Assembly: GCA_039683575.1 (NCBI GenBank) | Contig: JBDKRC010000021.1 | Span: forward strand, 1-51,274 | DNA from: Armatimonadia bacterium | GTDB lineage: Bacteria > Armatimonadota > Zipacnadia > Zipacnadales > UBA11051 | DNA: 51,274 bases | Reading direction: 5' to 3' | Shown here: piece by piece, positions 1-51,274 of the stretch | Layout of the letters: each line of letters opens with the position of its first letter | Numbering within the stretch: the stretch's first letter is position 1 | The notes under the pieces: generated by a model | What the model was told of the DNA's origin: nothing | Database searches by the model: none | What the model saw: only the letters and a program-made list of their open reading frames with translations | Program-made: the position numbers and the translations under genes

Positions 1-1911
1 ACGAGTAACACCATCAGCCACTACGGCGTGGTCGTCAACCAGGGCTGGCAACAGACGATGTACCCTGGGTACCTGAACACGCTGGCCTCAGCGCCGGGCG
101 TGCAACTGATGGACGCCTCGGCGGAGAAGGTGGCGTACCCGTCTGCGGCTTCAGAATACCGCCGCAGCGTGGCGCTCATCGACATCTCGCCGGAAAGCTC
201 ATACCTGCTGGATATCTTCCGGGTCAAGGGCGGTTGGGAGCATGACTATAGCTTCCACGGCCCTGCGTTCCCTGAATTCACCGTAAGCGGCGGACAGCCC
301 GGACCGGCGCAGACCAAGGGGACGCTGGCCGGGGAGGACGTGCCCTTTGCCGGGACACCCAAGCAGGCCTCTGACACCGGAATGGCCCTGCCGCTGAGCG
401 GCGGCGAGGGCGTGCTCAAGGACAACCGCCCGTACGACCAGCGCTCACTCGACGGCTGGTCCACGTACTACTCCGGATCGGATGTCCTGTGCCGCAAGGT
501 CGGGGCCGTGATGAGCCTCAAGGCCCAGGTCAAACCCGGCAAGTACAAGGTCTTCCTGCACGCATACGACTACAATTCCGGTGTGAACGCGGTGGACGTG
601 ACCATTGGCGATCAGACCCGCAACTTCCGCTGGGAGCCGTCAGGACAAGTCGGCTACCGCTGGGTGAGCCAGGAGTTCGCGCTCGACAAGCCAGCCGAGA
701 AGATCACGCTGACGGCCAAAGAGCAGGGACAGAACTACATCCTGATTGAAAATCTGACTGTGACCACTGACCTGGAGGCGACGGAGCCGCGGGTGTGGGA
801 TCCGAGCACGAGTGGGTTCCAGTACCTGTCCAACGTGCGGCGGATGAAGCCGCAAGGCACATGGTCGGCTACGTGGCGCGATCCTGCCAAGGACCTCGGT
901 CTGACACTCACAATACCCCCACAAGTGGCCCAGGAAGCGATTCTGTGCGATGCCGAGCCGGAGTTGGCCCCTGGGATGCCCAAAACGCTCCAGTACGTCC
1001 TGGCGCGCAATGAGGGCAAAGGCAACGATCTGACTTCGACCTTCGTGGCAGTCGCCGAGCCGCACCAGGGGGCAGCGCAGGTGAAGTCCGTAGAGCGCCT
1101 GACGTCGCCGCAGGCGCTGGAGGGTACCGTGGGGCTGCAGATCAAGCTGCCGGATGCCCTGCACCTGATCCATAGCTCAACCAAGCCCGGAGAGCGGGTA
1201 ACATGGCAAGGCGCCGCGGAGCCCCTCTCAGCGGCCGCGGAGTTCGCTCTCCTGGTACTGGACGGCAAGGGCCTCAAGAGCGCGTCCCTGGTCAATGGAA
1301 CGCAGCTACAGTACGGCGCCTTCGACCTCAAGGTCGAGCCCTCTCCGGCTGGCAACGTCGTGAGCGTTGACCACGCGCACAACAGCATCGTGATCGACGG
1401 GGCGCTCAAGGCTGCAGACATGTTCATGGACCGCATTCTGATTAGTGGCAACGAGCGCCACCAGACCAGTTACACGATTAAGAGCGTGAAAGCCGAGGGC
1501 GGCCGCACCACGCTGGGCTTTGGTGACACTCTCTTCGTGGTTGGCATGGGCAAAGTGACGGGCATGGACCAGAAGGCGGGAACCATCTCCACCGATACCC
1601 AGTTGAATGGCTACGGGCGCGTGGATGGCGGGCAGCACGCCGGACGGTGGCTGTACAATGAAGATAAGACCAAGGGCTTCAGGATTGCGAGCTTCAATGG
1701 GACGGTCTTCAAGCTGGAGAAGGTAGAAGGGGAGCTGGCCACGATTTTCAGCGACGCCGATGGTGACGGGCTGAAGCGCTTCTGGATCAGCGACATCGGG
1801 CCCGGAGACACCTTCCGCATCCCGACGATCACGCATGTTGAACGGGCAGGCAACGGGACCTACAGGGTGCGGATGATGACTGATGTACAGTTGACGGTGC
1901 AGGGCCGATAA
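1..1911 (+). CDS. 5'-truncated heparinase II/III-like (polysaccharide lyase-type) protein, C-terminal part, with a probable inserted beta-sandwich domain
   Basis: Frame is open from base 1 (TSNTISHYGVVVNQ...). Motifs YRRSVALIDIS..YLLDIFRVKGG..HDYSFHGP resemble heparinase II/III-family C-terminal regions. Confidence 0.6.
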   Translation, partial: TSNTISHYGVVVNQGWQQTMYPGYLNTLASAPGVQLMDASAEKVAYPSAASEYRRSVALIDISPESSYLLDIFRVKGGWEHDYSFHGPAFPEFTVSGGQPGPAQTKGTLAGEDVPFAGTPKQASDTGMALPLSGGEGVLKDNRPYDQRSLDGWSTYYSGSDVLCRKVGAVMSLKAQVKPGKYKVFLHAYDYNSGVNAVDVTIGDQTRNFRWEPSGQVGYRWVSQEFALDKPAEKITLTAKEQGQNYILIENLTVTTDLEATEPRVWDPSTSGFQYLSNVRRMKPQGTWSATWRDPAKDLGLTLTIPPQVAQEAILCDAEPELAPGMPKTLQYVLARNEGKGNDLTSTFVAVAEPHQGAAQVKSVERLTSPQALEGTVGLQIKLPDALHLIHSSTKPGERVTWQGAAEPLSAAAEFALLVLDGKGLKSASLVNGTQLQYGAFDLKVEPSPAGNVVSVDHAHNSIVIDGALKAADMFMDRILISGNERHQTSYTIKSVKAEGGRTTLGFGDTLFVVGMGKVTGMDQKAGTISTDTQLNGYGRVDGGQHAGRWLYNEDKTKGFRIASFNGTVFKLEKVEGELATIFSDADGDGLKRFWISDIGPGDTFRIPTITHVERAGNGTYRVRMMTDVQLTVQGR

Positions 1912-1930
1912 GCCCACGAGAGGCAGACCC

Positions 1931-2860
1931 ATGAACATTCCAGCCCCAGACGAAGCCATCGCCGCGCTGCTGAATGCCGCGTATGAGCCGCTCCGGGCCC
2001 TCCCGCGCGTGGTGCCGGAGCCGGTCGAGCCGGCACTGGTCACACCCGAGGAGATCGTCGCCCGCCGCGCCCAGGGATGGTTTGGTGAGAACTGCACCGC
2101 CACTATGCGCGACGGCAAGCTGGTTGCGCTCCTGGACTTCCAGGTCACAGGTGATGAAGCCAGCATTGGCGCTTTTGTGACCCACCCGGACTACCGGCGG
2201 CAGGGCCTCGGCAGCGCAAATCTGGCCACCGCGCTTGAAGCCATGCGGGCCACCGGTGCGGCCACTGTCCGCACCGCATCTTTCGTCGATTCGCGCAACC
2301 TCGCGGCCTGCGACTGCCTGGAGAGTGCCGGGTTCACGGTACGGGACCCAGAGCACCAGAATATCGTGATGCAGATCGACATGGACGCGTACCAGCCTCT
2401 GCCGGTCGAACTGCCGCCCCGATACCGCATCGAGTCGCTCCGTCTCGAGTGGCTGGAAGCGTGGATGACGGTCAAGAACCGGGTCTTCGAATCCTCCGGC
2501 GGCCCGGACTGGTTCAGGTCGGTGTTCGCTGACCGTTGGGACTTCGAATGGCCGGGCTGGCACGTGCTCTTCCATGGCGACGAAATGATCGGCACCGCCG
2601 GAGCAGACCTGCACCGCGATCCCGCCCATCCTGAGCTCTACAGCGGCTGCCAGATCGAGTATGTGGCCGTATACTCCGAGCACCGGGGCCTACGCCTGGG
2701 CGAGATGCTGGTGGGGGCCTGCCTGAACTATGCCAAGCGGCTGGGCGTCAAGCCCTGCCAGCTCATCACCCAGCCCTTCCGCGTCCCCGCGATCAAGCTC
2801 TACGAGCGCCTGGGGTTCCGGAAGGTCCGCGAGAATCGTACCTATGAACGGTTGCTATAG
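1931..2860 (+). CDS. Tandem GNAT N-acetyltransferase (two GNAT domains)
   Basis: Acetyl-CoA motifs VTHPDYRRQGLG and VYSEHRGLRLG; C-terminal AIKLYERLGF; GAGG RBS upstream. Confidence 0.85.
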   Translation: MNIPAPDEAIAALLNAAYEPLRALPRVVPEPVEPALVTPEEIVARRAQGWFGENCTATMRDGKLVALLDFQVTGDEASIGAFVTHPDYRRQGLGSANLATALEAMRATGAATVRTASFVDSRNLAACDCLESAGFTVRDPEHQNIVMQIDMDAYQPLPVELPPRYRIESLRLEWLEAWMTVKNRVFESSGGPDWFRSVFADRWDFEWPGWHVLFHGDEMIGTAGADLHRDPAHPELYSGCQIEYVAVYSEHRGLRLGEMLVGACLNYAKRLGVKPCQLITQPFRVPAIKLYERLGFRKVRENRTYERLL

Positions 2861-2866
2861 TCCCAG

Positions 2867-3541
2867 ATGAAACCACGCGAACAGGCCGTCCAACAGCTTT
2901 TCTCCCGCATTGCTCGCTACTATGACGTGCTCAACACGGTCATCAGCTTCGGCCTCCACGGGCGCTGGCGGCGTGCCGCCGTTCGCATGCTGGCGCCCCA
3001 GCCGGGCTGGCGCTGCCTTGACCTCTGCGCCGGCACGGGTGACTTCGCCATCGCGGTGCAGCGCCTCGGCGCCAGCCCGGTGGCCGTTGACATGACGCCC
3101 GAGATGCTTCAGGTCGCCCGCCGCCGCACGTCGGGAGAGTTGCCGACCGTGGTTGCCGACGGCTTTGCCTTGCCCTTCCCCGACGAGAGCTTTGACTGCG
3201 CCACCCTCGGCTTTGCGCTGCGGCATTCGCGCGAAGACCTGGTGCTGTTCCTGCGCGAACTCCGCCGGGTGATCAAACCGGGGGGACGCGTGATCTCCCT
3301 GGAGCTCTCCCACCCGCCCAACCGCCTCTGGCGCTTCCTGTCGGGCCTCTACATCCGGCTCTTCCTGCCCATCATTGGGGGGCTCTACGACCGGGCCGCC
3401 TACCGCTACCTCTCCGAGTCGCTGGACGGCTTCCCCGACGCCCCCGGCCTGGCCCGCGTCTTCATCGACGCCGGCTTCTCGCGCTGCGAGTACCGTCTGC
3501 TCGCAGGCGGCAACGCGGCCCTTCACCTCGCCATAGCGTGA
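2867..3541 (+). CDS. menG: UbiE/MenG-family demethylmenaquinone methyltransferase
   Basis: FSRIARYYDVLNTVISFGLHGRWR, LDLCAGTGD SAM motif, AYRYLSESL. Confidence 0.85.
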   Translation: MKPREQAVQQLFSRIARYYDVLNTVISFGLHGRWRRAAVRMLAPQPGWRCLDLCAGTGDFAIAVQRLGASPVAVDMTPEMLQVARRRTSGELPTVVADGFALPFPDESFDCATLGFALRHSREDLVLFLRELRRVIKPGGRVISLELSHPPNRLWRFLSGLYIRLFLPIIGGLYDRAAYRYLSESLDGFPDAPGLARVFIDAGFSRCEYRLLAGGNAALHLAIA

Positions 3542-3582
3542 CCTCATCCGAGACAATGGGAAAGACGATGGGGATTGCGACC

Positions 3583-5976
3583 TCAGGGGGCCGGTGAGAT
3601 CGTGAGGGTTTCAGACTGATAGATGGCGCTGAGGTCCAGTTCGCCGCGCGGGTCGGCCATTGCCACGTTGCGGCTCTCGCGGCCAGTGCGCCCGCGCATT
3701 GCCACCAGGTGCCGTGACGAGGGTGCAACTCGGTACGCCCCACTGCTCAGCACCAGCCGCAGCGGCGTTTCCCCCGCTCCTTCGACGTCAAAGCCCTTAC
3801 GCGCGTTGCGTACCATCGCGCCCCCGCCAAACACCCGCAGCACCACGCGCTCCGCGCCATACTCCTGAACCTCGACCGTAGCGTCTTCCGCGCGGGGCTG
3901 GACCAGCAGCGGAATCCGCATCAGGCGCTTCACCTGCCGCTCCGGCACCCTGGCCAGGATGAGCGCGGTCCCCGCGGGCAGCCCACGCTCAATGGGCGAC
4001 GCCATGAACTGCGCCACGGCCCCAAGGTAGGCCCGGCTGCCGGCAGCATACGCCGAGACTTGCCCCACCGCCAGTTCATCAGCCGCATTCAGAAGCTGCA
4101 ATCCCTCAGCGTCACCACTCATCTGCATTGTAGCGGGCAGCAGCCCCGTCTGCATCAGTTCATACGAGGCCCGGCGGCTCAGCAGGCTCGCGTGCAGAGC
4201 ACTGCTCAACGGGTCGGTCACCGGCCAGTACTGCCAGAGCGGATGCGTCGCAAACAGCCCGAGACCGCTGCCCTGCGCCCGGCCGATCAGTCCCGCGAAG
4301 TGCGGGACCTTCTCTTCATCGAAGCGCACCGACAAGGTCGCCACAGGCACCGCAGTCTCAAGTAGCGCGGCCTCGGCGGCCCAGCCGCTCACGGTCCAGG
4401 GTTTGCGCTCGGTGGCCGGGCCAGTGTTGCTCTTCCTGGCGCTGAACAACCCCTCTGATCTCGCGCCGGGATGCAGGCCGGGGAGACCGTGCAAGGCCGT
4501 GGCGCCGACGGTCAGGTCGCCCACGCGTTCGGTAAGGTCCCCCATCTGGGCGATGCCGAAGTACTGAGACAAGTCCTCCGGCAGCGTCGCCCAGGAGCCG
4601 CTTTCGTACATCCCGAGCCCCAGGTCGGCGATTGCCGCTCCACCCTTCCCAATGTATTCCTCCAACTGCACTGCCTGGGGTCTCGGCAGCCGCAAACATG
4701 CAGGAAGCAGGATGGCACCGTACTGGTCCAACTCAGCCTGCGGCAGGTCATCGACACACAGGTAGTCAACGAGACCGTACCGCGACCCAAACTTCAGGCA
4801 GTTGATCAGGGTGCTCGGTTCCCCCGGCAGCAGCCCGGTCAGGTAGCCATAGACGGGCTGGGACGTCACCGCAAACCCCTCGGCATACGGCGAGTACACA
4901 AGCGCTGTACTGGCCTTCGGAGCAACGCCGAAGGTCAGATCGCGCCACGAACTGACGTTGCGCGTCAGGTGGCGCTGCCGTACAGGGAGCCGCTGCTCGA
5001 GCTCGTATACTTCCGAGATCAGCGACCAGTCTTCCAGGGCAAAGCCGCTCGCGCCATGCAGCGCCGCCTGTGCTATCCAGTCCCGCAGCTTGTCCTGCGT
5101 GTATACAGGACTTGACCGATAAGGGACACGGAACACCGGCAGTGCCCCGAATCTTCCTCCGCGCCGCGCCATGTCAACCGCCTGCACGTTGTGGGCGTCA
5201 ACGTCGGCCTCAAGCACATCAGGCGGCATGGAGACGCACACCATATCGTAGCCGTCAGGGATCGAGGCCAGGCTGCGGTAGAGCGTCACACGCCCCGTCA
5301 GCACCGGGCGCTTGTCATCAACCGCTCGGATCGCCTCCAGCCACAGCTTCATCGTCTCGCGGAAGGCCCATACCTGGTATTCGGCCACATCCACCGACGC
5401 GCGCCCGACCTGGTAGGGGGTATTGGCATCAACCTTCCCCGCCTGTTCCCGCGTGATAGAGGGCCATGTGGGAAAGTTGGAGCCCCAGAAAGCGTTCAGA
5501 TCCCCCAGCGAGGGATAGCCTCGCTGCAGGTAGTGCCGGAAATCATCGTCCGAATACCGCAGGCTGCGCTCCAGCGAGTGTCCCGTCCCCCACGCCGTTA
5601 CGCCAGGCTCGTCCTTGAGCGCGGTTACGATATACCTGATGAGTTCGCGTACACTACCCGTGTACTGCTCATTGAGCGGGCTGACCTGATATGCACTGGT
5701 GAGACAGGTCGGCAGGCCGATGATGACTTTGAGGTTGTCCTTCTGGGCGGATCGAATGAGGGTGAGGCACGGCTGGAGATCGCTGACGTCGGAGGGTAGT
5801 AAGTCGATGTAGAGGGTATTGAGGCCCAGGTCCTTGATGGCCTGGGTGCTGCCACCGCGTTCGAGACCATAGCAGAAGGCGAAGGGCCCAACGCCCGGCT
5901 TGGCATGGACCGCCGTTGATAGCAGGCAGAAGGTGAGGTAGATGAGTGCGAACGGGAGTAGGCGTTTGGTGTTCAT
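3583..5976 (-). CDS. Secreted GH42/beta-galactosidase-like protein with trimerisation-type domain
   Basis: Signal peptide MNTKRLLPFALIYLTFCLLSTAVHA (ATG at 5976). FRHYLQRGYPSLGDLNAFWG resembles the GH42 'F..WL...Y..L..LN.AWG' motif. LDQYGAILLP/LEEYIGKGG resembles the GH42 middle domain. Confidence 0.55.
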   Translation of the reverse strand: MNTKRLLPFALIYLTFCLLSTAVHAKPGVGPFAFCYGLERGGSTQAIKDLGLNTLYIDLLPSDVSDLQPCLTLIRSAQKDNLKVIIGLPTCLTSAYQVSPLNEQYTGSVRELIRYIVTALKDEPGVTAWGTGHSLERSLRYSDDDFRHYLQRGYPSLGDLNAFWGSNFPTWPSITREQAGKVDANTPYQVGRASVDVAEYQVWAFRETMKLWLEAIRAVDDKRPVLTGRVTLYRSLASIPDGYDMVCVSMPPDVLEADVDAHNVQAVDMARRGGRFGALPVFRVPYRSSPVYTQDKLRDWIAQAALHGASGFALEDWSLISEVYELEQRLPVRQRHLTRNVSSWRDLTFGVAPKASTALVYSPYAEGFAVTSQPVYGYLTGLLPGEPSTLINCLKFGSRYGLVDYLCVDDLPQAELDQYGAILLPACLRLPRPQAVQLEEYIGKGGAAIADLGLGMYESGSWATLPEDLSQYFGIAQMGDLTERVGDLTVGATALHGLPGLHPGARSEGLFSARKSNTGPATERKPWTVSGWAAEAALLETAVPVATLSVRFDEEKVPHFAGLIGRAQGSGLGLFATHPLWQYWPVTDPLSSALHASLLSRRASYELMQTGLLPATMQMSGDAEGLQLLNAADELAVGQVSAYAAGSRAYLGAVAQFMASPIERGLPAGTALILARVPERQVKRLMRIPLLVQPRAEDATVEVQEYGAERVVLRVFGGGAMVRNARKGFDVEGAGETPLRLVLSSGAYRVAPSSRHLVAMRGRTGRESRNVAMADPRGELDLSAIYQSETLTISPAP

Positions 5977-6007
5977 GAGGTGAGGCCTGCCCATCCGAGC
6001 GATCGCG

Positions 6008-6778
6008 TCACCCCTTGGAGGGATCTTCCTTGGGCTCGCTATCAGCTTGCAGGGCCCGAGGCAGCCACTCATCCTGCGTCTCGAGCGCATGACGGGCGGC
6101 AGCCTGCTCGGCTTTGCGCTTGCTCGGGCCGGTCCCGACACCGATGGTCACTCCGCCGAAGTGGACTTCAACCGTAAACTTCAGATCGTGGTCGGGCCCC
6201 TCGACGCCAGCCACATGGTACTTGGGCAACTGCCGCAGGTGGCTCTGCAGTAGCTCTTGCAGTCGGGTCTTGTGGTCGAAGTGATTGAAGCCTGGCTCGG
6301 CTGAGTGCTGTTTGAGGTCCAGATACGGTAACAGGAACTGGCGCGTCACTTCCAGGCCGGCAGCCAGGTAGATGGCGCCCAGCAGCGACTCGACGGCATC
6401 GGACAGGAGGGAACTCTTGGTGCGTCCCCCGGACTCTTCCTCACCGCGGCCGAGCATGAGATACCGACCCAGGTTCATCTTCTGGGCGATCTGCGCCAGC
6501 GAACCGGCGCGCACTGCCGCGGCTTTCGTTTTGGTGAGGATGCCTTCGGGGACGTCGGGGTTCTGGCGGAACAACTCGTCCGCCACAATGAGGTCCAGCA
6601 CAGCGTCGCCCAGGAACTCGAGGCGCTGGTTCGACTGGTTGGCATCCAAGCCATGCTCACGCACGTAGGAGCCGTGCTGAAACGCCAGCCGCAGGAGGTC
6701 GTCCGGCATGTCTGGCAGGTTCAACTCGCTTCGAACTTCGTTCCATTCGGGGACGGCCATGCCATCATCTCGCGCCAA
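6008..6778 (-). CDS. rnc: Ribonuclease III
   Basis: Signature NQRLEFLGDAVL; DAVESLLGAIYL; dsRBD KTRLQELLQ...GPSKRKAEQAAA. The start may be the ATG at 6760. Confidence 0.97.
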   Translation of the reverse strand: MARDDGMAVPEWNEVRSELNLPDMPDDLLRLAFQHGSYVREHGLDANQSNQRLEFLGDAVLDLIVADELFRQNPDVPEGILTKTKAAAVRAGSLAQIAQKMNLGRYLMLGRGEEESGGRTKSSLLSDAVESLLGAIYLAAGLEVTRQFLLPYLDLKQHSAEPGFNHFDHKTRLQELLQSHLRQLPKYHVAGVEGPDHDLKFTVEVHFGGVTIGVGTGPSKRKAEQAAARHALETQDEWLPRALQADSEPKEDPSKG

Positions 6779-6788
6779 AGGAGCGGCC

Positions 6789-8033
6789 CTAATCTTCCAT
6801 AAGCTTAACGATCAGTACCGCGTTGTGACCACCAAAGCCGAAGGAGTTGCTCATGCCGGCCTTCCCCTTGAACTCTCGATGCTCGCCAATGACCACGTCC
6901 GAGCCTACGGAGTCATCAGGGTCATTGCAGTTAAGCGTAGCGGGGACCACGCCTTCTTGGAGCATGCGCAGGGTCAGAGCCAACTCGGTGGCGCCGGTCG
7001 CGCCAAGCTGGTGGCCATGGATGGACTTGGTCGAACTGACTAGCGGACCATCGCTGCCGGGGGCAAACACCTGTGTCAGGGCTCTGGCTTCCATGTCGTC
7101 GCCGTTGGACGTCCCGGGTGCATGGGCGTTGACGTAGGCGACGTCTTCGGCGTTCAGCTTAGCGTGCTTCAGCGCAGCCTTCATGGCCCGCGCCGCGCCG
7201 CCGCCACAGGCATCCGGAGCGGTAATGTGATAGGCATCGCCGCTCATGCCGTAGCCGACCAACTCGCCAAGGATATTGGCGCCGCGCTCCCGGGCATAGT
7301 CGAGGTCCTCAAGAATCATGGTCGTCGCGCCCTCACCGATGACGAAGCCATCACGGGTGCGATCGAAGGGACGGCAGGCCGTGAGGGGATCATCGTTGCG
7401 CTCTGATAGCGCCCCGGCCGAGCAGAAGCCCGACAGCGCGGTGCTGGTGACAGCCGCTTCGGCGCCGCCGCTGATCATGGCCTTGGCCATGCCACGACGG
7501 ATGATCTCGGCGGCCTCGCCAAGGGCGTGAGTGCCGCTGGCACAGGCGGTGACGACGGCAAGATTCGGGCCGCGCGCGCCGAATTCGATGGAGACCAGGC
7601 CGGAGGCCATGTCGATGATCATCATCGGCACCAGGAACGGACTGACGCGGTTGGGTCCGCGCTCCAGCAGAATCTGGTGCTGACGCTCCCACGTGTCCAT
7701 GCCGCCGATCCCTGAGCCTATCAGGACGCCGATGTCATCACAGTTTGACTCGTCGATTACGAGCCCCGATTGCTCGAGAGCCATCTTGGTGGTGTACAGA
7801 GCGTACCGCGCGAAGGGGTCGGCCCGCTTGATGAGCTTGGGGTCGAACTTCTCCTCAATATCGTCAAGGGGCGGCACCTGGGCTGCGATGCGCGTCTTGT
7901 ACTCTGAAGCGTCCATCTTTGTGATGGGGCCAATGCCGGACTTGCCGGCGAGGCAGTCGTTCCAGAGGGCGTCTAGACCAACGCCACTGGAAGATAGAGT
8001 GCCTATGCCTGTGATGACTACGCGATTGCTCAT
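6789..8033 (-). CDS. fabF: 3-oxoacyl-ACP synthase II
   Basis: RVVITGIG, catalytic TACASG, YVNAHAPGT, KSIHGH, SNSFGFGGHNA. Confidence 0.97.
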   Translation of the reverse strand: MSNRVVITGIGTLSSSGVGLDALWNDCLAGKSGIGPITKMDASEYKTRIAAQVPPLDDIEEKFDPKLIKRADPFARYALYTTKMALEQSGLVIDESNCDDIGVLIGSGIGGMDTWERQHQILLERGPNRVSPFLVPMMIIDMASGLVSIEFGARGPNLAVVTACASGTHALGEAAEIIRRGMAKAMISGGAEAAVTSTALSGFCSAGALSERNDDPLTACRPFDRTRDGFVIGEGATTMILEDLDYARERGANILGELVGYGMSGDAYHITAPDACGGGAARAMKAALKHAKLNAEDVAYVNAHAPGTSNGDDMEARALTQVFAPGSDGPLVSSTKSIHGHQLGATGATELALTLRMLQEGVVPATLNCNDPDDSVGSDVVIGEHREFKGKAGMSNSFGFGGHNAVLIVKLMED

Positions 8034-8204
8034 TGAATCACCGTCCCTCTAGGATAGCGGAGGGGCTGGAAGGTCGTGTTTGCGCCCAAATCGCTGGCAG
8101 TCCGAGACTGTGAGAGAACGCTGCGGACAGCCCTGAGCGGTCCGAAGCATCCTCCCACAGTACGGGGACAATGGTCAGTCTGAGAGAGTGTCAACCGGGG
8201 CCAT

Positions 8205-8444
8205 TTAGCCCGAGACACCCTTCCCTTCAAGATAGCGGACGGCATCGCCGACGGTCCGAATCTTCTCGGCATCTTCGTCGGGGATGTCAACGTTGAACTC
8301 GTCCTCGAGGGCCATGACCAACTCGACGACATCGAGGGAGTCCGCCTTCAGGTCGCCGTCAAAGGAAGCGCTTTCGGTTACCTGGCTCTCCTCGACTTTG
8401 AGCTCCTTAGCGATCAACTGCTGCACGCGTTCGAACAACGCCAT
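8205..8444 (-). CDS. acpP: Acyl carrier protein
   Basis: [20 protein letters not shown] phosphopantetheine motif; GGAGGTG RBS. Confidence 0.98.
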
Positions 8445-8514
8445 GCATCTTCACCTCCGGTGTGCTGTGGGCCAATGGGCCCGGCTCTGGATTTCCTATG
8501 ACAGGACGACTAAC

Positions 8515-9258
8515 TCACATTATGAGTCCGCCGTCGATGTTGAGGCACTGTCCGGTCACATAACCGGCCTCCGGTGAGGCCAGGAACGCGACGACTGCAG
8601 CGACGTCCTCGGGCGTGCCGGGACGGTGCAGCGGGATCCGGGTCAGCCACGCATCGCGGGCTTCCTCAGATAGTACGTGGGTCATGTTCGTCTGGATGAA
8701 CCCGGGCGCGACGGCGTTGGCGGTGATGTTGCGGCCGCCAAACTCCTGCGCCACGCTCTTGGTAAGAGAGATCAGGCCGCCCTTGGAGGCCGCATAGTTG
8801 GCCTGGCCGGCGTTTCCGCCCACGCCGACTACTGAGGCGATGTTGACGATGCGGCCGTACTCGGCCTTCATCATCGGGCGCACGACTGCCTTCGTGCAAA
8901 GGAACGCGCCCTTGAGGTTGATATTAAGCACGATGTCCCACTGCTCTTCCTTCATCCGCAGGAGCAGGCCGTCCTTGGTGATCCCGGCGTTGTTGACGAG
9001 AATGTCAATCTTGCCGAATTCGGCCATCGCAGCCTCGACCATCTTCTCGCAGTCATCGGAAGAGGTGACGCTGCCAATGGTGACGAGGGCACGGCGCCCC
9101 ATCGCTCGGATGTCAGCAGCCACACGCTCGGCACCCTCGGCGTTGATGTCGTTGATGACGATGTTGGCGCCCTGGGAAGCCATCTTCTTGGCGATGGACT
9201 CACCGAGGCCGCCGCCGGAGCCGGTAATGATCGCGACTTGGTCCTGTAGTGGCATCAT
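8515..9258 (-). CDS. fabG: 3-oxoacyl-ACP reductase
   Basis: TGSGGGLG, NNAGITKD, NYAASK SDR motifs; lies between fabD and acpP. Confidence 0.96.
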   Translation of the reverse strand: MMPLQDQVAIITGSGGGLGESIAKKMASQGANIVINDINAEGAERVAADIRAMGRRALVTIGSVTSSDDCEKMVEAAMAEFGKIDILVNNAGITKDGLLLRMKEEQWDIVLNINLKGAFLCTKAVVRPMMKAEYGRIVNIASVVGVGGNAGQANYAASKGGLISLTKSVAQEFGGRNITANAVAPGFIQTNMTHVLSEEARDAWLTRIPLHRPGTPEDVAAVVAFLASPEAGYVTGQCLNIDGGLIM

Positions 9259-9282
9259 GTTCGGAACCCTCAATAGTTGCGG

Positions 9283-10209
9283 TTAAGACTGTAGTGCGGC
9301 TACGACGTCGGCGATCGCTTCCGGGCCATCGGCATTGTAAGCCGCCACGTCCGGCGCGCTTCGCTTGAGCATGTTGGCCAGGACCTTGCCGGGACCGACC
9401 TCGATGAAGGCGGTCACGCCCATGGCTATCATGCGGTTAATGCTGTCATCCCAGCGGACCGAGCCGGTGAGCTGCGCGAGCAGGGCCTGGCGGATGCTCG
9501 CAGCGCTTGTGCGCTCGGCGGCGTCCACGTTTGAAACCAGGGGCACTGTCGCGTCCTGCAGATCCACCTGCGCCAGCACCTCAGCAAAGCGGTCGGCAGC
9601 AGGCTGCATGAGCGGCGAATGGAAGGCGCCACTGACGTTCAACGGCATCACGCGCCGAGCGCCAGCCTCGGACGCTAGTTCGGAAGCGCGCCTGACAGCC
9701 GGCTCTTCACCGGAAATCACGATCTGCCCGGGGGCATTCAGGTTCGCCACGCAGACGATGCCGACCTCCTGGGCCTGCGCGACCGCCTGTTCCAGAGCCT
9801 CACGGTTCAGGCCAATCACGGCGGCCATCGTCCCGCCAACCTGCTGGCCGACCTCGGCCATGAGCTGCCCGCGGATCCGCACCAACCGGGCTGCGGCAAC
9901 TGCGTCGAGACAACCTGCGGCGACAAGAGCGGAGTACTCACCCAGACTGTGCCCTGCCACCACGGCAGGCCCTATGCCCTGTTCCTGCAGCACAGCGTTC
10001 ACGGCGACCGAATGCGCGAGCAGCGCCGGCTGCGCGTTCTGCGTCTGCGTCAGGTCCTTATCCGGCCCCTCGAACATGAGAGTGAGCAGGCCCAGCAGTG
10101 TACCCTCGATGTCGTCGAGGACTGCTTTGGCGGTGGGCGAGGTCTCATAGAGACTGCGGGCCATGCCGACCGATTGTGATCCCTGTCCGGGGAAGATGAA
10201 GGCGATCAT
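9283..10209 (-). CDS. fabD: Malonyl-CoA:ACP transacylase
   Basis: FPGQGSQ, GHSLGE, SGAFHS, EVGPGKVL. Confidence 0.97.
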   Translation of the reverse strand: MIAFIFPGQGSQSVGMARSLYETSPTAKAVLDDIEGTLLGLLTLMFEGPDKDLTQTQNAQPALLAHSVAVNAVLQEQGIGPAVVAGHSLGEYSALVAAGCLDAVAAARLVRIRGQLMAEVGQQVGGTMAAVIGLNREALEQAVAQAQEVGIVCVANLNAPGQIVISGEEPAVRRASELASEAGARRVMPLNVSGAFHSPLMQPAADRFAEVLAQVDLQDATVPLVSNVDAAERTSAASIRQALLAQLTGSVRWDDSINRMIAMGVTAFIEVGPGKVLANMLKRSAPDVAAYNADGPEAIADVVAALQS

Positions 10210-10233
10210 GGTTCAGTACTCACGCATACTGGC

Positions 10234-11430
10234 CTACTGGCCGAGTTCCTGCTTGAGCTTGCGGGTCAGCGCCGGCACGACCTCGAACAGGTCGCCGACG
10301 ATCCCGTAGTGTGCCACCCCAAAGATCGGGGCGTCGGGGTCGCTATTGATGGCAACGATACAGTCGGAGGAGCCCATGCCCGCCAGATGCTGGACCGCGC
10401 CGGAGATGCCGCACGCGATGTACAGCTTGGGCTGAACCGTCTTGCCCGTCTGACCGACTTGGTGGTAGGCGGGGATCCAGCCAGCATCAACGGTGGCGCG
10501 GGAGGCGCCGACAGCCGCGCCGATGACTTCGGCGAGCTCGCGAATGAGGGCAAAGTTCTCGGCCTTGCGCAGGCCGCGGCCGCCGGAGACGATGATCTCG
10601 GCGTCCTGCACGTCAATTGCGTCCGTGCCCTCTTCCTTGATGATCTCGATGATCTTGGTAGCGATGGACTTCTCGTTGAGATTGACCGTCTCGCGGATGA
10701 TTTCGGCGGTGCGGGAGGCGTCAGGCTGCGCCTTCTTCATCACGCGGGGGCGCACCGTGGACATCTGCGGCCGGGCGTTGCGGCACTGGATGGTGGCCAT
10801 GACGTTGCCGCCGAAGGCCGGGCGCGTCTGCTGCAAGAGCCGCGTCTCGGGATCGATGGCGAGGCCGGTGCAGTCGGCAGTAAGGCCGGCGCCGATGCGA
10901 GCCGCGATACGGGAAGCCAGGTCGCGCCCCATGGTGGTCGCGCCGATGAGCACGATCTCCGGCTTGTGCTTGTTGATGAGGCCGCAGATGACGCTGGTGA
11001 ACGGGTCGGTCCGGTACTGCGCGAGCGTCTCATGCTCGACGAGGTAGACCTTGTCCGCGCCATACTGCGCCGCGATCTGCGCCAGGCCCTCAACGTTCTG
11101 ACCGGCGAGGACCAGCGAGACTTCGGTGACGAGTTCGTCCGCGAGCTTCCGGCCTTCGCTGAGCAGCTCAAGCGTAACGTCCGCAAGCTTGCCATCATGC
11201 GTCTCGGCCAGCACCCACACGCCCGAATAGAGGCTCGTGTCTACCTCTTCCTTGCGCTGCACTTCGAGGACGATCGCACCGAACTTGCAGCTTCCAACGC
11301 AGGCGCCGCAGCTAGTGCAGTCATCGGTGAAACGGGCCTTGCCGTCAACAACCTCAACCGCGCCGTAAGGGCAAGCGCTCACGCAGAGCTTACAGCCCGT
11401 GCATTTGTCAATGTCTATGTAGATGCCCAT
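10234..11430 (-). CDS. etfA: Electron transfer flavoprotein alpha subunit with N-terminal 2x[4Fe-4S] ferredoxin domain
   Basis: [12 protein letters not shown] and [11 protein letters not shown] motifs, then [39 protein letters not shown] at 11430 with GGAGG RBS. Confidence 0.95.
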
Positions 11431-11505
11431 TGCGTCAGACGACCTCCAGGCGAACAATCAAACGGTGTATGGAGGGGCCGAGCTTCAGCCGGCCCAGCCC
11501 GGCAG

Positions 11506-12288
11506 CTAGATAACCTGCTTCTCGCGCAGCTTGCCTACGAGCTGCTCGACGACCTCGGCGGCCTCGCCCTCGAGGCGCTCGCCCTGCGAGTGCCGCTGCG
11601 GCGCGAAAACGCGCACAACATTGGTCGGCGACCCATTGAGCCCGCAGCGCCCGGTGTCCGCGCCGATGTCCTCGGCGGTCCACGACGGGATTTCCTTCTT
11701 GCGGGCCTTCATGACGTTCTTGAGGCTGCCGTGCCGCGGCTCGTTCATCTGCTTGACCACGGTGATCAGACACGGTAGACGCGTCTCAACGATCTCAAAG
11801 CGGTCGGACAGCAGCCGCTTGACCTTCGCCTTCTTGCCCTCGACTTCGAGGTCGATAGCGTAGGTGACCTGCGGGATGCCGAGATGCTCGGCCAGACCAG
11901 GGCCAACCTGCGCCGTGTCGCCGTCGAAGGCCTGCTTGCCGCAGATGATGAGGTCATAGTCGGCGATCTTCTTGACCGTCTGTGACAGCGTGTAGGAAGT
12001 GGCGAGGGTGTCGCTGCCGGCGAAGGCACGGTCGCAGACGAGAATGGCCTCGTCAGCGCCCATGGCCAGAGCGTCGCGCAACGCCTGTTCGGCCTGCGGC
12101 GGGCCCATCGTGATGACAGTGACCTTGCCGCCGTGCTTCTCGACAAGCTGCAGCGCGCATTCGATCGCGTTCTCATCGAAAGGATTGATGATGCTCGGTA
12201 CGCCCTCACGCACCAGCGTGTTGGTTACCGGATCAATCTTCACTTCCGTGGTATCCGGGACTTGTTTGATGGAAACGATGATATTCAT
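11506..12288 (-). CDS. etfB: Electron transfer flavoprotein beta subunit (bifurcating-type motif)
   Basis: MNIIVSIKQVPDT, INPFDENAIE, DRAFAGSDTLATS, CGKQAFDGDTAQVGP, GLNGSPT. Confidence 0.95.
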   Translation of the reverse strand: MNIIVSIKQVPDTTEVKIDPVTNTLVREGVPSIINPFDENAIECALQLVEKHGGKVTVITMGPPQAEQALRDALAMGADEAILVCDRAFAGSDTLATSYTLSQTVKKIADYDLIICGKQAFDGDTAQVGPGLAEHLGIPQVTYAIDLEVEGKKAKVKRLLSDRFEIVETRLPCLITVVKQMNEPRHGSLKNVMKARKKEIPSWTAEDIGADTGRCGLNGSPTNVVRVFAPQRHSQGERLEGEAAEVVEQLVGKLREKQVI

Positions 12289-12404
12289 ATAGTCAGGTTC
12301 CAAAGGTCAGGTTTCGGGTCTCAGGTCTCAGGCTGTGCCCGATGCCAGGCGGCCGCCTGACGAAGACGTGGGGAGGAGCTACCGCCCCTCCCCACGAGGT
12401 GTTA

Positions 12405-13562
12405 CTACTGCTTGGTGATGGCTTCCTTGAGGAGCTCGATCGCGATAACGTTGCGCTGGATCTCAGAGGTGCCCTCAACGAGCTCGAACAGCTTGCTCTC
12501 GCGCAGGTACCGCTGGACGGCGTGGTCGCAGATGTAGCCGTGGCCGCCGTGCATGTTGACCGCGCGGTTGCAGACGCGGGCGCAGACCTCGGAGGTGTAG
12601 ACCTTGGCCATGGCCGCGATCTTGCTCAACTCGGAGTTGCCCGTATCCTTGCACCAGGCCGCCTTGCGGGCGAGCAGCCGGCCGGCCTCAATCTCCATCG
12701 CCATGTCGGCGATCTGGTGCTGAATGGCCTGGAACTGGCTGATCTTCTGGCCGAACTGCTCCCGGATCAGCGCGTACTTCACGCCATCGTCATACGCCTT
12801 CTGTGCCAGACCGACAGCGCCGATGGCCATGCCGATGCGGCCGATGTCGAGCAGGTCCATGGCCACGCGGAAGCCGCGGCCTTCCTTGCCCAGCACGTTC
12901 TCAACCGGAACTTCAGCGTCCTGGAAGATGAGCTCGGTGTTCGGCACGCTGGGGAAGCCCATCTTGTGCTCGTTCTTGCCGATCTCAAAGCCCGGCATGC
13001 CCTTCTCGACGATGAACGCCGTCAGGCCGCGCATGCCTTTGGTCGGGTTGGCGTTGGCGATGACCACGTAGGTCTCCGCCGCGCCGCCGTTGGTGATGAA
13101 GATCTTGGTGCCGTTGAGGATGTACTTGTCGCCGACCAGCTTCGCCTTGGTCTTGACGGAACCCGCATCGGAGCCTACATCGGGCTCGGTGAGGCCCATC
13201 GCGCCGATCTTCTTACCGGAAGCGAGGTCGGTCAGGTACTTCTCTTTCTGCGCGTCGGTGCCGAAGGAGAGAATCGGGTACATGCAAAGCATGTGAGCGG
13301 CGAAGACGGCGCCGCTGGTGGTGCAGGCGTGGGCGAGCTTCTCGCCAACGACGGCCCAGTCTACCCAGCTCATGCCCATGCCGCCATACTGCTCGGGGAC
13401 CGGCACTCCGAAGAGGTCCATGTCCGCCATCTTCTTTACATTGTCCCAGGGGAACGTAGCGGCTGCGTCCGTTGCCTCGGCCTTGGGGGCCAGGACGTCG
13501 TCACAGAATTCCTGTACGGCGTCGAGAATCTCCTGTTGTTCTTCGGGGAATCCAAAGTCCAT
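12405..13562 (-). CDS. Acyl-CoA dehydrogenase family flavoprotein (butyryl-CoA dehydrogenase-like); candidate enoyl-thioester reductase
   Basis: GLTEPDVGSD, LNGTKIFITNG, EHKMG, GRIG, REQFG, HGGHGY, catalytic Glu in ELVEGTSEIQR. Confidence 0.93.
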   Translation of the reverse strand: MDFGFPEEQQEILDAVQEFCDDVLAPKAEATDAAATFPWDNVKKMADMDLFGVPVPEQYGGMGMSWVDWAVVGEKLAHACTTSGAVFAAHMLCMYPILSFGTDAQKEKYLTDLASGKKIGAMGLTEPDVGSDAGSVKTKAKLVGDKYILNGTKIFITNGGAAETYVVIANANPTKGMRGLTAFIVEKGMPGFEIGKNEHKMGFPSVPNTELIFQDAEVPVENVLGKEGRGFRVAMDLLDIGRIGMAIGAVGLAQKAYDDGVKYALIREQFGQKISQFQAIQHQIADMAMEIEAGRLLARKAAWCKDTGNSELSKIAAMAKVYTSEVCARVCNRAVNMHGGHGYICDHAVQRYLRESKLFELVEGTSEIQRNVIAIELLKEAITKQ

Positions 13563-13673
13563 CTAAGGCCTCCTGAATGTCGCACTAGCGCCGCCAGTTC
13601 CGCGGATTATCGTTTCGCCTTAAGCAAAGCACGATGGTCGGCCGGTCCTGCGCCTCTCACCGGGCATGAGGTA

Positions 13674-14666
13674 TTACTTCGTCCACTCCAGCAAGCCGCC
13701 GGCCAGCGAGAAACCCGCTCCGAATGAGACCAGCAACAAGTTGTCGCCGGTCTTGAGCTTGCCTTCCTTGTACAGATCGTCCATTGCCAGGGGAATTGTA
13801 GACGCCGAGGTATTGCCGTACCGCTCAACGTCGCAGTACACGCGTTCTTCGGGGATGTCCAGTCGCTTGGCCGCAGCCTCGAGGATCCTCCGATTGGCCT
13901 GATGGAAGACGCCCCAGTCAATGTCGTCGTGCGTGAGTCCCGCCTTCTTCATCACGGCTTCAGCGACCTCGGGACACCCGCGAACCGCGAGCTTGAAGAC
14001 CTCGTGGCCCTCCATCTTCATCGTGTTGCTCTTCTCGCGGAGCACCTGCTCGTCGCAGGGATACCGGCTGCCCCCCTTCGGGATCGAGAGGTACTGCCAG
14101 TTGCTGCCGTCCGACCACAACTCGAAGGCTTTGAGCCCCTTACCGGGCTCTCCGGGGCCCACAACGACAGCTCCGGCCCCGTCACCAAACAGCACGCATG
14201 TCGCCCTGTCTTCCCAGTCAACGATCCGCGAAAGCGTCTCCGCCGCGATGACCAGAACGTGATCTGCCATGCCGCTGGTGACATACGCCGTCGCCGTCGC
14301 CAGCGCATAGATAAAGCCGGTGCACCCGAGGTTCAGATCGAAGGCACCCGCGTTGGTAGCCTCGAGCTGGCCCTGTACGAGGGAGGAAACAGAGGGGAAC
14401 GGCATATCAGGCGTAACAGTGGCGACGATAATGAGGTCAAGGTCGGTGACGGCAATACCGGCATCGGCCACCGCCGCGCGCCCAGCCGCCAGCGCCAGGT
14501 CGGAAGTTGCCTGATCCGGAGCGATGATATGCCGCTCTTTCATACCGGTATGACTATAGATCCACTCATCGGTGGTGTCGACGATCTTCTCGAGATCGGC
14601 ATTGGTCAGTATCCGCTCGGGAACATATGATCCCAACCCGATAAGCTGCGCGCCTCGTAACTCCAT
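13674..14666 (-). CDS. fabH: 3-oxoacyl-ACP synthase III
   Basis: Catalytic triad motifs LGCTGF, FHQAN, YGNTSAS; FGDGAGA. Confidence 0.96.
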   Translation of the reverse strand: MELRGAQLIGLGSYVPERILTNADLEKIVDTTDEWIYSHTGMKERHIIAPDQATSDLALAAGRAAVADAGIAVTDLDLIIVATVTPDMPFPSVSSLVQGQLEATNAGAFDLNLGCTGFIYALATATAYVTSGMADHVLVIAAETLSRIVDWEDRATCVLFGDGAGAVVVGPGEPGKGLKAFELWSDGSNWQYLSIPKGGSRYPCDEQVLREKSNTMKMEGHEVFKLAVRGCPEVAEAVMKKAGLTHDDIDWGVFHQANRRILEAAAKRLDIPEERVYCDVERYGNTSASTIPLAMDDLYKEGKLKTGDNLLLVSFGAGFSLAGGLLEWTK

Positions 14667-14790
14667 ACAAGCCACCTGGGGTGAAACCCGAGCTGTGCAT
14701 CCACCTCACTTTCCACTACGACACAACCCCGGTGAGTCCGCTAATGGCATGCCCGCCGGACTGGCTGCATGCCTCCCTGACGAAAAAAGA

Positions 14791-15810
14791 CTACTGCGAC
14801 GCGGCCATCGACTGCTTCGTCGCGTACTGCTCAAACGACTGCGCCATATGCGTCTGTACCTGGCTCTTCACGCCTGTCGCTGCCACCACGATCGCCTTGG
14901 CAATGGCCCGGGCGTCAGATTTGCCGTGGGAGATGATACAGACTCCGTTCACGCCCAAAAGCAGCGCGCCCCCATACTCCGCGTAGTCGTACTTGGCCCC
15001 CATCTGTCGCAGCGCCGGAGCCAGGAAAAACGCCCCCAGCTTCCCCCACACGCTGCCCTTGATGGCGGCTTTGAGGTCGTGCATGAAACCACTGCCGACC
15101 CCTTCACAGACCTTCAGGACCACATTGCCGACAAATCCATCGCACACGGTCACATCGACCGCGCCCTCCACTATCTGCTCGCCCTCGATGTTGCCGATGA
15201 AGTTGAGCGGTGCCCGCTCCAGCAGTGGAAAGGCCGCCTGGGTAAGGTCATTACCCTTGCTGCGTTCAGTGCCAATGCTCAGAAGCCCTACGCGGGGGTT
15301 AACGACGCCCAGCACGTGCTCGCAAAACACGCTTCCCATCAGGCCGAACTCAACGAGATGCTCAGGCTTGCACTCAACGTTGGCGCCTGCATCCAAAACG
15401 ATGCGCTTGCCGATATCGGTGGGCAACGTAATGGCGATTGCCGGACGCTGCACGCCAGGGAGCGTCCGAAGCCGCATTGTAGCCGCAGCCATCATGGCCC
15501 CGCTGTTGCCCGCAGAAACTGCGGCGTCGGCGGCGCCGTCGCGCACCAGATCAACGGAAACCGTTACCGAAGACCCCGCCTTCTGGCGCAGAGCCAACAG
15601 CGGGCTCTCCCCCATCTCGACAACATCTTCGGCATGATGTATGAGCAGGTTGGATGGGCGCGCGCCGAGCTTGGCCAGTTCGGCCTCAATCACCGGCTGC
15701 CGGCCCACCAGGATGATTTCTCCGTCCACCTGTGAGGCGGCTAACACGGCTCCAGCTACGACCGCGCCGGGGGCATGGTCACCGCCCATTGCATCCACGG
15801 CTATCTTCAT
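14791..15810 (-). CDS. plsX: Phosphate acyltransferase PlsX
   Basis: MKIAVDAMGGDHAP, SAGNSGA, DAGAN, CDGFVGN, GGALLLGV. Confidence 0.97.
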   Translation of the reverse strand: MKIAVDAMGGDHAPGAVVAGAVLAASQVDGEIILVGRQPVIEAELAKLGARPSNLLIHHAEDVVEMGESPLLALRQKAGSSVTVSVDLVRDGAADAAVSAGNSGAMMAAATMRLRTLPGVQRPAIAITLPTDIGKRIVLDAGANVECKPEHLVEFGLMGSVFCEHVLGVVNPRVGLLSIGTERSKGNDLTQAAFPLLERAPLNFIGNIEGEQIVEGAVDVTVCDGFVGNVVLKVCEGVGSGFMHDLKAAIKGSVWGKLGAFFLAPALRQMGAKYDYAEYGGALLLGVNGVCIISHGKSDARAIAKAIVVAATGVKSQVQTHMAQSFEQYATKQSMAASQ

Positions 15811-15946
15811 TGATTCACCTGAAACTACCTTAGGGCAGGTCGCCCGGTCGGCAAGCACGTACGGAGGCCTGAAGCAAGTTTGCGCCACGGGCCGAAGCAT
15901 CCGCGGCAGTCAATCATTGCTCACGACAGATCAATCGGGGCGGGAG

Positions 15947-16147
15947 TTACGACTTTTCCTGCTCTTTGGTCTTGATCGTGTGGTCGACCTGCTGACCCTT
16001 GTAGTAACCGCACTTGCTGCAAGCATTGTGGGGCTTAACGGGCGCGTGGCAGTGGGAGCATTCCGTCACGGCAGGGGCCGTCAAAGCATCGTGAGTCCGG
16101 CGCTTGTCTCGCCTCGTCGGCGAGTGTCGCCTCTTCGGTAGCGGCAT
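15947..16147 (-). CDS. rpmF: 50S ribosomal protein L32 (zinc-binding type)
   Basis: MPLPKRRHSPTRRDKRRTH; CSHC...CSKCGYY; AAGGAG RBS. Confidence 0.96.
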   Translation of the reverse strand: MPLPKRRHSPTRRDKRRTHDALTAPAVTECSHCHAPVKPHNACSKCGYYKGQQVDHTIKTKEQEKS

Positions 16148-16194
16148 CTTACACTCTCCTTATCAAACGGCCGACAGCATCAATGCCGCCGCCA

Positions 16195-16704
16195 CTAGAG
16201 CTTCAAATTCTTCAGCGCCGCCCAGCGCGGGTCAGGCTCGGTCTCGCCGCAGTCGCACGGACCCTCGTTGAGGTCCTTGCCGCACCGCAGACACAGTCCG
16301 GGGCATTCTTCGCGACAAAGCGGGCGCAGGGGCAGGTTCATCGCAATGAGCTGGCGCACCAGTTCCGTCAGGTCCAGTTCATCGCCACTGAGGATAGGTA
16401 TCTGACACAGTTCGTCCTCGCTCTCGGCGTAGGCCTCTGGGTCATCAACCTGTCGGAGCGCACAGACTTCGTTGACGTCGATCTCCATCGTGTCTTCGAA
16501 GACGCCCAGGCAGCGTCCGCATTGCAGCTCCAGCGGTACCCACAGCGTGCCACGGACGGCGATTCCACTATCCGTGTTCGAGAGCTTCAACGACCCTCGC
16601 ACCGGACCGGCGGCCACCGCCCCTGTTGCCGGAGGCGCCTCCGCCTCCAATTCCACCGTCATCTGCCCCGCGTGCTGCCGCAGCGGGCCAAGCTGGTAAC
16701 GCAT
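16195..16704 (-). CDS. yceD: DUF177/YceD family protein
   Basis: CGRCL; PLCREECPGLCLRCGKDLNEGPCDC; DPRWAAL; canonical position upstream of rpmF. Confidence 0.92.
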   Translation of the reverse strand: MRYQLGPLRQHAGQMTVELEAEAPPATGAVAAGPVRGSLKLSNTDSGIAVRGTLWVPLELQCGRCLGVFEDTMEIDVNEVCALRQVDDPEAYAESEDELCQIPILSGDELDLTELVRQLIAMNLPLRPLCREECPGLCLRCGKDLNEGPCDCGETEPDPRWAALKNLKL

Positions 16705-16756
16705 AATGCGAAACGCGGCCTCATGAGCCGCGATGTCTACTCCCCTTTGTCGGTTG

Positions 16757-16786
16757 AGTATACTCCACCTGCGGAATCATTGTCAA
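16757..16786 (-). promoter_or_regulatory. Sigma70-type promoter of the yceD-rpmF-fab operon
   Basis: Minus strand TTGACA (16786-16781), 18-nt spacer, TATACT (16762-16757). Confidence 0.75.
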
Positions 16787-16801
16787 GATAACCACAAGCC
16801 G

Positions 16802-17668
16802 TCAAGCACCCTCTGCAAGTCTCCTGAGAAACTCGTGATTATCCCCGTGTCCCGTCCTCAGAGCCACTATTCGGCCCTCTACAGGCCGTCCGCACACATA
16901 CAGGTCGCCTAACAGGTCCAGCAGCTTGTGCCGTGCCAGCGCCTGCGGCAGTGTCGGCTGCTCCGACATCCGGTCATCATACACGATCAGGCAAAGCGCC
17001 TCCACCTCCGGCCCCGGTTCCATCCCCCGAGTGCTGCGTATTTGCTCCGCAGTAGCCCAGGTCCGCGCCGGCGCAACCTCTGCCCCGAAATCATCCCCAG
17101 CCCCAAACTCCGCCCATTGCCGCCCAATCACGGGATGCGGATGCTCAAGCACATAGGTGAAGACGGAAGAGGATCCTGTGGAGGATGATCCTGCGGGAGG
17201 GGTCTCTGATCCCGGCTGTTCCAGAGGCAACCCTATCAGTGCCTGCCCTTCCTCCACCAGCCACACCGGCTCCGTCACTTCTATGGCCTCAATCGCCTCT
17301 GCCGAGCCCCTCCGCCCAGCTTCACCAACCGCCGCCCAGAGCCCTCTCCCGCTCCCATCATAGAGCGGTATCTCCGGCCCGTCGGTGCTGATCACCGCAT
17401 CCGTGACCTCCGCCGCCCACAGACACGCCAGCAGGTGCTCCATGAAGGCGACCTGCCCCGTCTCATCCCCGAACGCAGTGCAGTTGGTCGCCGGCACCAG
17501 GTACTCCAGCCCGACCGGCCACTCCTGCCCCGTATCTTCCCGCTTCACCCGCAGCCCCGCCCCCACTTCCGCCGGCAGGAGCCGCACCGTCACCGGCCGC
17601 AAGCACAGCGTCCCCACGGCCGGCGGGAGCGCTACAGCATGGTCGAAGGTACCGCGCCTATGCGTCAC
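16802..17668 (-). CDS. lpxC: UDP-3-O-acyl-N-acetylglucosamine deacetylase (divergent)
   Basis: MEHLLA, EIPLYDGS, APARTW, RHKLLDLLGDL (HKxxD Zn motif), GHGDN. GTG start at 17668 overlaps the upstream gene's stop. Confidence 0.85.
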   Translation of the reverse strand: MTHRRGTFDHAVALPPAVGTLCLRPVTVRLLPAEVGAGLRVKREDTGQEWPVGLEYLVPATNCTAFGDETGQVAFMEHLLACLWAAEVTDAVISTDGPEIPLYDGSGRGLWAAVGEAGRRGSAEAIEAIEVTEPVWLVEEGQALIGLPLEQPGSETPPAGSSSTGSSSVFTYVLEHPHPVIGRQWAEFGAGDDFGAEVAPARTWATAEQIRSTRGMEPGPEVEALCLIVYDDRMSEQPTLPQALARHKLLDLLGDLYVCGRPVEGRIVALRTGHGDNHEFLRRLAEGA

Positions 17669-18846
17669 AGCGCCTCCTCCAGGATCTCCATCAATGTCGC
17701 CAAGCTCGTATCGCCCGGCGTGCTCGCCAGCGCACCGGCCATATAGTCGCAGGCGCCCTGTGCCATCTCGGGGAGCTTCTCCGCCTCCACGCCCAGGTCG
17801 CTCAGGTGGATATCGAGGCTCACTTTTTGCAGCAGCGCCCCGATAGCCTCCTCCGCTTTCTCCGCGGCTTCCTCTGTCCCCCACTCCTCAGTCTCCTCCG
17901 CCAGTAGCCGCGTGATTGCGGCGAGCTTCTCCGGCATCCTATTCGCCATTCTCTTCGCCCACGGCCGCAGCATTGCCGCCAGCCCCGCCCCGTGCGCCAC
18001 GTGCGGATAGTGCGCGCTGACCGGGTGCTCGAGTCCATGCATGACCGTCGCCCCGCAGGACGCCAGCCCGTAACCCGCGAAGGTGTTGGCCAGCATCATC
18101 TGCTGCCTAGCCTCCACGTCATGCCCATTCGCCACCGCCCGCGGCAGGTACTTGCCAACCAGCCGGATCGCCTCCTGGCTCATCAGGTCCGTCACCGGCG
18201 TCGCGCAGTTATGGACGAAAGACTCCAGCGCATGGCACAGCACGTCCACACCCGTCGCCGCGGTCTGCCCCGCCGGCACAGTGTACGTCAATTCCGGGTC
18301 CTCAATCGCTACTTTGACCTGTATGTAGTCGCTCCGAATGGCGCTCTTTTGCTTCCGGTCCTCAATAGTCAGCACCGCAAACGGCGTCAACTCAGACGAC
18401 GTCCCCGCTGTCGAGGTCGCGCAGATGACCGGCAGCGTCCGCTCCGTCGGCGCCTGCTTCGGCGCCCCCTCCTCTTCCACCATGAACCGCCGGATCGGCA
18501 GGTCATGCGTCGCCCCGACGGCCATCGCCTTGGCCGCATCCATAACGCTGCCGCCCCCCAGCGCCACGACCACGTCGCACCCCGCCTCGCGTCCCACTGC
18601 CGCCCCACGGTCCACTATCTCGGTCGTCGGGTTGGAGGTCACGCCTCTGAACCACGTCACCGCCACGCCCTGCGCTTCCAGCATCTCCCGCGCCCGCTGC
18701 ACATGCCCCGATGCTTCGAGCGAACCGGTGCCGCTCACCAATAACGCCTTCTTGCCAAAGGCCGCCGTGACCTCACCGAGCTTACCAAACTTACCTTCTC
18801 CGAAAATCAGCCTTGTCGGCGCGCGAAACTCAAACTCCATTGTCAT
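17665..18846 (-). CDS. Iron-containing alcohol dehydrogenase
   Basis: ALGGGSVMDAAK, TAGTSSE, DVLCHALES, HGLEH, HGAGLA. Confidence 0.92.
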   Translation of the reverse strand: MTMEFEFRAPTRLIFGEGKFGKLGEVTAAFGKKALLVSGTGSLEASGHVQRAREMLEAQGVAVTWFRGVTSNPTTEIVDRGAAVGREAGCDVVVALGGGSVMDAAKAMAVGATHDLPIRRFMVEEEGAPKQAPTERTLPVICATSTAGTSSELTPFAVLTIEDRKQKSAIRSDYIQVKVAIEDPELTYTVPAGQTAATGVDVLCHALESFVHNCATPVTDLMSQEAIRLVGKYLPRAVANGHDVEARQQMMLANTFAGYGLASCGATVMHGLEHPVSAHYPHVAHGAGLAAMLRPWAKRMANRMPEKLAAITRLLAEETEEWGTEEAAEKAEEAIGALLQKVSLDIHLSDLGVEAEKLPEMAQGACDYMAGALASTPGDTSLATLMEILEEAL

Positions 18847-20198
18847 TCCTCTTCCTGAACATGTACGAGCGGGATCAGGCACCTGATGGTCGTGCCTTTG
18901 CCCTCCTCGCTGTCCACCTGGATCTTAGCCTGGTGCACATCCATCACATTCTTGACGATCTTCGTTCCCAGCCCGGTGCCCATCGGCTTGGTGCTCACCG
19001 CGTTGTCGGTGAAGGCCTTCGCCTTCACATCCGGCGGCATCCCCTGCCCCGTGTCCACGACCTCGAGCACCACGAACGGCCCCTCTCCCACTTCGGCAAA
19101 CTCTCCCGCTTCACTGAGCCGCGTCTTGGTCGTAACGCTCCCGCCGCACGGTGTCGCCTGCACCGCATTGTTCACCAGGTTATAGATTGCGTTGTACATC
19201 TGCTTGTCATCGAAATCAACGTCGGGCAGTTCCCCCTGCGGCTCATAGCTGACCTTAACCCCCGATTTCTCTCCCACAAGTTCCAGCGGCTTGATGACTT
19301 TGTCTATCACCGTACCGAGTTGCTGGCGCTCGAAGTGCGGCTCTGACACGATCCCCTTCACCGCCGCCGACACCTCCACCATCCGCTGCTGCACCGCATC
19401 GCACCCGTCCAGCACCATCTGCAGCATCTCCGGGTACATCACCCGCAGATCATCCAGCGCCGTCCAGACCTCATCCAGCGGACACTGTGGCGACTGCTCA
19501 GGCGTCAAGAGCTCATCCAGCCGCAGGTAAGTGTCGTCCGCGATCATCTGCAGCGTCTCCGCCCCCGTCTGCGAAGGCGTTATCATGTTTTTGACGTCAT
19601 GGCTCAAGTTCCCGATGAACCGCACGACCTCTGCCAGCCGCGCTTCCTCATACAGACGCGTCGACTCAATGGCGATGGCAATCTGCCCGCCCAGAATGTC
19701 CAGCACCTCGACATCGCCCTCGTCGAACCGCCCCTTGTCCTTGTTGAGCACCTGCATCACGCCCAGGCTGCGTCCGTCCGGGCTCTTCAGGGGCACCGTC
19801 ACCATGTTGCGCGTCTGGTACTTCAGCTTCTCTTCGAAATCCCGCGCATGGTCAGCTTCCTTGCTGACATCCTCACTCACCCGTATCTCGCCGGACTGGA
19901 AGACCGCCCCCGCCATCCCCTGCGTCGGCTCAAGCTCCATCCCGATCAGATCATCCGCCTTGGCCCCAATGACATGCCGAAACACCAGCTTGTCCTTATC
20001 CGGATCGTATAGGATGACCGAACCGTCCTTGGCCCCGACACACTCAAGCGAAACCCGCAGTGCTTCCTTCACCAGATCATTGAGCTTCGTGACTGTTCTC
20101 AGAGCCGCAGTGATCGAGTGGATCGAGGCAAGCTGTCGATCTCGCTGTGCCAGCCGAGCCTGCAACTCTTCCACCTTGTCGCAAGGTTCATCTGCCAT
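18843..20198 (-). CDS. GAF-domain sensor histidine kinase (cytoplasmic)
   Basis: GAF segment (GMAGAVFQSGE..TRNMVTVPL..GVMQVLNK); H-box SHDVKN; N-box NLVNNA; DTGQGM; GTGLG. Confidence 0.92.
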   Translation of the reverse strand: MADEPCDKVEELQARLAQRDRQLASIHSITAALRTVTKLNDLVKEALRVSLECVGAKDGSVILYDPDKDKLVFRHVIGAKADDLIGMELEPTQGMAGAVFQSGEIRVSEDVSKEADHARDFEEKLKYQTRNMVTVPLKSPDGRSLGVMQVLNKDKGRFDEGDVEVLDILGGQIAIAIESTRLYEEARLAEVVRFIGNLSHDVKNMITPSQTGAETLQMIADDTYLRLDELLTPEQSPQCPLDEVWTALDDLRVMYPEMLQMVLDGCDAVQQRMVEVSAAVKGIVSEPHFERQQLGTVIDKVIKPLELVGEKSGVKVSYEPQGELPDVDFDDKQMYNAIYNLVNNAVQATPCGGSVTTKTRLSEAGEFAEVGEGPFVVLEVVDTGQGMPPDVKAKAFTDNAVSTKPMGTGLGTKIVKNVMDVHQAKIQVDSEEGKGTTIRCLIPLVHVQEEE

Positions 20199-20304
20199 TA
20201 GAGACTTCTCCCTCCATTCACCCAGAGGCTGCTTGCTCCATTCTCTACACCCGCGCCCTTCTCCTTCCCACCCCGTGACATGGCGCAGACCTCAAAGTCC
20301 AACT

Positions 20305-20357
20305 CGCGTAGGTCGGTCCGTCTCCCCCCGCGTAGGTCGGTTCGTCTCGAACCGACT
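20305..20357 (+). repeat. GTAG-type REP-like palindrome with a partial tandem copy
   Basis: cgcGTAGgtcggtccgtctc followed by cgcGTAG-gtcggttcg-tct-cgaaccgac (9-bp stem). Confidence 0.6.
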
Positions 20358-20448
20358 GAGTCCCAATCGCACAATCCGCAACGCGTCGGACGTCGCACCT
20401 TCTGCACGTAACGTATCCGTAATCAACACAAATAACAACAATAGCTTC

Positions 20449-20476
20449 TTGACGCCACCACTGAACTTGTGATACT
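20449..20476 (+). promoter_or_regulatory. Putative promoter of the cold-shock gene
   Basis: TTGACG, 16-nt spacer, extended -10 TGtGATACT. Confidence 0.55.
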
Positions 20477-20585
20477 GTGGCGCACGAGGGGCCGATAGAC
20501 ACACAGAGATGTACACCACGTTGTATCACCTCGTCGTCGTCTCACAGCCCTCCGGTTAGCCGCATACGTTCAGGAGGTTTCGTAC

Positions 20586-20813
20586 ATGCCGAAAGGCACA
20601 GTCAAGTGGTTCAATGATTCAAAGGGTTTCGGTTTCATCGCGCAGGATGGCGGCGAGGACGTCTTCGTCCACTACTCCGCTATCTCTGGCGAAGGGTATC
20701 GCTCGCTGGTCGAGGGTTCCCGCGTTGAGTTCGAAGTCGAACAGAGCGCCAAGGGCCCGCGTGCCACGAATGTAATCGTGGTCGAGGCTGCACCCGAAGC
20801 CGACTCCTGGTAG
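20586..20813 (+). CDS. csp: Cold-shock protein (CSD)
   Basis: [15 protein letters not shown] (RNP1), DVFVHYSAI (RNP2); AGGAGG RBS. Confidence 0.97.
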
Positions 20814-20917
20814 CCCAAAATCGGCTCTAACCGAGCCAATGGGATACCCCCAACCGCTGTCTTGTCGGGACAACACGGACGTGCCTTGACGGCTGTACGT
20901 ATGACCGACGAACCTCG

Positions 20918-20951
20918 AGCCGCGCCCCTCAGAAGGCGCGGCTTGTTCTTT
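20918..20951 (+). terminator. Intrinsic terminator after csp
   Basis: agccgcgcc/ggcgcggct stem followed by tgttcttt. Confidence 0.7.
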
Positions 20952-20967
20952 GGTTGCCCCCTCTGCC

Positions 20968-21381
20968 CTACTCCCCCATCACTTTCACAATCAACCGCTT
21001 GCGCCGCTGGCCATCAAACTCCGCATAGTACACTTGCTGCCACGTCCCCAGGTCCAGCCGCCCCTCAGTCACCGGCACGATCACCTCATGGTGGATCAGC
21101 AGGCTCTTGAGGTGCGAGTCGCCGTTGTCCTCACCCGTCCGGTGATGCTTGTAGTCCGCCTTGTACGGCGCCAGACGTTCCAGCATCTCGTCAATGTCCT
21201 GAATGATCCCGCTCTCGGCGTCATTGACATACACCCCCGCCGTGATGTGCATGGCCGAAACTAGTACCATCCCCTCCACAATCCCGCTCTCCTCCACCGC
21301 CGTCTCGACCTCCCCGGTGATATTGATATACTCCCGGTGGCCTTTGGTGTTGAAATACAAGTACTTGGTCAACGTCTTCAT
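20968..21381 (-). CDS. YjbQ/UPF0047 family protein
   Basis: [45 protein letters not shown]. Confidence 0.92.
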
Positions 21382-21397
21382 CTCACGCCTCCAGTAC

Positions 21398-21470
21398 AGA
21401 GAGAGCGCAGGCCACCATGACCTGCGCTCTCTCTTCATTCGCTGTCATTCTGAGCAAAGCGAAGAATCTC
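21398..21470. repeat. 14-bp inverted repeat plus a short palindromic repeat-like element
   Basis: agagagagcgcagg(21398-21411)/cctgcgctctctct(21421-21434), followed by tgtcattctgagcaaagcgaagaatctc. Confidence 0.55.
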
Positions 21471-21482
21471 CGGCCGCCTCGC

Positions 21483-22274
21483 CTACTTGGTGTCAAGCAG
21501 CAACTGCAGGTGGGCGCCGGTGTCCAGCACCATCTGCTCGGGGTACTGCGGGTAGCTCGCCAGCTCCGCGGTCAGGTAGTCATTGTAGCCCACGCCGCGC
21601 AGCGCGTTCATGACCCGCGGGAAGTCCACGTTGCCGGTGAGCAGCGGCACGAAGTCCTTCTTCTGCGTGTTGTAGTCCTTGATGTGGATCTTGCAGATGC
21701 GCTCGGCCAGGATCTCGATCCACTGGTGGGGATAGCCGTACTGCAGGATGTTGCCTACGTCGAAGTACGCGCACACCAGTTCGTGCTCGAAGCTGTCAAT
21801 GTAGTCGCGCATCTCCAGCGGGCTGAGCAGGAACTTGTTCCAAACGTTCTCGAGACCCATGATGATGCCGGTCTCTTCCGCGGTCGGGAGCAGTTCCGCG
21901 ATGCTCTTGCGGGAGATCTCCCACGCTGCGGCGTACGACACGTCCTCATTCACTACCGCCGGCACTACGAGCACCGTCTTCGCGCCCGCCCACTTGGCTA
22001 CCCACAAAGCATGCTTGATGCCCTCGACAGCCTGCTCGCGGATGCCCTCGTCGGTGCTGGACAGAGGATAAGCCCAGTGTGTCGAGGCCATCACGCTGTG
22101 GATCTCGATGCCGGCTTCGGCTGCCGCCGCGGTAATCTCCTGAACCTGCTGCTCGCTCTCGTAATCGCTCGGTATCTCTACGCCCTGTAGCCCGGCCTTG
22201 GCCGCCAGCGCAAACCTGTCCTTCAATGAGAGCTTCGCGGGCAGACTGCCGAAGTATATCGCTTTCTTCACCAT
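21483..22274 (-). CDS. Sugar phosphate isomerase/epimerase (xylose-isomerase-like TIM barrel)
   Basis: ENVWNKFLLSPLE, YFDVGN, IHIKD, LTAE metal ligands. Confidence 0.88.
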   Translation of the reverse strand: MVKKAIYFGSLPAKLSLKDRFALAAKAGLQGVEIPSDYESEQQVQEITAAAAEAGIEIHSVMASTHWAYPLSSTDEGIREQAVEGIKHALWVAKWAGAKTVLVVPAVVNEDVSYAAAWEISRKSIAELLPTAEETGIIMGLENVWNKFLLSPLEMRDYIDSFEHELVCAYFDVGNILQYGYPHQWIEILAERICKIHIKDYNTQKKDFVPLLTGNVDFPRVMNALRGVGYNDYLTAELASYPQYPEQMVLDTGAHLQLLLDTK

Positions 22275-22374
22275 GATCCTCCTGTGGGGATGATGTTGTG
22301 CGCATATTCAGAACCGACCGCCACTTCGCCACCACCACAGCCCCCACCTCCAAACCTGTTAGCGACCAGCCGCA

Positions 22375-23472
22375 CTAGCTCTTGGCCTCTCCGCCGGCCG
22401 GCACCGACGGGTTCCACCAGACCGTCGCAAAGACGTGATTCCACAGCGTCTGCCGGTCTGGCTGCACCGACCGCTTGAGGTAATAGTCAACGGCTTCGCG
22501 GCTGGTATTGGCCCGGAACGCCACTAACGTTGACTGCCGTCTCTGATCGTTCTCTATGTCGGCCAGCACGCGGATCGTGATCGCATCCACACCGTCATCC
22601 GACCGGGTCGCCGCCACTGCCAGCTTCCACGCCATGTCGATCACTGTGCCATAGATGTCGGCACGAGAGGTTCCCGTTGGCAGCTTCACTGTTATCATGC
22701 TGTAGCCTGTAAACGGGTCGAGTACGGCCTGCAAATCCTGCCCCGCCGCCTTGCCCGAGGGCCACGTCAAGCCGGCAAGTGCCCTGGTAAGCAGCACATC
22801 CCGGTCTGACATCGGTGCCTCGACATTCTGCGTGATACGCACCGGCGGCATGTTCGTCCTTGGGGTCTCGGCCCCGGTCGTGGGCGTCGGCGTGAGCGTC
22901 GGGCTGGTGGTCCCGGCCTGGGTTGCAGGTCGGCCTCCTGCCACTGTGCGGCCCGGCGCCGTCGCGGTCGTCTTTGGCACCGCGGGCTGCTCGCCGGCCG
23001 GTGCTCCTGCCCGACCACTGGGACGCACTCGCCCGCCGGCCCTGGCTCCCTCGCCGCGCTGACCGCCACCGCTCAACCCGGCGATAAGCGCGATTGCCAA
23101 CACCAGCAGCAGCAAGCCGCCAATTCCCGCTATGAGCAGCTTTCGCTTGTCTAGCTCCCGCGGGCGTACCTCCTCGAAGCCTGCTAGACGGGTCTCGTCC
23201 AGGAGGTCCCGCTCGCGCGATAGCCGCTCGCGCCATCGCTGGCTTGGCTCCAGCCGCAGCGCCAGTTCGAACCATTCGATGGCCTCGCGATGCTCATGCC
23301 GGGCCGACGCCACCTCCGCCATGGCCGCATGTACGGGCGCATTGTTGGGGTAGTGCAGCAGCAGCCGCTGCGCCAGTTCCTGCGCACGGTCGAGGTTCCG
23401 CCGCTCAACCAGCAGCAGCACCTCACTCAATTGCTCCTCTAGCGACGGCTCACCAGTCCGCTCGTCATGCAT
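22375..23472 (-). CDS. Membrane-anchored TPR protein with Pro/Thr-rich linker
   Basis: N-terminal TPR-like helices, one TM segment (LLIAGIGGLLLLVLAIALIAGL), low-complexity linker, globular C-terminus. Confidence 0.65.
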   Translation of the reverse strand: MHDERTGEPSLEEQLSEVLLLVERRNLDRAQELAQRLLLHYPNNAPVHAAMAEVASARHEHREAIEWFELALRLEPSQRWRERLSRERDLLDETRLAGFEEVRPRELDKRKLLIAGIGGLLLLVLAIALIAGLSGGGQRGEGARAGGRVRPSGRAGAPAGEQPAVPKTTATAPGRTVAGGRPATQAGTTSPTLTPTPTTGAETPRTNMPPVRITQNVEAPMSDRDVLLTRALAGLTWPSGKAAGQDLQAVLDPFTGYSMITVKLPTGTSRADIYGTVIDMAWKLAVAATRSDDGVDAITIRVLADIENDQRRQSTLVAFRANTSREAVDYYLKRSVQPDRQTLWNHVFATVWWNPSVPAGGEAKS

Positions 23473-23475
23473 TGT

Positions 23476-23982
23476 TCATTCCCCCATCGGTCCGCGATTC
23501 CGGGTCTCGTACTTCTTCTCCATGCGGTACCGAATGGGCTCATAGCCGGAGGCCTGATATAGGTCTATCGCGCGGGTGTTGCACAGGCTGGCGTCCAGAG
23601 ACGCCTTCGTACAGCCGTTGCTGCGGAACCACTCGTCAGCCGTCTCCAAAAGCAGTCTGCCCAAGCCTTTCCCCCGAAGCTGTGGCGCCACGTAGATGTT
23701 CTTTATGTACCCGACAAAGGGCTCGACCATTGTGGTAATCAAGGCCGCCCACAGGAAGCCACAGACACTGCCATCGTCATCCTCCAGCACCATCAGGTAC
23801 TCACCGGGATGCTTCAACGCTCGCCGAAGCTGCTGCTCATAGTCCCTCAAGAACATTTGATTCATGCGGAAGCCGGGAAAGTTGGTCTCATAGATCTCGG
23901 CCTGAAAGCCCAGGACCGCCGCGCGGTCTGTGCGCCAGTTCATCTCGCGTACATGCGGCAAGTCAATCGCCCTCCCACGCAT
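23476..23982 (-). CDS. GNAT N-acetyltransferase
   Basis: IYVAPQLRGKGLG; NTRAIDLYQASGY. Confidence 0.85.
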   Translation of the reverse strand: MRGRAIDLPHVREMNWRTDRAAVLGFQAEIYETNFPGFRMNQMFLRDYEQQLRRALKHPGEYLMVLEDDDGSVCGFLWAALITTMVEPFVGYIKNIYVAPQLRGKGLGRLLLETADEWFRSNGCTKASLDASLCNTRAIDLYQASGYEPIRYRMEKKYETRNRGPMGE

Positions 23983-24117
23983 GAGTTAGCTCCGATGCCA
24001 GCGTCCGCCGTTGCCTCTCACCGTTGCCTTTCGCCGTCGGCCGTGTGGAGCGCGGGCATCCCTGCCCGCACGCCGTTACCCCTGACCAACTTACCCTCTC
24101 CCCCTCCGTCCTCCCCA

Positions 24118-24209
24118 GGCCCGAAGGGCCGTCAGCCTCTAGCCAGGTCCGCAAGGGCCTGGAAACACCCGCTCCCCTCATCTTGAACCCCGAAGGGGCG
24201 CCAGCCTCT
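24118..24209 (+). repeat. Three-hairpin dispersed repeat element (copy 1)
   Basis: ggccc-gaa-gggcc + gtcagcctctag + ccaggtcc-gcaa-gggcctgg + 25 nt + cccc-gaa-gggg. Same architecture occurs at 29707-29796 on the minus strand. Confidence 0.6.
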
Positions 24210-24228
24210 CCCCTCATGCGTCCCATCA

Positions 24229-24963
24229 TCACAATGGCTTCCCCAGCGTCCAGCTCACCAGCCTGTCCTGCCCACGACGGATCGGTAAAGGGTCGAACAT
24301 TCCACCAGACCAAATTGTTGTCAATACAGCCACTGAGATTACGGTCGCCGCCACTGCCTCCCCAACTAGAAGCCATACGGGCGTGGCACCAGCAGATACC
24401 TTCACCCATACAGGAATCACCGCGAATCCGGCGGCAGCCGTCATGGCACTCGCGCCAACCTGAAATGCTCGCTTAGTTTCCGGCACCGCCAGAAGCGCTG
24501 CGTTGCCATCCGGCTCCAACGCACCCAGACTGAGATACATCTTCCATTCGTACGATTGCCCAAGCAGCAAACAAATGGCTATCAGAGCCGCCCCAACAGT
24601 TGGCAGACCGATAAATACAGGAAGAAGACTAACCGCGCTCATCAGCAGATATGGATGAAAGCGGCTGCGTCTCAGTTCAAGCACCGCAATACCCATACAG
24701 AGCGCGATCAGTGAAAGCGTTACCCACGGCAACATTTCCTCAATGGCCCGCACGGCATCGACTTCGGAATGAGGCGGAACCTGTTGCGACATAATCAATA
24801 ACCACGCCACCAAGAGCATCTGCGGAGCATCAAACAACCATAGTAAGTCGGAGCTACTTGTAAGCAGTGCCAAGCCGCGCCGCCGTCTCCCGCGTGGGGT
24901 GGTGAAACCCACGAGCGACATGAGCACAACAAACAGGAGTAGCAGACGAAAGTAAGCGTACAT
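24229..24963 (-). CDS. Hypothetical multi-pass membrane protein (lower GC)
   Basis: 244-aa ORF with several hydrophobic segments; visibly more AT-rich than its neighbours. Confidence 0.55.
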   Translation of the reverse strand: MYAYFRLLLLFVVLMSLVGFTTPRGRRRRGLALLTSSSDLLWLFDAPQMLLVAWLLIMSQQVPPHSEVDAVRAIEEMLPWVTLSLIALCMGIAVLELRRSRFHPYLLMSAVSLLPVFIGLPTVGAALIAICLLLGQSYEWKMYLSLGALEPDGNAALLAVPETKRAFQVGASAMTAAAGFAVIPVWVKVSAGATPVWLLVGEAVAATVISVAVLTTIWSGGMFDPLPIRRGQDRLVSWTLGKPL

Positions 24964-25037
24964 TCATCCATCGTTTATTGAGCGGCAGACCGGAGCCATC
25001 AGAGCTCCCGCTCTTAGGATTGGCGACAGCCTCTCTC

Positions 25038-25298
25038 CTACACCCCTTCATCAATCAGCCGTACATGCTCCTCCACCACATGCCGCGGTGCCAGGGCGAC
25101 GAAGGCCCGCACCGCAAACAGCAGCACCGCCAGGTCATCCAACTGGTTCAACCCTATGAGAGGAAAATCGGGAATAGCGTCAAAGGGAAAAACGAAGTAA
25201 GCCAGCCCGCCCACTAGAACCAGCTTCGGCAGCCAACTGACGCGCTTGTCCATGAAAACCCGCCAGTACAGCTTGATCAGGTTCGGAAGGTGCAGCAT
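25038..25298 (-). CDS. YkvA/DUF1232 family membrane protein
   Basis: LAYFVFPFDAIPDFPLIGLNQLDD. Confidence 0.85.
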   Translation of the reverse strand: MLHLPNLIKLYWRVFMDKRVSWLPKLVLVGGLAYFVFPFDAIPDFPLIGLNQLDDLAVLLFAVRAFVALAPRHVVEEHVRLIDEGV

Positions 25299-25558
25299 CA
25301 GCCGGAGCTTTCCGGCAGGGCTGGAATAGTATGCTACCTTATCGACGAACTACAACCAGGGTTCTCCTTATCTCAACTCTGACAAGTACCAGATAGTTCA
25401 ACCTAAGATACCCCGGCATGGTTCCCATCGCAGGCATCATCCACAACAACTTCACCTTCATGTCCTACAGACGCACGAAATCCGCCCCCGCCTCACCCGT
25501 CAGGCAGTTTTCGTGGCCTGTTTCCCGTTTTGCGTTCTCTATTTTCGCTGTTCTCCCC

Positions 25559-26020
25559 TCACAACTGCACCAGCACGATCCCTGCCAGCGCCAGCAGCAC
25601 CCCTGCCAACTGCGACTTTGACAGCCGCTCCCTGAATATCACCCGCCCCGCCAGCAGCGTCAGGGACAGCGCCGTCGCCGGGACTATGGAGAAGACCACC
25701 ACGCCGCTCACGGCCTTCAGCGCCGCGAGCAGGAAGTAGACGCTCAGCACGCAACTCATCCCCGAGATCGCGCCGATCAGCACCCCCGCCTTGGTCAACA
25801 CCGCCCCCCGGGCGCGGAAGAGGAGGTACGACAGGAAGGTCGCCACGATGTACGTACAACACAGGAAAAACAGCCGGTACTCGCCCTGAAGCTCGGCCAG
25901 ACCCTTCTGACATATCCCGGCGGTCCCTTGCGCCAGGAACGCCAGCCCCACCATTTTCTGCCACATGGCGAAGTCGCCAGCGCCCTCCGCCTGCTGTTCG
26001 ACGGCCAGTTCCTCGGTCAT
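25559..26020 (-). CDS. EamA/DMT-family half transporter
   Basis: About 5 TM helices; IFRERLSKSQLAGVLLALAGIVL; start overlaps the upstream stop. Confidence 0.75.
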   Translation of the reverse strand: MTEELAVEQQAEGAGDFAMWQKMVGLAFLAQGTAGICQKGLAELQGEYRLFFLCCTYIVATFLSYLLFRARGAVLTKAGVLIGAISGMSCVLSVYFLLAALKAVSGVVVFSIVPATALSLTLLAGRVIFRERLSKSQLAGVLLALAGIVLVQL

Positions 26021-26484
26021 CAGGCCTTGCCCCCCGCCTCAGCCTCGCGACCTTTGCCGCGCCCGAGCAGCACAAGCGCCGCCATAAGGCATAGTACCCC
26101 GGTCAGCTTCGTCACAATCTCCTGCCACCCGCGCACGTCGCGAAGCTCCCCCCACACCAAAATGGACGCGAGCACCGGGAGCACGGTGGCGACCCGGAGA
26201 ACGGACCACGTCGCGTTCAAGCTCCCGAAGTTCAGCGCCCGCAGCCCCGTGTACCCCGCCACGAAGGTCGCCACACCGCTGACTATCCCGATGCCGCCTG
26301 CCAGCCCAAGGTGCGGCTGGGCCCACGCTTCACTCGCCGTCGCCAGCAGCACAATTGTCAGCAGCGTCCCCGAGGCTCTCAGCGCCAGATTGACCCCAAT
26401 GGCATCCAGCCCCCGCACCGCCGCCGTCTTCTGGGTCACACTCGTACTCACATAGAAAAGCACGGCCAAAACCACGTACAACAT
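26020..26484 (-). CDS. EamA/DMT-family half transporter
   Basis: About 5 TM helices; LPVLASILVWGE motif. Confidence 0.7.
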   Translation of the reverse strand: MLYVVLAVLFYVSTSVTQKTAAVRGLDAIGVNLALRASGTLLTIVLLATASEAWAQPHLGLAGGIGIVSGVATFVAGYTGLRALNFGSLNATWSVLRVATVLPVLASILVWGELRDVRGWQEIVTKLTGVLCLMAALVLLGRGKGREAEAGGKA

Positions 26485-26493
26485 ACAAACCGC

Positions 26494-27471
26494 CTACTTC
26501 CCGGCTATAGCCTGCACTGCCGCCGCCGAAGCGCTCTTCTCGACCAATCCCTGCAAGTCAGCTTCCATCAGCCTCGCGTGGGCCGCCTGTACCTTGGCCG
26601 AGGTGACATCCACATCCGACAGGCCAGTCTTCTCCAGCACCGCCGTGACGGCCTCCGGGCTGAGTTGCTCGTCCAGCCGCTCGATGATCTCCAGCAACGC
26701 CTGGTAGTCCGCGGCCGACAGCTTGTCCTTGGCCCTGATGTTCGCCGGCGGATTCGGCAGCAGCCGCCGGTCCACCGCGTCCGCGAGCCTGATACCCGCG
26801 TCATACATCGTCCCGCCAGCGGCGATCTGGTCCGCCAGGCGCCCCAGGTTGGTCCAGTTCACGAGTTCGGTCGTCACCTTGAAGTCCGGCATGGCCTTGC
26901 CGCTCAGGTCCTTCACTCCCAAATTCCACTCCGCCCGCCCCGGCCCGGTTGTGGCGCCAGTGGTCGCCACGACCTGCCCAGGGCCAGTGAGCGCGAATTT
27001 GAACTCCATCGAGCCCATCATGGCCCCCATCAACTTGGCCATCTGTTCGTCGCCCTCGGCCGCCGGAGCCTCGCCGATGCCCTCTGGCATCGCGGCCTGC
27101 AGGGTAAGGGTGTAGCGGGTCGTGAGCCTGTGTTGCCCGGTTCGCACTGTGAGTTTCGGCGCATCCTCATCGGTGAACAGCTTCTCTCCCGGTGCCGCTT
27201 TGCCCACTGCCTCGACCATCTCCCAGTTGCCCTCAGTGTACTCCCGGACCTTCCAGCGCTTGGCATCCGGGCCCTTGGCCAGGTCGGCAAAGGGGTTGCT
27301 GGTGGCCTCGCCCATCTCCTCGAGGTTCTTGTCGATGCCCATGAGCATCGTCGCCGAGGAAGATCCATCCGGCGCCACGGTCATGTCAACTCCAACCTTG
27401 ACACACCCTGACAGCAGCACTATGCCAATCACGTTCAAACCAACCGCCATCACCTTCGCAAAATGCCTCAT
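26494..27471 (-). CDS. Putative lipoprotein (LppM-like N-terminal domain)
   Basis: Lipobox LLSG-C followed by VKVGVDMTVAPDGS; ATG at 27471. Confidence 0.6.
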   Translation of the reverse strand: MRHFAKVMAVGLNVIGIVLLSGCVKVGVDMTVAPDGSSSATMLMGIDKNLEEMGEATSNPFADLAKGPDAKRWKVREYTEGNWEMVEAVGKAAPGEKLFTDEDAPKLTVRTGQHRLTTRYTLTLQAAMPEGIGEAPAAEGDEQMAKLMGAMMGSMEFKFALTGPGQVVATTGATTGPGRAEWNLGVKDLSGKAMPDFKVTTELVNWTNLGRLADQIAAGGTMYDAGIRLADAVDRRLLPNPPANIRAKDKLSAADYQALLEIIERLDEQLSPEAVTAVLEKTGLSDVDVTSAKVQAAHARLMEADLQGLVEKSASAAAVQAIAGK

Positions 27472-27576
27472 CAGGTCACCAATCCTTACCCCATATTGCG
27501 CAGAAAAAGTTAACCGATGTAACGATTCGATCCGAAACCATACCACTATAGAGCGAGGTAGGTTTGCGACATACCG

Positions 27577-28632
27577 CTAGTAGTAACCAGACTCCTCGAT
27601 CGCGTCAAAGAAAGCGACAATATTCTCCCACGGAACCTCGGGCTCAAGTACATGGGTCGGCGCCAGCAATAGTCCCCCACCTTTGCCGACGGTCTCAATC
27701 AGGTGCTTGATCGTTTGCCGCATATCCTGCGGCGTGCCAAATGGAAAAGTCGTCTGGGTCCCCACACAGCCCCAGAAGGCCACCTGGTCCCCGTAAAGCG
27801 CCTTCATCTCGGCCGGGTCGATACACTCGGGCTGCACCGGATTCAGGATGGTCATGCCGATCTCGATCAGGTCAGGTATGATCTCGCTGATGTTACCGTC
27901 TGAGTGGTAGAAGATGTGTATGCCGGGGTTGATTTCCCTCGCAGCCGCCCAAACCCTCTTCCAACGGGGTTTGAGCCACTCCCGCCACATCTGCGGGCTC
28001 ATCATCAGCCTGTCCTGCATACCCACATCGTCGCCGCAATGCAGCGAATCCACACCAGATTCAGCATATCTGCGCGCCATGAACTCCCGGTCGAAGGCAA
28101 TGCGGTCAAGGACGTACCCCGCCTGGTCCGGGTGCTCGACGAAGTCCATCATGAGCTTCTCCATCGAGGTAACCTGCCAGGCATTCTCCCAGATATGCCC
28201 CACCCCGCCGGAGACGAACCAGCCGTCATCGTGCAACTTCTGTACCTGGGCCTCCAGGTGGTCGTGGCGGTGCGGAGCGGTGAAGTCCGGCCACGGGAAC
28301 TCCTCCATCCGCCGCAGCTCCCGGACTTTCTTCATCGGGAAGTCGTAGCGCGTGAAGTGGTAGAACTCGCCAGGGATGTGGGCCCCGCCGTATTCACTGT
28401 AGCCAGTGCCCTCGGGGTGGCCGTCAGGATACCACTCGCTCCAGTCCACCTGCACCCCGGAGGCCTTGAATCCCACGTAGGAGGTGTCCAGGTCGAAATA
28501 CGAGCTTGGGTTGTCGGAGCCAGTCGCCTGCTTGAACTTCTCGTGGACCGCAGGGGTGAAGCTGATCTCTTTGGGTACCCGGTCAGGGACCTGGCGGTTC
28601 ATGGCGGTCAAGACGCGCTCGCGTTTGGTCAT
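27577..28632 (-). CDS. Uroporphyrinogen decarboxylase (URO-D/CIMS-like) family protein
   Basis: GDDVGMQ, FYHSDGN, LNPVQPE, FWGCVGTQ, APTHVL. Confidence 0.88.
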   Translation of the reverse strand: MTKRERVLTAMNRQVPDRVPKEISFTPAVHEKFKQATGSDNPSSYFDLDTSYVGFKASGVQVDWSEWYPDGHPEGTGYSEYGGAHIPGEFYHFTRYDFPMKKVRELRRMEEFPWPDFTAPHRHDHLEAQVQKLHDDGWFVSGGVGHIWENAWQVTSMEKLMMDFVEHPDQAGYVLDRIAFDREFMARRYAESGVDSLHCGDDVGMQDRLMMSPQMWREWLKPRWKRVWAAAREINPGIHIFYHSDGNISEIIPDLIEIGMTILNPVQPECIDPAEMKALYGDQVAFWGCVGTQTTFPFGTPQDMRQTIKHLIETVGKGGGLLLAPTHVLEPEVPWENIVAFFDAIEESGYY

Positions 28633-28656
28633 TGTGGTGTCCTCTGTTCGTTCAGG

Positions 28657-28795
28657 CGGAGGCGGGCGAGACGCCCGCGATACGCGGGTTGGGTTGGGCC
28701 GAACGGGTCGTTGATAGCGGCCGGCGGGGTACGAGCCCCCGCCCTACAGCCGTCGCGGAGGCGGGCGAGGCGCCCGCCTCCGCGGGTTGGCCTAC
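28657..28795. repeat. REP cluster
   Basis: gcgggc-gagac-gcccgc; ggcggggtacgagcccccgccCTAC; gcggaggcgggc-gaggc-gcccgcctccgc. Confidence 0.7.
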
Positions 28796-29706
28796 CCTCG
28801 AGCCCGGCGGCGGGCAAGGTAGGCGCTCAGGCCGCGGCCGAAGGGCTGGTCAGTGGTCATCAACTCGTAGTCTATGCCCACGCCGCGGCAGCCTTCGCTA
28901 AGTTGGGTCTGGTAGACGTTGAACTCCCGCCGGTAGGCCGCCCTCACGTCGTCGGTCTCGGTCAGCAGCGTTTCATGGGTCTCCAGGTCCTCGAAGATCA
29001 CAGGACCGTGGAAGTCGAACTTCACCTCCGCCGGGTCGAGGACGTGCAACACGATCACATCGTGCCCGCGGTGGCGGAAGTACAGGAGCGAGCGCAGCAG
29101 GCGCTCGGGGTCGTCCAGCAGGTCCGAGATCAGCACGACGATTCCACGCCGAGTGAAGGTGGCGGCGGCCTCGGCCAAGGCCTCGGCGAGAGCCGTGTCG
29201 TCGCCAGGCTGGGCGGTCTCCAGAGCTGCCCAGAGGCGCTGGAGGTGAGCAGGGCGGGTGCGTGGGAGGTACTTCTCGCGGACGCGACGGTCTACGAGGG
29301 CGAGACCGGGGGCGTCGTTTTGCCGCGTCGTCAGGTAGGCAAGGCCGGCGGCGAGGTAGGAGGCGTACTGGAGCTTGGTCACCGCAGCGGAGGAGTAGCC
29401 CATTGAGCCGCTGACATCGACTACCAGAGCCACGTTCATATTAGTTTCGGCATCGTATTGCTTGATGAAGTGGCGGTCGGTGCGGCCGAAGACCTTCCAG
29501 TCGAGGTGGCGGAGTTCATCGCCCTGGGTGTAGTCGCGGTGATCGGCGAATTCGACGCTGGCACCCTTGAAGTGGCTGCGGTGCTGGCCGGAGAAGTGGC
29601 CCTCGACCATGGTGCGGGCGCGCAGTTCCATTGAGCCGAGGCGAGCGAGGGTTTCGGCGGTGAGGGCCGCGGGTAGGGAGGTTTGGGTTGGAGAGGCGTC
29701 GGGCAT
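28792..29706 (-). CDS. DUF58 (vWA-like, MoxR-associated) protein
   Basis: GQHRSHFKGASVEFADHRDYTQGDELRHLDWKVFGR, DVSGSM, LISDLL. Confidence 0.9.
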   Translation of the reverse strand: MPDASPTQTSLPAALTAETLARLGSMELRARTMVEGHFSGQHRSHFKGASVEFADHRDYTQGDELRHLDWKVFGRTDRHFIKQYDAETNMNVALVVDVSGSMGYSSAAVTKLQYASYLAAGLAYLTTRQNDAPGLALVDRRVREKYLPRTRPAHLQRLWAALETAQPGDDTALAEALAEAAATFTRRGIVVLISDLLDDPERLLRSLLYFRHRGHDVIVLHVLDPAEVKFDFHGPVIFEDLETHETLLTETDDVRAAYRREFNVYQTQLSEGCRGVGIDYELMTTDQPFGRGLSAYLARRRARG

Positions 29707-29796
29707 TGGTGCTGCCGCCCCTTCGGGGCTCAGTTGTGGGTGGCATCGGAACCGGGGGCGTGCGCCCCCGGCTAGAAGCTGACGGGCCTGCGGCCC
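29707..29796 (-). repeat. Three-hairpin dispersed repeat element (copy 2)
   Basis: Minus strand gggcc-gca-ggccc + gtcagcttctag + ccgggggc-gcac-gcccccgg + about 22 nt + gcccc-gaa-ggggc. Confidence 0.6.
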
Positions 29797-30039
29797 TAAC
29801 GGCGTGAAGGGCCCGATGGCGTGAAGGACCTGACGGCAACCCGGTGAAACGCGGCGGGCCGGATGCACGATGAGGCTGTGCATTCGGCCCCTCCCGGCGG
29901 AGGCGGGTTAGGCGCCCGTTGCCCGGTCATCGAGTCAGTGAAACTCCTCGGCCTGCGTCTCCCGCCCGGCTGGAAGCCGGGCTCTGTTACCATTAGCTCG
30001 CGGCAGGGATGCCGCTCGTACGGCTGGTTGGCGCGCGGA

Positions 30040-30477
30040 CTATTGGGCGGACTCGCCCATGGCTGAGCGCTTGGCGCCTTCGGTGGCCAGGGCGTCGGCT
30101 TTCTCGTTGCCGCCACGGAGGATGTGCTCGATCTCGAACTTCACGAACTTGCCTCGCAGCTTGTTGGCCCACTCGTACAGCGGGCGGATTGCCGGGGTTC
30201 TTACCTTATAGATGCCCAGCATCTGGCGGGCCATGAACTGGCTGTCGGTGCGGACGCTCAGGTGGGTTATGCCTCTCGCGGCTGCTTCGCTCATTCCGGC
30301 TATCAGGGCCTTGTATTCGGCCACGCCTACCGTGGTTGTACCCAGCGGTATTGCCCGTGCCGCGATCTCTTCGCCGCGCTCGTCGGTAATCACGAACCCG
30401 GCACCGGCCGGTCCAGGATTGCCCTTTGAGGCACCGTCAGTGTGTAGTGTCGCCTTGATTATCTCGCTCATCTTCAT
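30040..30477 (-). CDS. rnhA: Ribonuclease HI
   Basis: TDGASKGNPGPAG, AEYKALI, TDS, NEKADALA (D-E-D-D catalytic residues). Confidence 0.92.
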   Translation of the reverse strand: MKMSEIIKATLHTDGASKGNPGPAGAGFVITDERGEEIAARAIPLGTTTVGVAEYKALIAGMSEAAARGITHLSVRTDSQFMARQMLGIYKVRTPAIRPLYEWANKLRGKFVKFEIEHILRGGNEKADALATEGAKRSAMGESAQ

Positions 30478-31609
30478 CCGTTTCTTCAGTTAGTGGTGTG
30501 ATTACAGAACTGTCTTCCCCATAGCGGCTGATCAGCGGCGTGGGCGGCAGCTTGGCAGGCTCCGGGGCCGCAATGACATCCGGCGGGAGCGGAGCCGGTG
30601 GCGCGTACGTGCCCGGCAAGGGGGCTGTCTGCCCCGGCAGCAACGTCGCGGGTCGGAGCGGCATGTCCTTGCCGCTCTTTTGCATCGCCTCGGCCAAAAG
30701 CTGCAGGTCGAAGGCTTCCTTGCGCACCCTCAGGTCATAGTACAGGAGCACTATGCTGCTGACCCAGATGGGCTGCAAGAGCATGCTTACGGCAGTCTGT
30801 ATGCCCTGGCTGAGCGCCTGCCCAAGGCCCACCTTCCCTACCATCGTCAGGGCCATGGCACCAAACGACAGAGGCATGCTGACGGTGTAGGTAGCGACCA
30901 GAACCAGCAGGCCCAGCAACATCGCGGTGCCAAAGACCCGCCACCAGTGGCCAGTCGAGAGGCTCCAACTGCGCTGCATGGCCTCGAGAGCCCCCTGCCG
31001 CTCGATCGCAACGATTGGTCCGACGAACATGAACCTGACACCGATCCAGAGGCCAGGCATGACTGACAGCACGACCAGCACGATGGCAGCCGGTATCGCC
31101 AGGATAACGTATTCGGTCCCCATCTTCTCGGCCGCTCTCACCAGCATGGTGGAGGCGAAGATCGCGCCCGTGAGCAGCGGCACCAACGCGGCCATGGTGA
31201 CCAGGGCCACCAGCACGACAGCCCCCAGCAGCGTCCAGAAGCGGCTCATCACCAGCGAGTAGGCATCGCTGACGCTGCTCTCCTGGCCGAGGTAGCGCCG
31301 GGACACGGCCACTGCCAGGGCAGCCTCGCACAGCGGGACGGTCAGGCCATAGAGCACGGCGATGAGCATTGCGAAGCCGCCGACGTAGGCCATGCGCTCG
31401 GCAGGGAAGTCTGGCGTAGGTCCTTTGGTGGGATCCACGCCGCTCATGATCAAATACATCATCACAGACGTCATTAGCCCCAGGGGGGCGTAGACGATGG
31501 CTATGATGCCGAAAAAGACGCCGAAATTCCGGCGATAGAGTCTGATGGCGAGATCAATGATATCGGCAGTATTCAGCGGGCGAAGCACCGGCGCGGCAAC
31601 AGCGTTCAT
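30437..31609 (-). CDS. Integral membrane protein (GPDPase-membrane-domain-like) with Pro-rich tail
   Basis: LRPLNTADIIDLAIRLYRRNF; RSWSLSTGHWWRVFG; LLYYDLRVRKEAFDL. Confidence 0.75.
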   Translation of the reverse strand: MNAVAAPVLRPLNTADIIDLAIRLYRRNFGVFFGIIAIVYAPLGLMTSVMMYLIMSGVDPTKGPTPDFPAERMAYVGGFAMLIAVLYGLTVPLCEAALAVAVSRRYLGQESSVSDAYSLVMSRFWTLLGAVVLVALVTMAALVPLLTGAIFASTMLVRAAEKMGTEYVILAIPAAIVLVVLSVMPGLWIGVRFMFVGPIVAIERQGALEAMQRSWSLSTGHWWRVFGTAMLLGLLVLVATYTVSMPLSFGAMALTMVGKVGLGQALSQGIQTAVSMLLQPIWVSSIVLLYYDLRVRKEAFDLQLLAEAMQKSGKDMPLRPATLLPGQTAPLPGTYAPPAPLPPDVIAAPEPAKLPPTPLISRYGEDSSVITPLTEETDEDERDNQGDTTH

Positions 31610-31827
31610 GTTTGGCCCCCTGGCAGATTTGGGCTAAAGTCAGGTGCGCGACCTGCCGATATCATGGTTAGCAACATATTGAGAAGGTGTCATCATGTGG
31701 CTGCTAATCGGCATTCCAGCGCTGATTCTCACCGTTGCCGTCATCGCCGCGACCCTCGGCGCCAGCCGCTATGATGAGGCAGCGGCTCCCGTTCACCACC
31801 GGCACAAGGTCACGGAACTGCCGGTTG

Positions 31828-32874
31828 CTACCGGGCACACGCCGGCCAATCGGCGTTCCGGATAACGGCTGGAGCCACCTCGTCGCCGAGCAGTTCGACA
31901 CCGCCGGGAAGCTCCACATCCTCCTCCGCAATCACCCACTGCGCCGTCGCCCCCGCCTGAATGCTGTTGCCACCGTACAGCATGGCATTCCCCAGTCGCG
32001 CGCCATCATGCACCGTGACGTCGCGCAGTAGCGAGACGTTGGGGCCGATAGTGGCCTTGCCGACCTTGCAGCCCGGACCAATGTATACCGGGCCCGTGAG
32101 TTCGGCTCCTGCGGCTACCTGCGCCTCAGGATGAACTATCACGCCGTCGGGCTGCGCATGCTGAATCATGGTGGCGTTGAGCTTGAGGGCTGTGGAGGGA
32201 CGGGCGACGTCGGACCAGTAGCCCACCACTTCCAGGCCCCGTATCTCCGCGCCGCGCCCGAGCATCGTTTGGATGGCGTCGGGAACTTCCTTCTCGCCGC
32301 GGGCGGAGTCGGGCGTATCGTGCAGTATCCTCAGCAATTCGGGCGTGAAGATAAAGATCCCCGCGTTGTTGTAGTGCGTGGTTGCAGTGCCCTTCGGGGG
32401 CTTCTCCACGATCTTGGTGATCTTGCCATCCTCCAGATAAACAGCCGCACCCTCCCAGGGGTCCTCTACCCAGTTGAGGCTGAGGACTGCCTCCGGCTGC
32501 TCCTCGCGCCAGACGCGCGCGAGGTTCTGGTAGGTCTCGGGACCGACGATGATGTCACCCCAGGAGAGGAAGAAGGGCTCGTCGCCCACGAAATCCTCGG
32601 CGAGCATGGTGGCGGCGCCGGTTCCTCCGGCCACTTCCTGCCAGGCATACTCCAGGCGGACGCCGAGCCGTGAGCCGTCGCCGAGGCACTCCTGGATTTT
32701 GTCGCCAAGGTGTCCGATGACGAGGCAGAGATGGTCAAAGCCGGCGTCACGGGCGCCGGTGATGATATGCTCGATCATGGGCCGGTCGAACACCGGCACC
32801 AGGGGTTTGGGACGGCGCAAAGTCAATGGCAGCATGCGGGTGCCTTTGCCCGCTGCCAGTATGACACCTTTCAC
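31828..32874 (-). CDS. Sugar-1-phosphate nucleotidyltransferase family protein
   Basis: GVILAAGKGTRMLPLT..PKPLVPV, EKP, YWSDV; C-terminal left-handed beta-helix-like repeats. Confidence 0.88.
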   Translation of the reverse strand: MKGVILAAGKGTRMLPLTLRRPKPLVPVFDRPMIEHIITGARDAGFDHLCLVIGHLGDKIQECLGDGSRLGVRLEYAWQEVAGGTGAATMLAEDFVGDEPFFLSWGDIIVGPETYQNLARVWREEQPEAVLSLNWVEDPWEGAAVYLEDGKITKIVEKPPKGTATTHYNNAGIFIFTPELLRILHDTPDSARGEKEVPDAIQTMLGRGAEIRGLEVVGYWSDVARPSTALKLNATMIQHAQPDGVIVHPEAQVAAGAELTGPVYIGPGCKVGKATIGPNVSLLRDVTVHDGARLGNAMLYGGNSIQAGATAQWVIAEEDVELPGGVELLGDEVAPAVIRNADWPACAR

Positions 32875-32972
32875 AATTGCGAACCTCACTAGCGGTCGTA
32901 GATCGTCTTCTATAGCTTTCCCCGCGGGCCCGGAAGGTCCTCCCCGCTGCGGTGCGGAATCTGGGGAGCGTG

Positions 32973-34301
32973 ATGAGCATCCCTCCGCGTCTCTATTGGC
33001 CCCTTGTGGCCTGCATAGCGGTGATATACCTCGCCCTGGGCACGCTCAACATCGTGCGCCTGCCGGCCATCAACGGGCCGGACGAGGGGGCTCACCTGCA
33101 GTATGTGCAGGTGCTGCGAGACCAGCATCGGCTGCCGGTGCTGCCGAGGTTCGTCCAGCCGGGGCAGGAGGCGCTCGCGGCAGAGCAGGCCCAGCACCCA
33201 CCGCTGTACTATGCGATCCTGGCGGGGGCGTCGTATGTACTGCCGCCGCTGGAGACGACTTTCACGCAGCGGGCGTTCAAATTCCTGTCGCTGCTCATGG
33301 GGCTCGGGGGCCTGTGGGCGCTGGCGGTGTGCGCGCGGCGACTGTGGCCGGAGGACTTGCTGACGGGGCTTGCGGCGACGGCGTCGCTGGCGTTCCTGCC
33401 GATGTTCTGGGTGATGACGTCACTGATCAACAACTCGGCCGGGTCGCTGCTGGCCAGCGGAGTGGCGCTGCTCCTGCTGCAGAAGGCGCTTGGTAACGAG
33501 GAGATCAGGCCGCGACAGTGGTTTTGGGCGGGGTTGGTGGTGGCGCTGGGGATGATGATGAAGATCACGGCGGCGTGGCTGGTGCCGGTGCTGGTCGTGG
33601 CGATCTGGGCGCGGTGGCGACGGGAGCCGGAGAGGAAGTGGCGGCAGCTATGGTCGATGGTGTGGCCGGTGGCGCTGCCGCTGCTGGTGATCGTGGGCGG
33701 ATGGCTGCTGCGAAACCAGATCAGCTTCGGCGAGATCATGCCGGAGCGGGTGTTGAAGCGGGAGTATTTGCCCGCCGGGATACTCACTTTGCTGTTCATG
33801 GAGCCGTCGGAGGCGGCGTATGCCGGGAAGCTGCTGCTGTTCGTGTTCTTTGTCACCATCCCGCTGAGCCTGGTGACGCCATATTGGCTGCTGCGGACGG
33901 CGATGACGCACGCGCAGGCCTACACGATGTTTCTGGTCTACATGCTGCCGGCGCTGGGGGCGCTGATACTGGAGGGCGTGCGGCGGCGGAGGGAGTTGCT
34001 GGCGCAGCCGACGGCGCGGCAGGGGCTGCTGCTGGCGTGCCTGCCGGGGGTGCTGGCGGGATGGGTGATTGCGCTGACGGCGGTGATGCACGACTGGAAC
34101 ACGGGACTCTATGCCGGGCGGTATATGGTGGACGCGGCGCCGGCGTGCGCGCTGCTTTGGGCGGCGGGGATGCAGAAGCTACTGCCAGCGCCGAGGGCGC
34201 GGCTGGTGGGGCTGATCGTGTGGCTGGGGGCGCTTCTGGCGGTTTCGGTGTGGGTGCATGGGTTCATGTTCAGGTTCTTCGCGGCGATTCCGACCGGTTA
34301 G
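32973..34301 (+). CDS. GT-C fold membrane glycosyltransferase (PMT/ArnT-like)
   Basis: GPDEGAHLQYV, QHPPLYY; multiple TM helices; GRY near the C-terminus. Confidence 0.75.
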   Translation: MSIPPRLYWPLVACIAVIYLALGTLNIVRLPAINGPDEGAHLQYVQVLRDQHRLPVLPRFVQPGQEALAAEQAQHPPLYYAILAGASYVLPPLETTFTQRAFKFLSLLMGLGGLWALAVCARRLWPEDLLTGLAATASLAFLPMFWVMTSLINNSAGSLLASGVALLLLQKALGNEEIRPRQWFWAGLVVALGMMMKITAAWLVPVLVVAIWARWRREPERKWRQLWSMVWPVALPLLVIVGGWLLRNQISFGEIMPERVLKREYLPAGILTLLFMEPSEAAYAGKLLLFVFFVTIPLSLVTPYWLLRTAMTHAQAYTMFLVYMLPALGALILEGVRRRRELLAQPTARQGLLLACLPGVLAGWVIALTAVMHDWNTGLYAGRYMVDAAPACALLWAAGMQKLLPAPRARLVGLIVWLGALLAVSVWVHGFMFRFFAAIPTG

Positions 34302-34314
34302 GCCGGAGGTTTTG

Positions 34315-35259
34315 ATGCATCGTTACAGCGAATATTCGTGGCTGCGGGGCTTTAGCGTGGTCCCATCGTGGGGGGCGCGGATTGAGCAGGCGTGGTGGGA
34401 CTACGAGCCGGAGCGCTTCAGGGAAGAGATTGCCCTGGCCACCACCGTCCACGCGAACTGTCTGCGGCTGTGGATCGAGTTTCCGGCGTGGATGGCGGAC
34501 CCTGAGAGCGTGACGGCCTCGTTCCTCGATGCGGTAGCGGCAGTCGGCGAACTGGGCATGGCCGCCATGCCGTGCCTGTTCAACCGCTGGCATGACTATG
34601 ATTTCGACTATGGCGGCACGTATACGGAGGACCTGTACCGGAACCGGGCACCGAAGCTGGAGTATGTGCGGGCGCTGGTGGAACCGCTGCGGTATGACCC
34701 GAACGTGCTGGTCTGGGACCTGTGCAACGAGCCCCAGGCGTTCAACCTCAACAGTGAGGTGAACCAGAAGGAGTACCAGTGGCTGGAGCAGGTAGCGGCG
34801 ACCGTGCGGGAGTGCGGCGCGCGGCAGCCCATCACCATTGGGACCATGGTCGGCAGCAACATCGAGGTCTATGCGCCGCTCATGGACGTGCTGTGCGCGC
34901 ACCCTTACAAGCACACGCCGCGGGAGCTTGAGGCGGAGATCGCGTTCTATGACCAACTGCGGGCGAAATATGGCAAGCCGCTGTTGGTCAACGAGACCAT
35001 CCCGGGATGCCTGGATGACTTGAGGCGGGCGGAGGTTGCGCGTTTCTATACCGAGATGCTGACGGAGGCCGGATGCGGGTGGATGGGGTGGGCTTTGCGG
35101 GAGGGGAAGGCGATCTCGACGCGGCGCGACCGGCACGATCGCAATGGGCTGGACGGGGAGGGATTTCACCCGTACTTCACGGCCGCGGGTAAGCTGCGTG
35201 GCGGGCTGGAGTTCCTGACAGAGGTTCCGGCGCGAAGGGCGCCCTGGCTGGAGAGATAG
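34315..35259 (+). CDS. Clan GH-A glycoside hydrolase (GH5-like)
   Basis: WDLCNEP acid/base motif; HPY; PLLVNE nucleophile motif; GGAGG RBS. Confidence 0.75.
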   Translation: MHRYSEYSWLRGFSVVPSWGARIEQAWWDYEPERFREEIALATTVHANCLRLWIEFPAWMADPESVTASFLDAVAAVGELGMAAMPCLFNRWHDYDFDYGGTYTEDLYRNRAPKLEYVRALVEPLRYDPNVLVWDLCNEPQAFNLNSEVNQKEYQWLEQVAATVRECGARQPITIGTMVGSNIEVYAPLMDVLCAHPYKHTPRELEAEIAFYDQLRAKYGKPLLVNETIPGCLDDLRRAEVARFYTEMLTEAGCGWMGWALREGKAISTRRDRHDRNGLDGEGFHPYFTAAGKLRGGLEFLTEVPARRAPWLER

Positions 35260-35302
35260 ACGGCGGGGACCACGGTCCGCCGCTACAGAGGGAGGACCTA
35301 CA

Positions 35303-36166
35303 GTGCGGTTCAATGTTGATGAGGCAAAGTGCACTCTGTGTGGCGCGTGTTTGAAGACCTGTCCCACCGATATGGTGCGCGAGAAGCGGGGAGCGATCAA
35401 GATCAGCTATGTCGCCTGCATCGGCTGCGGGCACTGCATGGCGCTTTGCCCGAGCGGGGCGGTATCGCTCGATCAGATCGAGTATGAGGGGGAGTTCGCG
35501 GCGCGACCGGCGCTGACGGCGACGCCGGAGCAACTGCTCGACGTGTTCAAGGCGCGGCGGACGGTGCGGCAGTATCTGCCCGAGCCGGTGAGCCGGGAAG
35601 AACTTGAGTTGCTGCTCGAGGCGGCGCGGTATGTGCCGACCGGGGCGAATGCGCAGCCGCAGGAGTTTCTGGTCATCACCGATGAGACGGCCAAGGCGGG
35701 GCTGCGGGATGAGATCATGGAATACTACCGCGCGTATGCGGCGGCCCTGGCGGACAGGGAGCACCCCCAGCACCTGGCCGAGTTTGGCGGGACGGGCACG
35801 GGTGAGATGCATGAGCATATCCTGGCGGCGGTGCCGTCGTTTGTGAAGAATGTCGATGCGGGGCGGGATCGGCTGTTCTTTGAAGCGCCGGCAGTCATTG
35901 TGATCCACGCGCCCAGGAATGAGGTACTGCCAGAGTCGGCTTGTGCGTTTGCATGCTTTGCGATCACGCTGATGGCGGAGACGATGGGGCTGGGGACGTG
36001 CATCACCGGATATGCGTCGCTGGCGCTGCAGGCGTTGCCGGAGTTGGCTCGGGAGACCGGGGTGCCGGAGGGGAATGAGGTGTATTACGTGGTGGTGGTG
36101 GGGAGGCCGGCCGAGGATTGGCAGATGGTGCCGCCGCGCAAACCGGCAAACGTGAGGTACGTGTAG
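35303..36166 (+). CDS. Nitroreductase with N-terminal 2x[4Fe-4S] domain
   Basis: CTLCGACLKTCP, CIGCGHCMALCP, RRTVRQY, PTGANAQ, GLGTCITG. Confidence 0.9.
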   Translation: MRFNVDEAKCTLCGACLKTCPTDMVREKRGAIKISYVACIGCGHCMALCPSGAVSLDQIEYEGEFAARPALTATPEQLLDVFKARRTVRQYLPEPVSREELELLLEAARYVPTGANAQPQEFLVITDETAKAGLRDEIMEYYRAYAAALADREHPQHLAEFGGTGTGEMHEHILAAVPSFVKNVDAGRDRLFFEAPAVIVIHAPRNEVLPESACAFACFAITLMAETMGLGTCITGYASLALQALPELARETGVPEGNEVYYVVVVGRPAEDWQMVPPRKPANVRYV

Positions 36167-36169
36167 GTC

Positions 36170-36244
36170 TCGCGTGGTAGGCATGCTCCGCATGCCGGAA
36201 CCACGTTCAGTGATCCCGGCATGCGGAGCATGCCTACCACGCGA
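36170..36244. repeat. REPIN-like perfect inverted pair (29-bp arms, 17-nt spacer)
   Basis: tcgcgtgGTAGgcatgctccgcatgccgg and its exact reverse complement at 36216-36244. Confidence 0.8.
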
Positions 36245-36252
36245 ACAAAAGC

Positions 36253-36283
36253 AAAGCGCGCCCCCTGGTTGGGGGCGCGCTTT
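36253..36283. terminator. Bidirectional-type intrinsic terminator downstream of groEL
   Basis: aaagcgcgccccc-tggtt-gggggcgcgcttt with A/T runs on both sides. Confidence 0.8.
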
Positions 36284-36304
36284 GGTGTTTGAGGCTTTGG
36301 TGGA

Positions 36305-37960
<1,656 letters not shown>

Positions 37961-37975
37961 TTAGACGGTGTCTAC

Positions 37976-38260
37976 CTAGTCCTTGATGGCGAGAATGCTG
38001 CTCTCGTCGATCAGCAGATAGTCGGTACCTTCGTAGCTGATCTCGGTGCCGCCGTACTCGCTGTAGACGACCTTGTCGCCGACCTTGACGCCAAGCACTT
38101 TGCGCTCGCCCTTGTCGTTGAGCTTGCCAGGGCCTACGGCAATGACTTCGCCCTCGCGGGGCTTTTCCTGCGCCGCTTCGGGGAGGATGATCCCTCCGGC
38201 GGTCTTCTCTTCGGCTTCGAGGGGTTTGACCAGTACGCGATCACCCAACGGTTGAAGCAT
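37976..38260 (-). CDS. groES: Co-chaperonin GroES
   Basis: MLQPLGDRVLVKP, TAGGIILP, VKVGDKV; ATG at 38260. Confidence 0.98.
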   Translation of the reverse strand: MLQPLGDRVLVKPLEAEEKTAGGIILPEAAQEKPREGEVIAVGPGKLNDKGERKVLGVKVGDKVVYSEYGGTEISYEGTDYLLIDESSILAIKD

Positions 38261-38342
38261 AGGCTGCACACCACCTTGATCGAATGTCCCGGAAATACCG
38301 GTAGTTACTGAGCTGCGCGCCGCCGGTTTTTGCCCGGCAGGC

Positions 38343-38369
38343 TTAGCACTCGCCACGGCAGAGTGCTAA
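38343..38369. promoter_or_regulatory. CIRCE operator (HrcA binding site)
   Basis: Exact TTAGCACTC-N9-GAGTGCTAA upstream of groES. Confidence 0.97.
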
Positions 38370-38376
38370 CGGCGCA

Positions 38377-38404
38377 ATTATAGCGTAGTGCGATGAAAAG
38401 TCAA
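38377..38404 (-). promoter_or_regulatory. Sigma70 promoter of groESL
   Basis: Minus strand TTGACT, 16-nt spacer, TATAAT, immediately upstream of CIRCE. Confidence 0.85.
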
Positions 38405-38462
38405 CTATTTCGGGGAAGAAGGATGACGGTGAAATGGCGGCGGGCTGAGGCTCTGTGAGCTC

Positions 38463-38507
38463 AGACGAACAGCTATGGCCCGGCTGTGAGCCAGGCCGGG
38501 CCATAGC
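38463..38507 (-). terminator. Terminator-like hairpin after the small basic ORF
   Basis: 13-bp stem gctatggcccggc/gccgggccatagc; weak U-rich tail on the minus strand. Confidence 0.6.
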
Positions 38508-38527
38508 GGCGATTGTCAGGCTGCGGG

Positions 38528-38626
38528 CTACTCCTCCTTGTGCTGCTTGCCTTTAGCCCTTTTCTCTTTGAGCGCCTTCTTGGTCTGCTTGGCGGGTTTG
38601 ACGGTTTTCTCGCGTCGGGTACTCAT
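38528..38626 (-). CDS. Small lysine-rich protein (32 aa), not in the ORF track
   Basis: MSTRREKTVKPAKQTKKALKEKRAKGKQHKEE*; AAGGAG RBS 7 nt upstream of the ATG; terminator-like hairpin downstream. Confidence 0.6.
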   Translation of the reverse strand: MSTRREKTVKPAKQTKKALKEKRAKGKQHKEE

Positions 38627-38664
38627 CTTTCATCTCCTTGTGGCGACATGCCAAGGTGTCGCGA

Positions 38665-40041
38665 TCAGCGGCCACGCGTTCCAGTCACCGTCTCGGAGGT
38701 GACTCCCGCGAGGGGCGGCGCGCTTGTGACCGGTACGTGAGACGGCAGGCCCCTGCAGATGCCCTTGCCGGCGTGCAGGCGGCGGTAGCTGAAGTTGACC
38801 AACAGGCGGGGCACCAGCTTGCCTCGACCGGTGAGCGCGCGCTCAAGGATAGAGGGGAGCGAGTAGAAGCGTCTGTAGGTCTCCTTCTGCCCCTCCTGCA
38901 GTTGCAGGGCGGTCATCTGACGCGGGCGGAACACCACGTTACTCATGGTATAGTGCGACCAGTCGTGGTCTTCGATGCGGCCTTCCGCCTCGAGTTGGCG
39001 GTTCACCACGGTGCCCGGGAAGGGCGTGAGCGCGGAGAACTGGGCGGCCACGAGCTTATGTTTGCGCGCGAAAGCGGCGGTGCGGGCGAAAACTCCAGGA
39101 TCGTCGCCATCGAGGCCCAGAACGAAGGAGCCGATGATCTCGATTCCCGCATCATGAATGGTCCGGATCGCTTGTGCCATGTCGGTGCCCAGATTAGCGG
39201 CTTTCCTGGTGGTGCGAAGATTCTCTTCCGAGACCGACTCCAGGCCGATGTACATCGCCTGGCAGCCGCTGCGCGCCGCCAGTTTCAGCAGCTCCGGATC
39301 CCGGGCCATGGTCAGGTCGCCCTGGCTTACCCAACGCAACTTAAGTGGGATGAGAGCTTCGAACAGTTCCTTGGCGCGGTTGGCGTTGCCCACGATGTTG
39401 TCATCGACAAAGCCCACCCAGCCGCCGAGACCGCGCACTTCGTCGACTACCTCAGGCACCGGCCGGAAGCGATAGCGGCGCCCGAAGATGGCGCTGACGG
39501 TACAGAAAGTGCAGGCGTGCGGGCAGCCGCGCGCGGTCTGCACCACGTTGATGGTGAGGTACCGGTCGGTACGTAGCAGCTCGCGCCGCGGGCGTGGCAG
39601 ATCCACCAGGTCGTGATACTGTTCCGCCTGGTAGCGTGGCTGCAGGCGTCCCGCCGTGAGGTCTTCGAGCACGGTCCGCCAGATGCCCTCAGCCTCCCCG
39701 ATCACGATGGCGTCGGCGTGCAAGGCAGCCTCATCCGGCAATACTGTGGGGTGAATGCCCCCCATTACCACCGGGATCGAGCGTTCTCGAAAGTGCTTCG
39801 CGATCTCATAGGCTCGCGGAGCAGAGGCAGTTGGCACCGTCAGGGCCACCCAGTCAGCGGGAGTGTCAGGGGCGAGGCGCTCGACGTTCTCGTCGATTAG
39901 TTGGATATCAATGTCACGGGGCGTGAGACCCGCCAGCAGCGGCAGGCTCAACGGTGGTGCCAGTACCTTCCCCCCCCGCCACCAGCCCTGACACCACGCT
40001 GGTGATATGATAAGTAACCGAGGTTTGTCTCTCAGGACCAT
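38665..40041 (-). CDS. B12-binding domain radical SAM protein
   Basis: VVMGGIHPT cobalamin-binding domain; TARGCPHACTFC CxxxCxxC; IGLES; TPFPGT. Confidence 0.92.
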   Translation of the reverse strand: MVLRDKPRLLIISPAWCQGWWRGGKVLAPPLSLPLLAGLTPRDIDIQLIDENVERLAPDTPADWVALTVPTASAPRAYEIAKHFRERSIPVVMGGIHPTVLPDEAALHADAIVIGEAEGIWRTVLEDLTAGRLQPRYQAEQYHDLVDLPRPRRELLRTDRYLTINVVQTARGCPHACTFCTVSAIFGRRYRFRPVPEVVDEVRGLGGWVGFVDDNIVGNANRAKELFEALIPLKLRWVSQGDLTMARDPELLKLAARSGCQAMYIGLESVSEENLRTTRKAANLGTDMAQAIRTIHDAGIEIIGSFVLGLDGDDPGVFARTAAFARKHKLVAAQFSALTPFPGTVVNRQLEAEGRIEDHDWSHYTMSNVVFRPRQMTALQLQEGQKETYRRFYSLPSILERALTGRGKLVPRLLVNFSYRRLHAGKGICRGLPSHVPVTSAPPLAGVTSETVTGTRGR

Positions 40042-40280
40042 GCATTTCGCCTTCCTGAAGCTTCAGCGATCTTTGAGATGCTCGCAAGGATTCGACGTTC
40101 CGTAGGATGCAGCGGCTCAGTCGGGAGCGTCTTTGGGAGCATCGCTTTGATCGTTCTATGGCTTGCAGTAGAGCGGCGGAGCGTTCCCTGGCTCCGGCGA
40201 GGTTGTCGCCGGGGCCTCTACGCAATCAGTATGGACCTCATTGTTCAATATCGCAAGTACTATGAGTTAGTCATGGCACG

Positions 40281-41303
40281 CTAAATGTACACAAATGCCT
40301 TACCCGGCGCGGTTGCGGCGGCTTCCTGGGCCGCTTCGCCGGCCTGGGAGAGGAGGGTGCAGGGCTCGATGGTGCCGGTGCCTTCCCAGCCGCTGACGCC
40401 GATGGAGAAGGATAGGAGGCCGGCGACCTCCTCATCGGTGCGCAGGGCCTCGGCGATGCGGCCGGCGGCGATCAGGGCGGGGCGAGGGCCGGTGTGGTGG
40501 AAGAAGACTGCGAAGGAGCGCTTGCCGATGCGTCCCACGAGGTCGGAATGCCGCACTGCGGCCGTGACGTGGGCGCCGATGCGTTTGTGCAGTTCCGCGG
40601 GAATCTCCTCGAGCGAGCGTAGCGGGCGCAGGTCGAGTACGGCGAGGGATAGCTCGTCGGCCTGTCGCCGCGCCCGGTCGATCTCTCGCTCCAGGGCATC
40701 GATGAAGTAGGGCCAGCTATAGGTGCCGCTCTCGATGTCCACCATGCCACGGGCGGTGTCGCTGTTGACCATGTCCATGGCGCGCAGGTACGGCGCTGCG
40801 TACTGCAGCATCACCTGCAGCCTGCTCCAGGTGGCGCTGGGGGCGGTGGCCCCACTATCGAGGGTCGCAGCGCGGACGATTACGCCGGTTGAGGCTCCGG
40901 TGGGGAGGTAGGTATCGCGGTATTCCGCCAGGTCCTGGGCCACCACCGGGAGTGTTGGCTGGAGGCACACGACTTGCTGCGGGGCTTTGCCCCAATCCGG
41001 CATCAGCAGGGCACCGGGGCATTCCAGGGCGCTGGCCGAGGTGACGAAATGGGCGAGCTGTCCGGCGGCCGCGGTGGGACTGAGAGGGGCGAGGCTACAC
41101 AGATAGACCGCCGGCTCGCCATCGCGCACCGTGGCCATGGCCCAGAGGTCAAGGTCGAAGTGGACGCCTTCCTGGGCCAGGGCGGAGAGGACTTCAAGCG
41201 GACTGCGCGCACGCGCGAGGACAGTGGGCAGGTTCGAGTGCAGGCTCAACGACGGCATCATGGGCAGTGGCTTTTCACAATACATCAGGGGCACCTCAGG
41301 CAA
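40281..41303 (-). CDS. Degenerate GGDEF-domain protein
   Basis: DIESGTYSWPYF..LEREIDRARR..LSLAVLDL..VRHSDLVGRIGKRSFAV..SFSIGVS. Start codon uncertain. Confidence 0.75.
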   Translation of the reverse strand: MPEVPLMYCEKPLPMMPSLSLHSNLPTVLARARSPLEVLSALAQEGVHFDLDLWAMATVRDGEPAVYLCSLAPLSPTAAAGQLAHFVTSASALECPGALLMPDWGKAPQQVVCLQPTLPVVAQDLAEYRDTYLPTGASTGVIVRAATLDSGATAPSATWSRLQVMLQYAAPYLRAMDMVNSDTARGMVDIESGTYSWPYFIDALEREIDRARRQADELSLAVLDLRPLRSLEEIPAELHKRIGAHVTAAVRHSDLVGRIGKRSFAVFFHHTGPRPALIAAGRIAEALRTDEEVAGLLSFSIGVSGWEGTGTIEPCTLLSQAGEAAQEAAATAPGKAFVYI

Positions 41304-41409
41304 AGGACGTGGGACTGAACCACTTGCTTTATCGGCCCCGCAAGATCACAGCGGTGTAGCAGCGACCTTACGCGACGTAAATTGACGGGGTGGAAGGAAT
41401 CTCGCGTGA

Positions 41410-41913
41410 ATGGCACGAATTGCTGACACAACAATGAGTGGCCAGGAGAACACGACCAGACAGTTGAGGTGTCCGGCCTGTGGGTCCGAGCTACCGCGCG
41501 GGGCCACGGAGTGCCGCGCGTGCCGAGCTAAGGTATCTCAGCCCGAGGGCACAGCCACAGAGAGCCGTGAGGTACCGGCCGAGCCCGTACCCCATGGCCG
41601 CCGGCACGGCCAGCGCGGCCGCTCCGTACGCGCCAGCAAGCGGTATGTCTACGGCAAGCGTAAGGAGGGGCTCTCGGCAGAGATGGTGTGGTTGCTCCTG
41701 GTGATCATCCTGGGGCTGCTGCTGATCCTCGGAGCGCATCTGCTGGCGTTCATGCGGGCTCGGAAGCTAGTGGCGGTCCCGTCCCCGCCGGCGCCGGTGG
41801 TGCGTTGTTGCTACTCGAGCAGTGAGACCGCGTGGGGTAATCCGGAGGCCCTGTCCCCGGCCTCCCTGCGGTTAGGGATCAAGTCATACCCGATATTGAG
41901 GCGATACTCATGA
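41410..41913 (+). CDS. Zinc-ribbon membrane protein (hypothetical)
   Basis: CPACGSELPRGATECRAC and one TM helix. Confidence 0.55.
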   Translation: MARIADTTMSGQENTTRQLRCPACGSELPRGATECRACRAKVSQPEGTATESREVPAEPVPHGRRHGQRGRSVRASKRYVYGKRKEGLSAEMVWLLLVIILGLLLILGAHLLAFMRARKLVAVPSPPAPVVRCCYSSSETAWGNPEALSPASLRLGIKSYPILRRYS

Positions 41914-42755
41914 AGATTGCCTACGGGACCTATGCGATGCCGATGGTGAGGCTTGAGGATGCGTTGCCGGGGCTGGCGGCAATCGGGTACGACGGCGTGG
42001 AGATCTGCATCGGGCCCAAGCATGTCGAGCCGACCGCTGACAGCCTGCCACCGGCCCGCCGCACGGCGCTGCGGGACATGCTGGCCAAACACTCGCTGGG
42101 ACTGCCGGCGCTGTTCATGCTGGGGCAGGTCTACACAGAGAGTGAAGCGGACCATCAGGCGAACCTCGAGCGGGTGCGGCGGTGCGCGCAGCTGGCGCGT
42201 GACCTGGGCATGACGGGGACGCCAGTGTTGGCACTGGGCTTTGGCGGGCCCAAGCCCCAGTGGGATGAGATCAAGCACCGGTTTGTGGAGCTTTTGGCGG
42301 ACTATGCGGAACTGGCGGCTGAGGAGGACTTCATCCTGGCGGGCGAGGCGCACGCCGGGGCGGCGGTGGACCGCTCGGAGCGGATCGTGTGGCTGATGGA
42401 GGAGCTTGACAACCCACGGGTGCGGTTGCATTTCGACATCGTACACCTGTTTCTGGCGGGAGAGACGGAAGCCGAGGCGGTGCGGACGCTGGTGCCCTAT
42501 ACGGCGCACACGCATATCACGGACGCGATCAAGCGGCCCGACGGCGGGTTTGAACTGGTGCTGCTCGGGGAGGGTCAGCTCGACGCGACCGCTTACATGA
42601 AGGCGATGGCGGAGGCCGGTTGGGATAGCTATATCACGCTGGAAGTCAGCACGATGGTGTGGGGCAAGGAAGGCTACAATCCGTGGCAGACGGCACGGTT
42701 CTCGTATGATTCGCTTTGTAAGGCGTTTGCAGGGGCGGGAGTGTTGCGGGGTTAG
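41910..42755 (+). CDS. Sugar phosphate isomerase/epimerase (TIM barrel)
   Basis: GYDGVEI, GEAH, FDIVH, HTHITD, ITLEVS. Confidence 0.85.
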   Translation: MKIAYGTYAMPMVRLEDALPGLAAIGYDGVEICIGPKHVEPTADSLPPARRTALRDMLAKHSLGLPALFMLGQVYTESEADHQANLERVRRCAQLARDLGMTGTPVLALGFGGPKPQWDEIKHRFVELLADYAELAAEEDFILAGEAHAGAAVDRSERIVWLMEELDNPRVRLHFDIVHLFLAGETEAEAVRTLVPYTAHTHITDAIKRPDGGFELVLLGEGQLDATAYMKAMAEAGWDSYITLEVSTMVWGKEGYNPWQTARFSYDSLCKAFAGAGVLRG

Positions 42756-42771
42756 AGTGGATGAACGGGCT

Positions 42772-42870
42772 GTAGGGCGGGGGCTCGTACCCCGCCGCTC
42801 AGTTGGTCGGTGATAACGACCGGCGGGGTACGAGCCCCCTGCGACGCAGACGTCACTACGCCCTACAGCC
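42772..42870. repeat. REPIN-like inverted REP pair; right copy carries a nested 20-nt insert
   Basis: GTAGggcgggggctcgtaccccgccg ... cggcggggtacgagccccc[tgcgacgcagacgtcactac]gccCTAC. Confidence 0.75.
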
Positions 42871-42897
42871 AGAGACAGCCAGAGTGCGAGGCACCAT

Positions 42898-43473
42898 ATG
42901 GAAAAGGTTCTGCTGGTCATCGGCGATGCGGCGGAGATTACCGATACGCTGTATCCGTACTACCGGATCGCCGAGGATGCCTATGAGGTGCTCATCGCCG
43001 CGCCGGAGAAGCGGCTTTACCACCTGGTACAGCATGACAAGCACCCGGATTGGGATATCACCGTCGAATCCAGGGGCTACAACTGGCAGTCCGACATCGC
43101 CTTCCGCGACATTAAGGAAGAGGAGTACCTGGGGCTGGTGCTGTCGGGGGGGCGCGCACCGGAGTATATTCGGTATGATGAAGACCTGATGCGTATCACG
43201 CGGCATTTTGGCGATACTGGCAAGCCGATTGCGGTGGTGTGCCACGGCATTGAGATCGTGGCGAAGGCAGGGGTGATCAAGGGTAAGCGCGTAACGACGG
43301 TCGCCAAGTGCGCCTATGACGCGGAGGTATGCGGGGCGACCTATGTGGATGAGCCGGTCGTGGTGGATGGCAACGTGGTGAGCGCACGGACGTTCCATGA
43401 CAACACGCCGTGGATGCGCGAGTATATGAAGGTGCTCAACGCGGCGCGCGAGGCCAAGGCGGCCACGGAGTAG
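42898..43473 (+). CDS. DJ-1/PfpI family protein
   Basis: GGRAPEYIR; VCHG nucleophile motif; VVVDGNVVSART. Confidence 0.92.
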   Translation: MEKVLLVIGDAAEITDTLYPYYRIAEDAYEVLIAAPEKRLYHLVQHDKHPDWDITVESRGYNWQSDIAFRDIKEEEYLGLVLSGGRAPEYIRYDEDLMRITRHFGDTGKPIAVVCHGIEIVAKAGVIKGKRVTTVAKCAYDAEVCGATYVDEPVVVDGNVVSARTFHDNTPWMREYMKVLNAAREAKAATE

Positions 43474-43519
43474 ATATGGGTTCGCCCCGGCCTACGGGGA
43501 GTTGTCGTGGACAACGGCC

Positions 43520-43568
43520 GGCGGGGTACGAGCCCCCTGCGACGCAGACGTCGCTACGCCCTACAGCC
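43520..43568. repeat. Composite REP (near-identical direct copy of 42822-42870)
   Basis: ggcggggtacgagccccctgcgacgcagacgtcgctacgccctacagcc; one mismatch to the upstream copy. Confidence 0.75.
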
Positions 43569-43585
43569 TGAGAGCGGAGTGAAAC

Positions 43586-44794
43586 ATGGCCCCGGTGAAC
43601 CTGCTGCTGGTCGGTTGTGGGATGATGGGCGCGCGGCATGTGCGCGGGCTTGGTGAGTTGGAGCGGGTGCTACCGGGCTCGGTGCGGCTGGCGGCGGTCT
43701 GCGACCGGCGGGAGGACTATGCGTCGGATGTCGCGGATGAGGCGCAGGAACTCTTCGGAGCGCGCCCGGCGATCTATGCCGACATCGATCAGGCACTGGC
43801 GGGGCAGCCAGCGCTGCAGGCAGTGGACCTGGTCACCGACCCGCGTTCGCACGATGGACTGGCAGTAAAGCTGCTGGGGGCGGGGCTGGATGTTATCTGC
43901 GAAAAGCCCCTGGCGGTCACGGTCGAGCGTGGGCGGCGGATGGTTGACGCGGCACAGGCGGCTGGACGGATACTGGCGGTGGCCGAGAACAACCGCCGCG
44001 ACCCGACCAACCGTCTGGCGCGCGCGCTGCTTGGCGAAGGGGTTATCGGGCAGCCAAACTTCGCGCTGCAGGTGCTGATCAACCCCGCTAACCGTATCAT
44101 CGGCACAGCGTGGCGGCACAGGCTGGCGATGGGCGGGGTGCTGCTGGATGTGGCTATTCACGTTGCGTATATTCTTGAATACCTGTTGGGCCCGGTCACG
44201 GCCGTGACGGCTCAGACGCAGCAGGTGCAACACGCGCTGCATGGCAAGGAGTTCAATGGCAAAGAGGTGGATGTGGAGGTGGACAGCGAAGACTGCTGCA
44301 CCGCGCTCCTGGAGTTTGCGGGCGGTGCGCAGGGGCATGTGACGGCGCACTTCGCGAGTCCCGGCGAGACGATGTACAAGCGGCTGCTGATCGGCAGCGC
44401 GGGGACGCTGAATCTGCCGGGAGATCGCTCAGGCGGGGAGATCGAACTGCGGCGTGGGTGCGAGCGGGTGTCGGGCGAGGGGTTGCTCGAGCTGGTGCCG
44501 GAGTACCGGCTGAATGAGGCGGAGGCGCTGCTGTTTGGGCAGCGGCCGGCTGGGTATGAGCTGGACTGGCCGGTGGTGGACCGCAAGCTGATCGCAGCCG
44601 AGATGCACGATTTCGTGACGGCGGTGCGCGAGCGGCGGTCGCCGGAGACGGACGGGGAAGCAGGCCTGCGGTCGCTGGCGATCATCCATGCCATGATGGA
44701 GTCGGCGCTGGCGGGGCGACGGGTGACGCTGGATGAGGTATTAGCGGGGCGGGTGCGGGCGTATCAGAATCAGGGGGAGAACGCGGCGGTATAG
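43586..44794 (+). CDS. Gfo/Idh/MocA family oxidoreductase
   Basis: VGCGMMG Rossmann motif; CEKPLA; GGVLLDVAIH. Confidence 0.9.
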   Translation: MAPVNLLLVGCGMMGARHVRGLGELERVLPGSVRLAAVCDRREDYASDVADEAQELFGARPAIYADIDQALAGQPALQAVDLVTDPRSHDGLAVKLLGAGLDVICEKPLAVTVERGRRMVDAAQAAGRILAVAENNRRDPTNRLARALLGEGVIGQPNFALQVLINPANRIIGTAWRHRLAMGGVLLDVAIHVAYILEYLLGPVTAVTAQTQQVQHALHGKEFNGKEVDVEVDSEDCCTALLEFAGGAQGHVTAHFASPGETMYKRLLIGSAGTLNLPGDRSGGEIELRRGCERVSGEGLLELVPEYRLNEAEALLFGQRPAGYELDWPVVDRKLIAAEMHDFVTAVRERRSPETDGEAGLRSLAIIHAMMESALAGRRVTLDEVLAGRVRAYQNQGENAAV

Positions 44795-45015
44795 GTGCTC
44801 GACACAGTAGCGCGGGCCGCTCGCCCGCCGCGGGCAGGCGAGGCGCCTGCCCTACTGGTATGATAGTATGGCGGACGAGGTTCTGGCGGGGCGGGTGCGG
44901 GCGTATCAGAATCAGGTGGAGAATGCGGCGGTATAGGTGCTCGACACAGTAGCGCGGGCGGCTCGCCCGCGGCGGGCAGGCGAGCCGCCTGCCCTACTGG
45001 TATGATAGCATGGCG
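44731..45015 (+). repeat. 142-bp tandem duplication of the oxidoreductase 3' end plus downstream REP; partial third copy to about 45080
   Basis: Copy 1 starts about 44731 and copy 2 about 44873. Both contain gcggggcgggtgcgggcgtatcagaatcag...taggtgctcgacacaGTAGcgcggg...gccCTACtggtatgatag. Confidence 0.85.
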
Positions 45016-45145
45016 CAGTACAGGCGATTATCCTGCCGTACTGGTATGATAGTATGGCGGAGGACAGGCGATTAGCCTGCCCCGCTGTGACATAATATGG
45101 ATTTGGGCGGCATACTGAACTGACAACCAATAGGGAGGTCGTTAG

Positions 45146-45970
45146 ATGATAAAGTCTATCAGTTACTGGTCGTTCCCGGCGGGTATGGCGCTTGAGGCGC
45201 GCATGAAGCTCGCCAAGGAGTGCGGTTTCGAGGCCATCGAGTTGACGCTCGAGGGTCCCGGTGCCGAGATCAACATGTCCACCAGCGCTGCTGATCTGAA
45301 GAAGATCAAGCAGATGGCGGACAAGATCGGCCTGCAGACGCCGACCTTTGCGACGGGGCTGTACTGGTCGGACCCGATGATCCTCGACGGCGGCAAGATC
45401 AACAAGATGGGCCTGGACATCTGCAAGAAGTCACTGCAGTTTGCCAAGATCATCGGCGCGAACACCGCGCTGACCATCCCGTGCACCGTCACGCCGGGCC
45501 TGCCGTATGACATGGCGTACGAGAAGAGCGTCGAGGTACTGAAGAAGCTCGTGCCCGAGGCTGAGAAGCAGGGCGTGTCCATCGGTGTTGAGTACGTCTG
45601 GAACAAGTTTCTGCTCAGCCCGCTGGAGTTCCGCAGCTTCCTCGACGAGATCGGCAGCCCGATGGTCAAGGCGTACTTCGACGTAGGCAACGTCATGGCG
45701 GCAGGTTATCCCGACCAGTGGATCCGCATCCTGGGCGACCGGATCAGCGCCGTGCACTTCAAGGACTTCAAGCGCAGCATCGCGGACCTCGATGGGTTCG
45801 TGGACTTGCTCGAGGGCGATGTGCCGTGGGATGCCGTCATGAAGGCGCTCAAGGCGATCAAGTATGACTGGGCGGTCACGGCCGAGATGATGCCGCCGTA
45901 CCAGCACTTCCCCGAGTACCTGCTGAAGGCCACCAGTGGCGCCATGGACCTGATCCTGGGCCGCAAGTAG
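45146..45970 (+). CDS. Sugar phosphate isomerase/epimerase, paralog of 21483-22274
   Basis: EYVWNKFLLSPLE, YFDVGN, VHFKD, VTAE; GGGAGG RBS. Confidence 0.88.
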   Translation: MIKSISYWSFPAGMALEARMKLAKECGFEAIELTLEGPGAEINMSTSAADLKKIKQMADKIGLQTPTFATGLYWSDPMILDGGKINKMGLDICKKSLQFAKIIGANTALTIPCTVTPGLPYDMAYEKSVEVLKKLVPEAEKQGVSIGVEYVWNKFLLSPLEFRSFLDEIGSPMVKAYFDVGNVMAAGYPDQWIRILGDRISAVHFKDFKRSIADLDGFVDLLEGDVPWDAVMKALKAIKYDWAVTAEMMPPYQHFPEYLLKATSGAMDLILGRK

Positions 45971-45978
45971 CAACCATT

Positions 45979-46006
45979 GGGGGAGGGGCGCCTTGCCTCT
46001 CCCCCA
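45979..46006 (+). terminator. Hairpin after the epimerase
   Basis: gggggagggg...ctctccccc stem. Confidence 0.45.
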
Positions 46007-46024
46007 CTCTGAAAGCGTCCGCCG

Positions 46025-46609
46025 ATGGATAACGTCGCTCCCGACAAGAAGCCAGAGGCACCCCAGCCGCCCGCTGAGGACGTGCTGGATATAGACCTTG
46101 AGGACCTGCCCGAGGAACCTGCTGAGGCTCCGGGAGCGGTGCTTGAGGTCAACCTCGATGAGGCTGAGGAGGCAGCGGGGCAGTTTCCGGCCGTCGAGCA
46201 GTACCCGGCGGTCACCGAACAGCAGGCCAGGGCAGCCGTTGGGGTAACTCTGACGTGCGTGTGTTCGGTCAAGCGCGAGAGCTTCATCGTTACTTTTGAG
46301 GAACTTGAGCCGGGGTTCTACTTTGCGACGACCGCAGAGCCATGCGCCAAGGGGGCCGGCGGGCCTGAGGCGGGTGGTCTCAACCAGATCCAGGGGCAGT
46401 TCGCAATGGGGCCGGAGTTCCAGTGCCCGTATTGCCATTGCGGGAGCCTCGTGCTGTGCTCCGGGTGTGGTACGGTGCTGTGCGCGGGGGCGGCGAGCAA
46501 ACAGGGGGTCTGCGCCTGCCCGCAGTGCTCGTCTGAGTTGACCCTGACGCAGGAGATGGCCCGGTCGGTGCGGGGGAGCGGGGGCAAAGGGAAGAAGAAG
46601 GGCCGTTAG
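46025..46609 (+). CDS. TerY-C-like Cys-rich metal-binding protein with acidic N-terminus
   Basis: CSVKRESF...CPYC..LVLCSGCGTVLC...CACPQC; D/E/P-rich N-terminus; basic tail. Confidence 0.6.
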   Translation: MDNVAPDKKPEAPQPPAEDVLDIDLEDLPEEPAEAPGAVLEVNLDEAEEAAGQFPAVEQYPAVTEQQARAAVGVTLTCVCSVKRESFIVTFEELEPGFYFATTAEPCAKGAGGPEAGGLNQIQGQFAMGPEFQCPYCHCGSLVLCSGCGTVLCAGAASKQGVCACPQCSSELTLTQEMARSVRGSGGKGKKKGR

Positions 46610-46716
46610 CGGGCGGGACGCCCGCACTACGCGGCGGGGGGGAGACGGGCGAGACGCCCGTCCTACGAAGAGGTTCTCCGAGGCGGGCGGCGGCGGCGGG
46701 GGGGACGCCCGTCTTC
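46609..46716. repeat. REP cluster
   Basis: gcgggc-gggac-gcccgcaCTAC; acgggc-gagac-gcccgtcCTAC; a degenerate third copy. Confidence 0.7.
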
Positions 46717-46759
46717 CAATGATGTTTCTGCATTCTGCCGAAAGAATGGGGAATGGCAC

Positions 46760-46981
46760 ATGGCCCAGTATGAATATCAGGTACTCGAGCAGGCCGGTGG
46801 TCGCGTAAACCACCTCAACGAGCGGATCGCTGCGCTCGTGGAGGAAGGGTTTCATCCGATCATGATGACCGGGACTTCGCCCCAGGTCAGCATCATGCTG
46901 CGGCGGGCGACGCAACCGGCCCCGGCGGCGGCTGCCCCTGCCGCTCCCGCACAGCCCGCTGCGCCACGGCCCACCGGTTAG
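46760..46981 (+). CDS. Small hypothetical protein (DUF4177-like compact domain plus Ala/Pro tail)
   Basis: MAQYEYQVL..LNERIAALVEEGF..IMLRR pattern; GGGGA RBS-like sequence. Confidence 0.55.
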   Translation: MAQYEYQVLEQAGGRVNHLNERIAALVEEGFHPIMMTGTSPQVSIMLRRATQPAPAAAAPAAPAQPAAPRPTG

Positions 46982-47000
46982 CGGCTGGCGTGGTGGCACT

Positions 47001-48743
47001 ATGACGACTGAGTACCAACCGTTCCGGGGACTGCGGTCGCCGGAGGACTTGCTGCTGGTCCGACGTGAGTTTGCCCGGCGGCCAATGTCCCTAAAGCTCC
47101 CGGAGCCCTACTTCGGTGAGTTCTGTGCGTGGGTGACGGTCGAGGGGACGGCTGAGGGGTTGCTGAGCCAGTCGGGCCAGCTATTGTGGCAGGCGACGCG
47201 TGAGGATGGCCCCGCCTGGCGGCTGCTCATCACCCCGCACGGCTATCTGCGCTTTGAGGCCGAGACCGACCCGCCGCTTATCTGCGAGAGCAAAATCCCC
47301 CTGCATTGTTTTCTGACCGGACGACGGCGGTTTCGCGTCGGCATCGCCATGGGTAACTACTCGTGGCTGCTGCGGGACAGCGAATACGCCGCCGAGGCCG
47401 ATTCCTACGGCCGCCTGCGGCTCCTGATCAGTCCGACGGAGAAGGCACCCTTTGCGGTGTGTGGAGGGCGGGAGAACCTCGGCAACCCGCTCTTTGGCCC
47501 GGTGCCGCAGCGGATTGAGTGGCAAGAGCAAGGGTTTGAGCCATTCCACGGGCGCATCTCCGGCTTTTCCGCCTATCAGACCGAGCGCTATGAGATGGTG
47601 GACCCGCCGCGGAGGCGGTCCGCGGATGACGTGGTGCCGCCGATACCGGGCGGCGGGGGTTTCGCGCCGCGCTGGATCAGCGACGACACTATTGAGGTGT
47701 ATGGCCGGCCTGAGTTCACGCAGACGACGAGCTATTGGTTCCTGCTGGGCGTCAATGACTGTAGCCGCAGACTGCGCCGGGTGCGGCTGCAGCCGGTGTG
47801 GTGGGGCAGCGCCAACATGACGCCGACGTTTTTCGCCAGCACTGACGGGCGGCGCTGGCGACGCATTGCGCCACAGCGGATCGAGATGCGTGAGAATGGG
47901 GCGGATATCGCCATGGATGTCGCTCTGACGCCACGTCAGGCGCAAGGATGCCTGATCGCCAGCGCCATCCCGTTTCTGGAGACGGACCGCCGCGAGTTCA
48001 TTGACTGGGCCGGGGAGAAGCTTGGGGCTCAAGTCGAAGTGTGCGGCAAGTCAGCCGAGGGGCGGCCTGTCGAGGTAGTGCGCGTCGCGCCAAGGCGGGG
48101 TGAGGCCCTGCGGCACGTCGCCATTGCCTGCGGGCAGCACTCTCCGGCAGAGACCATGGGCGCGCACGTTCTGCGGCCAATGCTGCTGGAGGCGCGGCGG
48201 CTGGGGCTGCTGGACAGAATAGCGTTCCATCTCGTGCCGACCGTCAATGTCGACTGCGCGCACTATGGAGGCAACGGCCTCAACGCCAACCGGCGCAACA
48301 CCAACCGTCACTGGCTGCGTGACTTGCAGCCGGAGACGGAGGCTGTGATCTCGTACTTCGAGCGTTTCGCCGAGAACGGTGGCGGGCTGGACTTCGCGCT
48401 CGACCTGCATGCCGGCGGCATTTTCCGCAACCACCTGCTCATGCACATGGCCCCCCAGGAGGGCGAGGAGTTGCCAGCGCAGGCGCTGGCAGAGCAGGAG
48501 CAGTGGCGAGACCTGCTGGAGGCCCATGCAGGGCTGCGCCGCGCTGACGGTACCGGCCTTCCGATACAGCGCCTGCGGGCGACGGACTATTTCCTGCGGC
48601 GCTTCAGTTGCCCGGCTTTCTGCCTGGAACTGAGCACCTGCAGCTATTTCGACCCTGACGCAGGGGTTTCGAAACCCTTCGAACAGCGGGCGCTGCAAAT
48701 CGTGGGCAAGGGGCTCGCGCGGGCGATGGCGGAGTGGGTTTGA
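47001..48743 (+). CDS. M14 zinc carboxypeptidase-family protein with N-terminal extension
   Basis: GKSAEGRP, GQHSPAE (HxxE-like), VPTVNVD, NTNRHW, LDLHA, CLEL. Confidence 0.75.
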   Translation: MTTEYQPFRGLRSPEDLLLVRREFARRPMSLKLPEPYFGEFCAWVTVEGTAEGLLSQSGQLLWQATREDGPAWRLLITPHGYLRFEAETDPPLICESKIPLHCFLTGRRRFRVGIAMGNYSWLLRDSEYAAEADSYGRLRLLISPTEKAPFAVCGGRENLGNPLFGPVPQRIEWQEQGFEPFHGRISGFSAYQTERYEMVDPPRRRSADDVVPPIPGGGGFAPRWISDDTIEVYGRPEFTQTTSYWFLLGVNDCSRRLRRVRLQPVWWGSANMTPTFFASTDGRRWRRIAPQRIEMRENGADIAMDVALTPRQAQGCLIASAIPFLETDRREFIDWAGEKLGAQVEVCGKSAEGRPVEVVRVAPRRGEALRHVAIACGQHSPAETMGAHVLRPMLLEARRLGLLDRIAFHLVPTVNVDCAHYGGNGLNANRRNTNRHWLRDLQPETEAVISYFERFAENGGGLDFALDLHAGGIFRNHLLMHMAPQEGEELPAQALAEQEQWRDLLEAHAGLRRADGTGLPIQRLRATDYFLRRFSCPAFCLELSTCSYFDPDAGVSKPFEQRALQIVGKGLARAMAEWV

Positions 48744-48768
48744 CCAGAAATACCGATGGGGTGAGTGG

Positions 48769-49539
48769 ATGAACGAGAACGATCTGCGCGAACTTATGGC
48801 CTGCGTGGCCCAGGGGGCTCTGACGCCCGACGAGGCTGTGGAGCGGCTGCGCGTGCTGCCTTTTGAGGACCTGGGGTTTGCCAAGGTAGACCACCACCGG
48901 GCGCTGCGGACGGGGTTTCCGGAAGTGATCTACTGCGAGCAGAAGACGCCGGAGCAGGTGGTGGAGATCGCGGCGCGCATCAAATGCCATGCGCCGGTGG
49001 TGCTCGCCACCAGGGCCGATCGCGCGGTCTATGACAAGGTGGCCGAACGCTTCCCCGACTGCCGCTATGACGAAGCGGCTCGGGTGATTACGCTTGGCCA
49101 GCCGGAGCCGTGTCAGGAGGGCTGCCCCACGGCTCTCATCATCACCGCAGGAACGTCGGACATCCCCGTGGCCGAGGAGGCTGCGCTGGTCGTCGAGGCG
49201 GCCTCGGTGCCCGTGAAGCGGCTGTTTGATGTGGGCGTGGCCGGATTGCACCGGCTGCTTCAGCACCATGAGGACCTTACGCAGGCGGGGGCGCTGGTGG
49301 TGGTGGCAGGGATGGAGGGAGCGCTCGCGAGCGTCGTCGGCGGGCTCGTGGCCAGGCCGGTAATCGGCGTGCCCACGAGCGTGGGCTATGGCGCGAGCTT
49401 CGGAGGCGTGGCGGCCCTGCTGGGGATGCTCAATAGCTGTGCGTCGGGGCTGGCTGTCGTGAATATTGACAACGGGTTCGGGGCCGGATACATGGCCGCG
49501 ATGATCTGCAAACTGGCCGCACCCAAACAATCGGAGTGA
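48769..49539 (+). CDS. larB: Nickel-pincer cofactor biosynthesis carboxylase LarB
   Basis: DHHRALRTGFPEVIY, AGTSDIPVAEEA, DVGVAGLHRL, PTSVGYG, MLNSCASG, NIDNGFGA. Confidence 0.93.
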   Translation: MNENDLRELMACVAQGALTPDEAVERLRVLPFEDLGFAKVDHHRALRTGFPEVIYCEQKTPEQVVEIAARIKCHAPVVLATRADRAVYDKVAERFPDCRYDEAARVITLGQPEPCQEGCPTALIITAGTSDIPVAEEAALVVEAASVPVKRLFDVGVAGLHRLLQHHEDLTQAGALVVVAGMEGALASVVGGLVARPVIGVPTSVGYGASFGGVAALLGMLNSCASGLAVVNIDNGFGAGYMAAMICKLAAPKQSE

Positions 49540-49544
49540 GACAC

Positions 49545-50516
49545 ATGAGTCTGTTATACCTTAGCCGTGCGGATGTTGAGAGCCTCGAGATATCCATGAG
49601 CAGCGTCATTGACGCGGTCGAGGAGGGCTTCCGGCGCAAGGGCCTGGGCCAGACCCAGATGCCGCCCAAGACCCCCATCTATCCGCGCGGCCGTATCACG
49701 TTCCTGCATGCCATGCCGGCTTACGTCGCGGGGGTCGAAGCCGCGGCGGTCAAGTGGGTCGGCGGGGCGGATGACAACCGGGAGCGCGGACTGCCAACGA
49801 TCACCGGTCTACTAATCCTGAATGACCCGGTGAGCATGCTCCCGCTGGCTGTCATGGACTGCACGTGGCTGACCATGATGCGCACGGGCGCAGCCAACGC
49901 GGTGGCGATGAAGTACCTGGGACCCAAGGCCCCACAGGAGATGGCGCTCATCGGCTGCGGTGTGCAGGGGCGGAGCGTGCTGACCGCCGCGAAGGTGGTG
50001 TACCCGGGCCTGAAGCGCGTGCGGGTGTACGACGTCTTCCCTGAGGCGGCCGACAAGTACATCCGTGAGATGTCGGAAAGCCAGCAGGTGGAGATCATCG
50101 GCGCGCCTGACCCGAAGGCTGCGATCATTGGCGCGGACATTGTGGTCACAGCCTCAACGATGCCGGCGGACGCCCCGCCGTATATCGAGGAGAGCTGGAT
50201 CAAGCCGGGGGCAATGGCGGCGCCTGTTGACTACAACGTTGGCTGGCATGCGGAAGTCTTCACGGCAGTGGACAAGTTCATCACCGACGACGTGGCGCAG
50301 ATGGAGTACTACCGCGAGACGCGCGGGTACTTCAAGGGGCTCCCGGCGGCGGCGGAACTCGGGGATGTGGTCGCAGGGAAGCTGCCGGGCCGTGAGAGCG
50401 ACGAGGAGCGCACCATGTCAATGTGCATGGGGATTGCGATAGACGATGCGGTGACGGCGAAGTTGATCTATGGGGTGGCGTTGGAGCGGGGCGTAGGGAC
50501 GGAGTTGCCGCTGTAG
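49545..50516 (+). CDS. Ornithine cyclodeaminase/mu-crystallin (archaeal-type alanine dehydrogenase) family
   Basis: HAMPAY, VKWV, LTMMRTGA, IGCGVQG, GIAIDD. Confidence 0.9.
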   Translation: MSLLYLSRADVESLEISMSSVIDAVEEGFRRKGLGQTQMPPKTPIYPRGRITFLHAMPAYVAGVEAAAVKWVGGADDNRERGLPTITGLLILNDPVSMLPLAVMDCTWLTMMRTGAANAVAMKYLGPKAPQEMALIGCGVQGRSVLTAAKVVYPGLKRVRVYDVFPEAADKYIREMSESQQVEIIGAPDPKAAIIGADIVVTASTMPADAPPYIEESWIKPGAMAAPVDYNVGWHAEVFTAVDKFITDDVAQMEYYRETRGYFKGLPAAAELGDVVAGKLPGRESDEERTMSMCMGIAIDDAVTAKLIYGVALERGVGTELPL

Positions 50517-50640
50517 GTCTGGGCTGACCACGACGGGCGGGCGGACCACGGTCCGCCCCTACGAACCGAGGGTGGCAGGTAGGGGGGGACCGTGGTCCGC
50601 CCGTCTGCATTCCCAAGGCGGGCGAGACGCCCGCACCACG
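50514..50640. repeat. REP cluster
   Basis: gggcggaccacggtccgcccCTAC and GTAGgggggaccgtggtccgccc form an inverted pair (related copy at 35261-35286), plus gcgggc-gagac-gcccgcacCAC. Confidence 0.7.
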
Positions 50641-50670
50641 CGATTGTGAGCGATTATGATGGAGTCTCCC

Positions 50671-51274
50671 ATGGCACTACAGATCGTCGAACTCGCTGGA
50701 ACACCGCGTGAGATGGGCCGGCAGTATGGTGAAGAGCTGCGGGAGGCGGCGCGGGGGATGGTGCAGACCCGGCTGGATCTTGCGGCCCAGGAGGCGGAGA
50801 AGGCCATCCCTGGCGGCGGGATCGACTGGTGCCTGCAAGTCGCGGAGGAGTGCGTGAAGCCGCTGCAGGCCTTCTCCCTGCCCGTCTACGAGGAGTTGCT
50901 GGGGCTCTCGGAGGCGACGGGGCTCTCGATGGCGCAGCTTGTCATTGGAAACGGGTGGACGGACTTCCGTGACCTGATCACGAGGCACGCGACCGAGGCC
51001 GCGCATGAGTGCACGTCCGTCGTCGTGGGTAAGGAACTGGGGGCGGAGGGGCGGCTGTATCTGGCCCAGACGTGGGATATGAGCGCCTCGGCGGGGCCAT
51101 ATATGGTGCTGGTGCGGCGGAGGCCGAAGGACGCGCCAGCGACGCTGTCACTGACCACGGCGGGCTGCCTGTCGCTCATCGGAATGAACGAGGCTGGAAT
51201 CGCAATCGGCAACACGAAACTCGTGCCGAACGATGCGCGGCCGGGTGTGCATTACCTGGCACTGATCCACGAGG
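50671..51274 (+). CDS. 3'-truncated peptidase C45 (Ntn-hydrolase, acyl-CoA:6-APA acyltransferase family)
   Basis: MALQIVELAGTPREMGRQYGE; autocleavage site HE-CTS; AQTWD; GMNEAGIAIG; runs off the window end. Confidence 0.85.
   Translation, partial: MALQIVELAGTPREMGRQYGEELREAARGMVQTRLDLAAQEAEKAIPGGGIDWCLQVAEECVKPLQAFSLPVYEELLGLSEATGLSMAQLVIGNGWTDFRDLITRHATEAAHECTSVVVGKELGAEGRLYLAQTWDMSASAGPYMVLVRRRPKDAPATLSLTTAGCLSLIGMNEAGIAIGNTKLVPNDARPGVHYLALIHE

Follow-up and report, generated by a model that had tools for sequence, protein, structure and literature searches.

A candidate Etf-dependent enoyl-ACP reductase encoded in a fatty-acid synthesis operon of an Armatimonadota bacterium

An acyl-CoA dehydrogenase (ACAD)-fold flavoprotein and both subunits of an electron-transfer flavoprotein (Etf) are encoded within a fatty-acid synthesis operon of the window, the whole 51,274-nucleotide stretch of DNA that was analysed, and gene content, operon position, subfamily and phyletic complementarity suggest that together they probably constitute an Etf-dependent, presumably electron-bifurcating enoyl-ACP reductase of FAS II that replaces FabI, FabK, FabL or FabV. 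The module probably performs the last step of each elongation cycle, since it lies in the fab operon and no recognisable enoyl reductase (ENR) was found in the genome. The preliminary description of this DNA had read the ACAD and Etf as the enoyl reductase of FAS II, and this reading is supported on comparative grounds, with all the computational tests proposed there that could be run being favourable.

The operon and the sequences of the ACAD and Etf subunits

Annotation with Pfam and NCBIfam models placed every gene of the previously described co-oriented run on the minus strand, in the order yceD-rpmF-plsX-fabH-ACAD-etfB-etfA-fabD-fabG-acpP-fabF-rnc. The features are as follows.

16757-16786, minus: promoter-like site upstream of yceD (TTGACA-18-TATACT, 11/12 matches)
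16195-16704, minus: yceD (Pfam YceD)
15947-16147, minus: rpmF, ribosomal protein L32 (Pfam Ribosomal_L32p)
14791-15900, minus: plsX, phosphate acyltransferase (TIGR00182, 379 bits)
13674-14675, minus: fabH, beta-ketoacyl-ACP synthase III, upstream neighbour of the ACAD gene (NF006829, 418 bits; TIGR00747, 393 bits)
12405-13562, minus: ACAD-fold flavoprotein of 385 aa, proposed enoyl-thioester reducing subunit (Pfam Acyl-CoA_dh_N, _M, _1)
11506-12303, minus: etfB, small subunit of a bifurcating-type electron-transfer flavoprotein (Pfam ETF)
10234-11457, minus: etfA with N-terminal 2x[4Fe-4S] ferredoxin domain (Pfam Fer4 + ETF + ETF_alpha)
9283-10209, minus: fabD, malonyl-CoA:ACP transacylase, downstream neighbour of etfA (Pfam; TIGR00128, 330 bits, above cut-off)
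8515-9273, minus: fabG, 3-oxoacyl-ACP reductase (Pfam; TIGR01830, 330 bits, above cut-off)
8205-8444, minus: acpP, acyl carrier protein with DSLD motif, Ser36 (Pfam PP-binding; alignment)
6789-8033, minus: fabF, beta-ketoacyl-ACP synthase II (TIGR03150, 536 bits, above cut-off)
6008-6778, minus: rnc, RNase III, last gene of the run (Pfam; TIGR02191, 226 bits)

The gaps around the insert, previously put at about 25-115 bp, measure 111 nt (fabH-ACAD), 101 nt (ACAD-etfB), 48 nt (etfB-etfA) and 24 nt (etfA-fabD), and a sequence scan found no terminator-like site on the minus strand inside the yceD-rnc run. The strong promoter-like site upstream of yceD bears out part of the earlier claim of one clear promoter, which is slightly too tidy because a second, weaker match (10/12) lies inside fabH at 14581-14553. 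Two metatranscriptome runs, both made on a single sample, have contigs with ACAD and etfB sequences. The RNA-library contigs (X3 and X4) extend to 16722, and 16728-17500 carries no RNA contig while the DNA runs continue, a weak hint, from one study, that transcription may start near the promoter-like site of yceD. Among the RNA pieces listed (32 of 130), none bridges fabH-ACAD or etfA-fabD.

The ACAD displays the three-domain fold of its family (Pfam N, M and C domains), and shows no homology to the SDR-type FabI, FabL and FabV or to the NMO/TIM-barrel FabK. Among solved structures it matches Bcd best, with 359 bits for 4L1F and 357 bits for 5OL2_C and with CarC (6FAH_C) in 13th place at 293 bits, and its catalytic glutamate, E363 in VEGTSEIQR, aligns with that of the Bcd YEGT motif and is invariant in 10/10 orthologues. 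Models of carrier-protein ACAD families were not reached (MbtN 57 bits vs 700, RedW 270 vs 650, PigA 272 vs 500), and the carrier-protein structures AnaB (4IRN) and TcsD (6CXT) scored 235 and 228 bits, so that by sequence the protein is nearest to bona fide CoA-dependent Bcd and not to the carrier-protein ACADs. All fab-linked ACADs fall in clades A and B, with one branch separating them from 40 classical Bcd rows (SH-aLRT 92; FastTree 84). Only two subfamily-specific positions were found, and the window ACAD lacks one of them, having T209 at a site where R is found in 90% of clade A/B. The clade A proteins are acidic, with net charges ranging from -5 to -23; on first consideration an acidic enzyme is an unexpected partner for the acidic ACP, which counts against the ENR reading. 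The kinship with the CoA-dependent Bcd and CarC also favours an ordinary crotonyl- or short-chain enoyl-CoA reductase of the Bcd-EtfAB kind, used in energy metabolism or in supplying butyryl or short acyl-CoA primers to FabH, in which case co-location with the fab genes would be incidental or a matter of co-regulation and the true ENR would have escaped recognition; in view of the genomic evidence given below, we regard this as unlikely.

The best solved relatives of both Etf subunits belong to the caffeyl-CoA reductase complex. EtfB scores 285 bits with CarD (6FAH_B), 264 with 5OL2_B and 256 with 4KPU_B, its scores ranging from 218 to 285 bits against 6FAH, 5OL2, 4KPU, 7KOE and 7QH2, compared with 119-125 bits against the non-bifurcating 1EFP, 1EFV and 2A1T. 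Its alignments with PDB relatives start at residue 6 (MNIIV), and the true start of etfB is likely the ATG at 12288. EtfA matches CarE (6FAH_A) best, at 426 bits from residue 12 onwards with the ferredoxin domain included, and scores 292-426 bits against structures of the bifurcating group vs 144-189 bits against the respiratory group. Judged by these scores, the Etf would belong to the bifurcating (FAD-FAD, NADH-using) group and not to the AMP-containing respiratory one. In EtfA the ferredoxin domain precedes the ETF and ETF_alpha FAD domains, and its two CxxCxxCxxxC motifs align with residues 3-60 of CarE, in agreement with the Pfam Fer4 match. This fusion, which the preliminary description does not mention, was found in 16/16 clade A loci, 9/10 clade B loci and 19/20 Omnitrophota loci, and in 4/40 classical Bcd.

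Enoyl reductases and CoA metabolism in the genome

No fabI, fabK, fabL or fabV had been reported from the window, and model searches found none there or in the whole assembly (6.23 Mb in 352 contigs, 96.4% complete, from an uncultured anaerobe). Genome-wide, the best FabK match reached 20 bits vs a cut-off of 453 and the best FabI match 79.7 bits vs 337, the E. coli FabI protein found at best 54 bits with 29% identity, and the FabV model, which scores 580 bits in the genome G048, gave no match. The FabL model reached 189.6 bits vs 328; this best match is instead of the FabG/acetoacetyl-CoA-reductase type (TIGR01830, 321 bits). ENRs of relatives used as queries gave at most 108 bits. Each of the 13 SDR candidates was inspected, and the classical YxxxK motif is present in all of them; in one a Yx6K pattern can be read as well, and this protein is a generic SDR.

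The assembly, being fragmented and incomplete, leaves room for a canonical or very divergent ENR that was missed, either in the unassembled 3.6% or below the thresholds, with the module having another, still lipid-related role. That a divergent FabL-like ENR of Omnitrophota lay under our first threshold and was found through its gene neighbours speaks for this view. The individual inspection of the SDRs speaks against it, and random assembly gaps are an unlikely cause because the absence of an ENR recurs in 7/8 fab-linked genomes of the order and in 43/43 Omnitrophota carriers of the ACAD; we consider a missed ENR very unlikely.

The rest of FAS II is present, with FabD, FabH, FabG, FabF, AcpP and PlsX in the operon and FabZ at C6. 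The genome encodes a single ACAD, a single EtfA and a single EtfB, the genes for all three lying within the fab operon, and no ECH-type crotonase was found in it. A thiolase, a 3-hydroxyacyl-CoA dehydrogenase (Hbd) and an adjacent CoA-transferase, one of each, are encoded, which would suit an enoyl-CoA reductase, but no CoA-level pathway for the module is visible. Five small Omnitrophota carriers (0.7-1.6 Mb) likewise lack crotonase (0/5) and a true Hbd (at most 25 bits). There is thus no classical route to crotonyl-CoA in the window's genome or in these five, as crotonase is missing from all of them, and the supply of primers is weakened as an explanation because the genome has neither a crotonase nor another ACAD.

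Dehydrogenation is the native reaction of ACADs, and the module could also work in the oxidative direction as an acyl-ACP dehydrogenase with Etf as acceptor, making trans-2-enoyl-ACP either for a FabX-like anaerobic synthesis of unsaturated fatty acids or for some other modification of lipids. The genome holds a single FabA/FabZ-family match and neither a FabM type, given that it has no ECH family, nor a FabX type, given that no NMO-family protein was found, which leaves room for such a role in the route to unsaturated acids. An oxidative enzyme would however leave FAS II without any ENR in this genome, in 20/28 Armatimonadota carriers and in 43/43 Omnitrophota carriers, the Etf resembles the bifurcating, NADH-using type of the reductive Bcd and Car complexes, and the operon contains no isomerase partner. 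We therefore judge an oxidative role highly improbable.

Distribution in Armatimonadota, Omnitrophota and other phyla

Conservation of the synteny in relatives had been proposed as a check, and the fabH-ACAD-etfBA-fabD insertion is kept in 7/7 sampled genomes of the same order and also in L013, L014 and L015. The preliminary description had further called the position of the module a FabK slot; FabK indeed lies between fabH and fabD in 3/3 FabK-bearing genomes of the phylum that were examined (G016, G044, G030), in the order yceD-rpmF-plsX-fabH-[FabK]-fabD-fabG-acpP-fabF.

The anti-correlation with known ENRs that had been suggested as a further check was seen in two phyla. In the Armatimonadota sample FabI-like, FabK and FabV proteins are absent from 20/28 carriers of a clade A/B ACAD vs 7/93 other genomes, and a known ENR is absent from 7/8 fab-linked genomes of the order, the window's own included (6/7 sampled relatives). 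All 91 Omnitrophota genomes have FabF, and they divide into 43 with the ACAD, 37 with a FabI-like ENR, six with the divergent FabL-like ENR and five with none recognised, with zero overlap between the three groups. The genomes in these counts are related and non-independent, and the pattern may reflect few evolutionary events. Carriers of the module among FAS II-bearing genomes thus tend to lack another ENR; exceptions are G013 (same order, fab-linked; 289 bits), G083 (301), G127 (274) and G123 (432), which also carry a true FabI. An SDR-type ENR occurs in 8/28 Armatimonadota carriers, and weak NMO/FabK-like matches (124-238 bits) were found in 5/28 Armatimonadota and 6/43 Omnitrophota carriers. 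The three-way exclusivity with FabI and FabL-like proteins in Omnitrophota would be unexpected for a primer-supplying or energy-metabolic enoyl-CoA reductase.

Clustering with fab genes extends to other phyla, at differing positions. The order fabG-acpP-fabF-ACAD-etfB-etfA was found in 16/20 Omnitrophota loci and one more is linked to rpmF-plsX, so that the module is fab-linked in 17/20 loci of that phylum; it is also fab-linked in L040, L044 and L047 (plsX-ACAD-fabD) and in L091 (fabF-ACAD). The ACAD subfamily and the ferredoxin-fused Etf share fab operons in Omnitrophota and in Syntrophorhabdales-type genomes. In the latter the operon holds the ACAD, with fabH outside it, and in Omnitrophota genomes of 0.7-1 Mb the module is kept beside fabF; both arrangements argue against an enoyl-CoA reductase whose task is to prime FabH or to serve energy metabolism. 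On the side of such a CoA reductase, orthologous ACAD-etfBA genes lie away from fab genes in genomes from the same class and from family f27 (G054, G092, G045, G106, G058), and FabF occurs without either a recognised ENR or such an ACAD in seven genomes of Armatimonadota and five of Omnitrophota. Unrecognised or very divergent ENRs must therefore exist, and the window's genome could hide one.

Proposed mechanism, significance and comparison with known systems

By analogy with the solved Bcd-EtfAB and CarCDE, an enoyl-ACP reductase of this kind would be assembled from the ACAD, EtfB and the ferredoxin-fused EtfA as a flavoprotein complex of the same type. The FAD of EtfB would be reduced by NADH; one electron would pass uphill to ferredoxin, possibly via the two [4Fe-4S] clusters of EtfA, and the other through the FAD of EtfA to that of the ACAD, where trans-2-enoyl-ACP would be reduced to acyl-ACP with Glu363 as acid/base. 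That the substrate is ACP-bound, that NADH is the donor and that the complex bifurcates are inferences, and reduced ferredoxin would be an extra yield of each elongation cycle.

Enoyl reduction sets the pace of fatty-acid synthesis in bacteria, and the enzyme responsible, the enoyl-ACP reductase, is the classic drug target of the pathway. If our reading is correct, the 'missing gene' that several uncultured phyla show in lipid synthesis would be accounted for, so that metabolic reconstructions that now show an incomplete FAS II would be corrected, and flavin-based electron bifurcation would reach beyond catabolism into a core anabolic pathway. For anaerobes that are starved of energy and have tiny genomes, gaining one reduced ferredoxin with each C2 unit would be a real economy, and with the most exergonic fatty-acid step as its source, lipid synthesis would conserve energy in strict anaerobes. 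Engineered production of fatty acids under anaerobic conditions would also gain a new enzyme. A 2022 review lists four ENR classes, FabI, FabK, FabL and FabV, plus metagenomic SDR variants, and the terms acyl-CoA dehydrogenase, flavoprotein and ferredoxin are absent from it; our literature searches turned up no account of an enzyme of this kind. We tentatively suggest that the module may be a fifth, unrelated and ferredoxin-yielding class, and the main ENR of part of the Armatimonadota, of roughly half the Omnitrophota sampled and of the Syntrophorhabdales-type Thermodesulfobacteriota.

The SDR-type FabI, FabL and FabV catalyse the proposed reaction, and are mutually exclusive with the module in Omnitrophota and absent from the window's genome, but their fold is unrelated and the hydride they transfer comes straight from NAD(P)H. 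FabK, the FMN-dependent TIM-barrel ENR typical of anaerobes, is likewise a flavoprotein, with the same operon slot and the same proposed reaction, but shares no homology and acts as a single subunit with neither Etf nor a ferredoxin link. Precedent for the ACAD fold acting on phosphopantetheine-tethered acyl groups comes from MbtN, the RedW/PigA prolyl-PCP dehydrogenases, AnaB and TcsD, although these are oxidative enzymes of secondary metabolism that match the window ACAD far more weakly than Bcd does, and we know of no carrier-protein ACAD that works with a bifurcating Etf. Bcd-EtfAB (C. difficile 5OL2; A. fermentans 4L1F, 4KPU), with which clostridia reduce crotonyl-CoA, has the same Glu motif, a bifurcating Etf and the chemistry proposed here, reduction of a trans-2-enoyl thioester. 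Its EtfA generally lacks the ferredoxin domain, its usual partners are thiolase, Hbd and the crotonase that this genome lacks, its ACAD belongs to a separate subfamily, and its substrate is crotonyl-CoA, whereas that of the window enzyme would be ACP-bound, from C4 to C16-18. CarCDE of Acetobacterium woodii (caffeyl-CoA reductase-Etf, 6FAH) has the same three subunits and the two-cluster ferredoxin domain on EtfA. Car acts on phenylpropenoyl-CoA in respiration, whereas the window genes sit with acpP in a fatty-acid synthesis operon.

Organisation and transcription of the operon

The genes from yceD to rnc form an unbroken run on the minus strand of the window, in which an acyl-CoA-dehydrogenase-fold protein (ACAD), EtfB and a ferredoxin-fused EtfA, hereafter the module, are inserted between fabH and fabD. 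Gene coordinates and Pfam and NCBIfam assignments agree with the co-oriented run given in the preliminary description. The intergenic gaps about the module are 111, 101, 48 and 24 nt, in order from fabH-ACAD to etfA-fabD.

Genes of the run. Genes marked (a) are over the NCBIfam cut-off or have an unambiguous Pfam assignment.
16195-16704, minus strand, yceD (Pfam)
15947-16147, minus strand, rpmF (Pfam)
14791-15900, minus strand, plsX (a)
13674-14675, minus strand, fabH (a)
12405-13562, minus strand, ACAD
11506-12303, minus strand, etfB
10234-11457, minus strand, etfA, with an N-terminal ferredoxin domain
9283-10209, minus strand, fabD (a)
8515-9273, minus strand, fabG (a)
8205-8444, minus strand, acpP
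6789-8033, minus strand, fabF (a)
6008-6778, minus strand, rnc (a)

A promoter-like site with 11/12 matches lies 5' of yceD, as had been described, but it is not the only one, since a weaker second match (14553-14581, minus strand, TCGACA-17-TATAGT, 10/12) is found inside fabH, about 1 kb 5' of ACAD. Between yceD and rnc, the coding strand shows no terminator-like site. In two metatranscriptome runs, X3 and X4, from one sample of the study to which the best DNA holder also belongs, contigs cover parts of ACAD (12631-13628) and etfB (12020-12289), and also of fabF, acpP, plsX and rpmF-yceD, reaching 16722; they are absent over 16728-17500, a stretch that both DNA runs do cover. This contig cover, from a single study, agrees with a transcription start at the promoter-like site of yceD and with expression of the module. 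No RNA contig bridging fabH-ACAD or etfA-fabD was present among the 32 of 130 pieces listed, and both RNA-library contigs over the start of ACAD stop within the gap between fabH and ACAD (at 13599 and 13628); contigs cannot reveal transcript ends, and uncovered stretches prove nothing. The module may be under separate control.

Directly upstream of the operon, also on the minus strand, are an LpxC-family gene (16802-17884) and an iron-type alcohol dehydrogenase gene (17665-18882). The presence of LpxC points to a lipid-A-bearing outer membrane, for which this FAS II would have to supply hydroxy-fatty acids. For the 852-aa ORF 3' of rnc (3583-6141, minus strand), Pfam gave no match at E <= 0.001. 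Its listed form shares 134 nt with the end of rnc, so the ORF probably starts at a more internal position.

Search of the genome for known enoyl-ACP reductases

The assembly (6.23 Mb, 352 contigs, 96.4% complete) was searched for known enoyl-ACP reductases (ENRs) with models and proteins. The best matches were 20 bits for the FabK model (cut-off 453), 79.7 bits for FabI (cut-off 337) and 189.6 bits for FabL (cut-off 328), whereas the E. coli FabI protein gave 54 bits at 29% identity at best and FabV gave no match. As a positive control for the FabV model, with which the initial controls were silent, genome G048 of the phylum sample gave 580 bits. The best FabL match was rejected as an ENR, being of the FabG/acetoacetyl-CoA-reductase type (TIGR01830, 321 bits), and the window's FabG reaches 155 bits with the same model. 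Each of the 13 short-chain dehydrogenase (SDR) candidates carries the classical YxxxK, versus the Yx6K of FabI and FabL, and the one among them that also reads Yx6K was discarded as a generic SDR. The ENRs of relatives (true FabI, divergent FabI and two FabL-like kinds) retrieved generic SDRs at best (<=108 and <=45 bits), and no second ENR was found at the two other ketosynthase loci, on contigs C250 and C211. None of fabI, fabK, fabL and fabV, first remarked as missing from the window, was found in the whole assembly. As FabZ and the rest of the pathway are present, FAS II is complete save for the ENR.

The C250 locus (L131:3975-10325, minus strand) is an unusual cluster that encodes, in this order, 2-oxoacid dehydrogenase E1 beta with transketolase domains, a protein with HEAT repeats, E1 alpha, a double ketosynthase-like protein of 742 aa, an SDR resembling FabG and a small protein with a lipoyl/E3-binding domain. 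Acyl primers of a branched or special kind are a possible product.

Distribution of the module and of known enoyl-ACP reductases

The nearest ACADs in public genomes (61-70% identity) belong to MAGs titled Armatimonadota. Among 121 sampled genomes of the phylum, 14 hold an ACAD with an identity of 59% or more, and the 13 loci other than that of the window were retrieved. Seven show the order yceD-rpmF-plsX-fabH-ACAD-etfB-etfA-fabD, and they make up the whole sample of the window's order, so that the synteny is conserved in 7/7 of that sample; in five, from the same class or family f27, ACAD-etfB-etfA lies away from the fab genes, and one contig is too short to judge. In family f21, FabK is over its cut-off in five genomes and lies between fabH and fabD in all three viewed. 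The FabK slot that the module had been said to occupy is thus a literal one within the same phylum. In family f28, a gene between fabF and rnc (L161:8025-9215 in G073, and the same position of L162 in G047) was considered as an ENR and rejected, being a class I/II aminotransferase.

We also inspected the 80 best loci of ACAD relatives for linkage to fab genes and found three arrangements beyond that of the window: yceD-rpmF-plsX-ACAD-fabD-fabG-acpP-fabF in a Syntrophorhabdales MAG and two 'Deltaproteobacteria' MAGs, fabG-acpP-fabF-ACAD-etfB-etfA in two Omnitrophota MAGs, and fabF-ACAD in one further MAG. Of twenty further Omnitrophota loci, 16 have fabG-acpP-fabF-ACAD-etfB-etfA, and in three of these the operon is complete from yceD onwards; one other locus is connected to rpmF-plsX, and three are unlinked. 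That the ACAD is inserted at three different points in three phyla is difficult to explain unless it is functionally tied to FAS II.

A tree of 109 ACADs places every one of the 17 fab-linked proteins in one of two clades: clade A, the Armatimonadota clade of the window (support 100), and clade B (support 95), which groups Omnitrophota and Syntrophorhabdales-type sequences with those of additional Armatimonadota families. The two clades are jointly separated from 68 classical Bcd-like rows, which include no fab-linked protein (FastTree support 84), and IQ-TREE on 76 rows, after 33 near-duplicates were dropped, likewise placed a single branch between A+B and the rest (SH-aLRT 92); support for the separation is moderate, not strong. 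The ferredoxin-fused EtfA accompanies 16/16 ACADs of clade A, 9/10 of clade B and 19/20 Omnitrophota loci, versus 4/40 adjoining classical Bcd.

A clade A or B ACAD is carried by 28 of the 121 Armatimonadota genomes. Defining 'no known ENR' as no FabI-like protein (E <= 1e-35), FabK below cut-off and no FabV, 20 of these 28 carriers have no known ENR, compared with 7 of the 93 others. Of the eight carriers with an SDR-type ENR, two possess a true FabI (G013, 289 bits, fab-linked; G083, 301 bits), and the other six have FabL-like proteins or divergent FabI, with Yx6K seen in four (G001, G054, G060, G108). Low-scoring FabI matches (151-181 bits) were not dismissed as noise but counted as ENRs, since inspection showed real Yx6K types, FabL-like or divergent FabI; together with G013, G083 and the non-carrier G005, the motif was seen in 7/7 examined. 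In Omnitrophota (91 genomes), 43 have an orthologue that shares 65% identity or more with the fab-linked Omnitrophota ACAD used as query (L053) and 37 a FabI-like protein, with no overlap, while FabK exceeds its cut-off in none and FabF is present in all 91. In both phyla, presence of this ACAD subfamily is complementary to known ENRs. Among the eleven Omnitrophota genomes with neither, the fab neighbourhood of one (G134) holds a divergent Yx6K SDR two genes from fabF (L164:5825-6646), whose best family is FabL (141 bits, cut-off 328). Orthologues at 59-65% identity place this SDR in six of the eleven (G134, G159, G173, G197, G199 and G219), whereas all 43 ACAD and all 37 FabI-like genomes lack it, and it is probably another under-recognised ENR clade. 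The three alternatives account without overlap for 86 of the 91 genomes, as expected when non-orthologous proteins displace one another in an essential role.

Loci of other lineages led to eleven more genomes, of which eight are without FabI and FabK, two have FabI (G123, 432 bits; G127, 274 bits) and one has a 184-bit NMO match. The module and FabI do co-occur in some genomes. Weak NMO matches (124-238 bits), which may be divergent FabK, occur in 5/28 Armatimonadota and 6/43 Omnitrophota carriers and are absent from the window's genome. FabF occurs with neither a recognised ENR nor such an ACAD in five Omnitrophota and seven Armatimonadota genomes, among them the well-assembled G073 and G047, with a plain fab operon and no FabI, FabK, FabV or clade A/B ACAD; the argument by elimination is accordingly not airtight. 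Related genomes are also not independent: the Armatimonadota pattern may reflect one or two events and that of Omnitrophota a split between two large clades.

The module as a complex and its relation to known systems

The best solved relatives of the ACAD are the butyryl-CoA dehydrogenases of bifurcating complexes (4L1F, 359 bits; 5OL2_C, 357 bits), with CarC (6FAH_C) at 293 bits, and its catalytic glutamate E363 (VEGTSEIQR) is in place and invariant in 10/10 orthologues. EtfA is best matched by CarE of the caffeyl-CoA reductase complex (6FAH_A, 426 bits), including the ferredoxin domain, which contains two complete CxxCxxCxxxC motifs and was absent from the preliminary description; EtfB is best matched by CarD (285 bits). 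Against bifurcating Etfs, the scores of the two subunits are roughly double those against respiratory Etfs. By sequence, these matches identify the module as a complex of the CarCDE/Bcd-EtfAB type. Such complexes drive the reduction of enoyl thioesters with NADH, with concurrent reduction of ferredoxin.

The ACAD is closer to the CoA-dependent Bcd than to any carrier-protein ACAD. At the sequence level we found no convincing subfamily-specific change, be it a basic patch or a change in the CoA site; the protein is acidic, with a net charge shifted to the negative and not to the basic side. A search for signature residues yielded just two positions, D49 and R209, that distinguish clades A and B from classical Bcd. 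Position 209 is Arg in about 90% of clade A/B and Cys, Ser, Val or Leu in classical Bcd, and the window ACAD has Thr there (12936-12938); D49, Gly in classical Bcd, is kept. A predicted complex of two ACAD and AcpP, from alignments A1 and A2 and without controls, scored 0.13 (mark 0.32), which weighs neither way on binding. By tblastn, the operon holds the sole ACAD, the sole EtfA and the sole EtfB of the genome, in which no ECH-type crotonase was found either, so that a classical butyryl-CoA pathway or beta-oxidation feeding a CoA-dependent Bcd is not visible. The genome holds one thiolase (contig C323) and one 3-hydroxyacyl-CoA dehydrogenase, adjoining a CoA-transferase at the end of contig C111 (L129:6697-8510), which look like an acetoacetate/3-hydroxybutyrate branch without crotonase. 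Small Omnitrophota carriers (0.7-1.6 Mb, n=5) have crotonase in 0/5 and no real Hbd (<=25 bits).

Taken together, the absence of known ENRs, the synteny and the complementarity make the ETF-coupled reading of the preliminary description the best-supported explanation, and the module is likely to be an Etf-dependent, probably electron-bifurcating, ACAD-fold enoyl-ACP reductase. Literature listings and abstracts, subscription journals apart, yielded no account of an enoyl-ACP reductase that depends on an ACAD or an Etf, and in a 2022 review of bacterial enoyl reductases (PMC9260719) the terms acyl-CoA dehydrogenase, electron transfer flavoprotein, flavoprotein and ferredoxin do not occur. As a machine, the module would be a variant of the known Bcd and Car complexes; as an enoyl-ACP reductase, it would be a new class.

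Follow-up and report, generated by a model that had tools for sequence, protein, structure and literature searches.

The window, i.e. the whole stretch of 51,274 nucleotides analyzed here, comes from an anaerobic wastewater bacterium of the phylum Armatimonadota, the genome of which is 96% complete. On its minus strand we found the gene run yceD-rpmF-plsX-fabH-ACAD-etfB-etfA-fabD-fabG-acpP-fabF-rnc, which stays on this single strand throughout with intergenic spacings of 9 to 294 nt. A three-gene module, consisting of an acyl-CoA dehydrogenase (ACAD) family gene and the genes of the two subunits of an electron transfer flavoprotein (ETF), is located in this run between fabH and fabD. The following features were assigned:

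16757..16786, minus strand: promoter-like site upstream of yceD (TTGACA-18-TATACT, 11/12), a consensus match only, from a consensus scan
16195..16704, minus strand: yceD (Pfam YceD, E 9.4e-31)
15947..16147, minus strand: rpmF, ribosomal protein L32, 66 aa, from the translated yceD-plsX spacer and named from sequence reading and gene order
14791..15900, minus strand: plsX (Pfam FA_synthesis, E 9e-110)
13674..14675, minus strand: fabH, ketoacyl-ACP synthase III (Pfam ACP_syn_III and ACP_syn_III_C)
12405..13562, minus strand: ACAD-family flavoprotein, 385 aa, proposed enoyl-ACP reductase subunit (three Pfam Acyl-CoA_dh domains)
11506..12288, minus strand: etfB, 260 aa, small ETF subunit with a predicted NADH/bifurcating-FAD site (Pfam ETF)
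11899..11940, minus strand: EtfB motif GKQAFDGDTAQVGP, residues 117-130 (translation)
10234..11430, minus strand: etfA, 398 aa, large ETF subunit (Pfam ETF, ETF_alpha, Fer4)
11236..11430, minus strand: N-terminal ferredoxin-like domain of EtfA, residues 1 to about 65, 8 Cys in two CxxCxxCxxxC motifs (translation, Pfam Fer4, CarE alignment)
10804..10884, minus strand: EtfA motifs LTADCT (residues 183-188) and RPAFGGN (residues 203-209) (translation)
9283..10209, minus strand: fabD (Pfam Acyl_transf_1)
8515..9273, minus strand: fabG (Pfam adh_short_C2; NCBIfam TIGR01830, 329.7 bits, above cut-off)
8205..8444, minus strand: acpP, 79 aa, DSL motif, single-copy orthologue in 40/41 genomes searched, own genome included
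6789..8033, minus strand: fabF (Pfam ketoacyl-synt N- and C-terminal domains)
6008..6778, minus strand: rnc, RNase III, final gene of the same-strand run (Pfam Ribonuclease_3 and dsrm)

Between positions 5900 and 17000, no terminator-like sites were seen on the minus strand. Contigs from an RNA library map onto ACAD, etfB, etfA and the fab genes and leave parts of the operon without coverage, but since such libraries may contain DNA, they point to expression only weakly.

Sequence type of the flavoprotein and its dehydrogenase partner

EtfB was translated from 11506-12303 and starts with the ATG at 12288, whereas the likely start of EtfA (translated from 10234-11457) is the ATG at 11430. The original prediction had placed the ETF at 10234-12288, which is the exact span of etfA plus etfB. 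All sequence motifs named there, i.e. GKQAFDGDTAQVGP in EtfB as well as LTADCT, RPAFGGN and two CxxCxxCxxxC motifs in EtfA, were found on translation. The EtfB motif includes D122-G-D-T-A-Q127, and the EtfA cysteines are C10/13/16/20 and C38/41/44/48. Pfam matches were far beyond chance for EtfB (ETF, E 1.7e-53) and for EtfA (ETF, 8.8e-53; ETF_alpha, 1.8e-37; Fer4 in two stretches, 1.9e-13).

The ETF was typed by its scores against solved ETFs and by motif statistics from PMC8958531. EtfB scored 285, 264, 256, 244 and 218 bits against five solved bifurcating ETFs (6fah, 5ol2, 4kpu, 7koe, 7qh2) vs 63-125 bits against canonical ETFs (1efp, 1efv, 2a1t, 1o94, 5ow0). The corresponding values for EtfA were 292-426 bits and at most 189 bits. 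According to PMC8958531, DGDTAQ is the consensus of bifurcating ETFs, whereas canonical ETFs have D-D-D-x-N-Q. The earlier proposal that DGDTAQ marks a two-FAD ETF thus agrees with the exact peptide in EtfB and with scores that are about twice as high against bifurcating as against canonical ETFs. In contrast, the arginine of RPAFGG, which had also been put forward as characteristic of bifurcating ETFs, does not discriminate them, since according to the same paper it is present in 447/449 canonical ETFs and in 214/216 bifurcating ones. Taken together, the scores and the DGDTAQ motif support a bifurcating (two-FAD, group 2) sequence type. Such an ETF would presumably carry two FADs, use NADH and reduce ferredoxin.

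The best solved match of EtfB is CarD (6fah_B, E 5e-84), which aligns end to end, and that of EtfA is CarE (6fah_A, E 1e-126). The latter alignment covers residues 3-393 including the ferredoxin domain with all 8 cysteines, and R203 (RPAFGGN) aligns with Arg203 of CarE. The predicted CarE architecture, in which a 2x[4Fe-4S] domain is fused to EtfA, was therefore borne out. According to PMC5861303, the CarE-type domain is N-terminal, involves 8 cysteines for two [4Fe-4S] clusters and is thought to be an adaptor for the physiological acceptor.

The ACAD gene is located directly upstream of etfB and its product is Bcd-like. Among solved structures it is closest to two bifurcating butyryl-CoA dehydrogenases, 4l1f and 5ol2_C (E 1e-106), it shares 45-50% identity with Bcd-type enzymes, and F155 and the catalytic glutamate (E363) are retained. 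Public records label the protein butyryl-CoA dehydrogenase or acyl-CoA dehydrogenase. No NCBIfam equivalog model scored above its cut-off for ACAD, EtfB or EtfA, and the carrier-protein ACAD models of this collection scored far below their cut-offs on the window ACAD. In phylogenetic trees, all fab-linked ACADs group together and are separated from the Bcd-type ACADs (FastTree support 98; IQ-TREE SH-aLRT 96), and the partner EtfBs show the same split with a support of 76. Residues specific to the fab-linked clade had to be present in 85% or more of its 58 rows and in no more than 15% of the 67 other rows, and this left W39, D49 and V250 only.

Two subclades were distinguished by their ACADs. 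Clade A is the Armatimonadota subclade containing the ACAD of the window and clade B includes Omnitrophota, deltaproteobacterial and other Armatimonadota members. The motif xGDT[A/G]Q was present in the EtfBs of both (35/35 in clade A, 8/8 in clade B), and the N-terminal 8-Cys domain was found in 30/30 EtfAs of clade A and in 8/8 of clade B vs 4/34 of those paired with other ACADs.

The closest solved relatives of the ACAD act on acyl-CoA. A predicted complex of the ACAD dimer with ACP reached scores of 0.31 and 0.20 (mark 0.32; alignments of 23 and 20 rows, without controls), which weighs on neither side of the question of binding. The substrate would be bound to ACP rather than to CoA, but the sequence of the ACAD itself gives no sign of such a preference.

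Enoyl reductases in the host genome and in related lineages

Enoyl reductase catalyzes the most variable step of bacterial fatty acid synthesis, and triclosan-type and isoniazid-type drugs are directed against it. Four enzyme families are known to be capable of enoyl-ACP reduction. When we searched the 96% complete genome for such enzymes, no FabV was found, the best NMO/FabK score was 27 bits so that no FabK was recognized, and neither the FabI nor the FabL model was the top match of any of the 12 other SDRs. A divergent SDR-type enoyl-ACP reductase (ENR) may be present among these 12 proteins, or an MDR-type reductase may fulfil this function. The module itself was ruled out as FabI, FabK, FabL or FabV, since its proteins are members of the Acyl-CoA_dh and ETF families. 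The ACAD, EtfB and EtfA genes of the fab-operon module were the only ones of their kinds that were found in the genome. It also carries a single thiolase and a single 3-hydroxyacyl-CoA dehydrogenase, which are unlinked and have unrelated neighborhoods, and a single FabA/FabZ-family gene. Neither a crotonase nor the crotonase-family FabM was found in this genome. Since the known ENRs were not found and the module is located within the fab operon, it may represent a new ENR type.

Among 41 genomes of the same order, the ACAD is single-copy in 38. At the ACAD loci of this order, fabH adjoins the ACAD gene in 29/30 and etfB in 27/30 cases, and all exceptions are loci broken by contig ends. The acpP gene was located within about 10 kb on the same contig in 23/37 cases. 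A true FabI was detected in 5/41 genomes, all from one family, a strong FabK match in 1/41 and FabV in 0/41. Among 151 Armatimonadota genomes, the ACAD is present in 31, of which 28 lack recognizable FabI, FabK and FabV, and it was found in 3 of the 112 genomes having one of these enzymes, but such two-by-two counts overstate independence, since the compared genomes are relatives. FabV was matched once among the 151 genomes and thus, the search was able to detect this enzyme. From these data it can be seen that the distribution of the ACAD is complementary to that of FabI, FabK and FabV, with exceptions (3/31). The module and FabI occur together in 5/5 genomes of one family of the same order and in one further genome (G116), and another genome (G019) carries the module plus a FabK-like gene. 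In three families of sister lineages (f8, f9, f30), the trio is located outside any fab operon. Four sister loci were annotated and no thiolase, crotonase or hbd was found beside the trio.

Outside the Armatimonadota, two Omnitrophota loci (L084, L085) have the order fabG-acpP-fabF-ACAD-etfB-etfA(Fd). Three loci from Syntrophorhabdales and deltaproteobacterial MAGs (L072, L075, L078) read plsX-ACAD-fabD-fabG-acpP-fabF, and another one (L118) plsX-fabH-fabD-fabG-acpP-fabF-ACAD. One ACAD clade is thus found in four fab-operon gene orders and in at least three phyla. When the clade ACAD stands alone, a ferredoxin-fused EtfA is encoded elsewhere in the genome (5/5). Among nine genomes of other phyla with a clade ACAD, FabI was found in one, and four had NMO-family matches scoring 117 to 154 bits. 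These four include all three deltaproteobacterial genomes. The original prediction had treated coupling of the ETF to type II fatty acid synthesis (FAS II) as a condition, and this coupling was strengthened by the ACAD gene in front of etfB, the position in the fab operon, the failure to find another ENR and the recurrence across lineages.

Candidate function and alternative explanations

On this basis, we lean towards the reading that the module serves FAS II as an enoyl-ACP reductase which depends on NADH and reduces ferredoxin. The ETF would form the half that takes up the electrons in a flavoenzyme of three subunits (ACAD, EtfB and EtfA with the fused 2x[4Fe-4S] domain), which would be built like Bcd-EtfAB and CarCDE and would have been recruited as ENR in place of FabI, FabK, FabL or FabV. 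In such a complex, NADH would donate a hydride to the bifurcating FAD between EtfB and domain I of EtfA. One electron would move uphill via the fused ferredoxin domain to free ferredoxin. The other one would go downhill to the ACAD-bound FAD, by way of the swinging FAD in domain II of EtfA. After two such rounds, the ACAD would reduce trans-2-enoyl-ACP to acyl-ACP, which would give the net reaction 2 NADH + 2 Fd(ox) + enoyl-ACP -> 2 NAD+ + 2 Fd(red) + acyl-ACP. Both the bifurcation and the ACP-bound substrate are inferences. The wider reading is that of a fifth ENR class without mechanistic precedent, in which a Bcd/Car-like, bifurcating ACAD-EtfAB(ferredoxin) complex operates inside anabolism and has taken the place of FabI, FabK and FabV in Armatimonadota and Omnitrophota that live anaerobically and in some lineages of deltaproteobacteria. 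This reading is a tentative one that we nevertheless take seriously. Neither an enoyl-ACP reductase of the ACAD/ETF type nor bifurcation in fatty acid synthesis is described in the full-text literature searched, which covered few subscription journals.

If this reading is correct, the complex would represent a novel way of carrying out an essential step and would explain lipid synthesis in uncultured anaerobe lineages without a recognizable reductase. Electron bifurcation would also be seen for the first time in a biosynthetic rather than a fermentative or respiratory pathway. Each elongation cycle of membrane lipid synthesis would yield reduced ferredoxin, so that the large free-energy drop of enoyl reduction would in part be conserved in low-potential form. 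For annotation, butyrate metabolism should then not be read from a "butyryl-CoA dehydrogenase" that is accompanied by a ferredoxin-fused EtfA in a genome without FabI, FabK and FabV.

As possible users of reduced ferredoxin, we looked for Rnf and hydrogenase genes, as had been suggested. No Rnf-type subunits were found in the 96% complete genome and Rnf was rejected as ferredoxin sink, but the hydrogenases were present: there are three HydABC-type clusters and one [NiFe]-hydrogenase, in addition to six POR_N matches. The HydABC-type [FeFe]-hydrogenases are plausible ferredoxin sinks and, because no Rnf was found, the most plausible ones. With these enzymes as sink, the gain would be redox balancing and not direct ion pumping. 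The link to energy conservation that had been suggested for the ETF is therefore without direct genomic backing.

The genomic evidence for an ENR would fit equally well if the electrons of NADH passed via the ETF to the ACAD only, with the fused ferredoxin domain being structural or an input port for electrons from reduced ferredoxin. Such an ENR without bifurcation would also be in line with the failure to find Rnf, which might otherwise exploit surplus reduced ferredoxin. Bifurcation is not shared by all complexes of this design. The highest-scoring NCBIfam models for ACAD, EtfB and EtfA (all below cut-off) represent the Clostridium acryloyl-CoA reductase, an ETF-ACAD complex that is not known to bifurcate or to reduce ferredoxin. 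Nevertheless, we consider this explanation unlikely. The 8-Cys domain is kept throughout clades A and B and is rare among other EtfAs, its counterpart in CarE is a presumed adaptor for the physiological acceptor (PMC5861303), and ferredoxin-using hydrogenases are encoded in the genome. The same paper gives a potential near -10 mV for the enoyl/acyl couple of crotonyl-CoA, and this leaves ample driving force, which characterized relatives use for bifurcation. It appears similarly improbable that the complex is an ordinary Bcd/Car-type acyl-CoA reductase, for instance of a fermentation branch or for the supply of short acyl-CoA primers to FabH, that its position in the fab operon is incidental and that the true ENR is an unrecognized enzyme. 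The identity of the ACAD with Bcd-type enzymes, its best solved matches and its names in public records would be compatible with this idea, as would be the trio away from fab genes in the three sister families, the one thiolase and one 3-hydroxyacyl-CoA dehydrogenase of the genome and the 12 other SDRs, which could conceal a FabL-like ENR. However, no crotonase was found, thiolase and dehydrogenase lie in unrelated contexts, and the four annotated sister loci are free of flanking thiolase, crotonase and hbd genes. An incidental position is also difficult to reconcile with the recurrence of the ACAD clade in four fab-operon gene orders and with its distribution complementary to FabI, FabK and FabV.

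Finally, the complex might work in the reverse direction as an acyl-ACP dehydrogenase for anaerobic synthesis of unsaturated fatty acids, with a confurcating ETF. FabX is a precedent for such a backtracking step. Since one FabA/FabZ gene and no FabM were found, the route to unsaturated acids is not evident in this genome, and ETF complexes can reverse, as Ldh-EtfAB does according to a published abstract. We regard this direction as very improbable. It would leave the ENR step without an enzyme in 28/31 genomes, and reduced ferredoxin would be spent on a step that other anaerobes carry out without redox costs.

Comparison with known systems

ACADs that act on carrier-protein thioesters (prolyl-ACP/PCP dehydrogenases, MbtN) indicate that the fold can accept such substrates, and they were among the matches of the window ACAD (4irn with 235 bits; RedW and PigA models). 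However, they are far more distant than Bcd, and they are oxidative enzymes of secondary metabolism that lack a dedicated bifurcating ETF.

In comparison with FabI, FabK, FabL and FabV, the module fills a position in the fab operon between fabH and fabD, and it occurs mainly where these enzymes were not found. However, it is unrelated to them in sequence and cofactor logic. These ENRs are single NAD(P)H-dependent enzymes, whereas the module comprises three subunits that probably bind three FADs and two [4Fe-4S] clusters, and each reduction would consume 2 NADH, ferredoxin being the second acceptor.

The Clostridium propionicum acryloyl-CoA reductase AcrABC (NCBIfam NF042970-NF042972) provides the NCBIfam models that score highest for each of the three proteins, but the scores lie far below the equivalog cut-offs (ACAD, 416 vs cut-off 640; EtfB, 260 vs 475; EtfA, 390 vs 600 bits) and the gene context differs.

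The Bcd-EtfAB complexes of Clostridioides difficile (5OL2) and Acidaminococcus fermentans (4L1F/4KPU) have the closest ACADs and share the catalytic glutamate, F155 and bifurcating-type ETF motifs. The window EtfA differs from them by its ferredoxin domain, which 30/34 EtfAs paired with other ACADs lack, and the ETF-FAD docking residues Y340/T343/Y346 of Bcd are replaced by H341/I344/H347 in the window ACAD. Assignment as Bcd of butyrate fermentation was rejected: the ACAD falls into a separate clade (support 98; 96), no crotonase was found in the genome and no butyrate-pathway genes were found nearby.

Caffeyl-CoA reductase of Acetobacterium woodii (CarCDE, PDB 6FAH) has the same gene order of ACAD, etfB and etfA, it provides the best solved matches for EtfB and EtfA, and its EtfA shares the N-terminal 8-Cys domain and the arginine corresponding to R203. 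When the ACAD was compared with solved structures, CarC (6fah_C) ranked 13th with 293 bits vs 359 bits for Bcd, behind Bcd and SCAD entries, and orthology with CarC was rejected. Unlike the genes of this complex, those of the window belong to a FAS II operon and not to caffeate respiration, and their presumed substrate is an ACP thioester.

ETF subunits and the fab operon of the window

Translation of the minus strand of window 10234-12303 yielded two ETF subunit genes, and Pfam searches identified an ETF domain in EtfB (E 1.7e-53); in EtfA they recognised ETF and ETF_alpha domains and, in addition, two Fer4 stretches. The original prediction, which had placed two ETF genes at 10234-12288, was correct in both observation and coordinates. 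Together with an acyl-CoA-dehydrogenase-family gene (ACAD), these genes form a module inside a fatty acid synthesis (FAS II) operon.

12405-13562, minus strand: ACAD, 385 aa, directly upstream of etfB, with all three acyl-CoA-dehydrogenase domains
Most likely start ATG 12288, minus strand: etfB, 260 aa
Most likely start ATG 11430, minus strand: etfA, 398 aa
8205-8444, minus strand: acpP, the real gene, 79-aa ORF

A 100-aa ORF at 8030-8332 (minus strand) is almost certainly no gene; it overlaps acpP in another frame and matches no family.

EtfB carries GKQAFDGDTAQVGP at residues 117-130. In a published survey, the EtfB peptide D-G-D-T-A-Q was conserved to 100, 95, 85, 100, 86, and 93% in 216 bifurcating ETFs, whereas 449 canonical ETFs carry D-D-D-S-N-Q (PMC8958531), and the peptide of our EtfB is identical to the bifurcating form. 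When both subunits were scored against all solved structures, EtfB reached 285 bits with CarD (6fah_B), 264 with the C. difficile (5ol2_B), 256 with the A. fermentans (4kpu_B), 244 with the T. maritima protein (7koe_A), and 218 with LctB (7qh2_B), all of them bifurcating, but only 63-125 bits with the canonical ETFs of Paracoccus, human, Methylophilus, and Geobacter. The corresponding EtfA scores were 426 (CarE), 346, 320, 313, and 292 bits (LctC) for the bifurcating set and at most 189 bits for the canonical one. Thus, the bifurcating signature postulated for EtfB was confirmed. The proposed CarE architecture of EtfA was also recovered: its N-terminal stretch has two CxxCxxCxxxC motifs (Cys 10, 13, 16, 20 and 38, 41, 44, 48), and all eight cysteines align with CarE. 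This alignment spans residues 3-393 and therefore includes the ferredoxin domain, which in CarE was proposed as adaptor for the physiological acceptor (PMC5861303). EtfA also contains LTADCT (residues 183-188) and RPAFGGN (203-209), and R203 of the latter aligns with CarE Arg203. The use of this arginine as bifurcating marker was, however, wrong: of the ETFs in the same survey, 214 of 216 bifurcating and 447 of 449 canonical ones have it (PMC8958531), and it is therefore necessary, not diagnostic.

The genes yceD, rpmF, plsX, fabH, ACAD, etfB, etfA, fabD, fabG, acpP, fabF, and rnc follow each other on the same strand with intergenic gaps of 9 to 294 nt. This run is a classical rpmF-plsX-fab cluster, in which the three-gene module is inserted between fabH and fabD. 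By consensus matching alone, yceD is preceded by a strong promoter-like site, and the yceD-rnc run contains nothing resembling a terminator. In one RNA library, which may include DNA carry-over, contigs were found on ACAD, etfB, the etfB-etfA junction, etfA, and the fab genes; such contigs are incapable of proving a single transcript.

Several other features of the window should be mentioned. The 116 nt that separate the ACAD stop from the etfB start contain a G+C-rich inverted repeat (12365-12398; stem of about 9-10 pairs, no T-run after it), which could be an mRNA-processing or stabilising hairpin within the operon; the final gene of the same run, rnc, encodes RNase III. Two long ORFs (3583-6141, minus strand, 852 aa; 28-1911, plus strand, 627 aa) have a high third-position GC and remain without a Pfam match at an E threshold of 0.001. 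At 35303-36166 (plus strand), a protein of the nitroreductase family carries a 4Fe-4S dicluster domain at its N-terminus, which makes it another ferredoxin-domain fusion.

Conservation of the module and distribution of enoyl-ACP reductases

Among 41 genomes of the same order (own genome included), ACAD was detected in 38, each time as single match; the three lacking it are 66, 89, and 86% complete, and the match in G017 is only 44% identical. Inspection of 30 loci with 1.5-kb flanks indicated that fabH adjoins ACAD in 29, with the 30th beginning at ACAD, and that etfB follows in 27, the other three stopping at a contig edge; none of the 30 contradicts the order fabH-ACAD-etfB. In 23 of the 37 relatives with an ACAD hit, acpP is found no more than about 10 kb away on the same contig. 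One locus (L039, genome G027) carries much more divergent ETF genes beside a normal ACAD (EtfB 48%, EtfA 41% identical); its EtfA match begins at residue 30, and this ETF may be a replacement or have a degraded ferredoxin domain.

With E. coli FabI as query, only the five genomes of one family in this order yielded true orthologues, which had 38-43% identity and E values of 1e-60 or below; the other 36 gave nothing beyond generic SDR matches, none stronger than E 1e-17. FabK had a strong match (197 bits) in one of the 41 genomes, all others scoring at most 46 bits, and FabV was found in none.

Our own genome assembly (6.2 Mb, 352 contigs, 96% complete) has a single copy each of ACAD, EtfB, and EtfA by tblastn with the proteins of the window; an additional match covers 63 residues of the ferredoxin part of EtfA alone. 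FabV had no match in this genome, and the top score for the FabK/NMO family was just 27 bits. Thirteen SDRs matched PF13561, one being FabG of the operon; none of the other 12 had a FabI/FabL model among its top NCBIfam hits, and the lone FabL model match reached 102 bits versus a cut-off of 328. These searches may have overlooked a divergent reductase of the SDR or MDR type. As for a CoA-dependent route employing a Bcd-like enzyme, this reading is poorly supported: the crotonase family had no match in the genome, and its one 3-hydroxyacyl-CoA dehydrogenase and one thiolase lie on separate contigs among unrelated neighbours. The single fabZ is located with lpxA and lpxB. A second, unlinked set with two ketosynthase-like genes and a FabG-like reductase (G000:C250:26900-29900; L008, L171) resembles clusters of the aryl-polyene or flexirubin type; its NCBIfam matches to FlxB, a flexirubin reductase, are below cut-off.

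The phylum was sampled evenly with 151 Armatimonadota genomes of 85% completeness or more. With several enzymes per genome allowed, this ACAD (E 1e-90 or better) was present in 31, FabI in 103, FabK-like proteins in 23 (9 of these without FabI), and FabV in one (346 bits); the search is therefore able to detect the FabV family. None of FabI, FabK, and FabV was found in 28 of the 31 ACAD genomes, and only three of the 112 genomes with any of them carry ACAD (G019, G041, G116); 11 of the 151 lacked all four enzymes at the thresholds used. Relatedness among the genomes means that the counts do not represent independent events, though those with ACAD are spread over about 13 families. One family of the order and G116 carry FabI alongside the module. 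Among 15 loci from outside the order, the trio with ferredoxin-fused EtfA is intact in the sister families f8, f9, and f30, where it is surrounded by unrelated genes at a distance from fab genes; in the five genomes whose ACAD stands alone, a ferredoxin-fused EtfA is always encoded at another site. At one f30 locus (L159:9240-11303, genome G159), a UvrD-like helicase gene between ACAD and etfB splits the trio.

Most of 80 loci retrieved from named genomes with ACAD as query were Bcd-type ACAD-etfB-etfA loci of Bacillota and Bacteroidota without ferredoxin domain and fab genes. Outside Armatimonadota, seven fab-linked loci in three gene orders were found, the second Omnitrophota locus included.

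Omnitrophota, two loci: fabG-acpP-fabF-ACAD-etfB-etfA(Fd)
Syntrophorhabdales or deltaproteobacterial MAGs, three loci: yceD-plsX-ACAD-fabD-fabG-acpP-fabF
Unclassified bacterium, one locus: plsX-fabH-fabD-fabG-acpP-fabF-ACAD

In a FastTree of 108 ACADs, thinned by leaving out 17 of 29 rows of the own order, the fab-linked and all other Armatimonadota ACADs formed one 41-row clade (support 98), and the Bcd-type enzymes fell outside. An IQ-TREE mixture-model tree of 56 chosen rows gave the same split (SH-aLRT 96), as did the partner EtfBs, with a support of 76 that is not strong. The ferredoxin domain was present in all 30 EtfA N-termini of clade A (the Armatimonadota subclade with the window), in all eight of clade B (Omnitrophota, deltaproteobacterial, and other Armatimonadota ACADs), and in only four of 34 EtfAs paired with other ACADs. 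Among nine non-Armatimonadota genomes with clade ACADs, one has FabI, four, including all three deltaproteobacterial ones, have NMO-family matches (117-154 bits), and in the other five neither was found. Outside the phylum, the evidence is therefore good for Omnitrophota but mixed for the deltaproteobacterial genomes.

Proposed function and comparison with known enzymes

Most simply, the module would serve these organisms as enoyl-ACP reductase of FAS II. It is built like Bcd-EtfAB and CarCDE, so it probably works as they do, although bifurcation is not common to all ETF-ACAD complexes. In a scheme adopted from these complexes (PMC5691135, PMC5861303), NADH would reduce the bifurcating FAD, the first electron would pass to ferredoxin, here via the fused two-cluster domain, and the second via the domain-II FAD of EtfA to the FAD of ACAD, which after two rounds would reduce the enoyl thioester. 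The crotonyl-CoA/butyryl-CoA couple (about -10 mV) versus NADH (-320 mV) provides the driving force (PMC5861303), and the potential of the ACP thioester is assumed to be similar. The data show the content, context, conservation, and distribution of the genes; a two-FAD cofactor content, the electron donor, the reduction of ferredoxin, and the specificity for ACP are predicted properties, and no sequence feature of the module separates ACP from CoA specificity.

Ferredoxin metabolism is prominent in the own genome, with six POR_N matches, one [NiFe]-hydrogenase with hyp maturation genes, and three HydABC-type [FeFe]-hydrogenase clusters (contigs C12, C302, and C49; L176-L178) combining HydA with NuoF-like and NuoE-like subunits, which reduced ferredoxin could feed. 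Sensory hydrogenase-kinase fusions also occur: beside two of the three clusters lie proteins with a hydrogenase domain to which a histidine-kinase ATPase domain is fused or linked, suggestive of HydS-like sensors. The only COX1-family match (G000:C83:32918-34261) sits in a 1741-aa open frame, unusually long for a heme-copper oxidase subunit. Of the Rnf and hydrogenase genes looked for, hydrogenases were present and no Rnf/Nqr-type subunit was found in this 96% complete genome. The postulated link of lipid synthesis to energy conservation is therefore not supported as far as a direct ion-gradient route is concerned.

In the full-text literature, with most subscription journals outside coverage, our searches turned up neither an enoyl-ACP reductase of the ACAD/ETF type nor a case of bifurcation in fatty acid synthesis, and the phrase "fatty acid synthesis" is absent from the main review of bifurcating enzymes (PMC5861303). 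Public records name the ACAD of the window acyl-CoA or butyryl-CoA dehydrogenase. Its closest solved relatives are the butyryl-CoA dehydrogenases of bifurcating Bcd-EtfAB (4l1f, 359 bits; 5ol2_C, 357 bits), and it keeps the catalytic glutamate E363 and F155, which bridges two FADs in Bcd. CarC of CarCDE ranks only 13th (293 bits). The best NCBIfam models for ACAD, EtfB, and EtfA, all below cut-off, are subunits of acryloyl-CoA reductase. We regard the module as an enzyme of known architecture put to a new metabolic use, of which an earlier description may exist elsewhere; if confirmed, this role would add a fifth class to the much-studied enoyl-ACP reductase step, beside FabI, FabK, FabL, and FabV.
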